Positions 1 to 64,000 are shown, counted from the stretch's first letter. The stretch is 64,000 bases of DNA from Mytilus californianus (GCF_021869535.1 NW_026262679.1:118048001-118112000); one strand, 5' to 3'. Numbers and translations: made by a program. The notes: generated by a model not told the origin, from the sequence alone.

Positions 1-256
1 TTATAGAACTTCAATATATACTAAATCTATCCAAGAAACAATACATTACATCAGCAATGTCATAGAACTTCAATATATACCAAAGATATCCAAGAAACAA
101 TACATTACATCAGAAATGTCACAGAACTTCAATATATACCAAAGATATCCAAGAAACAATACATTACATTCGAAATGTCATAGAACTTCAATATATATAC
201 TAATATATCCAAGAAACAATACATTGCATCAGAAATGTCATAAGTTCAATATATAT
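1..256. repeat. 59-bp minisatellite, about 4 copies, with one further copy at ~454-520
   Basis: Unit tatccaagaaacaatacattacatcagaaatgtcatagaacttcaatatatac recurs at 31, 90, 149 and 209, and resumes after an insertion at ~454. Confidence 0.9.
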
Positions 257-453
257 ATAGATTCCACAACTGCAACAAGTGTGTTACGATATTTCTCCAC
301 TCGAGACAGTTAAATTTTGTTATTTTAAGCGCGAGGCTTGCCGAGCTCTTTAAATAATTAAAATTTAACTGTTGAACAGATTTTTCACTAGTGAGGAGAA
401 CTATTTTTCTCTCACCGATCAAGAAATGTGAAAATAGCGCAAAAATTAGAGAA
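257..453. mobile_element. Short palindromic non-autonomous element inserted in the 59-bp array
   Basis: Perfect 13-bp inverted repeat acagttaaatttt (306) / aaaatttaactgt (to 372) around gcgcgaggcttgccgagc; it interrupts the tandem array at a TA run. Confidence 0.6.
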
Positions 454-1974
454 ATACTAAATCTATCCAGGAAACAAATTACATTACATCAGAAATGTCA
501 TAGAACTTAAATATATAGTACTTACATTTGGTGTTGTATTGACATACAACAACATGTTCAAGTGTTAATAGGAGTATGACATTGTGTTGTCAGGGTAAAA
601 TACTGTATTAAAGTACACACCATCATTAAGCTTGATGGTCAAATTGTTTTTTTAAAATACTAATTACCGTACTGAATTTCAAATTTCAGTGTACTGAAAA
701 GTTTAATTTCTTTTAATTTTTCTGTTTTTGTTGGTGTTTGGGTTTCTGTATAACTGACATATATCCCATATCCCCTTTTATTGGTATTTCTTTTAAAACA
801 AAATGTATTAAACATGATTCATTAATATATTTCAAAATTTTTCAATGGTATTTAAATTATTTGGTCAACTGTTTTAAAAACATTAAAATTTCCAACTTGA
901 AATTTTCTCCTCAACGAAAATTACAAACATAGAATCCGTCATGTCATATCTTATCCAATATTGTCTTTTGAGATTAATGATTACATGGAAAAAGGTATTC
1001 AGTTAAACTAAAGGTATGTCAAGCAAAGCTCACAAAATCTTTCCCTAAGCCCTTTACAAAGTCCTTGATTTGCAATGGCATTATATGGTGAAGATTCTGA
1101 GAAAGATTCTTTAAATTCTGAATGGATGTTTAGAAGGAGAAGTGGATACAATGTGTAATGTAATATGCAGATATGAAAAGGTCCATGTCGTGCCAAAGTA
1201 AACCCTAAAAATCATTTGGATGAAGAAATAAAATATAAAGTGTAAAAGTACTTATGCTAATACTTCTATGAAAAGTTTTGATTGAGGATAAGTAGAACAT
1301 ACAACAGTGGGATGGAAGGATAATCCAGTCCCCAATCACTATTTGGCCCCTTTCAAAAAGCAAAAGTATGATAATAGCATTTCTTGGTTTACTTTTTATT
1401 CCCCAGTTTGTGTCAATGTTTTGGGTTTTCCGGTAATTACTTTTTCTAAAGTTTCCATGTACCGATAAACAAATAGTTTACATACTACATACAAAATGTA
1501 CCTTCAGACTTTTATTCTGTGTCAGACTGTCTGACCCAAAAACACAATGATAAAATAAAAACATGCATAGTTTATCATAAAAAATTTTTTTTTTTTCAAA
1601 GTACTTATCAAACATTTACAAACTTCATTTGTCATTTTTAATATGGGACAGAGACAGTGCAGTAAAATATATTTATTGCATGAAAATAATGTAAATCACA
1701 AACAAATTTACAAAAAAAAAAATGTATTCTAGATTTTTTAATCTGTGCCGTTATAAATGTAATTGATAGGTTAAATTGCTAAGTCACAAAAAAACAAGGG
1801 GTAACAAGGAGCCTGTATTGCTCACATAGCATAACAAAACTTCAAACTAAGTACCCATATATTTATCATCTGTTTTAAAAAAATAGGCATCTTGATTGTA
1901 AAGTAGACTTATGCAGTCATTGGACAAACTTTTTAATTAGACCCCTATGAGGTATTTTGACCCCAATGGAAAAT

Positions 1975-2128
1975 AAATAAGATGTGATATGAGTGCCAAT
2001 GAGACAACTCTCCATCCAAGTCACAATGTGTAAAAAGTAAACAATTATAGGTCAAAGTACGGTCTTCAACACGGAGCCTTGGCTCACACGAAACAGCAAG
2101 CTATAAAGGGCCCCAAAATGACTAGTAT
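1975..2128. mobile_element. Fragment of abundant SINE-like interspersed repeat (family A: gatgtg..gccaatgagacaactctcca)
   Basis: Reverse complement of the 3' parts of the copies at 4500-4888 and 55376-55640. Confidence 0.8.
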
Positions 2129-2292
2129 GTAAGGAAAATTGAACCTAGATTCAAAATTTACTCCCATGCATGTTAGCATCAATAAACGTCATAAAACAAG
2201 ATAATGATGACTTTCTTCTTTTTTTCGAAAATTGTGACAATTTCTGATGAATTGAAAATGATTCCTCATCAATCTTACATAGCATGTTCCAG

Positions 2293-2353
2293 TATATATA
2301 CTCCTACAGCACAATGATTAGAGCACAACGTTCCCATCCTACACAAGGTAAGT
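2293..2353 (+). promoter_or_regulatory. Candidate TATA box, short non-coding exon 1 and splice donor of the Gly-rich gene
   Basis: tatatata at 2293-2300, perfect donor AAG|GTAAGT at 2347/2348, and acceptor tttcAG at 5763-5764 just 7 nt before the ATG at 5772. Confidence 0.55.
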
Positions 2354-3099
2354 AATCTTATTGATACCTATTCATTGGCTATGACATTTGAAAAATATAT
2401 ACAGGTGCTTCTAATTCTCTTGCTAAATTTTTACGCTTAGAAATAATCCAGATTTAATAAGATGCCTTCGATTCTTAATGTTTTTGTCAATGAAATTTCA
2501 TTTGGAATCAAATACGTTTTAATTCGGTTTCTTTTCAAAATTACTAGAAGAATATTACATAAGACAGGAATAATAACTTTAAAAGGAACAACCATAACCT
2601 TCAAGAACTAAACTAAATACCATCTTTAATTAGAGAAAGATTAGATTCCCATCTTTATTTCATACTTAATATAATATCAACGACTTTTACTAGTACTATT
2701 CAATATGATGCTTCTTTGGCTTTGCTCTTTAATTTGAATTACTCCTTTTAATATTGTCACCTTTATGATTTTCCAGCAGACATATATTTTGTAAATTACT
2801 TATCAAAATTGTATGCCTCCTATCATAGACTAAATAATATTGCCACTCCTGGAGAGCTAGTTGAATTTTTGGTATAAATATATGGATATGCCAAATGCAA
2901 ACCACACAAATATTCACACGATACTGCATTACAAACTGTTGTATATCAGAGTTATCCAATTTCCTTGGAATGCGCTATTGTAATTATTTCATTTTTATGA
3001 AGAGCTGTTTTAAAAATAATTAATTTTAATGAAACTAAATTGATATGGTGAAACTCGGGTAAATCTAAGGTAAAGTAACCTGAAAAGGCACAAATTTTA

Positions 3100-3940
3100 A
3101 TACAAATACCTAAATAGCTGTGTGTTAACACTCCAAGATACAAAAATCTAAATAGCTGTGTGTTAAAACTAAAAGTTACATATATCTAAATAGCTGTGTG
3201 TTAATACTCAAAGATACAAACATCTAAATAGCTGTGTGTCAATACTCCAAGATACAAATATCTAAATAGCTATGTGTTAATACTCAAAGATACAAATATC
3301 TAAATAGCTGTGTGTTAATACTCAAAGATACAAACATCTAAATAGCTGTGTGTCAATACTCCAAGATACAAATATCTAAAAAGCTGTGTGTTAATACTTA
3401 AAGATACAAATACCTAAATAGCTGTGTGCTAATACTCCAAGATACAAACATCTAAATAGCTGTGTGTCAATACTCCAAGATACAAATATCTAAATAGCTG
3501 TGTGTTAATACTCAAAGATACAAATATCTAAATAGCTGTGTGTTAATACTCAAAGATACAAATATCTAAATAGCTGTGTGCTAATACTCCAAGATAAAAA
3601 TATCTGAATAGCTGTGTGTTAATACTCAAAGATACAAATATCTAAATAGCTGTGTGTTAATACTCAAAGATACAAATACTAAATAGCTGTGTGCTAATAT
3701 TCCAAGATAAAAATATCTGAATAGCTGTGTGTTAATACTCAAAGCTACAAATATCTAAATAGCTATGTGTTAATACTGAAAGATACAAATATCTAAATAG
3801 CTGTGTGTTAATACTTAAAGATGCAAATATCTAAATAGATGTGTGTTAATACTGAAAGATACAAATATCTAAATAGCTGTGTGTTAATACTCAAAGATAC
3901 AAATATCTAAATATCGGTGTGTTAAATCAATACTCAAAGT
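3100..3940. repeat. 38-bp minisatellite, about 22 copies
   Basis: Unit atctaaatagctgtgtgttaatactcaaagatacaaat; period 38 (3301 to 3339). Confidence 0.95.
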
Positions 3941-4499
3941 GACAATGGTCAGTTAGAAGAAATCAGTTTTGAAATACCGGTAATATGCTGATCATGACAG
4001 TTAATTATTATTTGTTTACCTTTTACGATATCTCAGGAAATATGAAGGAAAACATATATAAACTCTTTTTATTTAGGTTCATTTAATCTTTTAAAAAGAT
4101 TATAATAACCAAGTTCTTTTCATATATTAATTTATGAATTTGAAACACAAATTAGTAAATGAACAACTATTATTTTGCATGTTTTATTTTCAACTGAAAA
4201 GATGTTTTTAATTTCCTTCAAGATATTGCATCCTGACCATGATGGCAAGACTTGACTTTTGGCAAAAGTAATCTTGGTTCATGACCTTTATCATAAATGC
4301 CTTAATAACCACCTTTTGGTGCACACTAGTACTGTGCATTATATAGTACATAGTGTCACCTATCTCTCCAAATCCCGATATTATTCTTCCCTTAGTTTAT
4401 TTATTTTGTATTTACAATGTGTCATAGGTCAAATTTATTTGTTCAGTGTATGTTCAATGGTGTTAATATGTCCTTTGATTGAGTTAAGCTATTTCAGTT

Positions 4500-4888
4500 G
4501 ATATTTTTAAAGTGTGTCTTTCTATGTGTTACACTATTGTTTCAGAAAAAGGGTGAAGGTTTGGTACCATTAAAACGTTTAAACCCGCTGCATTTGTTTG
4601 CACCTGTCCTAAGTCATGAATCTGATGTTCAGTAGTTGTCGTTTGTTGATGTGGTTCATAAGTGTTTCTCGTTTCTCGTTTTTTATATAGATTAGACTGT
4701 TGGTTTTCCCGTTTGAATTGTTTTACACTAGTAATTTTTTGGGGCCCTTTATAGCTTACTGTTCGGTGTGAGCCAAGGCTCTGTGTTGAAGACCGTACTG
4801 TGACCTATAATGGTTTACTTTTATAAATTTTGACTTGGATGGAGAGTTGTCTCATTGGCACTCATACCACATCTTCTTATATCTATAA
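4500..4888. mobile_element. SINE-like interspersed repeat, family A
   Basis: Near-identical to 55376-55640 and ends catcttcttatatcta. Confidence 0.8.
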
Positions 4889-5771
4889 CATGTATAATGA
4901 ACATTGTGTAAAAAAAGTATTAATTCTTTATAAATGACTGGATATTGTTATCTCAATGATGTTTACCCTACTTTTCCTTTACTTTTATTATCTAATGAGT
5001 CTTATAGCGTCCTGTCAACTTTTAATAAAAATAAAGGTAGCTTTATATCTTAGATACAGGTGCAATGATCTATCTCCCTATACAACCATAATACGAGATG
5101 TCTCCGTTTTAAAAGATTTTCAGAACTATACTGTTCTATCTCAATACTTTGCATTATAAAGTAGCCTATGTGTTGTAGTTTTCTATCAAAAAGGGGTGGG
5201 GGAGGGTTAATTTCAAGTGATTGTTTATTCAAAATAAAAATGAACAACATGTTGCTCCTCAAATCTCTAAATTGTTTTCCTACATAAATTTCTATTTCCC
5301 ATAAAAAAATAGGAATTGGCACTTACCTTATATTCAATGTAACAACGGACAGTCCTCCTTTTAAACCACTTGGTTGATAGAATAGGCATATACTTATGTG
5401 AAGGGGGATTCAAAAGGAAGTCTTGCCAAGCTTTAGTTTTGTTATTCTCTAGTCTGGTAGTTCGGAGTTTTACTATTAACGGAGAACACTAATCGATAGG
5501 TGATAAAGACATAGATATCTAAGTTTTTATTTTTATTTTTTGTTTGCTGTTACCTCATATTCACTACAAAAAAATCTATCCTTTTTATTTGTTCCTTAAC
5601 ACTGTATGTTCTCATAAGATTATATAACCAAAAAACACAAAGTCACTTACATAATGTCATACAACAAAGATGTCATGATCCTAAAAACACCAACTTAAAA
5701 TGATAAGAAGTTGTACCACATAAATTAGATTATATATATATACATTATAAACATATATTTTCAGATACAAC

Positions 5772-6392
5772 ATGAAGCTCTCCATTGCTCTAGGTTTACT
5801 ACTGGCAGCTGTCTGCACCAATGTCACTTACGGCAAATGTTGGGGTAAAGGCTGTGGTGGATACGGTGGCGGATATGGTGGTGGATATGGAGGTGGATAT
5901 AGAGGCCTAGGTGGATGGGGCTTAGGAGGTGGATATGGAGGACGGGGCCTAGGAGGTGGATATGGAGGACGGGGCCTAGGAGGTGGATATGGAGGACGGG
6001 GCCTAGGAGGTGGATATGGAGGACGGGGCCTAGGAGGTGGATATGGAGGACGGGGTAAAGGAGGTGGATATGGAGGATGGGGCCTAGGAGGTGGATATGG
6101 AGGACGGGGCCTAGGAGGTGGATATGGAGGACGGGGCCTAGGAGGTGGATATGGAGGACGGGGCCTAGGAGGTGGATATGGAGGATGGGGTAAAGGAGGT
6201 GGATATGGAGGATGGGGTCTACGAGGCGGATATGGAGGATGGGGCCTAGGAGGTGGATATGGAGGATGGGGAAAAGGAGGTGGATATGGAGGATGGGGTC
6301 TAGGAGGTGGATACGGTGGAGGATGGGGTCTAGGAGGTGGATACAGAGGTGGATACAGAGGTGTTGTACTTAAAGGAAAAGGATCATACTAG
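5772..6392 (+). CDS. Secreted glycine-rich protein with about 14 GGGYGG[R/W]G[L/K] repeats (matrix/adhesive or antimicrobial-type)
   Basis: 206-aa ORF with hydrophobic signal peptide MKLSIALGLLLAAVCTNVTYG, a CWGKGC motif, a 27-bp coding repeat, no Asp/Glu, and a splice acceptor directly upstream. Confidence 0.92.
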   Translation: MKLSIALGLLLAAVCTNVTYGKCWGKGCGGYGGGYGGGYGGGYRGLGGWGLGGGYGGRGLGGGYGGRGLGGGYGGRGLGGGYGGRGLGGGYGGRGKGGGYGGWGLGGGYGGRGLGGGYGGRGLGGGYGGRGLGGGYGGWGKGGGYGGWGLRGGYGGWGLGGGYGGWGKGGGYGGWGLGGGYGGGWGLGGGYRGGYRGVVLKGKGSY

Positions 6393-7038
6393 TAAATTAA
6401 GGAAATCTTGTTCTGTACTGTTTCAAAAGGCAAAATGGACATTAGTTTAAGTTAAATCTTCTTATAAATACATGTAGATATCTAGCAAATACAAAATAGC
6501 CGTGTAACTGTGTTTCTTCTTTATTTTTATTTAAAAAGTTTTTATCCTTCATACAAATGTAAATTTCACAAAAAAAAATAAAGGAGTAGGTTTGATCAGG
6601 CACTCAAATAGCCCCTATTTCTAACTACAATTTCAAATTAGGATTTATTGACCAATATCACAATGAATCATGAGGGTCTGGATTGGGGGTCCATCAATTA
6701 TGTGTGCTTTAATGTTTAAAGCCATTTTTCTCTATACTTGTTAAATTTTGTCTCTTATTCTCTATTCTTTATATTTAAGCATCCCATTATTCTCTATTTT
6801 TTTTTTTTTGGCCTATTTTCTCAATTTTTTTTATATTTTTTGCCCTTTATTGATCTTTATTCTGCATGTTTTGTCCATTATTCTCAATTCTGTAAACCCC
6901 AACAAGACCCTCAATCATAACCAATACAATGACTAGACAAGAAATATATCTTTTTGTTTTAAGTTTATGTACTTGCGTTCTATTCATGACGTCACACATA
7001 GCATTTATTTTGATTTTCCACGAAATTTTAATGAATAC

Positions 7039-7071
7039 CAAGGACGTATAACTGTCTAATATACGTCCTTG
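7039..7071. other. Perfect 12-bp hairpin, probably the core of a non-autonomous element
   Basis: caaggacgtata (7039-7050) / tatacgtccttg (7060-7071). Confidence 0.6.
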
Positions 7072-7904
7072 TGAAAACAGGTAAATTTCCATTAATTTTT
7101 TACAGAAAACATAGAGCGCATGCGCCGTCAACAAAGAACTTTTCAAAAAATGTTTGTACCTAAGTATAACATTTTACGTATCTGACTTTAATATTCAGTT
7201 TGTCGACGTTTGCGCTCTATGTTTCCTAAGCATAAATTTCGTTGAAATCTTGAAAATTTAGGTCTAATCCGCAAAAATTTCTATTTTTTGGTCTATTTTG
7301 AGTGTAAAAAATCAACGCTTTAAACTAAAACTTGGACAAAAAAGTTCTGTTTAACTTTCTCACATATCTTTTCACCAGCTTTAACATTTTCCATTTTGAA
7401 ACATTGAACTTAATAATCGGGACCTTCGTTGTCAGTCATCCTTTTTCAGCCATTTAACCATAGATGAGATTCAAGTAAAATACATGGATGTTCCACTTAG
7501 AAAATATGTTCTTAACAAAAATCAAATCAATATGTTTGTCAATGTATTGCAAGAGATCATTAAGGTCAAGTTTGTTTCAACAATGATACAAAATTTCAAA
7601 GAAGAAGCTTTCAAAGTAATTTTCAATTATGGCAGAGGTTCCCTGTAATATGCCATTCCATTCTGACATTAATACAAAAAATTCCGGAAAATCAAGCTTG
7701 TGCATTGACTTTTTATATAGGCCATTTACAGCCTTTGAGTCCCTAATAGACAACTTTCAAATTCATGCACTTTCCCGTAAATTTCCTATGTCACAATGCT
7801 CATGGTCATAGTAAGAACCCAATGTTCGATGACGTCATTTACGCTGATTGACCTCGGGTCAACCCATGTAACTGATTCATAAATGGAATGCTCCCGGGGT
7901 GCAG

Positions 7905-10400
7905 CTTGATACGATCACAGAGGTCAAATCCTGAACAGTTGGGGAAGTATGGACACTAAATTCAAGCTTGATACAGCTCTGAATTTGGATTGTTATAAAA
8001 TTTGACACAGCATAGGTTTCTGACACATAATGAATGTGGTCAAATAACTGATAAATTTGAAATTGGACTTTTACTTTTTACGGTCCAATATCCAAAATCA
8101 AAATACACGGTTAGATTCAGCATATCCAAGTACACCAAGAATTTAATTTATTTATTTATCAATGGACACTATTAACTAAGTTTTTAATATATCTCAATCA
8201 GCAAAATTCTTAGTAACACTTAAAAATAAAATGACAGCTTCTCATTTGCATATCACCCCAAAGATAAGACAAACATTAAGAGCTTAAACATTGTAAGGGA
8301 GGCAACTCGTGATGTAAAAAAAACCCAAACAAATGAAATTGATCAAAAATAAGCAATTCAGCATCGCATAAACCCCTACCATTCAATTTTTTGTTGAAAT
8401 CAAACAAAGTTTAATTTGGACCCTATGAACCCTGGTGTGGAGCAATTTGAAAAATGGGCCTAAAATCCATAATCTAAATACTATTAGATTAAGCATATTG
8501 ATAGCAATCAAAGTTTAATTGTGTACCCTAATTTGTACCCACTTAAAAACACAGCCCAAAATCAAAATTTTAAATACATGTTAAGAATACGCATATCAAA
8601 GAACCCCTATATTTCAAGATTATTCAAACCCCATTGAAATTGGTCAGAAATAATCAATTCAAACAAAGTTTAAATAAAATAAGCGCAGCTTGGTACGACC
8701 GCAGAGGTCAAATCCTGAACAGTTGGGGTAGGTATGGACACTACATTCAAGCTTGATACAGCTCTAAATTTGGACTGTGAATAAATATTTGACACAGCAT
8801 AGGTTTCTGACACAGAATGAAAGTGGTCAAAGAACTGACAAATTTGAAATTGGACTTTTACCTTTTATGGTCCAATATCCAAAATCTAAATACACGGTTA
8901 GATTCAGCATATCCAAATACAAAAGAGTTTAATTAATTATTTATTTATGTAAAAATAAGGAGATGTGATATGAATGCCAATGAGACAACTATCCACCAAA
9001 GTTCAAATGAAGTGGATGTAAGCACTTATAGGCAACCGTACGTCCTTCAACAATGAGAAAAACCCATACCGTATGGTCGGCTATAAAGATGCCCCGACAT
9101 GAAAAATATGAAACAATTCAATTGAGAAAATTAACGGCCTAACTTATAACAAAACAATTTTCGAAAAACAAATATGACAGACATGAACCAACGACAACAA
9201 CTGAACTACAGGCTCCTGACTTGGGACAGGCATATAAAGAATGTGGCGGGGTTAAACATGTTTGTGAGCGCTCAACCCTCCCCCTTACCTGGGGCAGTGG
9301 TGTAACAGTACAACATAAAAACAAACTATAAAAATCAGTTGAAAAAGGCTTAACTCATCAGATTGATACAAATAGAAATACATCTAACAAAAACACAGAG
9401 TGGACGTGAACGGGTACATCCCCACAACAAAAAGAATAAGTACAGATCTGATAGTACTCGCAGTTACTGACAGCTAGTTCAATGCCAATAACAACTAATA
9501 AAAAAATCATGTATCTAAGACTAAAACATCAATCAGTACACATCCAATATCCAATGGATTTAGTGTAAAGACGTCATTAACAGTCAGAGAAAAACATGAC
9601 ATTGTGCAATGCCAAACTATAGGTATCGACAAATTGTAGTACCGTGAAAGTACATATGTGTAATATTTAGTATGGTTTTAATTTACTGATAACAAAATCA
9701 ATATTTATACCAATAAAAACAATACTTCAAAATATTTACTGACACAGAATGAATGTGTTCTAAGAACTTGAAAATTTGAAATTGGACATTTACCTGTTAT
9801 GGTTCAATATCCAAAATCTAAATACATGGTTAGATTCAGCATACCAAAAAACCCCAAGAATTCAACTTTTTATGAAATCAAACAAAGTTTAATTTTGGAC
9901 CCTTTGAACCTCAATGTGGACCAAGTTGATTACTGGGCCCAAAATCCTAAATCTAAATACATGGTTAGATTCAGCACACCAAAGAACCCCATATATTCAA
10001 TTTTAATGTTGAAAGCAAACACAGTTTAATATTGAACCCGATTTGGACCAAAATTTAAAATATAAATACATGTTTAGATTCAGCATATCAAAGAACCCCT
10101 TGTATTCAATTTTTTGTTGAAATCAAACAAAGTTTAAGGACCCTTTAGACCTTAATGTGGACCAATTTGAAAACGGGCCCCAAAATCAAACATTTAAATA
10201 CATGGTTAGATTCGGCTTATCAAAGAACCCCAATAACTCAGATTTAGATGAAACCAAACAAAGTTTAATTTTGGACCCTTTGGACCAATTTAAAAACGGG
10301 GCCCAAAATCCAAAATCTAAATACACAGTTAAATTCAGCATATTTTAAAAAGAACATCAAGAATTAAACCCCATTGATATTAGTCAAGAAATCAGCAATT
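7905..10400. mobile_element. Composite HINE/Helentron-like repeat with duplicated head (7905-8150, 8686-8940) and degenerate ~140-bp internal subrepeats
   Basis: Repeated ggttagattcagcatatcaaagaacccc and aaacaaagtttaattttggacc blocks; interrupted by a family A insertion. Confidence 0.6.
8945..9720. mobile_element. Long copy of SINE-like family A inserted in the HINE-like repeat
   Basis: Starts aaaaataaggagatgtgatatg..gagacaactatccacc; homologous to 18128-18325, 38905-39360 and 60600-61000. Confidence 0.8.
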
Positions 10401-10424
10401 AATACAAAGTATTAGAAAATTATT

Positions 10425-11347
10425 GTGTTGACCCTTTTTCCCTAAACGTTTAAGGCCATAACCTCCAAAATCGATTCCAACCTTCCTTCTTTGGTATGGA
10501 ACCTTGTGGTACAATTTCATAGAGATCCATAGACTTATACTCAAGTTATTGTCCAGAAACCAGAAAATCCTGGTTTTTTTGCCCTATTTTGGCCCATAAT
10601 TCCTAAACGAATTGAGCCGTAACCCTCAAAATCAATCCCAACCTTGCTTTTGAGGTATGGAACCTTGTTGTACAATTTTAGAGAGATCAATACACTTATA
10701 CACAAGTTATTGTCCTGTAACAAGAAAAATGCTTGTTTTCGGCGCCTTTTTGGCCTCTTATTGCTAAACCGTTAGGACAATAACCCCCCAAAATCAATCT
10801 CAACTTTCCTTTTTGGTATGAAACCTTGTGGTACAATTTCATAGAAATCCATACACTTATACTCAAGTTATTGTCTAGAAATCAAATGTCTTCGGACGAC
10901 CACGATGACGACAACGTATCACCATTATACAACCGCAAAAGTTTTGAGGTCGTATAAAAATTGCTAGTTTTTTACCTACTGCTGGCCCCTTATTCTTAAG
11001 CGGATACGGCCATAACCCCAAAATTCAATCCAGCCTTCCTTTTGTGGTATAGAACCTTGTGGTACAATTTCAAACAAATCCATACACTTATACTCAAGTT
11101 TTTGTCCAGAAACAAGAAAAATGTTTGCTTTTGGCCTCCTTTTTGCCAAAATGTTTTAAAGGGTTAGAGCCATAACCCCAAAAATCAATCCCAACCTTCC
11201 TTTTGTTGTATAGAACCTTTGTTGTACAATATTATAGAGATCCATACACTTATACTCAAGTTATTGTCTGGAAACCAAATGTCTTCGGAAAGACGAAGAC
11301 GTCGCCATACCATTATACGGCCGCAAAGTTTTACAGTCGTATAAAAA
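10425..11347 (+). mobile_element. HINE-like element(s) with tandem core repeats and two 3' ends (GAC-rich tract + terminal hairpin)
   Basis: Core aaaatcaatcccaaccttccttttgtggtatggaaccttgtggtacaatttc repeats; imperfect hairpins at 10925-10957 and 11313-11345. Confidence 0.65.
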
Positions 11348-11808
11348 CAACTCCAGATTGGTGTATACAGCTAAGACATTTTGGAAATTTAGAAACAAAA
11401 ATTAAAACGAGTTATTGGCTTTAAATGTATTTTGATTTGATTGAATAAGTCTTATGTAGATGAAACCTGCATTTGATGTACTAGTACTAAATTATAAGCC
11501 TGGCATCTATAGGGAATTTTTTCCCATCATACACTGCTAATTTAGGCATATTTCAATAAGTACTGACAGAAACAAATATGTAGTTTGAGATTCATATATT
11601 ATTTGCAACCATTTAACTGGTTAAGACCACTCATCCAAATGGAATGTAAATATAAACCGCCTTGGATATATTATCCTAAGTGGAATATACATTTCCTGTG
11701 CACAAAAAAAAGTATTTTAGATTTTGGGGAAGTAATGCAAAAGCAATTAATCTGTTAAAAGCCAGCATTTGTTGTTTGCAAGTTTACTGAATACCTCATT
11801 ATTTGTAA

Positions 11809-11983
11809 GGGCTGTTCCAGAATTAAATGCATGGAGGGGGGATATAAGAGACACTTTTTAAGACCCCGACCACCCATAAATTTACTTATATTTCTTGCAA
11901 AATTCTAAGAAAAATGCAACCACCCATATTTAAATGATTTGAGTGCCTCCCATCCACCAACACGATAAATTTAAGAACAGCCC
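11809..11983. mobile_element. MITE, PIF/Harbinger-like
   Basis: Terminal inverted repeats gggctgttc...gaacagccc, flanked by taa and tga. Confidence 0.65.
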
Positions 11984-12229
11984 TGAGATTGATCCCAAGG
12001 AAAATTTTGTTTACGGTTCAGAGGGATCAACTAAAAAAATTATTCTGTTTACGGAAAATTTATTAACCAAACTTTGCTAGTATTGATCTAAACACTTTTG
12101 AATATTTTCAATGAAATCTTAAAATTAATATTTTTTGCACTTTAAGTTAATATTCTATTTGGCAAATTATATTTCAAACGGGTTATCATAACCCATTTGG
12201 GTGACTGGTCCCAACCTGTGTAAGCCCCA

Positions 12230-13020
12230 AAAATGCAACAAAACTCCCTCTTGAATCCAGGTCAAGTGAAGGTCAAGTCTACTAAAACTTATCATAATAG
12301 GATATTCATTACAGTACTACATAAAAAACAAGATTGCTATGCCATATTGAAATGTCCCCCATCGCTGTATAAATGAGCAATTAAATTGTGTGTCATTAAA
12401 GTACCATAGTCAAAATATGATACAAGTCCCATAACACCCATAAAAATGGTCAAATAACATTTATAGTATAGTATGGTCAACAACACATGATGGCAAACAA
12501 AAGTACCAAGTTAGAGAGCTTTCCGTCAAATGGTAAGGAGTTGTCAAAGTCCCACAACTCCCGTAGAGTTGGTCAAATCAAAATGATGTTGCATTTACAA
12601 AGTGCCATTGTGGTACAAAAGTGAAAAAAGGTCCCATAATTCCCGTAAAACTGGTCAAACCAAAATGATGGTCTAATATGGTCAACTAAACATAAAGGCA
12701 AACAATCCTACTAACTATGAAAGCTTTCCGTCCAATGTTCTCAGAAGATTTGCTTTCACAAAGTCTCATAATCATACAATACTAAAAAAATGGTCAAAGT
12801 ACCTTAACTCCCATAAAAATAGTCAAAAACAATTACGTTATGATATGGTCTACAACACATAACGGCGAACAAAAGTACCAAGTTAGAGAGCTTTCTGTCA
12901 ATTGGTGTAGGAGGAGTTGCATTCACAAAGTGCCATTATGTCAGAAGTGAAAAAAAGTCAAAGTCCCATAACTCCCATAAAATTGGTCAAATCAAAATGA
13001 CAGTAATTAGAATAGATATT
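12230..13020. repeat. Degenerate tandem-core interspersed repeat
   Basis: Recurrent aagtcccataactcccataaaa..ggtcaaatcaaaatga and ggcaaacaaaagtaccaagttagagagctttc blocks. Confidence 0.6.
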
Positions 13021-13771
13021 TTTTTCGCGGACTGTGTAAGGTATGCCTGTGCCCTGTGCATGATGTTTTTGTTGTTTTAAAGTTAGTGTTCAAAGGGGAA
13101 ATAAGTAAATGTATCCATGTATCATTGATGTTCTTGCCAGATGATCACTGTGTCACAAATATGTTAGAACTTACTGTTGAAATGATATTGTATTGCCAAG
13201 ATAAATCCATGGGAGTATTGTAGCTGCTCCTTAATGTATTATGTAAGTTTCAGTTATTTGAACATATTGTACAATTTTACATTGTTGTTATTGATAGATG
13301 ATATTTGATTTTGTTATAGTGTGATTTGTATCTTCCATTTGAAAAAAAAAAGAAAAGTTATTTAAGATATTTCCTTTTGAAATGCTATTTAATCAGCCAT
13401 CCGATACTGATAGTTCATCATAAATATCTGCTTTTGTTTTCCTAATGTAATACTACTACTTTGAAGAACATTGGAGTCGGCAAATGTTTTTGATAAAACA
13501 TGCCCACTTGAAAAAGCTGTAGTAAAAAAAAATTAAATTTCTGTAAACAATTCATAAATTTATTTTAAATACCTTTAAAAACATGATTTTTTTCTTTTTT
13601 GAATATTTGTATCATATTATATTTAAATTCTTTTGAATTTAAATTTCCTGCCATAACAAACATCATCAAGAACTATTGAGAATATTCCAAAATTTATTAC
13701 ATGATATGTTTTTAACTGACCAGAAATCACTTCCTTTGTTCTTCTTATTTTTATTTTAGAGGTGATATACA

Positions 13772-14700
13772 TTGTATAAAGAAAAAGGACTCCTTACCTA
13801 TTCTTACCAATCACACATCTCTAAAAAAAAAAACAGCTTCGGTGTCATTCGTAAGCATCGGAAAACAGTTGAAAAGAGTTCCAAACTATCCAAGATTGTT
13901 CCCGAACCCCCAATGATAGCTTTTAGGCAACCCAATAAGTCTGTGGAACCTGCTGGTGCGGGCTGAAGTGTCTGATCCGAGAAGTAATTCTGAAAAATGT
14001 CGTTCGTGTGATGAAAAACACTGCAAAGGCTGCCTACAGATGCATCACTCAGCAACTTTTCACAGTAAGGCAACCGAAAATAACGATAGGATATTTTGCA
14101 ATGTGACCTGCAAAAGTATGAATGTTATTTACATTCTAGAATGTTCGGTTTGCGGCCTCCAATATGTTGGTGAGTCAAAGCAGCCTTTCTACACACGCCT
14201 CACTGGCCATAGCAGTGATATCTCTAAAAAGCTACTCCTCCCAACTAGCCAGCATTTCAGACAGTCGGATCATAAACTCGTTGACTTTAACCGCATGAAA
14301 ATCCTAGTGATTGAACAGAACATTAACTGGAGTGATGCCCAGCGACAGGTTCGGAAAAGCTTCTGGATAAAAGGAACTTAATGTACTTAATCCAACGGCA
14401 TCAACAGGAAGTACAAGCAGTTTGATAGGGGGGCTCTTCTATTATTTTACATACATTTATACAAACTACTGCATTTTGACAATTTGGGATGTATAGATAC
14501 GCAGCCACGTTTATAGAGCATTTGTTTTGTTTTATTTGACGAGCTTCAAGATTTGGGATTAAATCAACAGTCCAAAACTTACTTGTATGACTGAGCTATT
14601 TTACACAAACAACTAGTATTGTTAAAATTATTGACACTGACGAAGGCTATTTGTTCAGCCGAAATATTTGTCAACACGATTTTATAACATCATCTTCGTA
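13772..14700 (+). mobile_element. 5'-truncated Penelope-like element with C-terminal GIY-YIG endonuclease (Neptune-type), frameshifted
   Basis: PPMIAFRQP..LLVRA, Cys-rich linker CRSCDEKHCKGC, NVIYILECSVCGLQYVGES, His residues of the CCHH motif, and WIKELNVLNP-like end across frameshifts; hammerhead in the 3' region. Confidence 0.88.
14631..14674 (+). ncRNA. Minimal type-I hammerhead ribozyme motif (Penelope-associated)
   Basis: Stem I ttgaca/tgtcaa, core CTGACGA, an extra A, stem II ggct/agcc, GAAA, palindromic stem III ATAT, cleavage triplet ATT. Confidence 0.75.
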
Positions 14701-14852
14701 TATCACCATCTTATATAAGTACCGTTGCACAAATCTTTAGACTTTATATATATATTTATATAAGGGTTTATTATGTTTATTGTGAAATTTTGGTTTTCAA
14801 TGCTATATTAAATACATTTTGGATTTCAAATTGTTGTTCAAATTTCTAGCCA

Positions 14853-15085
14853 AGGTCTAGGTTGGTAAAGACTTGGTCGAGTATGGTTCAGACTAAGTCG
14901 AGCACGGTTCAAACTAGGTCGAGTATGGTTCAGACTTGGTCGAGAATGGTTGAGATTTGGTCGAGTATGGTTCAGACTAAGTCGAGTATGGTTTAGACTA
15001 GGTTCAGTATGGTTCAGACTAGGTCGAGTATAGTTCAGACTTGGTAGAGAATGGTTAAGACTTGATCGAGTATGGTTCAGACACA
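14853..15085. repeat. 21-bp minisatellite, about 11 copies
   Basis: Unit ggtcgagtatggttcagacta; degenerate copies continue to ~15230. Confidence 0.9.
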
Positions 15086-16234
15086 TATTTTAAAAATGGT
15101 TAAGCACTGGTCGAGTAAAAGTCGAATACAAATTCAGACTGTTAAGTATGGTTCAGACTACAGTCAAATAATATCGAAATTTCAGACTAAATCAGACTGG
15201 TCGAGTAAAAATCAGTACAGTCGAGTACAGAAATAGGCCATTTTAGACTTTTACTGGTTTGTAGTGAGTCCCAGTAAGGATCTCTACGTTACATTATTTT
15301 TCCGATTGGGCGTTATATTATTTATCAAATAGACATTTTGAAATAGCTAACGTTCACTTTTATCATTTAATTTCTTTTTGTTCTTTTTTGTTTCCCGAAT
15401 GTATATTTCTTTGCAAAAATCGAAATTTGTATCACCTGAAGCTGATGACAAGCTTTGTACCATTCGAACTCTCATTTTACTCATGATGTACATGTAATTT
15501 TAAGCCTCGTATCTATGATGAGTTTATTTACCTAATATCTAAATAAAAACTACAAACTTATCAAACAAAAACTGTAGTGAAAAAAAAAAGAAAAACAAGT
15601 AGTTCACAAATGCTTAAAACTCTAAAGTCTATTTTGAATATACAAACCAAGTGAACACATTTGAAATAGCAATAACGGATGTGTTGACATGGTAAGTGCC
15701 TCCTACCATACATGCGTTTTCCGCCATGCAAATGGAGACTCATTTAATTGTCATGATAGGAAAAAGTTCACAATCGGTAAATTTACAAATGAGATGACTT
15801 TTCATGTATCTCAAGATATAATATAGGGCAATATACTTTTGTTTAATTGATTCTATGTTTTTCTTGGAATCAATGTTGTTTATGTGTAATATTAAAAAAA
15901 CATATATGATTTATGGGTTCATTTAACAAACAAACCATGGCTAAGAGGGAACCAATTTGTTTATATTCCAAGCTGATTTTATCACATTTTTAAGCATCCT
16001 TGTTGATGCACGTCGATAGAACGAATATTTATATTTAGATTTCGGTACGTTGTAATAACATTTAGTTGAATGGTCGAAATACCTAGTGATATTGTTTAAA
16101 TCAAAGGTCATCATGTCCATTTAAATGATAACGAGTTTATATTTAAAACAAAACTTTCGATTTGTTAAATGCAAACCGTGAATAATTATACCGTTTGAAT
16201 ACGTGCCAAACCTTTATAAAAAAATTTGTACTAC

Positions 16235-16508
16235 CTGTGCAATTTTCTGGTACAGTTTCTTTTAAAATGTTATTTAAAATATCATCCAAAAAAGATGTGC
16301 TGAATGTGTAATATTGCTTCCTTGAAACCAATAACATCTCTGAGTACGATATAGATTGACCAACAGCAGCAGTGATGATACGTCCGCCAATAGAGTTTAT
16401 TAACATAGCCTCATGTACTGCGTTATTGCTGTCTGTTGACAAACCATCGTAGAGCAATATTATGTAGCTAGATATTCTACGTGATCCAAATGATGTGTTG
16501 GTTAACAT
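16235..16508 (-). CDS. EGF-vWA gene: vWA domain second half (last exon resolved)
   Basis: tttgcAG acceptor; phase 0 to phase 1; MLTNTSFGSRRISSYIILLYDGLSTD...ENCT; donor G|GTAGTA. Confidence 0.88.
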
Positions 16509-17197
16509 CTGCAAAATAAGAGAAATCTTATATTTTTAATTGATATGTCATAAACGAAAACAATATACTGTAATTAAAATCTTTCTATCTTACTTTTATA
16601 ACATAAATAGTAAATGATAAAAGTGAGTACATCTATCTGTGACCTCTTTCCTCTTAAAGACAAGTTCAAGCGCAGTAAAGACCATAACCGAAATAAATAT
16701 AAAGTTTTGTATGTTCCGTATTTATCGTATATGAATACATGAGTCGTGGCTAGGCATCAGTAAACAAGTAATGCCAATATCAGATCACAAAAATTCATAT
16801 TTGCCAAGAATTCCGCTCAAACCGGTGCTTAGGGACGTCTTTAACTTGCAGTGAGGGGAGAAAGTTTTTGCTCCGTGTTGAAGGCCTCATTGTGAATTTT
16901 AGATGAAGAACAGCAATAAAAACGCAGTTCTTTTTCTTTTTGTGCATTTGTTGCTGTGCATGTACTGATTTTGTGTCATGGGTGGATACCCCATGTCCTT
17001 TCTTATATGTTATATAGTGATAAATAAAGGCAACAGTAGGAAACCGCTGTTCAATAGTCATAATTCGATTAAGCAAAAACAAATCCGGATAACAAACTAA
17101 AACCAAGGGAAACACATCAACTATAAGAGGAAAACAACGGAACAACAGAAACACTGAACTACAACAAAAGCAAACGTCAACATACATAGAAACGGAC

Positions 17198-18122
17198 TGT
17201 CAAAAGAGAGGCGAAGGATACCAAAGGGACATTCAAACTCGTCAGAAAATAAACTGACAATGCCATAGCTTAATAAGAAAAAGACAAACAAACAAACAAC
17301 AGTACACAAAACAACACAGAAAACCAACACGAACCCCACCAAAAACTGGCGGTGATCTAAGGTGCTCCGGAAGGGTAAGCAGATCCTGCTCCACATGTGG
17401 CACCCGTTGTTCATGCAAGTACAAACCCGGTGATATGTCTAATTCGGTAGGTCACATTCGTGGGAAGGGGACGAGATTGTAGTAACGACAATTGGAACAT
17501 ATCCGTCGTCATCTGTGAAACAGATATTCCATAACGGTCAACCAACTCGTGATGGCGTCCGTTAAATTTACGAAGGGATGATTTCAACTTCACCACTTGG
17601 AACTCTTGGTTTAATAGCTCCCTTGTGAGTAGCAACATGATAGGAAACACAAGCCCTGGAATAGCGTATCAATTGAGAGATATATACTCCGTATGAAGGC
17701 GCTACTTGGATGTTGCTACATAGAAATTGAAAGTTCACAATGGGGAAGCTGAAATCATCTCTTTTGTCGTAAAATTTTGTTTTCAACTGACCCTCATTGT
17801 CAATTTCTAGATGTAAGTCAAGATATGAGGCAGACTTAACTGTATCTATTGTATCCTTTATCTCATGTTCGATGGGATAGATGCGTTTCACATAGTCACC
17901 AAATTTTGAATTATTTAGTGAGAGAACATCATCTATATAGCGGAAAGTCAAGTTAAAGAATACTGCTTTTCTTTCTTCCTGAGACGTTTCTGTATGAAGT
18001 CAACCTCATATGAGTAAAGGAACAAGAAGAGAAGCATTAATGGGAATGCCGATTGTTTGTTGAAAAACACCTCCTCCAAACGTAACAAATATGTTGTCAA
18101 TCAAGAAATCAAGCATCTTGAT
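17198..18122 (-). mobile_element. 5'-truncated Penelope-like element, RT C-terminus and 3' UTR (Naiad-type), degenerate
   Basis: FQQTIGIP, TFRYIDDVLSLNN, YDKRDDFSFPIVNF..SNI..SYGVYISQLIRYSRAC, LRKFNGRHHELVDRYG; no endonuclease downstream of the RT. Confidence 0.85.
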
Positions 18123-18127
18123 AATAT

Positions 18128-18325
18128 AAAAATAAGGAGATGAGGTATGATTGCCAATGAGACAACTTTCCACCAACCTTCAAATGAAGTGGAAGTTAGC
18201 AATTATAGGCAACCGTGCGGCCTTCAACAACGAGAAAAACCCATACCGTATAGCCGGCTATAAAAGGCTCCGACATAAAAAAAAAATGAAACAATTCAAT
18301 CAAGAAAACTAACGGCCAAATATAA
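18128..18325. mobile_element. SINE-like family A fragment abutting the PLE truncation point
   Basis: aaaataaggagatgaggtatgattgccaatgagacaac head. Confidence 0.75.
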
Positions 18326-18455
18326 TGTCAGTTTAAGAGAATTTTTTGTTTGAATCAGAGTGATTTATCCCTCCCTCAGTCAAGAAACTTGTATCTACGT
18401 CAGCCATTCTTTTTTAGATAACTCATAAGCAATTATAACTTAATTATACATCTAC

Positions 18456-18739
18456 CTCCTTTGCTTTCTTTAAAGCTGATGATGTAAATGTGGCAGCACT
18501 TTCCCCTTTAATACTCTGAAGTTCTGCAATCATACCAGATGCAGATGTATGATCATCAAGATCAAAAAGTACATAAGTATCAAAATTATATGTGATAACA
18601 CCCACTTGAAAGTCATCTTTACCAATGGGTATTCTTTTAATAAATTCAGTAATAAAACCTAGACTTCTGTTGATATTTGTTTCCAAGCTTGACGAAGTGT
18701 CAATAATGAATACGATATCTGCAGGACCAGGTCTGCAAT
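18456..18739 (-). CDS. EGF-vWA gene: vWA domain first half
   Basis: ttttgtAG acceptor; phase 1 to phase 0; DCRPGPADIVFIIDTSSSL (MIDAS DxSxS), QVGVITY, ATFTSSAL; donor GAG|GTAGAT. Confidence 0.9.
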
Positions 18740-19188
18740 CTACAAAACACATAATATACATTAGAAAAATCTGTTGTTTTTTCTTTTATAATTATCTAAT
18801 TCATCTTGGTTGTATATATATATGATGTGAATGAATCATGTACTGGATGTAAACTATCAATAGACAGACTCATTAACATTTACATTTGAGAAATAATTTT
18901 TTTTTTTGCTTGGTGTTGAAGGCCTCACTGTGACTTTGAGATAAAGAACAGCAATAAAAGCGCTGTTAATTTGCATTTTGTGTATTTCCATTGGAAAATG
19001 TTATTCAAAATCCAAATCTTAAGTCTTAATTAATTTGTATGGTTTTTTTTTTATTATAGTAGGGGATAATATGTTTTCCGATCCGTGCGTCCATTGTTAT
19101 TTCGTCAGTTCGCCCTTTCGTCAACCCTATATGTCTGGTTTAATGTAGAAACTCATCAAAGATATCAGGCTTCTAATTTTGTACGCCA

Positions 19189-20024
19189 GACTACATAAGA
19201 CTAATCAGTCTACATAAGATTAATCAGTCTACATAAGAATAATCAGACTACATAACATAAGATTAATCAGTCTACATAAGACTAATCAGTCTACATAAGA
19301 ATAATCAGACTACAATCAGTCTACATAAGAATAATCAGACTACATAACATAAGATTAATCAGTCTACATAAGATTAATCAGTCTACATAAGAATAATCAG
19401 TCTACATAAGACAAATCAGTCTACATAAGATTAATCAGTCTACATAAGATTAATCAGTCTACATAAGACTAATCAGACTACATAAGATTAATCAGTCTAC
19501 ATAAGATTAATCAGTTTACATAAGAATAATCAGTCTACATAAGAATAATCAGTCTACATCAGATTAATCAGTCTACATAAGAATAATCAGTCTACATAAT
19601 ACAAATCAGTATACATAAGACTAATCAGACTACATAAAACTAATCAGTCTACATAAGAATAATCAGACTACATAAGATTAATCAGTCTACATAAGACTAA
19701 TCAGACTACATAAGAATAATCAGTCTACATAAGATTAATCAGTCTACATAAGACTAATCAGACTACATAAGATTAATCAGTCTACATAAGACTAATCATA
19801 CTACATAATATTAATCAGTCTACATAAGACTAATCAGTCTACATAAGATTAATCAGTCTACATAAGACTAATCAGACTACATAAGATTAATCAGACTACA
19901 TAAGACTATTCAGTCTACATAAGATTAATCAGTCTACATAAGACTAATCAGACTACATAAGACTTATCAGTCTACATAAGATTAATCAGACTACATAAGA
20001 CTAATCAGACTACATAAGACTCAT
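19189..20024. repeat. 19-bp minisatellite, about 44 copies, embedded in a hammerhead-type repeat (element ~19150-20060)
   Basis: Unit tctacataagactaatcag; minus strand reads CTGATTA-GTCTTATGTAGA; flanks resemble hammerhead stem I. Confidence 0.92.
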
Positions 20025-21099
20025 GTGTGGCGATCGAATCAAAACAGATTGAAGGCTAAATGTTTATCATGACGTTGTAGTCACATAACTTTGAAACTCC
20101 TTTATCGTTTGTCTCCATTTCATGACATATGTTTATAATGATGTTAATTAATAAGAAAATAAAAGAAAGGCGAAAGATACCAAAGTGATATTCATAAATC
20201 GAACAAAATAAAATATCAATGCCATGGCAAAAGACGAAAAACCACCTAGACACAAAAATAGCAAGTAAGCGGAGAGTAACTTAAATTTGACATAATAAAA
20301 GAATAATAATTGGCAAGTTTTCCTAGACGTTTCAAATGTTTTTTCCATCCGCTTTAGTACGTTCAATTTCCTTGCATCCTTTTACAAATATTTTCATAAA
20401 TCGAACTTAAAAAATGTCAATGCCATGCCAAACAACGAATAACGACCTAGACACAAAAATGCCAAGTAAGCGGAGAGTTACTAAAATTTGACATACTGAA
20501 AGAATAATAATTGGCAAGTTTTCCAAGACGTTTCAAATGTTTTCCTATCCGCTTTAGCAGCCATTTTTAAAATAGTTTTATCATAAATAAAATAAATAAA
20601 AATAAATATCATAGTATATTAAAGTTTACTTTGAATACTATAGTGACACCTAACAATTTTACTTCATCATCACATATAATATCAATACCATTAAAAAAAT
20701 CACTAGAAAAAATGAAGAAAAGAAAAGAGAAGAGAAGAAACAAAAAGTGAGGAAGAAAAAAAAACGTCCTCAAGACAAGCAACAATACACAAAACACAAC
20801 ATAAAAAACAAAAGACTGAACAAGCCGGACCCCACAAAAAACCGAGAATGATCTCAGGTACTCTAGAAGGATAAGTAGATCCTGCTCCACATGTGGCTTA
20901 AGTCGTGTCAAATGTCAAATTCGAGTTTTGAACAAGACTTCACACTTCATTGACCATGGAAATGTGATAATGCGTGCGGGGCAGGGTGTCCGATGGGTAC
21001 ACATTCTTGTTCTTTGTTGAAATGTTTGTTTTTTTTTCAGGAAATAATAGTTGTAGTAATTTGTAAAATTTGTTTTCAATCAAATAAATCCATATTTAC

Positions 21100-21213
21100 C
21101 TGTTTGACAAACATCGCCTTTGTATCTACCTGTGCAGTCACAACTGTAGCTGTTGATTAAATTATTGCAGGATCCAGTATTCATACAGGGATTAGACTGG
21201 CATTCATCAAAAT
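21100..21213 (-). CDS. EGF-vWA gene: calcium-binding EGF exon 7
   Basis: 114 bp, phase 1-1, AG/GT; DFDECQSNPCMNTGSCNNLINSYSCDCTGRYKGDVCQT. Confidence 0.9.
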
Positions 21214-22144
21214 CTGTCATACAATAATGTGAATTGATCAATATTTCATATATAAAGTAAATATATGTAATGTATAATCATATTCAATTTGTTATGTCTT
21301 TTGTTAGGCTAGTTAATGAACGGTATCCGACAAAATGTTCCCATTTTTTTCAACGGCAAATGATTGATTGATTACAGTTCAACTTCCATTACAACTTCTA
21401 CTACCTGCATATGTAGGACGTAAGTGAGATTTTTTTTTCTTTTTTTAAATTTTAAATACATTTTATTAATTATCACCTGTTACATCAACCCTAAGTTGCC
21501 CAGGGAAGTAACTAAGGAGCCCCCGCATTTTTACAGTCTCATTTGTCGGGGAAAATGCAAATGAGGAAAAGAAACCTCCCATTATAAATAATTAACATCT
21601 ATCTTTATATATATCATCTATCTATGTATTTATCATCTATCTATATATTTATGCATCACACCATATATAATCATTTGAATAAAGTATTCATTCTATCTGT
21701 ATATTTTTTCTCACAAGAGCTACCTGTATAATATTAAGCAGTTTCAATTTTATAGCACTTCACTCCGTTCTTTGTTATGTTAATTTCTATTACATTCAAT
21801 TTCTGGTCGAGTGATCTTTTGCCACGTGCTACTCGTTAAAACATTTTGAAAGGGAATGTGTAATTCATTCATAAAAAGTAGGATTTATAATTTTGTTTCC
21901 CAAAAAAGAGTTATTTCAAAGATATGGTGAGTAAATATATGAATTTATGTGCGGTTTGCGGAATGAATTTGAAAGATTGCGCATTAATTTTATAATGGGG
22001 ATTTTGTATAAGTTGTATAACTATTGCCGTTAACCGGTTTGGCGGTCAGTATATAAGCTAATTGCACGGGTTTTTAGTTATCGAGGACTGGGTAGTGACC
22101 ACACAAACGCACGTAATATATATAGGTAGAAGTTTATATTCATC

Positions 22145-22879
22145 ATGTCCGATATTGAGCCAGACAATTTATTGAATGCTTTCAACCTGAAGTTGCTTCA
22201 CATGCTGGGGTTTCTGATGATGAGATTTCCAATGCCGATTTGCTGTCTCTGATGAAAAACTACTTTGGTAAAAAAAATGTCGGGGATCGAAAGAAATTTT
22301 GCTGACACTACACAGGATTTAGCCCGTAAAGTCAAGAAGACCGAGAATAATTTACGATACAAAGGAAATCAGGTGCAGTTTGATCTCAATTCAGACATTT
22401 TAGACAATATTAGTGGCGCTTTAGACAACTTGCATCATAAGAGATATTCCAAGGCCGTTTCTTTATTGGAGGAGTCGAAAAAGGTGCTTAAGAAGAGAAA
22501 CAAATTGATTCGTATAGCGGACAAGTCAGAGGCAGGGTGGAAAACCGTTGACAAATATCTTTCTGATGAGGTAGCTATCAATTCAGAAGACGAGAAGAAG
22601 ATACGAGCTGCAGAGACCAGAGCCGTGGAGAAGATGAAAGTAACAAAGGGTAGTAACAGGAGTGAAAAGAAAAGACCCGCTGAAGCTGCAGGTGGTCCGT
22701 CTTCAGTCGCTCGTGGAGCTGGTGGTGTTGCAGTTGTTTCACAGCCGCCCATTCGTGTTGACGGGGCATCGGGCCCTAATCCAAGATTCATCAGATCAAA
22801 AGCCAGAGACATCTGCTACAAGTGTGGGTTGTATGGGCATTGGGCCAAAGAATGCAAGAACGGAGGGAATAGTAACTAA
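22145..22879 (+). pseudogene. DIRS gag-like ORF with CCHC knuckle, frameshifted near the 5' end
   Basis: KRNKLIRIADKSEAGWKTV..SEDEKKIRAAE and CYKCGLYGHWAKEC; ATG at 22145 is out of frame with the main ORF. Confidence 0.85.
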
Positions 22880-24850
22880 AAAGCTCCCAGAGGATCTTCT
22901 GCATAAAAGAAATTCGGACATTTTACAAGTACAAAGCTTAGAAAATTTTCAAACTTATTTTGAATATGAATCCGGTTCATCTTTGATTAATGTACATAAT
23001 AGACTGAAGCATTCTATTTCTTTTTGGAAAAGCATCAATTTTATTCTAGATGTAATTAATTCTGGTTACAAAATTCCTTTTATCAATGAACCTGAAAGTG
23101 TATTTTTGAAAAACAATAAATCTGCATTTGATAATTCAGATTTTGAAGGGAAGGCTATACAGGATTTGTTAGATGCTAATTTGATCAGAGAGGAGTGGAA
23201 CGCACCTTTTGTTGTAAATCCTTTAACGGTATCTATAAGTCAATCAGGTAATTGTCGTTTGAATTTAGATTTACGACATGTAAACAAACAGGTACGTTAT
23301 TTTAAGGTTAAATTCGAGGACTGGAAAACAGCTAGTCAGTTTTTAACTTCAAATTATTTTGGGTTTGTTTTTTATCTTAAATCTGGTTATCATCATATAG
23401 ATATTTTTCCTAATCATCAAAAATATCTGGGATTTTCCAGGAAGTGTGGTTATCCTGTGAAATTTTATGTTTTCACTGTTTAGCCATTTGGGCTTTCATC
23501 AGCAGGGTATATTGTTACAAAGGTAGTTCGTCCTTTGGTAAAACATTGGCGGAAAGACGGGATTAAGATAACTGTTTATTTAGATGATGGTTTGGCGTTA
23601 GCAGATGATGAACAGGTATGTGCCCAACAAGCTATACTGGTGAAAGAGGACTTGATTTTGTCGGGATTTGTACCCAATAAAGATAAGTGTATTTGGAGGC
23701 CTGTACAGAATTTAGTTTGGCTTGGATTTATATGGGATTTAAAGCATTGTCTTTTTCAATTGCTTCCAGAGAAAGTGGCATATTTGATAGATTTAACAGG
23801 AGTCATTTTAGACGAGCCTCACAGAGTGAAAATAAGACTGCTTGCGAAATTTTGTGGTAAAATAATTTCTTTTATCCCGGTTATTGGAAATGTCACTCAG
23901 ATAATGACCAGATGCACTTTTCAGTGATTAACAGTAGAGATGAGTGGGATCAATTTGTAGATTTGAATTTTTATTCAGGTTCTATACGAGAGATTTTATT
24001 TTGGAGGCAAAATATTATAAGTTTAAAGCCTGTGGCAATCTTGAGAGAAAACTCAGATTTTAAAGTGTTCACTGACGCCAGTGATGGTTCAGCCGCAGGT
24101 TTTGTAGCTAATTCTGATTATATCATGCATAAGCAGTGGTTGCAGCATGAAGCTATAAAAAGTTCCACTTGGAGAGAATTGAAAGCTGTTGAACTGTCTA
24201 TAGATAGCCTTAAACATTTACTATCGAATAGTTTAGTTTCGTTTTTCACAGATAACCAAAATGCTGTTGGTATTATTCAGAAAGGTAGCAAAGTACCAGA
24301 ATTGCAAACGTTGGCTTTGTCAATATTTAGTATTTGTGGTTCTTTTAATATTTCTTTATATCCACAATGGATCCCGAGAGAAGATAACGAAAAAGCAGAT
24401 GGATTGAGTAGGATCGTCGATATTGGACGATTGGGGGTGTTTCGTTTGAATTTTTCAACTTCATAGATAGATTATGGGGTCTTCATACAGTTGATAGATT
24501 TGCAAATATGAACAATGCGAAACTCGGGAGATTTAATTCTTCCTTTTGGAATCCGAGTACGAGTGCAATTGATGCCTTTACTTGTAATTGGAATGGGGAT
24601 AATAATTGGTTAATCTTGTTAGCAAATGCATCAATCATTTAGTTAACTGCAAGGCAGTAGGAACATTAATCGTCTGCGTTTTGGCCACTTTTATTTAAGG
24701 AGAATTTAGAATATGTTTGGTTTGTCAGAGATGTTTTAGAATTTCATGAGATTGATAGAATCTTAGTTGCAGGCTATAATAAGAATTCTATTTTCGCTAA
24801 TGGGACATTTAACGGGCTGTTATTAGCTGTTCGTTTGGATGCTTCTCAGA
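22662..24850 (+). pseudogene. DIRS pol: reverse transcriptase, RNase H and adenine-methyltransferase-like domain
   Basis: DLRHVN, LKSGYHHI, TV*PFGL (TAG at 23481-83), VYLDDG, FTDAS, WRELKAV, TDNQN, WIPREDNEKADGLSR, HTVDRFA..NNW; frameshifts near 23925 and 24425. Confidence 0.9.
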
Positions 24851-25134
24851 TGCATTAATATGCTGTTTGTTATTTACAGATTGTGGATAAAGATGTTTTA
24901 CCACTGGGTGTTTTTTTATGTACTGATTACGCTGGACTGCCTTGAAGGTTGCTGGACCGTGAATGTGTTTAGAGGTCACTGGACCATATGTTTTAGTGTC
25001 ACTGGACGTTAATCTTATAAGATGTTTTACGTATTTGCATTGTATAATGTTGGTCACTGGACTATATAGAAATCATAACAATATGTATTGATAATACTAT
25101 AGATTTGTTATTTGAAGTGTTTATTTATTTACAG

Positions 25135-26125
25135 AAAATATTTTCTACTGGATTCTGGTCCGAAAACGAAAAAGTGGCACATCCAGAGCTCCGTCTGCTT
25201 TTACATAATTTGCCAACAACGGTAACCGATGCTAGAGCTCAATCTACAGTAGACAAATATAGTGGTGGTTTTAAGATTTGCCAAATTGACAGAAAAGTAT
25301 CGTGAAATAACTTGTATTTAACCATGCAAAGAAATTTATGTTGGTCTTTATCTGCAAAATTTAAAAGAATCTGCAAAACATTTTAACATAAACTGAGTCT
25401 GCATTTCAAAGTATCAGATGGGCACACAATTTAGCTGGTGTAAAAAATCCTTGCGATTCAGATTTAATTTCTTCAATAGTTGAGTCAGCAAGGAAAACAC
25501 TTTCTAGACCTATCAAGAAAAAGGAACCTGTGACACCTGATATTATGATTAAATTGTTTGCTAAATATAATACTTTCAATAGAACACTCAAAGATTTACG
25601 TTTACTTACTATCTGTTCTTTAGCTTATACAGGTTTTTTACGCTATAATGAATTATGTAACATTAAAGCCAAACACATAAGTTTTTGTGATGGTTATATA
25701 GGTATTTTTGTTGAAAGGAGCAAAACGGATTGCTATAGAAAAGGCAACCATGTTTTCATATCAAAGCTAGAAAGTCCACAATGTCCTGTTGCTTTACTTT
25801 CAAATTATTTAGATGTAGCCAATATAGATATGAAGTCTGATATGTATATTTTCAGATCGATCTTGTTTTTTTAGAGTCGCAATTCATTTTCATTAAGAAA
25901 GAAAAATGTCTAGAACAAGAGAAATATTCTCTTCGGCATTAGCTGAATTTGGCTGTAATATAACTGATTTTGGTTTACATAGCTTTAGAGCTGGAGGGGC
26001 AACAGCTTCCGCTCAGAATGATATATCTGATAGATGGTCGCTGGAAATCAGATAGAGCCAAAGACGGATATGTGTTAGAAAATTTACAGAAGCGTTTATC
26101 AGTTTCTAAGAATCTTGGAATTTAG
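25135..26125 (+). pseudogene. DIRS tyrosine recombinase, frameshifted
   Basis: ARAQSTVDKY, GFLRYNE, SKTD, CPV, LHSFRAGGAT, WKS..KDGYV; ends LGI-TAG. Confidence 0.9.
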
Positions 26126-26539
26126 TAACATGTATAATTCTGTCTGCTTTCTTTGTGCGTCGAGGTGGTCACTGCGCCATTAAGTATCCAAACTTGTGTT
26201 TGTTCTATTGTATTTAGAAAGTAAAGGTTAATGTTGAAGTGTACATAATTGCATGTGCTCAATTATGTACACATATGTTCAAAATAGATGGAGCTTTTTA
26301 GCACATAAATACTTTATGTTTGGTTAAACAAAGTGTATTAAAAGATAATTGCTTATAATATGTACCTGTTGATACAACTTGTCATTGTTACAAGTATATA
26401 ATAGACATAGTTTATATACACAATAGAAAATGGATAGTACATAGAGGGAGTTGATTGCAATGTATATGATAATTTATTCAGTATTGAAGTGGTCATTACA
26501 CTGGCCTGACCACGCAAAATATATAGTATATACAAAAAG

Positions 26540-29046
26540 TCTCACACATAGTTGAAAAGGCTTCATTGTTCGTAGTTTGTTTAAGAGATTTGAACAAAAA
26601 TTCCATTTCATGTTTCATCATATTCAAAATCCTCGATTTAGTTATCCCTTTCTTTTGATATTTTGCAATGTTTCTAGTTTTCCAAATAATTCATTTCATG
26701 ATAAGAAGCACCGTATCTAGAATTTTAAAATAAGATGTATCTGCATTTATGACACCCAAAATGATACTCATTTCCGATGTTTGTAATTTTCCGATACTCA
26801 ATTTTGAACAAAATTCCTATATTTTCTCAAAAATTTCCAGTATATAAAAAGATGAAAAAGTGGTTGTTTTTCATTACAAAAGTGACACTTTCCGTTTGAG
26901 CGATTCATTTTTTGTATTTTTTCTTCCGTGTAAATTATATTATGAAGTAACTTCCATTGAAGTTGTTTACTTTCCTGTTAGCTAAATTCTTATTTGAATT
27001 GTCCCAAATATCTCCCCATGGTAGTTCCTTCCTTAAATGTAAATTCCACTTAAACTGACTTTTTCATAAAAGTATCGAATATCTTTAAGGCACAATTTTT
27101 TGGCATCAACGACAACTCCATTTTTTCTAAATTGACAAGAATTTATTATTTCCATAGGTCTATCAGAAAGACTTTGCACGTTAGTGTCGGTTTTTAAAAT
27201 GTCTATTTGTTCATGCGTTAATGAAGCTTTAATGCGGCTATATTGTGCTATCCAGTTTCTTTTATCTTTTAGCTTGTTAAAAATTTCGAGAGAAGTTTTA
27301 AAGGATTTATTATTTAGGTCCCATATATCTTTTTTTTTATTCCACTGGAGGCAAAATGTGCATAGTATAAAGCATGAACATGAATTTACAATTGCCCAAT
27401 ATATTTTCTTCTATAAGGTCCTCTTTCGTGACGGATTTTTGAGTTTTCTGCAAGTCAGTCCAAGAAGTCAAAAGTTTTTTTATAATATTTAGACATTTTT
27501 ATTTGCCCAAAACCTCAAGTGTCCGAACAAGAACAAATAACAAATTCTGTATCATATTTTTCGTCTAGTGACGTTAACCAGTATTTACCTATTGTATTCC
27601 ATTTATGTGTTTTCGAGTTTACAATACTGTACATACTTTTCACCTGTTTTGATTTTTTAAAGTCCCTTAAGTTTATCATTCTTCCCTTTTTCTTTCGGTA
27701 AACAGCACACTGTCCTTGCGATTTGGGTTGTTTTCCCATCCCAAATAAAGGACCATATAGTAGTATTTATTTGTTTTTCGTATATATCTGGAATACATCT
27801 CATTTCAATTTCGTATCCGATCATAGACAGTACAAATGATTTAATAATTAAAACTTTTCCCGTAAATGTGAGATCTCTTGATTTCCAAACCTCCATACAG
27901 CTTTTTATTTTATTTATTTTTTTCTAACCAAATTTGATCTAAGTCCACTCCATATCCGTGTTGAACTCCTAATGCTTTCACAGGCCGCTTAGACCATCTA
28001 ATTTGGTTAAATTTTGGTTTTTTATTTCGCCACCTGCCTAAATACATACCCACAGTCTTTTCCATATTCATTCTTGCGCCTGAAGCGTTTTCGTACAGTT
28101 TTAAAGTTTTAAATGTTTCTTCGATAGACTCCTCATTTTTATTAAAGAGTTCAGTATCGCCAGCAAACATATTTAGCTTTGTTTCAATATAGTCCCCGGT
28201 TCTAGTTGGAAGTTTTATTCCTTCGATATTCGGATTGTTTTTAATTGATGCTGCAAGTGGTTCTGTCTGCAAAATATATAACATGGGTGCGATTGGGTAT
28301 CCTTGACGAATTGAACGAGTTATGCTTACAAATCTAGAAGTAAACCCATAAGTTTGAATACACGTCTTAGCGTTAATGAAAAGCATTTTTACCCAACTCT
28401 TGAATTTTTCCCCAAACCCAAAATTTAATAAACAAAAATCTATCCATTCCCACTCCGCCCTATCAAATAGTTGGTCCAAGAATAAGATCACACCCTCCTC
28501 ATTTTCTAATTCGCAAAAATCTATTATATCTTGCAGTAATATATTGCCTTGAAAAATGTTGCGCCCTTTGACAAAACGTTTTTGATCCAAATCAATTATT
28601 TGCGGAAGAACGCTTTTTAACCTTTCCGCAAGTACTTTAGATATGATTGTATAGTCTGTGTTCAAGAGAGTTATAGGACGCCAATTTTTTATGTCCTCTC
28701 TCTCCCCAGATTTAAACATAAGCGTTATCATTCCTCTGTATTGAGATTCACAGATCAAAATTTTGTCGAAAATTTCCTTAATAACCGCCACGAAGTCGTT
28801 GCTTATCAAATACCAATACGTTTTATAGAATTCATTCACAATTTCGTCTTCGCCGGGGGATTTATCAAGTTTCAACATTTTAACGGCCTTACTAATTTCA
28901 TCAAAAGTTATTTCCATTTCACACATTTTTTTATTTTCTTCACTTAGTTCATGATCTAGATTCTGTAATAGATTTTCTGCAGTTAGTGAGATATTAATAA
29001 AACACGGTGTATCCGTAAACAACACCCTTTGTCGGAATGTTGACAT
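26540..29046 (-). mobile_element. 5'-truncated Tx1/L1-type LINE ORF2 (RT + C-terminal CCHC), degenerate
   Basis: KSPGED..NEFYKTYW, WRPITLLNTDY, RQGYP, FAGDT in place of the [Y/F]ADD motif, and C-terminal KCHFCNEKQPLFHLF; frameshifted. Confidence 0.88.
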
Positions 29047-29109
29047 GCTAAATCACAAAGTAACTTTCCTCAGGAAGGCACATCACCCAACATTAATAAA
29101 TTTGACTCG

Positions 29110-29262
29110 TGATTCGACAATTCTTTTCACATGCCCATACATTTCTTGGTGAAGAAACAAATTCCAATTTGAAATTCTTTGGATTGACCAAGCCGGGAAT
29201 CAATCCTATGACCTTCAGCACTCAATATGAGAACGCTACTGAGAGATCTAGGCGGTTCCACA
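29110..29262 (-). mobile_element. Degenerate tRNA-derived SINE head
   Basis: Minus strand gtagcgttctc..gaaggtcataGGATTGATTCCcgg (B-box-like) followed by aaagaatttcaaattgg. Confidence 0.45.
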
Positions 29263-32054
29263 GATGAGTATATTTATTTACCATAGAGACAATCAGTAAG
29301 AAAGATCAAATCTTTTTACACTGATTTCAAAATATTAGTATTTGCGAAGGATTCTCCTTTTAATTTCTTTGATTTTTACTTCCATTACCCATTACCAAGA
29401 AACCCGGACCTATCATGAAATTGTCTACACATAAAGATCTTTCACTTTTTGATTAGTATTCCGTTTTCAAGGCAATTACATGACATCACAGAGTCAAAAT
29501 AAAATGTTGTCACAAAATTATTTCAGTGAAAACCTTGTCAAATGAGTTTTAAAGCCAAGTGGAAAGCGGTGAAAATTAGCAATTTGACCTTTGACTGATA
29601 ATATGGATTTTAACTTGTTCTAAAATTAATTGTCTGGCAAATCTTACTTAAGATTAAATATATGCTTGGACTAATATTAAGATTTACACAGAAAAATGTA
29701 TTTAAAGGAAAATGCTGGTGAAATGTTTTAACTTAAGATTTTGAGGTGCTTGGGCTACGTGGTAACATTTGCTAAGTTACTTGGAAACATATTAAAGCAG
29801 AAATGTGAAATAATAAATGGGAACACCTATCGGTCACCTTTTTCGTTCTTTACTTTTAAAATTCTATATTGTTTAGTTTATGGATTCAATATTTCTGGAA
29901 TTTTTATTTCATTATATTAATCATATTAAGACGTTTGAATCAAAACGTTGTAACCACAAACTAAGTAACATAATATAATCTTAAAATTAAAAGTTTTTCA
30001 AATCATATCAATTGAAGCAAAAGGTCGAAATACTTGCTTTCAATATTATAGTTTCTTCAATTAATGCTAATATCACTTGCATTAGACATTTTGAAATGTT
30101 TTGCACATTGGAGTTATTTATTATTATTGGTCTTCACTGTACTTAAACCCTGCATTTTATCACCGTGTAAAATTCCGTTTCATGATATTGGTTTGTCAGA
30201 AATGATGGACCTGGTCTTAATTACTCTTACCTGGACTATAACCGACGTTTTAATATTTGACCCAACGTTGATAACCACACAAATGTCGGTTATTAGATTG
30301 TTCTTATTTACATATATTTTAAAATGCAACTACTCGAGGCTATAGGAAGCATTTTTCAAATCTCACTAGCATGTAGCTCATTTTTTAATTATATTTTAAA
30401 TCTGAAAAAAACGTGCTAAGAATTTTATTTTTTTTAATAGATTTTTACAGACCAAAGCTTAATACACAGTACGATTTATGTTAAAAAAATATTTACTATA
30501 TTCATATAATCATCTTTGATTTGTAAAAACAAACTTTAGCTTTTGGATGCTAGCGAAATCATTTTAATTCAGGATTTTTCAGATGCCTTCTTTGTATTTG
30601 TGTATACGTGCATGACTTATCAAAGATATATCAAGATCTACGCAAGAAAGCGATGCTGTTTCGACTTAAGCAAACCACGCCATTGCACGGTTTTATAGAA
30701 AACTGATTCTATTCAAATAATATAGAATTAGCGTAAATGACAGGGTTTTTTAATCATGTAGTTGCGGTCCCCTTAGGCAAAGTTGACCTAGAAATTTTTA
30801 GGTATGCTGTAAAAGTTCTTCAAGCTTTTATACTCTCAAGCGTAGTAGAATTTTTGGCTATCAAAAAGTATTCCACTGCAATGTGGAAAACGGTAACAAT
30901 CTTTTTCTTTATAATTTTTTGAAACTCAAAATGAGTTTTAGTTTTTGATACGTAAATGTTAAGATTAAAATAAAAAGTAAGAAACGTTGTCTTTTTATAT
31001 TTGTTTGAAGTGTTTTGAAAGGTATTAATTGAAAAGTTTTTAAAAAATTGTACACTACGGTTATATTCACTTTTAAAATTATTGTGTATTTCATCAGATA
31101 TTCAAACCTTCCTATAATAACAAAACCTTGGATATAGCGCTTTAGGATTACGTCGTTTGCGGCTATGTTTGGGCACTTTGTTTTAAAAAGAAAGTTTTAA
31201 TTTGAGAATGAAAAACCCAATCTGAAAATGATGGAAGAAAATTATATGTTATCAAAATGAATGATGTGTTGTAATGTTTGCTGTTGCTGTTCGTACGGAT
31301 ATTTTCAAGAACAAACTTTATTCCAGAAATCATGTATTGTAAATTATGGCGACTGTAGTTTATCGATGTTCAACTCCAGTGAATCGACTAGGAAGAGACA
31401 AATCAAAGTAACAAGCAAAAACAGGTATTTTAAAGCAGTTACAGAAAAATCTTTATGTGTTTTGTGTACTGCTTTTTGTCTATTCGTCGTCTTTTGTTTC
31501 TTTGCCATGACATTATCATTTTGTTTTCGACTGATGAGTCAAAATATCCCTTTGGTATCTTACGCCTCACTTTTAATTTCTTAAAGAAAAATCCAATTTT
31601 TTACTACAGCAAATAACGAAAAGCGTAATACACAGTATGGCATGAGCAAATCGTAAATACGTTCTTTTGGCAAAAAGGAGCGTTTTGGTTGTTTTAATTG
31701 TTGATTTGTTTAAGATTTAAATAATACTATATTTGCTTATATTCAAATAGAAGCTTGTCTTATTCGAACTGAAGAATTTTTTTACAGAAAAAGAACTTAC
31801 TTGAATTTTGGAGACTGGCAGGCGACAACAGTATACCAAAAAACGTTTAACGACGAATGCGGATAACACAATTTTCAGAATCATTCGAGACTTCATAAAT
31901 AACAAGATCATACTCTTGATTGTGAATGATCATGTAGTATCAATTCAGTCAGAAAATATGATCAGTAGATGCATAAATAAAAATTTATCTCTTATATTAT
32001 ATTCATAAACAACTGTGATAATATCAAAACAAAATCGGGGTAATTATAAGATAC

Positions 32055-32168
32055 CTGTCTGGCAGTGAGATCCAATATATCCAGGTACGCATGAGCAAGT
32101 GTATCGGTTCACATGATCTGAACAACTTCCACCATTTGCGCATGGGTTTGATACACATTCATTGATAT
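32055..32168 (-). CDS. EGF-vWA gene: calcium-binding EGF exon 6
   Basis: 114 bp, phase 1-1; [38 protein letters not shown]. Confidence 0.92.
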
Positions 32169-32729
32169 CTAGAAAATAAATAGATACAATGCGTTCTTCA
32201 ACAAATATACATTTAAGTCATTTACACGATTACATTCATATTCATTCATTGTTTTTTTCCTTTTCTGGACAAGAAACGGTCCAAGTGACCAAAAGATGTT
32301 AGGACTATATGAAAATATAAAAAATGACGTAGTTAACTTCAGGTTTGGTTGTTGGTTCACGTCTGACATTTCTTTTTCTTCGCAAATTGTATTGTTATAA
32401 ATTATGCAGTTAGTATTCTCGTTTCCATTATTTCACGTTTTCTATTTCGTGGCCTTTTACATTTGACTTTTCTAAATAACAACATGCCTCTCCCCCAAAA
32501 CAAATTTGATAAAAAGATGTAGAATATACCAAATGTACAATAAAAAAATAGTTGAAGAAAAGCTTACAATACCATGAAAACCAACACAAAGTCTTCAAAA
32601 TTCTAAAGCCAGGTTTAATCATACTTCAACAATAAATATGTAAATTTATTAGAATATTTAGTCAAGTTGAACGTTTAGGTCATTTTATATCTATATCTAT
32701 GCAAATAAATTATACACTCCAGATAAAAA

Positions 32730-32930
32730 GAATGATCAACAAAATATCAATGAAAAAGAACATAACAAAGGGAAAGGAGAAGTCGTCCAGTTCATCATGC
32801 ATTTTGGTATGAAGATTACCATGAATAAGTAAGATTGATTTGAAGAAGGTACAGTACATTTGTGTTTCTAGAGAAATTGGGTTGTTTACAGACAATATAT
32901 CGACTAACTTTCTACATGTATTGTTCAAAC
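32730..32930 (-). mobile_element. Old Naiad-type PLE RT remnant
   Basis: LHTKMHDELDDFSFPFV resembles KFYDKRDDFSFPIV at ~17760. Confidence 0.55.
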
Positions 32931-33168
32931 ATCTATAAGGTAATGTTTAGTGTGTTCGTTCATAAAGTTTTCGTTTAGGTTAAAAACAAATTAAGAATGA
33001 TAAATGATTACATTGGAAGAACTTCAAATAATTACATCAACATAAGTTTTTTTTAACTTTTTCTACAGACAAATGTTAGATAATCAAAAATCTAAACACA
33101 TTAACGGTCATTTTTTAGATTTTGTTTAATATACATCATCCTGTCTCCTCTCCCTTAAAACACAATAC

Positions 33169-33282
33169 CTGTTTGACAATTTACTCCTGTGTATCCTAAA
33201 ACACACATGCACATGTAGGTATTGACTTGGTCTTTACACGTCCCACCATGATGACACGGATTTGAAGCACATTCATTAATAT
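33169..33282 (-). CDS. EGF-vWA gene: calcium-binding EGF exon 5
   Basis: 114 bp, phase 1-1; [38 protein letters not shown]. Confidence 0.92.
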
Positions 33283-33619
33283 CTAAAAATAATAATATTT
33301 TCTTGTTTTTATATTATATAAAGAAAAGGAATACTGATTGTACTAGAAACTAACATTATAAATAACAAGTTGTTTTAATCAGTAAATTGTGCTCTCGTTA
33401 CCATTAATGGATGGTGTAACTAAGAAGCTTATATTGCGAATCACATGAAGGAGTATCAAACCTTAACTACTCAAATTATTTTATACCATCATCAGACTTG
33501 GCCTAAACGGGTACGACACTAACGGTTCTTTTACATATGATTGGACATATATTTGACACTAACGGTCCTTTTACATATGATTGGACATATATTTGAACAC
33601 TGTCTTATATCATGTCATA

Positions 33620-33870
33620 TGGGACACATATATTCCATAACGATAATTTAAACACGATGGAGTCCGTTAAACTTTCGAAGGGATGACTTTAAGAAGATCA
33701 CCCCCAGTTTTTGGTGGGGTTCGTGTTGCTCAGTCTTTACTTTTCTTTGTTGTGTTTTGTGTACTGTTATTTGTCTGTTTGTCTTTTTCTTTTTTAGCCA
33801 TGGCGTTGTCAGTTTATTTTCGACTTATGAGTTTGAATGTCCATTTGGTATCTTTCGCCTCTCTTTAACT
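33620..33870 (+). mobile_element. PLE 3'-UTR-derived repeat; related copies at ~20750-20905, 31440-31585 and 38540-38700
   Basis: gatcacccccagtttttggtggggttcgtgttgctc...ggtatctttcgcctctc is the reverse complement of 17198-17360. Confidence 0.75.
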
Positions 33871-34277
33871 TTACCACTTTGAATCCTCAATTTCAAAAAG
33901 CTTCCTTGTAAGCAGTGATCCGCTATGATTGGACACGCAAAAACTGATATTTCGCAGGCGCTGCAGGAATGTTGCTGCATATAAATGGAAAGCTCACGAT
34001 TGGGAAGCTTTTAACCCAAGGATCCCTTGTTGTAAACTTCTAGTCGAAATTGGATATGATGAAATACTACAGAAAAAGATTACAGAGTTGAATAGTGATC
34101 CAACTTCGCAATCCATACTAAAGAGATGCACTGTGCATCTCCGTCTGATGAGTTTGTCTTTATGTATATAATAATGCGTAACGTAAATAAGTTCGCAAAT
34201 GTGTTTCTCCAGACTTCACTAGAACATATTGAAAAAAATCAAGCTTTCATTACCTTATGATTTATAATAACAGATAC

Positions 34278-34391
34278 CTGTTTGACATCTCGAACCAATA
34301 TACCCAGGAACACATAGACAACTGAATCCGTTCACATGATCTATACAACGTCCGCCATATTGACACGGATTTGATCTACATTCATCTATAT
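34278..34391 (-). CDS. EGF-vWA gene: calcium-binding EGF exon 4
   Basis: 114 bp, phase 1-1; [38 protein letters not shown]. Confidence 0.92.
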
Positions 34392-34683
34392 CTAAATTAT
34401 AAAAATATTTTGCGTGACCTCAGTAATTATGTATTATTGTTACTTTGTTTTTGATATTGTAGAAAGCATGTAATAATTTCATTATACGGTGTTGGAGCAT
34501 TCTATATTGGTTTGTTATGAGCTAGTATTTTGCCTATCTTATGATACAAAACTAAAATCCGGTTGGAAACATGGCAAACTCTAAATATATGAAATTCCAT
34601 AGTCACACTGAATTTAATGCTGTAAAATAACTTGCCTAAGAGATGGCATGTAATTTCTTAGGGTTCATCAGAAGGAATTGAAA

Positions 34684-35179
34684 AATATGGCCGTGTTTAC
34701 ACCACAAAATTTACTCCGAATACAGACAAACCTGTGCATCTGGCAAAGTTTTAAGGCATGGCAGGAACTAGATAATTAAATTACAAATTCATTTTATGTT
34801 TCAGAAATTTAAAAATTACTTGGAGATTCCTATTTTTTTTTCGTTTCCACAGGAGCGCCAAAATAAAGTCCACTGAATTACAGTTTAAATCACCTATTGT
34901 TGTGCATGTATCTATTGTCCATGTTAATTTAAACAACTCACTTATATTATTACTGAGAGGAACATCTCAAACATTTTCCAAAACTTAGTTTATTTTGGCA
35001 CCTTCTGTGGGTAAGGAAAAAAAAGGAATCACAAAATCCATAGAAGTTTATAATTTTCTGAAATATAAAATGCATTTAAAATTTAGTTATCTAGTTACTG
35101 CCATACCTTAAAACTTAAACAGGTGCACAGGTTTGTCTGTACTCTGAATAAAAATTGTGATGTAAATACGACCATAATT
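34684..35179. mobile_element. Foldback element with ~185-bp imperfect inverted arms
   Basis: 34684-34868 pairs with the reverse complement of 34988-35179 (e.g. tacagacaaacctgtgca / tgcacaggtttgtctgta). Confidence 0.8.
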
Positions 35180-35562
35180 GCCAAAGGTTATGATGAACCT
35201 TAAAAGTTTCAAAACTTGCCTCATTAATAGAGTGTGAAAAATACAAACCTTTATGAGGTAATGGAATTATGTTAAATATTATTGTAAAATTATTAACATT
35301 TATAGGCAATTAGAGTGTGAAAATGCATATAATTTCTAAGACAAAAATAATGTATTGTGAAAAATACAAATATTTATGAGGCAGATGGAGTGTGAAAACA
35401 TAGAGCGTCAATACAACAATGTCCCAAACAGAAGAATCAGAAACAAAAGATTTGTGCAAAAGGATTTTTCATTGATTCAATGAACCGAGTATCTTTTCTT
35501 AAACTGTTAATTTTAAGCTTGTATGATACAATTATATTTGCAATAACGAAGTAGAAGCTGAC

Positions 35563-35676
35563 CTGTTTGACAATCGACTCCATTATAGCCATGCATACAT
35601 AAACAACTGTATCCGTACAATTGGTCAGTACATGTTCCGCCATTTTGGCAAGGGTTTGATCAACATTCGTTAAAGT
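35563..35676 (-). CDS. EGF-vWA gene: EGF exon 3 with in-frame TGA (skipped exon or null allele)
   Basis: 114 bp, phase 1-1; DFNEC*SNPCQNGGTCTDQLYGYSCLCMHGYNGVDCQT; TGA at 35662-35660. Confidence 0.8.
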
Positions 35677-36255
35677 CTAAAAAAGCCATACTGTATTGCA
35701 TTTATAGTAAATATAAAATCTTATATAGAATTATCAATCCACAAAACACAGTAAATTGACTAAACATATAAGTACATCAATATAATTGAAAAACAAGGAA
35801 ACCACCGATGCGATTATTCTTTAATACGAAGTATTGTTATTATTCAAGTGATCCTATATTTTTGTTATTGTCATATCAATATTATAAAGTTTCTTTCTGT
35901 GATGAAATAACTGTATGGCTTAATTTGTATATATTTTTGGTTTTCCATTGACCGAAGTCACTAAGAGGGAGAGTTGAGTACATAAAAACTAGTTAAACTG
36001 TACCGGTACAAAATCAGTATACTCCACACTTGTAGTCTGTGCTCACATTTCAGTGTTTTAATTTCCTTTAACGAATTTGATGTTTATGAAAGCGCTGTCG
36101 TAATCTATTAATTGTCTTGACAACGAATTAATGATTGACACTTGTCGGTTGTAGAATACAGTATGATACCCCTAGATGTCTTCATTTTTTATATGTGTGT
36201 TTTAGTTTACTATCTTATCACCATGCAAATGTAGTCAACATTTATTCATATTCAC

Positions 36256-36369
36256 CTGTATGACAATGTGTGCCAGTATACCCCAGAACACAAGAACAGC
36301 TGTATCCGTTTACGTGATCTATACAAGTACCACTGTTTTGACAAGGATTAGATGCGCATTCATTTATAG
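36256..36369 (-). CDS. EGF-vWA gene: calcium-binding EGF exon 2
   Basis: 114 bp, phase 1-1; [38 protein letters not shown]. Confidence 0.92.
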
Positions 36370-36916
36370 CTGAAAAAGCATATTTTAGATTTTTAAAAAA
36401 GGCGGACGTTACCAATGGGACATTTATAACTCATAAGTAAAAGAGAAACTGACAACACCATTGCAAAAAATAAATTGGACAAAAAAAAAACATTCCACAA
36501 ACACTCCATAGAAACTTAAAGACAACGCACTCACATATGTAATCAATTTCAAATAATACATCATATGGAACCCTGTTGAATGATGAGGCTTCCTTTATAC
36601 TTTATACTTAGACAATAAGCAAGACTTAAACAGGGTTTGCATTAAAATCTAAACAAATCAAGATATAGTTCTACTCCGACGCCTGATTAAGTGTTGATAT
36701 ATCAATTTTAGAAAATACATCACTTGTAGTTGAACATGACAATTAGGTATGTCAACACGAGATCTGTTTCAAATCCATCTTGTAGCAAGACAAGAACCTA
36801 TGTGAAAGTTAGTAACAGGAAACATGCTATCTTAAATATTCCAGAAAAAAAAATCTCGATTTACCAGTCTTCAAACTAAAGAAATGTCTTATAACTCCTC
36901 AATACTCTTAAAATAC

Positions 36917-37023
36917 CTGCTTGGCAGTTCTTTCCAGTAAACCCGGGGCAGAAACACCAGTGGTCATTGAACTTGTCTACACAAACACCACCATTTCTGC
37001 ACGGGCTAGATGAACATTTTTTT
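36917..37023 (-). CDS. EGF-vWA gene: EGF exon 1
   Basis: 107 bp, phase 2-1, matching the phase-2 donor at 39809; [35 protein letters not shown]. Confidence 0.88.
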
Positions 37024-38904
37024 CTGTAACCAATAAGAGTATAAACAGTTCTATTATCGTATTGTGGCTATGGATTGCATTATCCATATATTCAATGAGG
37101 TTCTGTTTTTCTTTTCTGTGTAACTTCACATATAATAAATCATAAGGGATGTATTAATGAGTGGCATAAATCAATCTTTAAATGGATCTCACGGAAACCT
37201 GTCCATAGCCTTTCAAAATACAAATTTCATTGATTTATATCATAATAGATAATTTGTATTTCCATTCATCTGACTTGATGAATTTGTAAAAGTATATTTT
37301 ATGAATACAAATTTCTTAATTTAATCTTTGAATAAAGATAGAAGGCCAATTAGCCTAGTGACAATTAAAGTCACCTAATATCAATATTTGGGTTATGGGT
37401 CACTTTAAAAGCAGTTCACAAGATTCTAAAGAGTATAATTTCAAAGTTTTGACAAAAATAACAAGTAAGTCACTCTGTGCGCATTTAAATAAATGATGGA
37501 GATTTTTACCCTATTAAAGCCTCTAAATGTCTTTGATTTGTTTTTGGTGTCACATGGTTGCTTCCTCATTGACGTATACTAATGCTTAAATAATTTTCCC
37601 AAAAAAAAATATTATACATCAATGAAAATTTTAAAATTTAATATAAAATAAGTGGTTCCTACTATCATAAGTCAAAATTAGACAACGAATTCAGTTTCTT
37701 GTTAGGATTGTGACTTTAAAAAAGAGGCGGAAGATACCAGAGGGACAGTCAGTCAAAACACATAAATCGAAGGGGTGCTGACAACGCCATGCCTGTCGTA
37801 AATTGAACGGATCAGATCAAATCAGGGTTAGGGTAATTATACAAATGTCTGAATAATACTTCATCATTGTCGTAAACTGAAAGGTTCAATAGAAATATAA
37901 GTAACATCATTGAATGAAACAACACAACACCGAAATTCAAGTGTATTACATATAGCTCTGTCATCTGCCTCTATAGTCAATTACAATACTTTGCATATAG
38001 CAGATACATAAAGCACGCAACATATTTTGTTTAAGTTTAAATCATATTTACTCAACAATAAATAAAAGAATAGAAAAAAATATTACCGTGGCAGTCTGTT
38101 TTAAAATGCTTTGGACAGGGTGTACGCAGATAACAAAATTGTGTAGAAGTACAAGGATTATTCATTGCGCAAGATTTTTCCCGTGAAACTTCATAGTGCT
38201 CCTGAAATTAATTGTTTTACATACATTTTCTTTATTTATTTACAGTACAATAATTAAATCTGAAGTAAAAATTAAGTAGTGAATTGTCAATGTACAGTGT
38301 TAAAAAATATTGTAATGGCAAGCGACAAAGTATTTTACCTAGCTATAGATATTGACTTCATATAAATCTTATACCAAGCATTTATTGCTATAGTTTGTAC
38401 TTGATCAATTTTGGTTAAATTATTAGGGTGGGTTTCTTCCAATTTTGATAATTATCTAAAAGTACATCTTGTAAATTCTGTGAATTATTATATAAATAAC
38501 TCAAAAAAGTTGATACAAAATAGTAGGGTTTTTAACTTAAGACAGAGGCGAAAGATATCAAAGGGATATTCAAACTCATTTGTCGAAATTGAACTGACAA
38601 TGCCATGGCAAAAAACAAAAAACGACGAAAAGACAAACAACAGAACACAAAACACAACATAAAAAACTAAAGACTGAGCAACAAGAATCCCAAAAAGGAA
38701 AAAATATTAAAGAAAAAATCCAGCTATATATTGAAATAATAAAATTTCCACTATGCAACACCATTTCTTATTTATCCTTCGTGCTCCGATTATAGATAAT
38801 AATGTAGGAAGCACTTTTGATAAATATAATGAGATGGAAAAGTTTTCCAATCTTTTTAGTACATAGGATGATTTAATACACGTGAAGGACGCAACTATTT
38901 TGGT

Positions 38905-39360
38905 ATATATAAAAAAGAAGATGTGGTATGATTGCCAATGAGACAACTCTCCACAAGAAACCAAATGACACAGAAATTAACAACTATAGGTCACCGTACG
39001 GCCTTCAACAATGAGCAAAGCCCATACCGCACAGTCAGCTATAAAAGGCCCAGAAATGACAATGTAAAACAATTCAAACGAGAAAACTAACGGCCTAATT
39101 TATGTACACGTACACATCCAACATCCAATGGATTCAGTGTAAAGATGTCATAAACAGACAGAGAAAAACATGACCTTGTGCAATGCCAAGATACAGGTAT
39201 CGACAGATTGTAGATCTATGAATGTGTATATGTATATAACAATAATATTTAGTTTGCTTTTAGTTTACTGATAACTAAATCGATATTAGTACCAATAAAA
39301 ACAATATTTAATGATCTAATTACAGTGTTGAATTGGTAACCTTTTAGAGCGTACGTAATG
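38905..39360. mobile_element. SINE-like family A copy with internal deletion
   Basis: aaaagaagatgtggtatgattgccaatgagacaactctccac head joined directly to the distal part seen at 9535-9720. Confidence 0.8.
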
Positions 39361-39445
39361 AAGATTATTCATGAAACATGTTTCCTGAAAATGGCAATAA
39401 TTTGTTATTAATATTGAAAAAATTAAGACAACAATTTAAGGTTCC

Positions 39446-39490
39446 TGCGTCCGAAGCGCTTTTCTGGATTCACCTTCATCAGGAACGCTC
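39446..39490 (-). ncRNA. Minimal type-I hammerhead ribozyme motif with intact core
   Basis: Minus strand gcgttc-CTGATGA-aggtgaatcca-GAAA-AGCGCTT-C-ggacgc; stem I gcgttc/ggacgc, palindromic stem III AAGCGCTT, UUC site. Confidence 0.75.
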
Positions 39491-39808
39491 AAAACCGAAT
39501 AGTTGAAAGCCAAAATGAACCGAAACAATTTATGAGCTATATGACCAAAAAGGACATAAAATAATAGCCAAATCCATCTCAGGTCAACTTTGTCTGTGGT
39601 CGTTGAAATCTTGGTAAACTTGTTGTTGGCTATTACCTTCATCTTTTTTCAAATAATCGATTGCAACATTCATTGTTGTTTTTTGTTCTTTGTTGAGTAA
39701 TTCATATATAAAGCATTATATTTGTAGCCCATATGATGCTCGATGACTAAATTAATATTTCATGAGAACTCTTTAATTCATATTTATTTATATGTTAAGT
39801 ATCTTTAC

Positions 39809-40022
39809 CCTGCAGCTTGTTTTGTGCACTTCACAGTAACCTTCGACGTTAGCGCACGCAGGATCGCTTCGTCGTTTGTTTCTAGTTGGAACTTTAAGAA
39901 TGAGTGTGCCTCACTTTGTTGTATTTTCCACGGAGCTTCTATCGCTGCATGGTTTGTGTTAGAAAATTCTACAGAGTTAAAATTCATAGTAAGCAAAATC
40001 TCTATTGAAGTTACAAGTTCGC
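39809..40022 (-). CDS. EGF-vWA gene: coding exon 2 (end of signal peptide + unassigned ~70-aa domain)
   Basis: acatAG acceptor; 214 bp, phase 1-2, open; ELVTSIEILLTMNFNSVEF...KCTKQAAG; donor GG|GTAAAG. Confidence 0.8.
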
Positions 40023-40356
40023 CTATGTTATAAATAATTAAATAGATATATATTAAATAGTTAATGTACTGAAATCTACAATAAATATGAAGATATGGGT
40101 CAATATACCATATTTAGCATCTCATAAAAAATACACTACACATTCTAACATACCAAATTTGCTGCATGTCGAAGTTACGTGTTGCATTTGAAAGTGTTCT
40201 TCCAAATACAAAACAAAAAGTATTTAAATAACTTTATCTAAACCTTACAATAAAGTTTATCGAGTGCGGTATAAACAAATTTTTAAAAAAATGACAGCTT
40301 TCTAATTTATGGTTACAGTTATAGTCATGGTGATATCTGTGCATTAAAACACTTAC

Positions 40357-40396
40357 CCATCAAGGTCAAGATGAACGCGAAATGTGAAGGAAACAT
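40357..40396 (-). CDS. EGF-vWA gene: first coding exon (signal peptide)
   Basis: MFPSHFAFILTLM-G; donor G|GTAAGT; 5'-UTR acceptor tttctcAG at 40404-40405. Confidence 0.8.
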
Positions 40397-41899
40397 CGTG
40401 TCACTGAGAAAGACAAAAATAATATGAGGAATAAATACAAATTGAACAAGTAATCCTGTGTTAGGATGCTAACACAAAAGTCGCCAAAACAGTAATTTTA
40501 TAACTTTATAAGTTTAATAGTTACTACTCTTTAACTTCATGTAATTTGCAGTATTAATATCAAGTATAAAAGGCGTGCAAATTAAGCAGCACAGAATATA
40601 AATGCATGTTTTGTTTGAAGCCATATGGTCTTCACAGATGCATTTATATTTTAAAAGAACGGTCAGGAAAACTATTTAAAAATTATAAAAATAGTACATA
40701 TATTAAAGAAAATACGCTGTAACTCTGTCAAATATTTGGGTAATGTTGGTATCAAAAATAAGTTAACAAAAATAACGAACTCCAAGGAAAATTCAAAACG
40801 GAAAGTACCTTATCAAATGGCAAAATCAAAAGCTCAAACACATCAAACGAATGTCATATTACAGACGAAACGAAAGGTTAAGGACTTGGAATCACTGTAA
40901 AACCCTTGTTGAAAGTTTCTTTTGAGTAATACAAAAATATATGAAATTTAAAAAGGGGGTATATTTGCCCTGTTGTTCAGATCAGTAGCACCTGTACTAC
41001 GAATAACCAGAAACCAACGCGCTTTAATAAGGTATGTTGAAATTTTTAGCGCAAGTTAAGATAAGGTATAGTTTTGACACGGAATGACTGTCACTTTATT
41101 TGAACTTTGAAAAGACAAAATATATATATGAATGCTTAAAATTGCAAAATTCAACACAGAAAGCAATGGGGCTATAAAGTAGTGGTTTTATTCCTTTTAT
41201 ACTGGGGAAGTAACATTTGCTGTAAACACGGTATTTATAAAAAATCTCTCAGACCCAAGTTAAGATTGAAATATAGAGGAATATTCAGGAATTATATCAA
41301 TTGAAAAGTAACGAAACAAGGATAATATTAAGCAAAAAGCAAAACTACATACCCTATCACATTTTTGTTAACACGCTATTTCATGGAAGGATAAATATAT
41401 TCGACAAATATTTGATGCATTTACGACTGTGAATTTAATAGCATCTGTGAAAAAATGGACGTCATTCTGATTAATTTCAGATACTTATGATTCAATCAGT
41501 AACCTTGTCATATATTTCATCTCAATTGATCGCTCTTATCATATATCATGAAGCTTGAAATAGCGACATATCCCAGCAGCTCATCCCTACCACTCATTAC
41601 ACATGTTTTGTATACTTCTCAGTAAATTTTGATTAAAAGTTAGTTAGACCGTAACAAAACAAGATGGGCATAAGGTTGTCAATCTTTGATGTGCTTTAGG
41701 GAAATCTTTCAACATTCAGATTAGATAACTATACGAATCAAAATGTGAACTAAACATTAAAAATTCAATACAATAAGTGTAACATTTCAAAAGCTTATGG
41801 TATGTTTTGCAGTTTACTAAAATGCCAACTGCTATTTTGGTGTTTGTGTGGTATTTTAGGGGACATAGCGTTTTTTTCTTTTCTTTATTCAGTAAATAT

Positions 41900-42270
41900 C
41901 GGCATGTGAGGGCAATAACTCCTATATGGAATTGACTTATGATTTGGGCTATTTTGGAATATATGTAGATCTTGTCTTGCTGATCATTTTTGTTATTTTA
42001 ATTTTAATCTATCTATTATAAATAACTCCTATAAAAAACGACCAACGATTTAAGCAATATTGACTTATTTGTAGATCTTGTCGTGTGGATCATTTTGGTA
42101 TTCAAAGTTTCTCTGTCTATTATAGTTTTCAAAATAATTGCCCATTAAGCAAAACATTGATAAAATCGACAAAGGCCTGTAATTTCAGAGAAATATATTT
42201 TTGTAAAAGTTAACGGACGACGGACGACGACAACGGACGACGAATCCAAGTGGTGAGTATAGCTAAAAAA
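41900..42270 (+). mobile_element. HINE-like element 3' part
   Basis: Duplicated tgtagatcttgtc..gatcatttt core, then ggacgacggacgacgac tract. Confidence 0.5.
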
Positions 42271-42939
42271 AACACGCGCATCAAGATGACAATAACTTGG
42301 TTCAAGACATCCGAATGTATAGTTTTGTCCGAACTGACGAAGAACTAACCACTATCAAATGCAATGCATTCTTACTATTATAGATAATATTTTAATAAAA
42401 TCTTTTAGGCCGTCACGTCAGACAATAACTATAGTAATAATTTACTAGAGTCCGTTCAAAGAAACGATGACATACAAAAAAGGTCGAAATATCCATGTAA
42501 AAGTAACATTTTGAGATCGGTATGAAAGATAAGGATAGAGCTCCGAGTGAATTAATAGTCGGCTTGTTGTTATTTCATACATAAGATGCAAATTGTTTTT
42601 AGAAAAGAGTGTTCAGAACGAACAAGTAGAGCTGAGAGCTATTGCTCACTTATGATATCCCTGCTTTGAATATTCGATAAGCAGGAAGCTGAAGAAAAAC
42701 GAATCTGAACGCATTAAACGGTAGAGTCTGTTCACATGAGACCTGCTAGCAAATTGCCGGAAGCTCTTATTAGCAGTTATGTAAAATTTCATACATGTCC
42801 ATTATATATGTTTAGAATGTATAGTTATTCGTTTAAGATGAAGTTGATGAGCGATGAATCTGAAACTGCGTCACATGCTGGCATAACGTCTTATAACAAT
42901 TTTTAGAAATCTTTTATTTATAGTTCCTTTTGGAAAATT

Positions 42940-43200
42940 CAACCAAAATTTCATACTTGGCAATTATGTTTATAATAAATAAATATACGATAAACAGAAG
43001 CTGGTGAGCGATGAATCTGAAACCGCGTCACACGGTATAACATGCTGATACTGACATAAAGCCAGATAACAAATTTTAGGAGGTTATTATCTGTAGATCC
43101 AGAGAAAATGCGACGGATATTCAATGGGACGAACGGACGAACGGACATATGGACGGACAGACAGACAGGTTAAAACACTATACACCCCTCTTTAGAATAG
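42940..43200 (+). mobile_element. HINE/pearl-like 3' end with (ACGG/ACAG)n tract
   Basis: gacgaacggacgaacggacatatggacggacagacagacagg; partial duplicate at 42850-42900. Confidence 0.5.
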
Positions 43201-44645
43201 GTATAATTATGAACCAATAGGATGTGTGTTTAAGTAAACAATCAATGAATGTCGATTCGTGAAAGCAAACCACACGATGTATTTTTGTTATTTGTGTCGT
43301 TGAATTTCTGTCTCATTGACGTGTTCCTACATATCTTTTTATCTTCACTTTGAATATCAAAATAAACAATCCGTCGAGAAAAGCTTGAATCAACACATTT
43401 ATTATAAACATTATTTTTTACGTTTGAATACATAATATGTATTAAAAAAGGAATAATAACTGACCTTATAACTAACTAAGGGATGCCTCTTCTAGCAAAT
43501 GTAGATTATCTCAAACCAGGCAAAATATTGTATATAATGATTAAGCGTTCTTTATATTATATAGAATGAGGACACATGCATGTATATATGCAATGCTTCC
43601 TGATATGGACTTCTACCACGTCACTGACAATTATACAATGGACTTTCCAAATTTCAAATCAAATTAGTCAATACAAATCCAATGATTATCCACATCACCT
43701 ACTAGTGTACATGATTGTTTTGTAAACGACCAAGGAATTTAACTCTGATTTAAGTAGAAAAGTAAAACAACGACGAATATTTACGTTTTATAAATATTTG
43801 TCAATATCCAATAACAGAAGTCTAGACACATTTATATTTATTTCATATCTGTAAAGAGGTGATCTATTTTTCGTCAATGAAATTAAGAAGTTTAGCAAAA
43901 GTGGGTGAAAAACGATTTTTTTATTCTATTAAAATATACATAAAAAACTTTTTTTTTAATTCAATGTGATTCGAAATTGTTTATACTCGTAAGCAAACCT
44001 TTTTCGAAAAAGTCTGAATTTTGACTGAAATTATAAATGAAACGATGTGTCCCCCTTTCTTGGATGTATTACTTTAACTGCAATGTTTAGTAGTTATCAA
44101 TTCCCTGTCAATTATTATGAAAATTTTAGACTTTTTAATTAACTTAGATTTTATTGTGTTACATCAATGATTATAACCAGAAATAGTTATACTTGTTATT
44201 GTTATAAAACTAAACAACAGCACAAAATAGTCGAAGGTTGTACCATGTAGACAAATTTTTTTAATATCTTTCAATACACAACATCTTCAATGTAATTTAC
44301 GTTTTACCAAACTAGTTTACTTCTAAAGCAGGCTTACTATGTTCATGTACCAAGAGATCAATCTTATTAGCATTTTGCGGTCTCTTCGTGTTTTTTGTAA
44401 CTTGTTTCAAGTATTTTGTCGTTTCTGTAGAAATTATTAAAATTTTGTCTGGAAAGACATAAGATAAAATCTTGCTGTACAACCATTATTGGAAAACTTT
44501 AATCACTGAAGACCGTATGATAAACTCAAGCCATTTTGGTTAACTTGTGGTAATCAGCTGCGATCTATTTTACGTTTATCCTTATTTCATTTCATGGGTA
44601 TTTTTTAATTAATTTCAAAAACGGAATGGATAGAAGCTTTATAAT

Positions 44646-45686
44646 TTATTTATGATTACTGTTATAATCAATTATCAAGCCATCCCATGTTACGCCATTT
44701 TCTCTTTGCTTGAATAAAATTGTCATTGGAAACAAGAAATTCAGTGCCCAGAAATCTCCAAATACAGAACGGTAATTTTGGTTAAAACTGTTCTTCGATT
44801 TAACGTTTATTTTCTTTACAAATTCATACATTGTCATATTACTGGCTACGAACAGTGTTTGTCCACTAAAATATATCATTCCAAAAATGGCACACATACA
44901 TTCAAGATATAAATGCAAAACTAGAAGCACTATATGAAAGCTTATATTCTCTGTTCCAGAAAGCCATCGATAAAATGCAACGACAGGAATAAAATCCATC
45001 CATGAGTATGGGGTATAAAACTCTTTTAAATACTGCACAGTAAAATAAAAACCCAAAGATCCAACCCAAATTGAATAAAATGACCACACGTAAAAATAAC
45101 GTTGATTTTTAAAACCGATACATGTTCCAGCAAAGTAACAATGGTGATCACGTTTTAAAATGCACTTTTTACAAATGTTACAGTGACGTGTTCTAGGCGG
45201 TACATATAATTGACACTTGTCACAAAACGTCCAAGGTAGTTCACCATCGTTGTGTTGATTACTCATCACTTCCGTCGCATATCCATTCGATAAAGTATTT
45301 TCGGAAGCATACGATTCGAAATATTCCGGTGGATTTTCCCACCTTTCTTTCGTGTGAACTGTCGGATTGTCACGAGTCTTTTGAAAGTCAGTACTATACA
45401 ATACTGTGCAAAAATAGTTCATTAACCATTCCAGGTCAAGAAAAACAGCTAATACCTTCATCCAATACTGACCCCATCCATCTTCAAAAAGTCGAGGCAG
45501 AATATAAACCAAGAAAACATACAACTGTGTCGTGGACTGAAAGGCAAACAAAATACGGCAAAATTGTTTGAACGCTATGGTGCTCTCTGAACTATTAGTG
45601 CGACGATTTTTCAATTTTTCCATAAAGGACGATGTGTCCGCAAGTTCTTCTTCTGGTTTAGACATATGTATTCTTACTGTTGCCAT
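44646..45686 (-). CDS. DHHC-type protein palmitoyltransferase (ZDHHC22/24-like), single coding exon
   Basis: CDKCQLYVPPRTRHCNICKKCILKRDHHCYFAGTCIGFKNQRYF, flanking TM segments and MTMYE motif; acceptor ttttccAG at 45697-98 precedes the ATG at 45686. Confidence 0.93.
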   Translation of the reverse strand: MATVRIHMSKPEEELADTSSFMEKLKNRRTNSSESTIAFKQFCRILFAFQSTTQLYVFLVYILPRLFEDGWGQYWMKVLAVFLDLEWLMNYFCTVLYSTDFQKTRDNPTVHTKERWENPPEYFESYASENTLSNGYATEVMSNQHNDGELPWTFCDKCQLYVPPRTRHCNICKKCILKRDHHCYFAGTCIGFKNQRYFYVWSFYSIWVGSLGFYFTVQYLKEFYTPYSWMDFIPVVAFYRWLSGTENISFHIVLLVLHLYLECMCAIFGMIYFSGQTLFVASNMTMYEFVKKINVKSKNSFNQNYRSVFGDFWALNFLFPMTILFKQRENGVTWDGLIIDYNSNHK

Positions 45687-46010
45687 TTTCACTGGCCTGG
45701 AAAAAATAGACAAATTTAATGATGATTTTACTGAACTCAGTGCTAAGAACGATAAGGAAACATTTTATAAATGATAAAGATGATACGTTTATTACAAGGA
45801 TGCATGTTCGGTCTCAATCAAGTGACATGTTACTGTACCGTACTAATGTCTATATTGCCGATGTTTACTTTTTTTTTAATTTCTTTTCTTCGTCATATAT
45901 ATCTTTGCTTTTTTCACAATTTTTGCTATTATTTTCAGGTCCTTTTTGGTCATACAGCTTTTCAACTGTTTCGCTTCTTGTACATCCTTGGCTTTAAAAT
46001 ATTCGGCATT

Positions 46011-46055
46011 GAGCGTTCCTAATGAAGGTAAATCCAGGAAAGTGCTTCGAACACA
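46011..46055 (+). ncRNA. Degenerate hammerhead of the same family as 39446-39490
   Basis: gagcgttc-CTAATGA-aggtaaatcca-ggaaagtgcttc-gaacac; the core G5 is mutated. Confidence 0.55.
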
Positions 46056-46861
46056 TGAAATCTATAAATCTTTGTTTTCATTCTTTAATGTCTTGCAAAA
46101 GGATGCCATGGAGTTCTAACTAAAAAGAGCTAGTTCTGCTTCAGACAGTCTGAACATATGTAAGAGGCTAGGGGTGAGGAAGTTTGCTAAACGTGTCGTC
46201 AACGACTATTTTCAATCTGAAACAAAAATGCTGATACGGTTTAGTTTTTCATTTCTTGAGGTTTAAAAATTTGTTTAAATTATCGATTTTGATTTAGATG
46301 TGTCTCAATCTCATTTTTTTTTTTAAAGTCCTCTCTCATCATTTTATGCCAGTAATCCCAAATAAAGTAATAAGATTTACAGTATTAAATATACTGCACC
46401 AGATGCGCATTTAAACAATTGATGTTATTTCCGTCCAAAATATTTGAAATATAAAACCAAATACGTTAAACGATGAAGTGATGATAAAACCAAACAGCCT
46501 AAACCGAAAAACGGAATCAGATCTATCATATATATAATGCATGCAGCAGATACATTTCTTATTTTAAAAACAGCAAATTTCAATAAAAGATATCCTAATT
46601 ATTTTTAAGCCAGTACTGAATTACTCAGTCGGACTACTGAAATTTTCATTTCAACCACCAAACATTTAAGATGAAAGTATCGTATTGTAACAGAGATCAC
46701 AATGCCTTACAAATTACTAGCACATCTGTTAACATCAACGGATATTTGCTGTGTACATATGCTTAAATATTCCGATTTAGTGGTTGTTTTTGTATTTAGA
46801 GGGATTATCTTAGTCTTGTAGTATAATACACTTTCCGGTAAACGGAAGGCTGTCGTTTACA

Positions 46862-46871
46862 GGGACTTTCC
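46862..46871. promoter_or_regulatory. Canonical NF-kB-type site upstream of the DHHC gene
   Basis: GGGACTTTCC in a locally CpG-richer patch, with CGGAAG (ETS-like) nearby. Confidence 0.25.
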
Positions 46872-48199
46872 CGAGCCAGCTTCGATCCTTGCTTCGATGT
46901 TTGCATTATCCTATTTTCTATATGTTGTTTCTCAGTAAATTGTGTACCTTCTTCGATTTTTTTTTTATTAAAGATACATTGTCATCATATGGTTGCCTCA
47001 AGATATCAAACTCAAAAGAGTCTACTAAGGTATAGAAATATGGTCACATGGACTTTTTCTTTCCGGTAGAAAAATCATTTTTTAAATAGGGGCGTTCGTT
47101 TAGCTCTGTTGGGTGTATCAATGCGTTGCTACTTAAAAATCGATCTCGTGTTATTATTGTATCACACGCTGATTCAAATGTTGATAAAAACGAGGACAGC
47201 CACCTAAAGAAATGTGGCAGAGGTGAACATGCTTGTGAACGCTCAACCTTGTCCTAACCTGGGACAGTGGTGTACCATCCCAACATTAGAACAAACTGTA
47301 GAAATGGACCGGAATATGTGAATGTGATATGATATGAACATTGTTTTGCACAAGACCGACACGCTTACATTAGAATAAGACATTTTCCAAAACATGGGGG
47401 AGAGGATGTAAGGTTCTCAAGAAGGGTTAGCAGATCCTGGTCCACATGTACCACTCGTCGTGTTACTTTCTCTAAAAATCCGTGTTAAAGACTTATCAAG
47501 ACCTTAGTGATTAGACATCATGGAATAGTGGGTTGGTATTTGTTTTTTTCTAACCAAAAGACACCACCAAATTCGTGATCCATCGGTCATGTAAATTTTC
47601 TACCCCACTAAAGGCGTTTTTGACTTTTTTTGGTCCCAATCCCTGTTTGCGCATCGGCATTTTACTTTTATTATAAGACTGGCACGGTTGGGGCTATAAA
47701 TAAAATAGGAATTTACAGGGGTGGAACGTTAGCATTTCTACAGGACTACCTTGAAGTTTTGATTTAGCATTTTTGAGAAAACGGTCGTTATTTCAGATGT
47801 CGCAAATATATCTAACTATGTATATGTATGATACAATAGTAAAACAAAACATTTTCCGGAAAGGGATTTGCAAATGAATGTTAACACTATTTGACAAACC
47901 TTAAATAATATTCCCATACACTGGATAATTAACATCATACATTACACCAGGTTAACACTTAAAATGTTTTGAAGTCGTCTAATAGATAAAAAAAACAGTG
48001 TTAGAATTAAAATGTGTGTATGTATTTAAAAGGATCGAAAGAAACAGAAAAAAAATGTTTATCAAAGAAAAATTGTAAGCAATCGTCTTTATCTATTTAT
48101 CTACGTAGTGTAAAGGTAATGCAAGATCAACACTAACTTTCTGTGTAATAAGGTACATTTTGTAGTTATAATTTCAGATTTTGAATAATAAATTTTACT

Positions 48200-48243
48200 G
48201 CACCAGATGCGCATTTCCACAGTTAATATCTCTTCAGTGATGC
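48200..48243 (-). ncRNA. Degenerate hammerhead of another family; a more decayed relic lies at ~46392-46430
   Basis: Minus strand gcatca-CTGAAGA-gat..gtg-GAAA-tgcgca-TC-tggtgc; the stem II closing pair is lost. Confidence 0.6.
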
Positions 48244-49331
48244 TCGAGGCCAAAATATTTCAAAACCAAAAACCTAATACATGGTGCGGTTTGTGTTGTT
48301 CAGTCTATCATAATAGTTTTCTATGTAGTATATGTGTAGACAGTTTATAGTCTCGGCCTTTCTCGATTTTTGCCATGGTGTTGCCTGTTTCTCTCGACTT
48401 ACTTTTTTTAAGCTGTACATGTATATGTTAATCAACTTTATGGACCTCATCAAAGGTTTTGCTTAAGACAGCGAAATACCCTCGAGTTCGGTATTTTACA
48501 TTTTCGTTTACAGGGTGTTGTCTTCATACACCACTATGCTTCTGATATTTTATAGTTCGATCTTAGACCTAAAAACAATTTTTGATAGGCAAGCAAACCA
48601 TTCGTATTGAAGTCCGAATCTTTTGAAAAGAGTCTAACATATATCTAACAGTTGATTGCATGTTCCCTTTCAATAATGTTGGTATAAATCTGACATAGTC
48701 GTGTCAGTCAAATGCAAAAACAGGATATACTAACGCGAAAGTGCTTCATCGTGTATTGAAATTACATGCAATTTTTTGTTGTTGAGACGTGAGTCATTAA
48801 GGGATATATCTCATACAAAACTTTTAACAGTAGAAGAGTCATAATTGTACATTTTATTTTAATATTAATGATTAGGGCAGAAGGGAGTCAATATTTGAGC
48901 TAGGTTACAGATTACATTCCACTTGTAGAAACTAAAGTTTAGAATAAACCTAAAACATGAAAGAGCAGGTCTTACAAGGAAGAAAAACGTTGTTATCTTC
49001 GATCGTAATATTGCTATTTAAAATGATGCATGATAATTAAGTATGGTACAAAATACGGGTACATTTTAATTAACTTACTTAATTTGCACGATGATTTGAA
49101 TCCGAGGAAGAGTTGAATTTCTGCAGATGATGAAAAAAGAAACCCTCAAATTTATATTATTTGTTTATCTAGCAACAAACCGTACCAACCAGGTAAATTT
49201 CTTTTCATGTTCATTGAGCGTATATACATATAAACAAATCGATACAACTGTCATATTATGTCTATTTACATTTTTTTGAGGTCATTAACCTACCTTTTAA
49301 ATATATAAATATGTAAATGTGAATAAAAGTA

Positions 49332-51030
49332 ATAAAAATTCGTAAGGGTTCCGCGGCAGTTGCGGATCCAGAGGGGGCGTAGAGAGCGTACGCCCCCTCC
49401 CCCCCCCCCTTTTTGCTTGAACTTTTTTTTTGTAAAAATTATTAATCAGAATAGACTTAGTGAACTTTGCCATTTCCCAGCAGTGTATTTTTATGCGACA
49501 ATTCTTTACTTATAAAGATATTTTTCGCTCGTATTTACTGTAATATATTATTGATTATGTTGAAGGCATGTGATTCGCTACGGTGGAGTTGATCAGTACG
49601 TCGAAAAAACGACACTCAGTCATGCACTTTGAAATTCAAATTACAGTAACACATTGCTTAGGCGGAAGATGACAAGCATGACGCCTTCAACGCGACAAAG
49701 GATTGAGCAAGAACGTGTTGACTTCTATCTCACAATTCCACTCAACAGAAAGTAATACTCTATTACACGCTCATGAAAAAAAAGTTCCAAAGCAATATTA
49801 TTCACCTACGAAAATATGTGTAACCCCACACGCCACAGCCATTTAATAACATTGCTGAATAATGATCCCCAGTCAGTAAGCTCTAGAAAGATTTAAAGTC
49901 TAAGGTACGGACCATTTGATTTGATAGGGCAGTCTGAGATATTTTAGAGAAACAATTTTAACCCTGGTTTTTGCCTTAAACAAAACTTCTCGCCGTATCT
50001 GTATTGAAAACAATTACCGTGTCCCCTTTTGAAATAAGAAAAATAAAATCCAACAAAATTATTCAGCATTAAATGAACATGGTGAATAAAAAACGGGCGT
50101 AATTTTTTTGAGGGATTTGCATGTAAATCCCATATCTGACCGGAATGTCTGTTTCGCCGAATTGATATACTGAATGCGCGGAACCCAGTGTCTCGCCTAC
50201 TTTTGCTGTTAGTCGCAGGTTCAACAAAAATGGGGGAAAATTTTAAAAAATTTCCTCTAGATACTATCTTTTGATTGTAAGAAGTTCTGTTCAATTTTGG
50301 TCAAAATCCAAGAAGGTTTATGAATCTAATAAATGTTTTAAAAACTTTAGCTGCAGACTGTACTTAATGTTAACTGGAATAAAACTAAGTCCATTCATAA
50401 GTAATATACGGAAAAACAGGAAATAAATTTTTACAAGATTTCCTTCTAGATACTAGCTTTTGATCATAAACAAGCTTCTGTCCAAGTGTGGTACAAATCC
50501 AGGATAGTTTAAGAAAGATATTAAAAATTGAAAAACTTTAACCACAGAGTGCATGTTATGTTAACTGGCAGAAAAACTAAGTCCATATATGAGTAAAATA
50601 CGGATAAACATGATTTTTTTTTACAAAATTTTCTTCTGGATACTATCTTATGATTATAAACAAGCTTCTGTCCAAGTTTGGTACAAATCTAGGATAGTTT
50701 AAGAAAGTTATTTAAATTTGAAAAAAACTTTTACCACAGATTGAATGTAATGTTAACTGGCAGAAAAATTAAGTCCATTTATGAGTAAAATACGGATAAA
50801 CAGGATTTTTTTTTACAAAATTTACTTCTGGATACTATCTTATGATCATAAACAAGCTTCTGTCCAATTTTGGTTGAAATGCAGGATAGTTTAAGAAAGT
50901 TATTAAAATTTCAAAAACTTTAACCACAGAGTGAATATTTGTGGACGACACCGACGACGACGACGACGCCGACGGAATGTAGGATCGCTATGTCTCGCTT
51001 TTGCGACAAAAGTCGCAGGCTCGACAAAAA
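49332..51030 (+). mobile_element. HINE-like element with ~175-bp core repeats, (GAC)n tract and terminal hairpin; 5' end split by an insertion at 49357-50176
   Basis: taaacaagcttctgtccaag core repeats, gacgacgacgcc tract and gcgac-aaaa-gtcgc hairpin at 51003-51016. Confidence 0.7.
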
Positions 51031-53483
51031 GTAAAGAGATAAGATAGAAAATATAATGCCACCAAATTGTTGTTGAATCGTAAAGATACATTGTTAGGCC
51101 GTACCAATTTGATTCCTAGTTCTTTGGATTTTCCCGCTCCTGTTTTGGAGAAATTGACTTCTCAATAAAAAAAAACTAATTACCGCTTCCGCAAATTTTA
51201 GGTCCGCATGCCACTCCAAAATCATTTTCTCCTTGAAATTTTTTTTTCACTTAGACGTTTTTCTATTGCATATATTGCTCCGATCGATTCAAACGAACGT
51301 GTGAATAAATCGATTTGTAAATAAAAGGTCAAAATTCGGGATGCGAACATGCAGTTGTGTCAGCTCATTGCCTTGGACAAGTAGTTATTGAACACACAGT
51401 TATCCGAAATGCATCTCGTTTTACCTTTGAAGGCCTGTCCTAGGAGGCAAAAATTAAAAATCTTTCGTTAAATGACCACAAATTCAATCACATCAATATT
51501 TGTTAGAACCATAGTCATCCCCGATCCTTGTTTCAACAGGCATAAACATATCTATCTTGGATGAAATTAATTGTGAATTCTCATAAACTTTTTAAAAAAT
51601 CACAGAATTATCTTATTTTGACTCAACCCCATATCCCCATGTTAGTCTTTTGGCATGCAAGCAGAACTTTTTTGTAAGGGGAAATTTAATAGAGTTCCAA
51701 CGTTCGATATCAAGGTGGTTGTATTGTGATTGGCATGTTCATAATAATTAGGGATGTGTAATTGGTCCAACCACTTCCAGTCAAGCTAAAGAGTTTTAAA
51801 TGCATTGCAGCTTTTAGTAGCAAAAGGAAAGAGTATTTTGCTCAGTCAGAATAATGAATGTGGTGACAGGTATCAGTGTATGTAATGTGCGAATCCTATA
51901 ATGTCATTTTTACTGTATCCGTGATGAATTTCTGATGTAGAATGATAAATAAACAGACGACAAATTCAAAATTTTTGAATAAAATAAGATATAATATATA
52001 ATGTGTACTGTTTTTATAAATTCATGATATAGGTATGAGATGCGGACGGGTTTTCATCGCGCCTACAGCCATCCAGGTGCAAAATTGATACACAAATAGA
52101 TAAATATTAAGAATAGTTCACGAACAGAGCGTGCAAGAGATTTAAAAGTAAACAGTTAAGTTTCATTTTCAGAAAAAAATGTACCTTTTAACATAATTAT
52201 TAATGTTGTTTTACTTAAAACAGGTTTTGTTATTCAGCTTGTTGATATTGAATCAAATTCCACTATGCTGTTTTCGTTATGCGATTCATGTTTACTGTCT
52301 AATAATGATACTAGACTTTCATTTTCACTGTAGGGCGATTCATTTCTATTGTATATGCGATGCATTTTCACAGAAGGGAATTAATTAATTTTCATTATAT
52401 AAAGTCTTAATTCAGCCGACTCGCTAACAAAATTTATGAAGTCAGAAGGATTGATTATATATGCATACTTAGTGAGTGAAAGTCTGAGGTAATATATCAA
52501 TAAATTCCTTAAACGTGGTATTTATTGCTAATATAGTCAGGAACTTTCTATACTACTAAGTTAGTATAGACTGTCCCTGATATAGTCAATTTTATTTTCT
52601 CAAATAATTTGTCCTGATCTATATGTAGGATAAAATTTATTCTTTCCTATGACACGTCATCATTAAATACATATATCTTTGACAGTTAAGCCAATCCACG
52701 TCACCGAAAAAGCAAAGTTTCTGTTTCGGTCTAAATCTACATCGCATACTAATAAATTAAACGTCATAAGAGCTAATTTCCTATTTTTGTAGTTAAAAGG
52801 TGTGGTTGGCCTTGATTGTGTAAATGTTGCCTAAGCATTGTAATTAAGATTGAGCAAACGTTTATACAAACAAAGCAAGCAAGCCACCCAAACCTTTAAA
52901 CTACAAGCGTTAGGAAAATAGCTCTAATGGATGCATTTGAGATAACACAGAGCATTCACAAAACGATCTTCAATTCACGATTGAATGAGTGGAAACGTTT
53001 TCATCTTGCACAAACAATTGACGCTTGGGTGACTGGATAATTGATATTTATCATGCCATTGTGTATAAATCTTGTACAGTAAAGAAAGTTCGAGCAACAG
53101 TCGAGTCACCTTAAATATGCTTGAATTTCTTATAAGTCGGAGTTACAAATAAGCCAATGCGCAATTGTGAGAATACAAAGAAATATTGAAAGCAGTTTAT
53201 TGTTACATGTTTAAATGGTACCACGGGGTATAACCGCCGTACAGTTGATTCCAGACGTTAATCGCTACATCGCGAAGCAATGTTGGTAGATATACCGTTC
53301 TTATATTTACACCAAAGACTAATTGACTAACTGTTCAGTTAAGTATTCAATGTTTATGAAAACAAAGTTTACTGCTCCTGGCAGCATTGTATATCATTTA
53401 TATTACATGAACACCATGTGACTATTTTAAATAGACAGGTCTGTGAATTACTTGTAAACATCGCGAAACAAACACTATGTAAC

Positions 53484-54165
53484 TAAGTAAGTAAGTGATA
53501 TCATTTATTATAGTGACATGTGTAGCGTAGATAATATTACATAATAAGAATACAATATTTAAATAAATTTACACACCGTTGGACCTATAAGTAACTTTAA
53601 ACCTAATATTCAAATTTTCAATACGCAATGTGAGATTGTTACTTAAAAAGAAATTCCTTCCTTTTACAGAAAAATAAATTTAAATATTTGGCAGTTTGTC
53701 TTTGATGAAGTGTCATCAAATTAGCAAATGTTCTGTTATCAATAAAATTACTATCAAGGTTCACTGATTCAAATAACAAGTGTCTTAAATTATGGTAAGC
53801 TTTACAGTACAACAAGAAATGTTTTTCATCTTCGACAGATCCGTCATCGCAGAAAGTGCAAAATCGTTCATCAGGAGCCTCATTTCTAAATCGCCCAGTT
53901 TCAATGCGCAAAGGTAGTATTCCACAGCGAAATTCTGCCATAACTGATCGTTCTTGTTTCTTGGTGTTCATTTTGACGTAAAGTTCAGTCTCGTACTTCT
54001 GTTTAATCGTAATGTAAGTCCTTAATTTGGGGATATTAGCGATTTTACCAGTCCAATCGTTTTCACAGTATTTCATAATCTTTGTTTTAAAAAGTTCAAT
54101 GTTGCATACATTTACATATTCATAGCAACTGTCTATGTCCACTTTGTGAAAAATTTCCTTCATCT
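53484..54165 (-). mobile_element. 3' end of a non-LTR retrotransposon (ORF2 C-terminal CCHC region, AATAAA and (ACTT)n tail)
   Basis: KLRTYITIK..FRCGILPLRIETGRF..ERFCTFCDDGSVEDEKHFLLYC; on the + strand tttatt at 53504-53509 and taagtaagtaagtg at 53484-53497. Confidence 0.85.
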
Positions 54166-55375
54166 GAGAGCTCGACTAGCCCGATTTATTATACATTGTA
54201 GTTCCAAAGAAAAAGCGTTTTCGTTAGTCTATCATTGTCCATTTTTACAGCCGATTCTATCTTCTAACCATAGAAATCCATCTATGTGTAACTGAAACTG
54301 ATTAAACTACAAATAGAGCATAGTCGGTTGGCTCTTTCACTTAATGCGACCGTGTATTTTGTGCTTTGTTGTTGTTAAAATACATTATACGAATGAGAAA
54401 CCCGTTGTTTTAATTTTATTTGAAGACATTTACTTGAAAAACTGACCTCAGAATTTTGACACTGTACGATTCATTCTCTTTGTAGTTTGTTTTCTTTCTT
54501 TAGTACCGTTTGTTGTACATTCTTGTACTGTTCGTTGTGCAAAAGCCTATCAATTCGATAGAAATATGTATGACACGGCGTGACAAATGTTCAAAGCTTT
54601 TTTAAGCGAGTTATAAAACTTTTCAAAGAAAATTCGTCGTAGAAAAACGTTATATTCATGGATGTTCTGCTCCAGTAAATTTTCGGATCCATGACAAGCT
54701 AATAGCAAACTCACCAACAATATTTGAATATTCATGATATGAACGTGGTTATACCCGTGTATATTCAAGTAAACATCTACGACTAGCTTGCATTTCAAAT
54801 TGTAAATATCATCAATGTTAAAGTCATTTAAAAACTATTTTCAGTTGTTGTATGTCGAATAATCATATAAAACGACAATGAAAATTCATCGCACTTCCAA
54901 AAATTCCAGATCAGAAATGATTGCACTTACAGTGATAATTCATCGCATCTATAGTTAAAATAAATTGCATTCAGTAATCAATATTATGGATTCTGCTGCT
55001 TAAATAACACTTTTTTGGATTTTAATCCTGTTATTATACATTAAATTCTAATGAAATTCTGTTAAAACATACATTCAAATCTATTATTTTGTATTTTCAA
55101 AAAGTAAACAAACGCAGTTTTTCCAATCATCCTTTATTCTACAATAGACATACTCGCATACAACAGTGAAAATGAACTAACTGGATTCGCACTTTATATA
55201 CACTGGGTATTTTAAGGGAATATTTTAATACATTGAAATCTACATGCATACCAATATAACTATCTTACTCATGATTTTGTTTTAGTACAAAGCAAGAAAT
55301 ATTCACCTCACTTATTATGTTGATCCTAAATATGGATAAATAGTTCCAACTGGATGTCAAGCAGCCAATAAACAA

Positions 55376-55640
55376 TCTGATGTTCAGTAGTTGTCGTTTG
55401 TTGATGTGGTTCATAAGTGTTTCTCGTTTCTCGTTTTTTATATAGATTAGACCGTTGGTTTTCCCGTTTGAATGGTTTTACACTAGTAATTTTTGGGGCC
55501 CTTTATAGCTTGCTGTTCGGTGTGAGCCAAGGCTCCGTGTTGAAGACCGTACTTTGACCTATAATGGTTTACTTTTATAAAATGTGACTTGGATGGAGAG
55601 TTGTCTCATTGGCACTCATACCACATCTTCTTATATCTAA
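55376..55640. mobile_element. SINE-like family A copy
   Basis: Near-identical to 4620-4888. Confidence 0.8.
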
Positions 55641-58217
55641 TTACCATATAATGAAAACAACTATATCAAAAAATATTTAATATCTTTCAGGGGCATTTTT
55701 TTGATACACACACATATTTTAATTCTATTCAACATATGTCATTTACCTAATTAACATAATTCCTCTTGTAAAACAGCATCTGCTATGCTTCCTTAATATA
55801 TATGTATATATACATGTATAGATTTAAATGAAAATTCACGCAGACAAAGCTTATTTGAAGAAAATAATCAAGATTAACTAAACCACAGTGAGACAAGAAA
55901 GTCTGGTATGGTACAGGCACCAATAAATCAAATTATATGCATAATTAGAGCATGTTTCTCCTCGTTTTTCTATGAAGTAACCCAGTTATAACATGCACAT
56001 AAATTCTAAATCGCACAATTTAAAAAAAATTATACCGCTCGCTTCACTTGTAGAGCACTCGCCTAAAAAAAATCATTTTCAAAAAAACATAATCAAATAA
56101 TTTCGCTCGCTCGCCCCATAATTTTAGAGCTTTTGTCCGAAGAACTACAAATCAAATTGGTGTGGCCTAACAGCAAGAATACGTTAAAAGGGGTAAAATA
56201 AGTTAAAATACTAAAGAAATTAAGAAATTTTACCTCAAATCATTTTTCCCCAAATCGCCTGTGGTTTTTTTTTTGATGGATTTTGCACCTGTTGATGAAT
56301 GTCTGCTCTTTCCAATGATTTTTTGCAAGTTTAGACAATAATTATAGTAAAACAGTGTCAACGGTTAAAAAAGAGAATTGACTGAATTCAACCTATTCTC
56401 ATCAAAACAGAAACAAATATCAAAAGATGTTCTCCAGAAAAGTGCAGGATAACATTTTAATTTTCTGAAATTTAACCTTTAAAAAGGGAATCCTTATAAA
56501 ATGTGGTATGATTGCTAATGAGACAAATATCCACCAGAAACCAAATGATGTAGATGTTAGCAACTATAGGTCACCGTACGGCTTTCGAGTTGGAACTTTT
56601 AGACAGAATGAAGAAGACGAATGGATGTTTTAATCAAGATTAAAAGGGAGAGGGTTGAATGCTCAAAACATAATTTAATCCCTCCTGTCGAAGTTTCAAA
56701 TCTAGTCAGTTTTGTTTGATGTAATGATTTGGTATTCAATATTTAGTAATATTTATAACTGATTGCAGATCTTTGATGGACTGTGATCAATATATTAACG
56801 TTTTGTCTAGACTAATGATAATAAAGTCTGGTATGATCTTAATGCCTACTGTGTAGATACCTGTATAATTGTTAACACATGCACAGATGTCTAGATGACT
56901 TTTGTATTGTTTGTGTTGTGAGGTTGCTGTTTTACGTATACCTTATTATCTCTTATTCATCCATGATGTATTTTGATATGAATTACCGTTGTTGAAGTTG
57001 CACTTGTATGACTGTACGTCAAAGTGGAGTTTTATCTGCCAAATTTAAGTATGTCAACGAACTGCTCTTTTGTTTGCTGTTATTTTTGTTGACTACACCG
57101 GTATAAGAGTATATGGACGCTTGAAAAATTATAGTTCATTTTATTTTTGTAAACTGTTTAAAAAGGACAATAACTAGCTGCCTAAAACATTATTTCAATC
57201 ACATCTTAAAAATGTTTACAATGCTAATAAAACAGAAATGTTCTTTCCACACATAATCATGATAATTACTGATATGTATACGTTATCTGCCTTTGTTTAT
57301 CGGAAGTCATAAACTGAAACGTTCATTCCGTCCGAACCGTCACGAAACAAGTGTAATTCGAACTGTTCAGGTCTATGAGCTAGCTCTTAAAACTGCTTTG
57401 TATGCTGTTTGTTAATTGTTCAAATCTATTTGAGTTGATATTTTCTGTTATACTGTAGAGTTAGGTGCTGGTTATGTTTAAAATTGTGTGTTAATGTACT
57501 TTTTTCAGTCCACTGATAGAGAGGAAAACGGTAGGGGTTGAAATCTCAAAAAATAATTAAACCCCTTCATATATTTATCTACCTGTCCAAAGTCCAGAGC
57601 CTCGTCAGAGATTGTCCCATGTCATATCTTATTAGTATTACTATATTGGAAAACATGGTATTCGTGGCAGATCTTTGAGGTTTCTGTTTCATTTTCTCAC
57701 ACTTGTTTTAGACGCGAGGCGATTCAGAGCTTGATTGTGTACTTATTATATACACACATGTTTGTTGTGATGACTTTAATATGTTATCTTTCAGTTGTTT
57801 ATTAATTGTATCGTTGGGTTTCTGTCTCATTGGTGTATATCTTACATATCCCCTATATTTATATAAATATAGAAATATCTAAAAATTTAAAGAGTTCATT
57901 TTGTCTACTATATGCACGCACATCCTTATATTCCACGCCAATTCGGGCTACGAAATGCCAGTGATGTTTTCGCCATCTGAGTTACAATTGAATGTTTCTG
58001 TTTGTAAAATAACGCAAGAGCGAATTGGAACTCTAGAATCAAATTATTATTATGCATGTGAGTAATACTGCATGCAATTCAATGTATAAATTCTCTTTAA
58101 CAGTACTGTATGACTAATATAGAAGCAGAAAGTGTTCATTCCTAAATTCTTTAATAAAAAGACTTGTCCAAAATTAGTGTGTCCAAAGACATTGAATTAT
58201 ATTATAACAGGAACTCC

Positions 58218-58781
58218 TTAAACTAGTGATGGTGGTGGTCGGGCAGGAGTTGTCGGAACTGGTGTTGGTGGTTGTGTGGCAGGAGTTGTCGGAACTGGTG
58301 TTGGTGGTTGTGTGGCAGGACTAGTCGGGGCTGGTGTTGGTGGTTGTGTGGCAGGGGAACCCGTTGGGACTGGTGATGGTGATGGTGGTGGTGGTGGTGG
58401 TGGTGGAGTAGTTGGGGATACTGGTACGTTCGTTGCACCTTGGGGTGGGCCTGCTGGATCTGTTGGGCATGTAAGCGTTGTACAAGTGAACGTTGGAACG
58501 CTATTTGTATCATATTTGAAAATGAATTTCATCGTATGTTGCTGAACGGCCATTTCTTCTGTATTGATAGAATAAACATCTTTTATTGGTTTTGGACCAC
58601 GCCCTTGTCTTCCTCCACGACCACCTCCTCGACCACCTCCTTGTTTTCCTCTAAAACCACCTCTTTTACCGCCTTTTTTTCCTCCTCTCATTTTCTTATT
58701 GCCCATTTCTTTGGTGCTGCCAAGTTCTTTATTTCTTTTATTTCCACGACGTCGTCCTAATACACTGAATGGTTCTTCTAC
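58218..58781 (-). CDS. Secreted block protein, coding exon 2 (basic Gly/Arg/Lys tract, Cys pair, Pro/Thr repeats)
   Basis: caacatAG acceptor; phase 0; VEEPFSVLGRRRGNKRNK...KGGKRGGFRGKQGGGRGG...TCTTLTCP...PATQPPTPVPTT; TAA at 58218; ATTAAA downstream (~58150). Confidence 0.85.
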   Translation of the reverse strand, partial: VEEPFSVLGRRRGNKRNKELGSTKEMGNKKMRGGKKGGKRGGFRGKQGGGRGGGRGGRQGRGPKPIKDVYSINTEEMAVQQHTMKFIFKYDTNSVPTFTCTTLTCPTDPAGPPQGATNVPVSPTTPPPPPPPPSPSPVPTGSPATQPPTPAPTSPATQPPTPVPTTPATQPPTPVPTTPARPPPSLV

Positions 58782-60289
58782 CTATGTTGATATAAAAGGA
58801 AATGAAATTATTTTGTTTTTCAAAATTAATACTCAAATTACAACGTACATATTTACTTTATTTTACACCCCTGAACAGTCTTCGGCAAGTTTAAAAAAGG
58901 GTTCAATCAGCTTAACCAGCTAAGTACTTTATCTAATATCATGCTATAAATATAAATATTATAAATGCATGACTTGTAACATGCAGTATACATATAGTAT
59001 TTATATATAGACTATCAACAATATTATGATAGATTAAAATGCAATATTTTCGGACGCCAATAAATGAAAGGGTTACCACCATCATAATGTGTGCATACGT
59101 ACCTATTTGACGTTAATATGTTTCTTGGTTGCATTAGGGGTTATGCAAATGTAAATTGCATTTTCTTAAAGATGGGGAAAACATTTTGTGTAGATACCCA
59201 GTGATGAGCAAAGGTAATTATTATATTCATATTCAACTTCATAGAAAAACTGGGCGATTTGAATATAGGTTTATTGAGGCTTTACACCGATCGATTATTC
59301 TTCAGTTTATTTATTAACACGCATAATTTGTTACTACTGATAATCCTATCAAACTATTTTCTGCATATTTTCAGTTATACTGTTATGAGTTTCGTTAACA
59401 GTGTGGTTAAAAATCAGAATTATTTCAGCACATTTTGACCATTTGTATATATATAGGACGAGAGCAATTATTCACATCAGTGGGTGTCTGTGGTCGGATA
59501 TCTCGTTCGAAACCATCTCCTATGAAACCGTTCACTGGGCCAATTGTACTTGTGAAACATGTCAAACTATTTTACTCAAAGGTCGGGATTTTGGAAGATT
59601 AATTTTGTTACTTTAGTTTGTGAGAGGTATTAATTCATGCATCTTAATTTAATTTAAATCAATTTTTATTTTATTTTTTTTCGTTTCTTTTGGTAGGACA
59701 GAAAATAGTGGTTAATTAATTGTCAATGACTAGTCTGGGGTTTTTGTTTTGGTGAGTAAATAAGAAGAACGATGTTTATATCACTAACAAACCTATTGAA
59801 CACATAGTTTACAAGTATATATATTGAACAGTCCTGCTAGGGAGACAGTTTTGTGTTATTTGTATTAGTTTGTTGGATTAAATCGAGAATAATTTCAATG
59901 TTTTAATATGAAAAAAAAAAGAATTTATGCCAATTTTTCATATGCATTTAAATTTTTAAAATTGAACCTAGGACATAAAGAGTTGTAAATATGTCCTTGA
60001 CTCAAAGTAACCAAATAAAAACCAATAAAGCTTAATCTAAATTTACTTTCACCTTTCAAAATATCAGAAAAATAATTATGTTTTGTGTAATTTTAAGAGT
60101 CAAATATATTATACATATTCATGCCGAGAACAAGTTAAACCTAATAGCTATAGAAAAAATGTATGTGTCATCGATCGGGATGAAAGGCATGTTTGGACTC
60201 TCTTTGGAATAGGATACTGAGCAGGGATAGAAAGCTTTCGTTACTACCAGCAAACTTAGGATCATGGCAACTTTGAGACAGCCAGGTGG

Positions 60290-61000
60290 GAAATGAACAT
60301 TTATCATTTCGGGGACTTTTAAAGCTGACTTTGCGGTATGGGTTTTGCTCATTGTTGAAGGCCGTACGGTGACTTAAAGTTGCTAACTTCTATGTCATTT
60401 GGTCTCTGGTGGAGAGTTGTCTCATTGGCAATTATACCACATCTTCTTATTTTTATATTTCCTCATTGACGAAGACCGTATGGTGACCTATATATGCTAA
60501 CTTCTACGTCATCTCTGGTGGAGAGTTGTCTCATTGGCAATCATACCACATCTTCTCATTTTCATATTAACATTATATCCCGCACCATATGTCGTCATTA
60601 AAAAAATAAGGAGTCATGGTATAATTGCAAATAAGACAACTATGCACCAGCAAATTTAAGCAACTATAGGTCACCGAACAGCCTACATCAATGTGCAATA
60701 CTCATACCGTATACTAGAAGTAGGCTATTAAAGGTACCTTTGTGACAAAATGTAAAACAAATCAACCCAGAAAACCAACGGCTTGCTTTATGCTTAAACA
60801 ATAAATGAAAAAAAAAACATGCAAAGACAACCACTGAATCACATGCTTCTCGCTTCGAACAGGCAAGGTTGAATTGTGGCGAGATTAAACAAGTGTGTCA
60901 GCGCTCAACCTCCCCCTAAACCGGGAAAATGGTGTAACAGCACAACGTGAGAACAAACTGTCTTTTAAAACAGTTGGAAATTATTTCACGTCTCAGATCT
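60290..61000. mobile_element. Cluster of SINE-like family A copies in both orientations (intronic)
   Basis: gagagttgtctcattggcaat occurs twice (60410-60560), followed by an opposite-orientation copy at 60600-61000. Confidence 0.7.
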
Positions 61001-61946
61001 ACACGATGCACAAAATATTACAAACAAAAGGACAAATGACACAATGCACGGATCTCAGAGTACCCACAGTCAAATCCAATTACATCGGAACAACCAATAA
61101 ATAAATCCAGTATTCCCAGACTTAAATATCAAATAGTACATATCCAAAAGGATTAGGTGCAAAGACTTCATAAACAATCTGAAAACGCTTGGCTTAGTTC
61201 ATTTCCAACATATAACTTATCGATAGGATGTAGGATCATGCGTGTTCATTACAATAGAATTTTTTTGTTTTGATTTATCAAGAATAAAATAAATGTTACC
61301 ACTCATAAAGACAACATATAAAGATCACACAACAGTTCCAATTGTCTTTATGAATTAGTTACTAGTAACTCAAAAGATTAATACGTTTACGTTGATCGTA
61401 TCTAAGTTTATGGTCTCTATAAACAACATTACTATAATAATTTAACAAGCACATTCAAAACCCTATCCATTCAATTTTGTTGCCATTCTTTGTTTTTGCA
61501 TTACGAATTGTTATTTTCATGTAATTACAGTAGTAGAATATTGAGTCAATTGAACTGAAGAAGGCACCAAAAATATTTAAATTTTAAACGAATTAGCACC
61601 AAAGAAAGAAGTAAGTTCATAGACGAAGGGAACAATATATAAGAAACATAAAAGTAAGGAAGTAATAAAGGCGAAAACAACATGCGAGTTGAAAGAAAAA
61701 AAGCCATATAGACAAATAGAATAAGGAATCTTACATAAGTGCCAACATCAGAACTATCTTTTTGTCGTTTTTTCATTTTAACTCAATCGTTTCTTTACTC
61801 TTCCAGTTTTCATTTCATGTATAATATAAAAATAAGGAGATGTGATATGATTGCCAGTGAGACAACTATCCAACCAAGTTCGAATGAAGTGGATGTAAGC
61901 AATTATAATTTTTAATACGTTTTTTGTAAGTGATAAAAATGCATAC

Positions 61947-62564
61947 CTGGAAACCCCATATGTTTTCAGAAAAGCTAATTTTAGCGATGAATTCTCCCTC
62001 TCCTGTTGTTGTCGTTACATCAAATACACAAGTTTCTTCTTTTTCCGCAGTATCTTCTTCATCAGGACAATCTTCATCAAATTCAACATCTTTGTCATCC
62101 TCATCAAATCCAAAATCTATGTCATCTATGTCTAATCCAAAATCTTTGTCATCTTTATCAAATTCAACATCTTTGTCATCTTTATCAAATCCAAAATCTT
62201 TGTCATCTTTATCAAATCCAAAATCTTTGTCATCTTTATCAAATCCAAAATCTTTGTCATCTTTGTCAAAACGATGATCAGCAAAACTCTTTTCGTCATT
62301 AAAGCCATCATCGCTGTCATCATCATCGTCATCATCAAGACCATACATTTTGATACCATCAATGGAACTTGAATCCGATTCACTCGAATCTAGATCATTC
62401 GAATCATTCAAATCGTCGAAAAGGTCGTCTTGATCAATATTCTGACTATCTAACGCACCAAGATCAGTTCTATCTTTACCATTTGGGTCATCGGTGTTAA
62501 GTGGCTTATTAGGTTTGCAATGGCACCTAAGTGCCATCAGCACTACAATCAATGTAATTCGCAT
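61947..62564 (-). CDS. Secreted block protein, coding exon 1 (signal peptide, Asp-rich region, about 7 DKDDKDFGF-type repeats)
   Basis: MRITLIVVLMALRCHC signal; acceptor tttttcAG 1 nt before the ATG; donor CAG|GTATGC in phase 0 after 206 codons. Confidence 0.88.
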
Positions 62565-63337
62565 TCTGAAAAAGATGAGGATTGTGTTTGTATTTCAATG
62601 ACATATATAATCAGTCAGCTGATTAAATATATTAATATAAATGTCACAATATAAACATTAAAATCCTAAGCCTTATTTGTTTCATTTCTTTTTATTCAAA
62701 ATCATTAGTTTAGGTCAATATAAACATAAGAAGATGTGTTAAGATTGCCAATGAGATAACTTTCAAATGGGAGACCAAATGGCGTAAAGTTAGCAGCTAT
62801 AGCTCCCTATACGGTCTTCGACAAAGAGCAAAACCCATACGGCATATATAGCAAGCTATAAAAAGGCCCTGACATAATCGAGTTGACCTAAATCAAGTGT
62901 AAACATTCGTCACAAACCACCATGCACCAACTGAATGAATGTCATTTCTCTCTGATTAGAAGTTGCTTAGCTCTCGACCACATCCGGATATGCATATTTA
63001 AGATCAGGGTCACCTTATTTTAATATACATTACGGACAAAAGTTCACGCTGTAATATGAAGATGTTCAGATCCGGATCTTAACGCAAAACGTAACTAGAG
63101 CCAAACATGGGTAAAATGTACATAAGGTCATTTTATATTTGTATCGACTTTTATCACATGATACATCACCTGACTGCAATATTCAATATAGTAACCTACA
63201 TCTTTTCTCTTATACGCAAACCAAACCTAACCAGGACGAAACTCAAACCTAACCAGGACGAAATTCAAACTCAACCAGTACGAACGATCGAATAGAAACA
63301 CTACACACCCAAACGCCATTGGACGAAAGAATTATAA

Positions 63338-63585
63338 GGGGACGATCATTTGATTTACTAGGGTGTGGGTAGTGGTGGGGGAGGTTATCAGGGGAATTTT
63401 GAAAATGAATATACTGGGCTGGTAGGAGCAAAAAATGAATAACCTTGCACAAGATAGGATAGAAATGAATAATCTTCGACACAAAATGCAGGAGTACAAA
63501 AGTGAAAATAAATTTTCGCGCGGCCGCGGAAACAAATAAGCATACGTACTAACAAACACATCCCCCTAGAATCAAAGGTCGTCTC
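63338..63585. mobile_element. MITE with imperfect TIRs, Harbinger-like
   Basis: ggggacgatcatttgattt..ctaggg at the start versus ccctagaatcaaaggtcgtctc at the end; taa on the left. Confidence 0.55.
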
Positions 63586-64000
63586 TTCTTCTATGCTTAG
63601 TAAAACATATAAATTAGATTATACATAATACTTTTTTTTACCTTTTACTTATCTAAAATTGTTTATTTCTAAAGATATGACAAATACGTTAGAAAAACAA
63701 AAGTTGTCTTTCTTCTTGTAAAAAAGCGAGGAAAACTGCTAAAACTGTACATGCGCTACTGTATTTGCAGAAAAAAGCAATTGCTATGAAAATATCATAT
63801 GGGGAAAAAATCATAATTCAATATATTTTGTTTATATTTAAAATCCTCGGGGTATTTCACAACTAAAAACATTTATCAATGATTACGTTATTTATAATAT
63901 ATTTAAGAAAATTGTTTGTCTGTGCTTTACTTTACAATGTTAGTCCTCATCATTGTGCGTTATTGCATAAAAGCTTTATAATTAAATTACAGATGTGTTA

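What the first reader, a model, noticed from the sequence alone, without database searches (positions are those of the whole stretch)
19150..20060. Minisatellite born inside a hammerhead ribozyme: about 44 copies of the CUGAU(U)A-stem II module
On the minus strand the array starts gatCGCCA-cacATGA-GTCTTATGTAG, repeats CTGATTA-GTCT-TATGT-AGA(C) as a 19-mer for ~835 bp, and ends gtcTGGCGtac. CGCCA/TGGCG (+ strand 20028-32 and 19184-88) is a 5-bp stem I that still closes the whole array. The unit is a hammerhead CUGAUGA core with one change plus a GTCT/AGAC stem II, while the GAAA-stem III half is missing. The flanks parallel the hammerhead at 48200-48243 (gcaccaga...ctcttcagtgatgctcga versus acgccaga...ctcatgtgtggcgatcga). 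This suggests slippage or template switching at the ribozyme core seeded a satellite. The array is in sense orientation in an intron of the EGF-vWA gene, so the pre-mRNA would carry a poly-half-ribozyme (inference).
Basis: partly seen in the sequence, partly recalled or inferred. Interest (0 to 1): 0.8.

Follow-up and report, generated by a model that had tools for sequence, protein, structure and literature searches.

The report
Minisatellite grown from a dead hammerhead ribozyme
A 19-base stretch of a self-cutting RNA motif (hammerhead ribozyme) carried by a common mussel jumping element has been copied about 44 times in a row inside a gene's intron, destroying the ribozyme; it shows neatly how a minisatellite is born, but nothing shows a function.

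Summary
I first took the motif match for chance: Rfam finds no hammerhead in the window, and 13% of random 19-mers carry a CUGANGA-like heptamer. Related loci reversed that view.

The array's two flanks are the two halves of one copy of the Mytilus type I hammerhead retrozyme. A cloned member of that published family self-cleaves in vitro.

The 19-nt unit equals the CUGAUGA box plus stem II. Every internal unit lacks G at the catalytic G8 position (U in 41 of 43). The edge unit keeps G8. Twelve bases, GAC-GAAAC-GCGC, are missing.

The orthologous M. edulis intron holds the same insertion, decayed, with no array. The expansion therefore happened in genomic DNA after insertion. A 38-bp higher-order pattern and a segmental duplication inside the array fit this.

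The result is a dead ribozyme and most likely a neutral minisatellite. The scan noted a similar case on other DNA of this genome (s1-282020, a 56-base dead-hammerhead unit repeated ten times).

The parts
20033..20060 (-). Body of a 5'-truncated solo retrozyme copy upstream of its hammerhead (element positions about 126-153)
   Evidence: nhmmer with the family profile: window 20060->20010 = positions 126-177, E 5.2e-4; pairwise alignment to the consensus
20028..20032 (-). Stem I 5' arm, CGCCA (family: CGUCA)
   Evidence: Family alignments; stem I pairs are kept in 94% of cells across 12 natural copies
20009..20027 (-). Edge unit CACATGA-GTCT-TATGT-AGT. The original core box is damaged at U4 and G5 but still has G at the G8 position
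   Evidence: Array parse; alignment to the consensus
19192..20008 (-). Internal units of the 19-nt minisatellite (43 units, the last 17 nt long) = hammerhead C3 to A9 plus stem II and its loop (element positions 160-178). None has G at G8: 41 of 43 read U, two read A
   Evidence: TRF; 19-mer search; unit census; parse and lag identities; nhmmer unit hits at positions 159/161-179
19189..19191 (-). GUC, the remnant of the cleavage-site triplet. Just 5' of it, 12 nt (GAC-GAAAC-GCGC: end of stem II, the GAAA box and most of stem III) are missing
   Evidence: Alignment to the consensus shows a 12-nt gap; family alignment
19184..19188 (-). Stem I 3' arm, TGGCG
19145..19183 (-). Retrozyme tail downstream of the hammerhead (element positions about 197-235)
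   Evidence: nhmmer: window 19209->19145 = positions 159-235, E 1.9e-10; 84% identical to M. edulis L001 10529-10572
48189..48271 (-). Another copy of the same retrozyme family. It has CUGAAGA, GAAA, stem I and stem III with compensatory changes, and a decayed stem II.
   Evidence: nhmmer E 7.9e-5, positions 126-208; alignment A4 and pair counts; no hammerhead match in Rfam at E<=10
11415..11522 (+). Another decayed copy of the family (element positions 127-234)
   Evidence: nhmmer E 7.1e-9
21083..21277 (-). Open frame holding the EGF exon of the host gene, upstream of the intron
   Evidence: Pfam PF00008, E 1.2e-6
18447..18785 (-). Open frame holding the first VWA exon of the host gene, downstream of the intron
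   Evidence: Pfam PF00092, E 3e-16, profile positions 1-90 of 174

Best explanation
A 5'-truncated solo copy of the Mytilus non-LTR retrozyme inserted, in sense orientation, into the EGF-VWA intron. This abundant non-coding retroelement carries a type I hammerhead. The insertion predates the split between the window's lineage and M. edulis.

Later, in genomic DNA of the window's lineage, the 19 nt from C3 of the CUGAUGA box to the third base of the stem II 3' arm (element positions 160-178) were duplicated in tandem. An AC dinucleotide bounds the segment on both sides. The most likely cause is replication slippage helped by the stem II hairpin (inferred). Slippage and unequal exchange then expanded the segment to about 44 copies (inferred from array signatures).

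A variant with U at the G8 position was homogenised through the array. Twelve bases, GAC-GAAAC-GCGC, were lost at the 3' junction, where a GTCTG microhomology exists.

What remains is the two stem I arms and the GUC triplet, 835 nt apart, with no GAAA box, no stem III, and no G at G8 in any internal unit. This is a dead ribozyme. The array is most likely a neutral intronic minisatellite carried in the pre-mRNA.
For: Shown:
- Intact relatives read GAGCGTCA-CTGATGA-GTCT-TATGT-AGAC-GAAAC-GCGC-GTC-TGGCGTAC. They match Rfam RF00163 over positions 1-45 of 45 at 33.0, 30.3 and 26.2 bits, with E from 2.6e-5 to 4.4e-3.
- The family profile places the two flanks at element positions 126-177 and 159-235, overlapping exactly on the repeated unit. 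Alignment to the consensus shows the 12-nt gap.
- The hammerhead pairing holds in 92.8% of cells across 12 natural copies, against 20-48% when partners are slid. Four pairs show compensatory changes.
- The family is the one cloned from M. galloprovincialis, with the same body and hammerhead. That clone self-cleaves in vitro and gives abundant circular RNA (PMC7229834).
- M. edulis locus L001 is collinear with the window across seven EGF exons and the VWA exons. Its intron holds the same element at the same place, with no array.
- Sequence outside the element aligns on both sides: z 4.0 (0 of 1000 shuffles) and z 3.3 (12 of 1000). Six non-orthologous copies give z of 1.3 or less.
- The edge unit keeps G8 and no internal unit does. 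Lag-38 identity (0.928) exceeds lag-19 identity (0.892) in the 5' half. Units 36 and 41 share a rare 24-nt variant, which marks a segmental duplication of about 92 nt.
Against: - Rfam finds no hammerhead in the window itself. Membership therefore rests on homology to relatives.
- A CUGANGA-like heptamer followed by a 4-bp hairpin occurs in 0.4% of random 19-mers. The motif alone would not have been evidence.
- Orthology of the insertion rests on modest flank alignments at about 75% identity. The family is dense here, about one fragment per 5-10 kb, so an independent insertion into the same intron is not excluded.
- L001 could be a close paralogue rather than the orthologue.
- The slippage step and its timing are inferred.
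Confidence: 0.85

Rival explanations
1. Chance resemblance: an ordinary intronic minisatellite whose unit happens to look like a hammerhead core plus a hairpin, with no descent from a ribozyme. This was my own first reading.
For: No hammerhead match in Rfam in the window, even at E<=10. 13% of random 19-mers carry the heptamer with up to one mismatch, and 0.4% also have a 4-bp hairpin. Thirteen such modules occur elsewhere in the window. Stem positions vary without compensation.
Against: Both flanks are homologous to the retrozyme on either side of its hammerhead, in the right order and orientation, and overlap on exactly the unit. The edge unit keeps ATGA. GTC-TGGCG follows the array, as it does in intact copies.
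Confidence: 0.03
2. The repeats were made at the RNA or reverse-transcription stage. The reverse transcriptase switched template or slipped at the ribozyme core during retrotransposition, so the copy arrived already multimeric. The M. edulis copy later collapsed.
For: The M. edulis orthologue carries a 9-nt tandem duplication [TGATTCTTA][TGGGTCTTA] in the same hammerhead segment. This could be a remnant of an early repeat. Retrozymes are thought to be copied from circular RNA (PMC7229834).
Against: The M. edulis duplication has a different unit and phase (9 nt against 19 nt). Copying around an RNA circle gives whole-unit repeats of about 365 nt, not 19-nt repeats; L005 1005-1489 is such a 1.3-mer. 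The higher-order 38-bp pattern and the internal segmental duplication are signatures of DNA-level exchange. None of about 18 other copies in the fetched loci has a 19-nt repeat.
Confidence: 0.08
3. The array is a selected RNA element. It could be a 'poly-half-ribozyme' that works with a GAAA-NUH strand in trans. It could be a fold-back intronic RNA giving small RNAs or sequestering retrozyme RNA. It could be a splicing modulator.
For: It lies in sense orientation in an intron. The array RNA is predicted to fold back strongly: 76% paired, with four units giving z -2.4 against shuffles. The G8U change makes the unit junction a perfect 14-nt G.U-tolerant palindrome, with a self-duplex of -18.2 against -15.0 kcal/mol.
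Against: No internal unit has G at G8. G8 is part of the invariant catalytic core, and its 2'-OH matters for catalysis (PMC11300833 abstract; established knowledge). There is no GAAA box, and G12 is the general base (PMC2553840). Units vary freely at stem positions. The array is absent from the M. edulis orthologue. No expression data could be obtained.
Confidence: 0.04

Closest known systems
Mytilus non-LTR retrozymes with type I hammerheads (Cervera and de la Pena 2020, PMC7229834)
   Same: Same sequence family. The cloned M. galloprovincialis retrozyme in that paper's supplement has the same body and the same hammerhead, GAGCGTCA-CTGATGA-GTCTTTTGTAGAC-GAAAC-GCGC-GTC|TGGCGTA. The paper reports about 5,000 copies and units of 350-390 bp. 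A 1.3-mer with about 365-bp spacing is seen in L005.
   Different: The window holds only a 5'-truncated solo fragment. Its hammerhead is disrupted by a 19-nt x 44 internal expansion and a 12-nt deletion, so it cannot cleave or give circular RNA.
Hammerhead-bearing satellite DNAs (newt satellite 2, Schistosoma Sm-alpha, cave-cricket pDo500), now viewed as retrozyme arrays
   Same: Tandem DNA associated with a type I hammerhead. The Rfam RF00163 consensus GACGAAACGCGCGUC is shared with the parent family.
   Different: In those satellites the repeat unit is the whole 150-450-bp element with a complete ribozyme in each unit (PMC7229834; the named examples are from my own knowledge). Here the unit is a 19-nt sub-fragment of the ribozyme, and no unit is complete.
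Tandem repeats born from internal segments of transposable elements (reviews PMC6947457 and PMC12628747; bivalve examples PMC3879986 and PMC7492417)
   Same: The same general process: a short piece of a dispersed element is duplicated locally and then expanded by slippage and unequal exchange.
   Different: The described bivalve cases are central arrays of MITEs or Helentron-type DNA elements that move with the element. This one is a single-locus expansion after insertion in a retroelement, and its seed is a catalytic RNA motif.
   Same: A decayed retrozyme whose ribozyme segment became the unit of a local tandem array.
   Different: Different locus, unit length (56 against 19 nt) and copy number. 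I did not check that note.

Membership tests
Hammerhead ribozyme, type I (Rfam RF00163) | Conserved CUGANGA box (C3 to A9) | tested here: not met
   Internal units read CUGAUUA, with no G at G8. The edge unit reads CACAUGA, with U4 and G5 changed. Intact relatives have CUGAUGA.
Hammerhead ribozyme, type I (Rfam RF00163) | GAAA box (G12 to A15.1) after stem II | tested here: not met
   The 12 nt GAC-GAAAC-GCGC are absent from the window copy. No CTGANGA + stem II + GAAA occurs anywhere in the window.
Hammerhead ribozyme, type I (Rfam RF00163) | Stems I, II and III around the core, with an NUH cleavage site | tested here: inconclusive
   The stem I arms CGCCA/UGGCG and the GUC triplet are present but 835 nt apart. 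Stem II is complete in 9 of 39 units. Stem III is lost. In the family the fold holds in 92.8% of cells, with 4 covarying pairs.
Hammerhead ribozyme, type I (Rfam RF00163) | Score at or above the curated covariance-model threshold (34 bits) | tested here: not met
   The window has no hammerhead match at E<=10. Relatives score 33.0, 30.3 and 26.2 bits, full length, just under the threshold.
Hammerhead ribozyme, type I (Rfam RF00163) | Self-cleavage | not testable with these tools
   Shown in vitro for a cloned M. galloprovincialis member of the family, k_obs about 0.1 per min (PMC7229834). Not expected for the window copy.
Mytilus non-LTR retrozyme (PMC7229834) | Sequence homology to the described retrozyme unit | tested here: met
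   nhmmer E 5.2e-4 for the 5' flank and E 1.9e-10 for the 3' flank. The profile consensus reads like the cloned sequence in the paper's supplement (compared by eye).
Mytilus non-LTR retrozyme (PMC7229834) | Tandem units of about 350-390 bp, each with a hammerhead | tested here: not met
   The window copy is a solo fragment covering element positions 126-235. A relative, L005 1005-1489, shows a 1.3-mer with about 365-bp spacing.
Mytilus non-LTR retrozyme (PMC7229834) | Expression as circular RNA | not testable with these tools
Minisatellite (tandem array, unit about 10-100 bp) | Head-to-tail copies of a short unit, far beyond chance | tested here: met
   Period 19, 43.8 copies, score 1181. 40 matches against 0.03 expected.
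Minisatellite (tandem array, unit about 10-100 bp) | Length polymorphism between individuals | not testable with these tools

The most novel reading that the evidence does not exclude
The hammerhead core and stem II segment of mussel retrozymes may be a recurrent, structure-driven seed of minisatellites. Its hairpin and its quasi-palindromic junction would favour slippage, and the G8-to-U change makes that junction perfectly self-complementary. The resulting sense-strand intronic arrays would fold into long duplex-like RNAs that feed small-RNA pathways against the very abundant retrozyme RNAs.

Hints only: a 9-nt duplication in the same segment of the M. edulis orthologue, a TGA duplication in the core of L001 23526-23577, the 56-nt array in note s1-282020, and the strong predicted fold-back of the array.
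Probability: 0.07. Interest if true: 0.6.

Novelty: new variant of a known kind. Interest (0 to 1): 0.4.

Why it matters
This is an unusually legible case of minisatellite birth. The parent sequence is an experimentally characterised ribozyme, and the exact 19 nt that were copied can be named. The bounding microhomology, the unexpanded orthologous state, and the later homogenisation and deletion steps can all be read from sequence.

It also shows one way abundant retrozyme copies die inside genes. It warns that motif-level 'ribozyme' signals in mussel repeats may be fossils. It does not reveal a new mechanism or a function. Whole-element hammerhead satellites and tandem repeats derived from transposable elements are both already known.

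Tried and rejected
- Rfam at gathering and permissive thresholds on the window, the array region, the 48200 region and the M. edulis intron. No hammerhead was found. This misled me at first. The window copy is too disrupted to score, and intact relatives score just under the threshold.
- BLAST of the flanks against the window. It found no link to 48200. Only a family profile (nhmmer) shows the link.
- Chance statistics for the motif. The motif alone is weak evidence. That is correct, but homology superseded it.
- A 9/10-nt sub-period of the unit. Lag-9 and lag-10 identity is only about 0.42, so I dropped the idea.
- My first alignment of M. edulis treated the locus as an 'empty site with one proto-unit'. 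I re-read it as a decayed copy of the same element once the family consensus was known.
- Strict local alignment of the flanks outside the element was not significant. Scoring suited to about 75% identity, with controls, was significant.
- Metagenome scan for the tandem 19-mer gave 0 hits. The control scan with the intact hammerhead consensus found only 2 contigs. That collection therefore holds almost no mussel DNA, and the blank is uninformative.
- The scan's notes searched by sequence gave a blank, which means nothing.
- The 'stem I closes the array' fold is seen in one context only and is not robust.
- L002, L003 and L004 do not cover the array site or lack the element in that intron.
- Host-gene exons were searched one at a time by reference.

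Full report
**Observation**

The array is real. Tandem Repeats Finder gives 19187-20021, period 19, 43.8 copies, 86% matches. The 19-mer with up to three mismatches occurs 40 times, all inside the array on the minus strand, against 0.03 expected.

Read on the minus strand, the region runs as follows:
- CGCCA at 20032-20028.
- An edge unit CACATGA-GTCT-TATGT-AGT at 20027-20009.
- Internal units CTGATTA-NTCT-TATGT-AGN from 20008.
- A last unit of 17 nt at 19208-19192.
- GTC at 19191-19189 and TGGCG at 19188-19184.

Of 39 in-register units, only 9 form the full GTCT/AGAC stem. Unit positions 8 and 19 vary without compensation.

**Host gene**

The host gene lies on the minus strand. An EGF exon sits in the frame 21083-21277 (PF00008, E 1.2e-6). 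The first half of a VWA domain sits in 18447-18785 (PF00092, E 3e-16). More EGF exons lie upstream, out to about 37 kb.

**My first reading, and why it was wrong**

Rfam finds no family at gathering score in the window. It finds no hammerhead at E<=10 around the array or around 48200, and none at E<=5 in the whole window.

Random 19-mers of this base composition carry a CUGANGA-like heptamer with up to one mismatch in 13% of cases. In 0.4% of cases a 4-bp hairpin follows it. Thirteen such modules occur elsewhere in the window. Nowhere in the window is there CTGANGA + stem II + GAAA. BLAST showed no similarity between the flanks and the 48200 region. On this evidence I held the hammerhead reading to be a chance resemblance.

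**The reversal**

To see the same intron elsewhere, I searched the VWA exon product and fetched the encoding contigs. A paralogous M. trossulus region (L005) unexpectedly held three matches to the array's immediate 3' flank.

Aligned, these copies read GAGCGTCA-CTGATGA-GTCT-TATGT-AGAC-GAAAC-GCGC-GTC-TGGCGTAC. Rfam's type I hammerhead model matches them over its full length, positions 1-45 of 45. The scores are 33.0, 30.3 and 26.2 bits (gathering score 34), with E from 2.6e-5 to 4.4e-3.

**The family**

BLAST and a profile built from six copies define a dispersed element of about 236 nt. It has about 18 copies in the window and the fetched loci.

The profile places the parts of the window as follows:

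| Window (strand) | Element positions | E-value |
|---|---|---|
| 20060->20010 (-) | 126-177 | 5.2e-4 |
| 19209->19145 (-) | 159-235 | 1.9e-10 |
| array units (-) | about 160-178 | weak single-unit hits, E 0.2-0.9 |
| 48271->48189 (-) | 126-208 | 7.9e-5 |
| 11415-11522 (+) | 127-234 | 7.1e-9 |

In the consensus, CTGATGA is 160-166, GTCT 167-170, TATGT 171-175, AGAC 176-179 and GAAA 180-183. C-GCGC-G follows at 184-189, TC at 190-191, and TGGCG at 192-196.

On 12 natural copies the canonical pairing holds in 92.8% of cells, against 20-48% when partners are slid. Four pairs show changes on both sides, and the covariation score is reached by 1 of 500 shuffles. The 48200 copy contributes G-C to A-U in stem I and C-G to U-A in stem III.

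The supplement of PMC7229834 gives the cloned M. galloprovincialis retrozyme, and it is this family: same body, same hammerhead, cleavage after GTC. The paper reports about 5,000 copies, units of 350-390 bp, self-cleavage in vitro and abundant circular RNA. L005 1005-1489 is a 1.3-mer with about 365-bp spacing.

**Anatomy of the window copy against the consensus**

- The 5' flank carries the element body, the stem I 5' arm (CGCCA for CGUCA) and a damaged first core.
- The repeated unit is element positions 160-178, that is C3 to A9 plus stem II and its loop.
- The base after the unit is C, as is the unit's first base. An A precedes both, giving AC/AC microhomology.
- No internal unit has G at the G8 position (41 of 43 read U, two read A). 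Only the edge unit keeps ATGA.
- At the 3' junction, 12 nt (GAC-GAAAC-GCGC) are missing, and GTC-TGGCG and the element tail follow.
- Units ending in AGT share GTCTG with that junction.

G8 and G12 belong to the invariant catalytic core (PMC11300833 and PMC2553840; established knowledge). No unit, nor the whole, can therefore be an active hammerhead.

**When and how**

M. edulis locus L001 is collinear with the window across seven EGF exons and the VWA exons, at 69-86% identity. Its EGF-VWA intron is about 900 bp, against about 2,040 bp in the window.

That intron holds the same element at the same place (L001 10499-10569 = positions 163-234, E 2.4e-6). The copy is decayed and has no array:
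- It keeps remnants of the GAAAC-GCGC-GTC half.
- It lacks element positions about 126-162.
- It has its own 9-nt tandem duplication, [TGATTCTTA][TGGGTCTTA], in the same segment.

Sequence outside the element aligns on both sides. The 5' side gives z 4.0, with 0 of 1000 shuffles reaching the score, and the alignment ends at the element boundary. The 3' side gives z 3.3, with 12 of 1000. Six non-orthologous copies give z of 1.3 or less. A stricter scoring had not been significant.

This points to one ancestral insertion, followed by expansion in DNA in the window's lineage. Two features of the array point to unequal exchange:
- In the first 400 nt, lag-38 identity (0.928) exceeds lag-19 identity (0.892).
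- Units 36 and 41 share a rare 24-nt variant, which marks a segmental duplication of about 92 nt.

The initial slippage step is inferred.

**RNA properties**

The array is predicted to fold back on itself. Four units give z -2.4 against shuffles, and 76% of a 901-nt transcript is paired. In that 901-nt context, CGCCA/UGGCG pairs with probability 0.80-0.98. With 150 or 300 nt more on each side the probability falls to 0.003. 'Stem I still closes the array' is therefore true by descent but not shown physically.

The G8-to-U change turns the unit junction AGAC-UGAUUA-GUCU into a perfect 14-nt G.U-tolerant palindrome. Its self-duplex energy is -18.2 kcal/mol, against -15.0 for the ancestral form. 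This may have favoured hairpin-mediated slippage, but that is speculation.

**Comparison and novelty**

Whole-element hammerhead satellites and retrozymes are known (PMC7229834; bioRxiv 10.64898/2026.07.22.740005). Conversion of transposable-element pieces into tandem repeats is also known, including in bivalves. A keyword search found no report of a minisatellite whose unit is a sub-fragment of a ribozyme core.

The scan itself noted a related case on other DNA of this genome: s1-282020, a 56-base dead-hammerhead unit repeated ten times. I did not test that note. Earlier notes also name the genome as a California mussel, which I did not verify.

**What could not be done**

- A metagenome scan for the tandem 19-mer was blank. 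The control with the intact hammerhead consensus found only two contigs, so that blank is uninformative.
- The notes searched by sequence were blank, which means nothing.

**Verdict**

The array is a minisatellite born inside the hammerhead of a solo retrozyme copy. It most likely arose by ordinary DNA-level slippage and unequal exchange after insertion, and it left a dead ribozyme. It is a new variant of a known kind and of moderate interest.

Noticed in passing
window 11415-11522 (+), 15494-15529 (+), 39476-39614 (-), 48189-48271 (-): Further decayed fragments of the same hammerhead retrozyme family, about one per 10 kb of this window. The family is equally dense in the M. edulis and M. trossulus loci.
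   Followed up: partly
L005 16961-17196 and 17785-18020; L005 1005-1489: In M. trossulus, two full copies lie 824 bp apart and are 96.6% identical over 175 bp, each with an intact hammerhead. This looks like a dimer with a long spacer. A 1.3-mer with about 365-bp spacing also occurs, which fits the published retrozyme unit size.
   Followed up: partly
L001 23526-23577 (-) and L001 10491-10508 (+): Small tandem duplications in the same hammerhead segment of other copies: CTGA-TGA-TGA-G inside the core box, and [TGATTCTTA][TGGGTCTTA] in the M. edulis orthologue. These hint that the segment is slippage-prone.
   Followed up: no
window 20188-20357 and 20390-20557; 20153-20260: The same intron holds a 170-bp direct repeat (88% identical). 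It also holds a dispersed repeat with copies at 17202-17282, 31473-31583, 33784-33872 and 38538-38637.
   Followed up: no
window 22256-25871 (+) and 27913-29052 (-): Long open frames of retroelements lie in the next intron upstream. They account for much of the window gene being about twice as long as its M. edulis counterpart.
   Followed up: no
window 3100-3925, 5913-6343, 14869-15082, 50241-50936, 62070-62270: Several other tandem arrays (units of 38, 27, 21, 192 and 27 bp). Minisatellites are very frequent in this window, so some overlap with retrozyme fragments is expected by chance.
   Followed up: no
L002 1493-2357: A more distant homologue of the gene, from ENA assembly ERZ6864376, has an EGF-VWA intron of 864 bp with no retrozyme copy. 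It carries family fragments in the next intron instead (3379-3601, minus strand).
   Followed up: no
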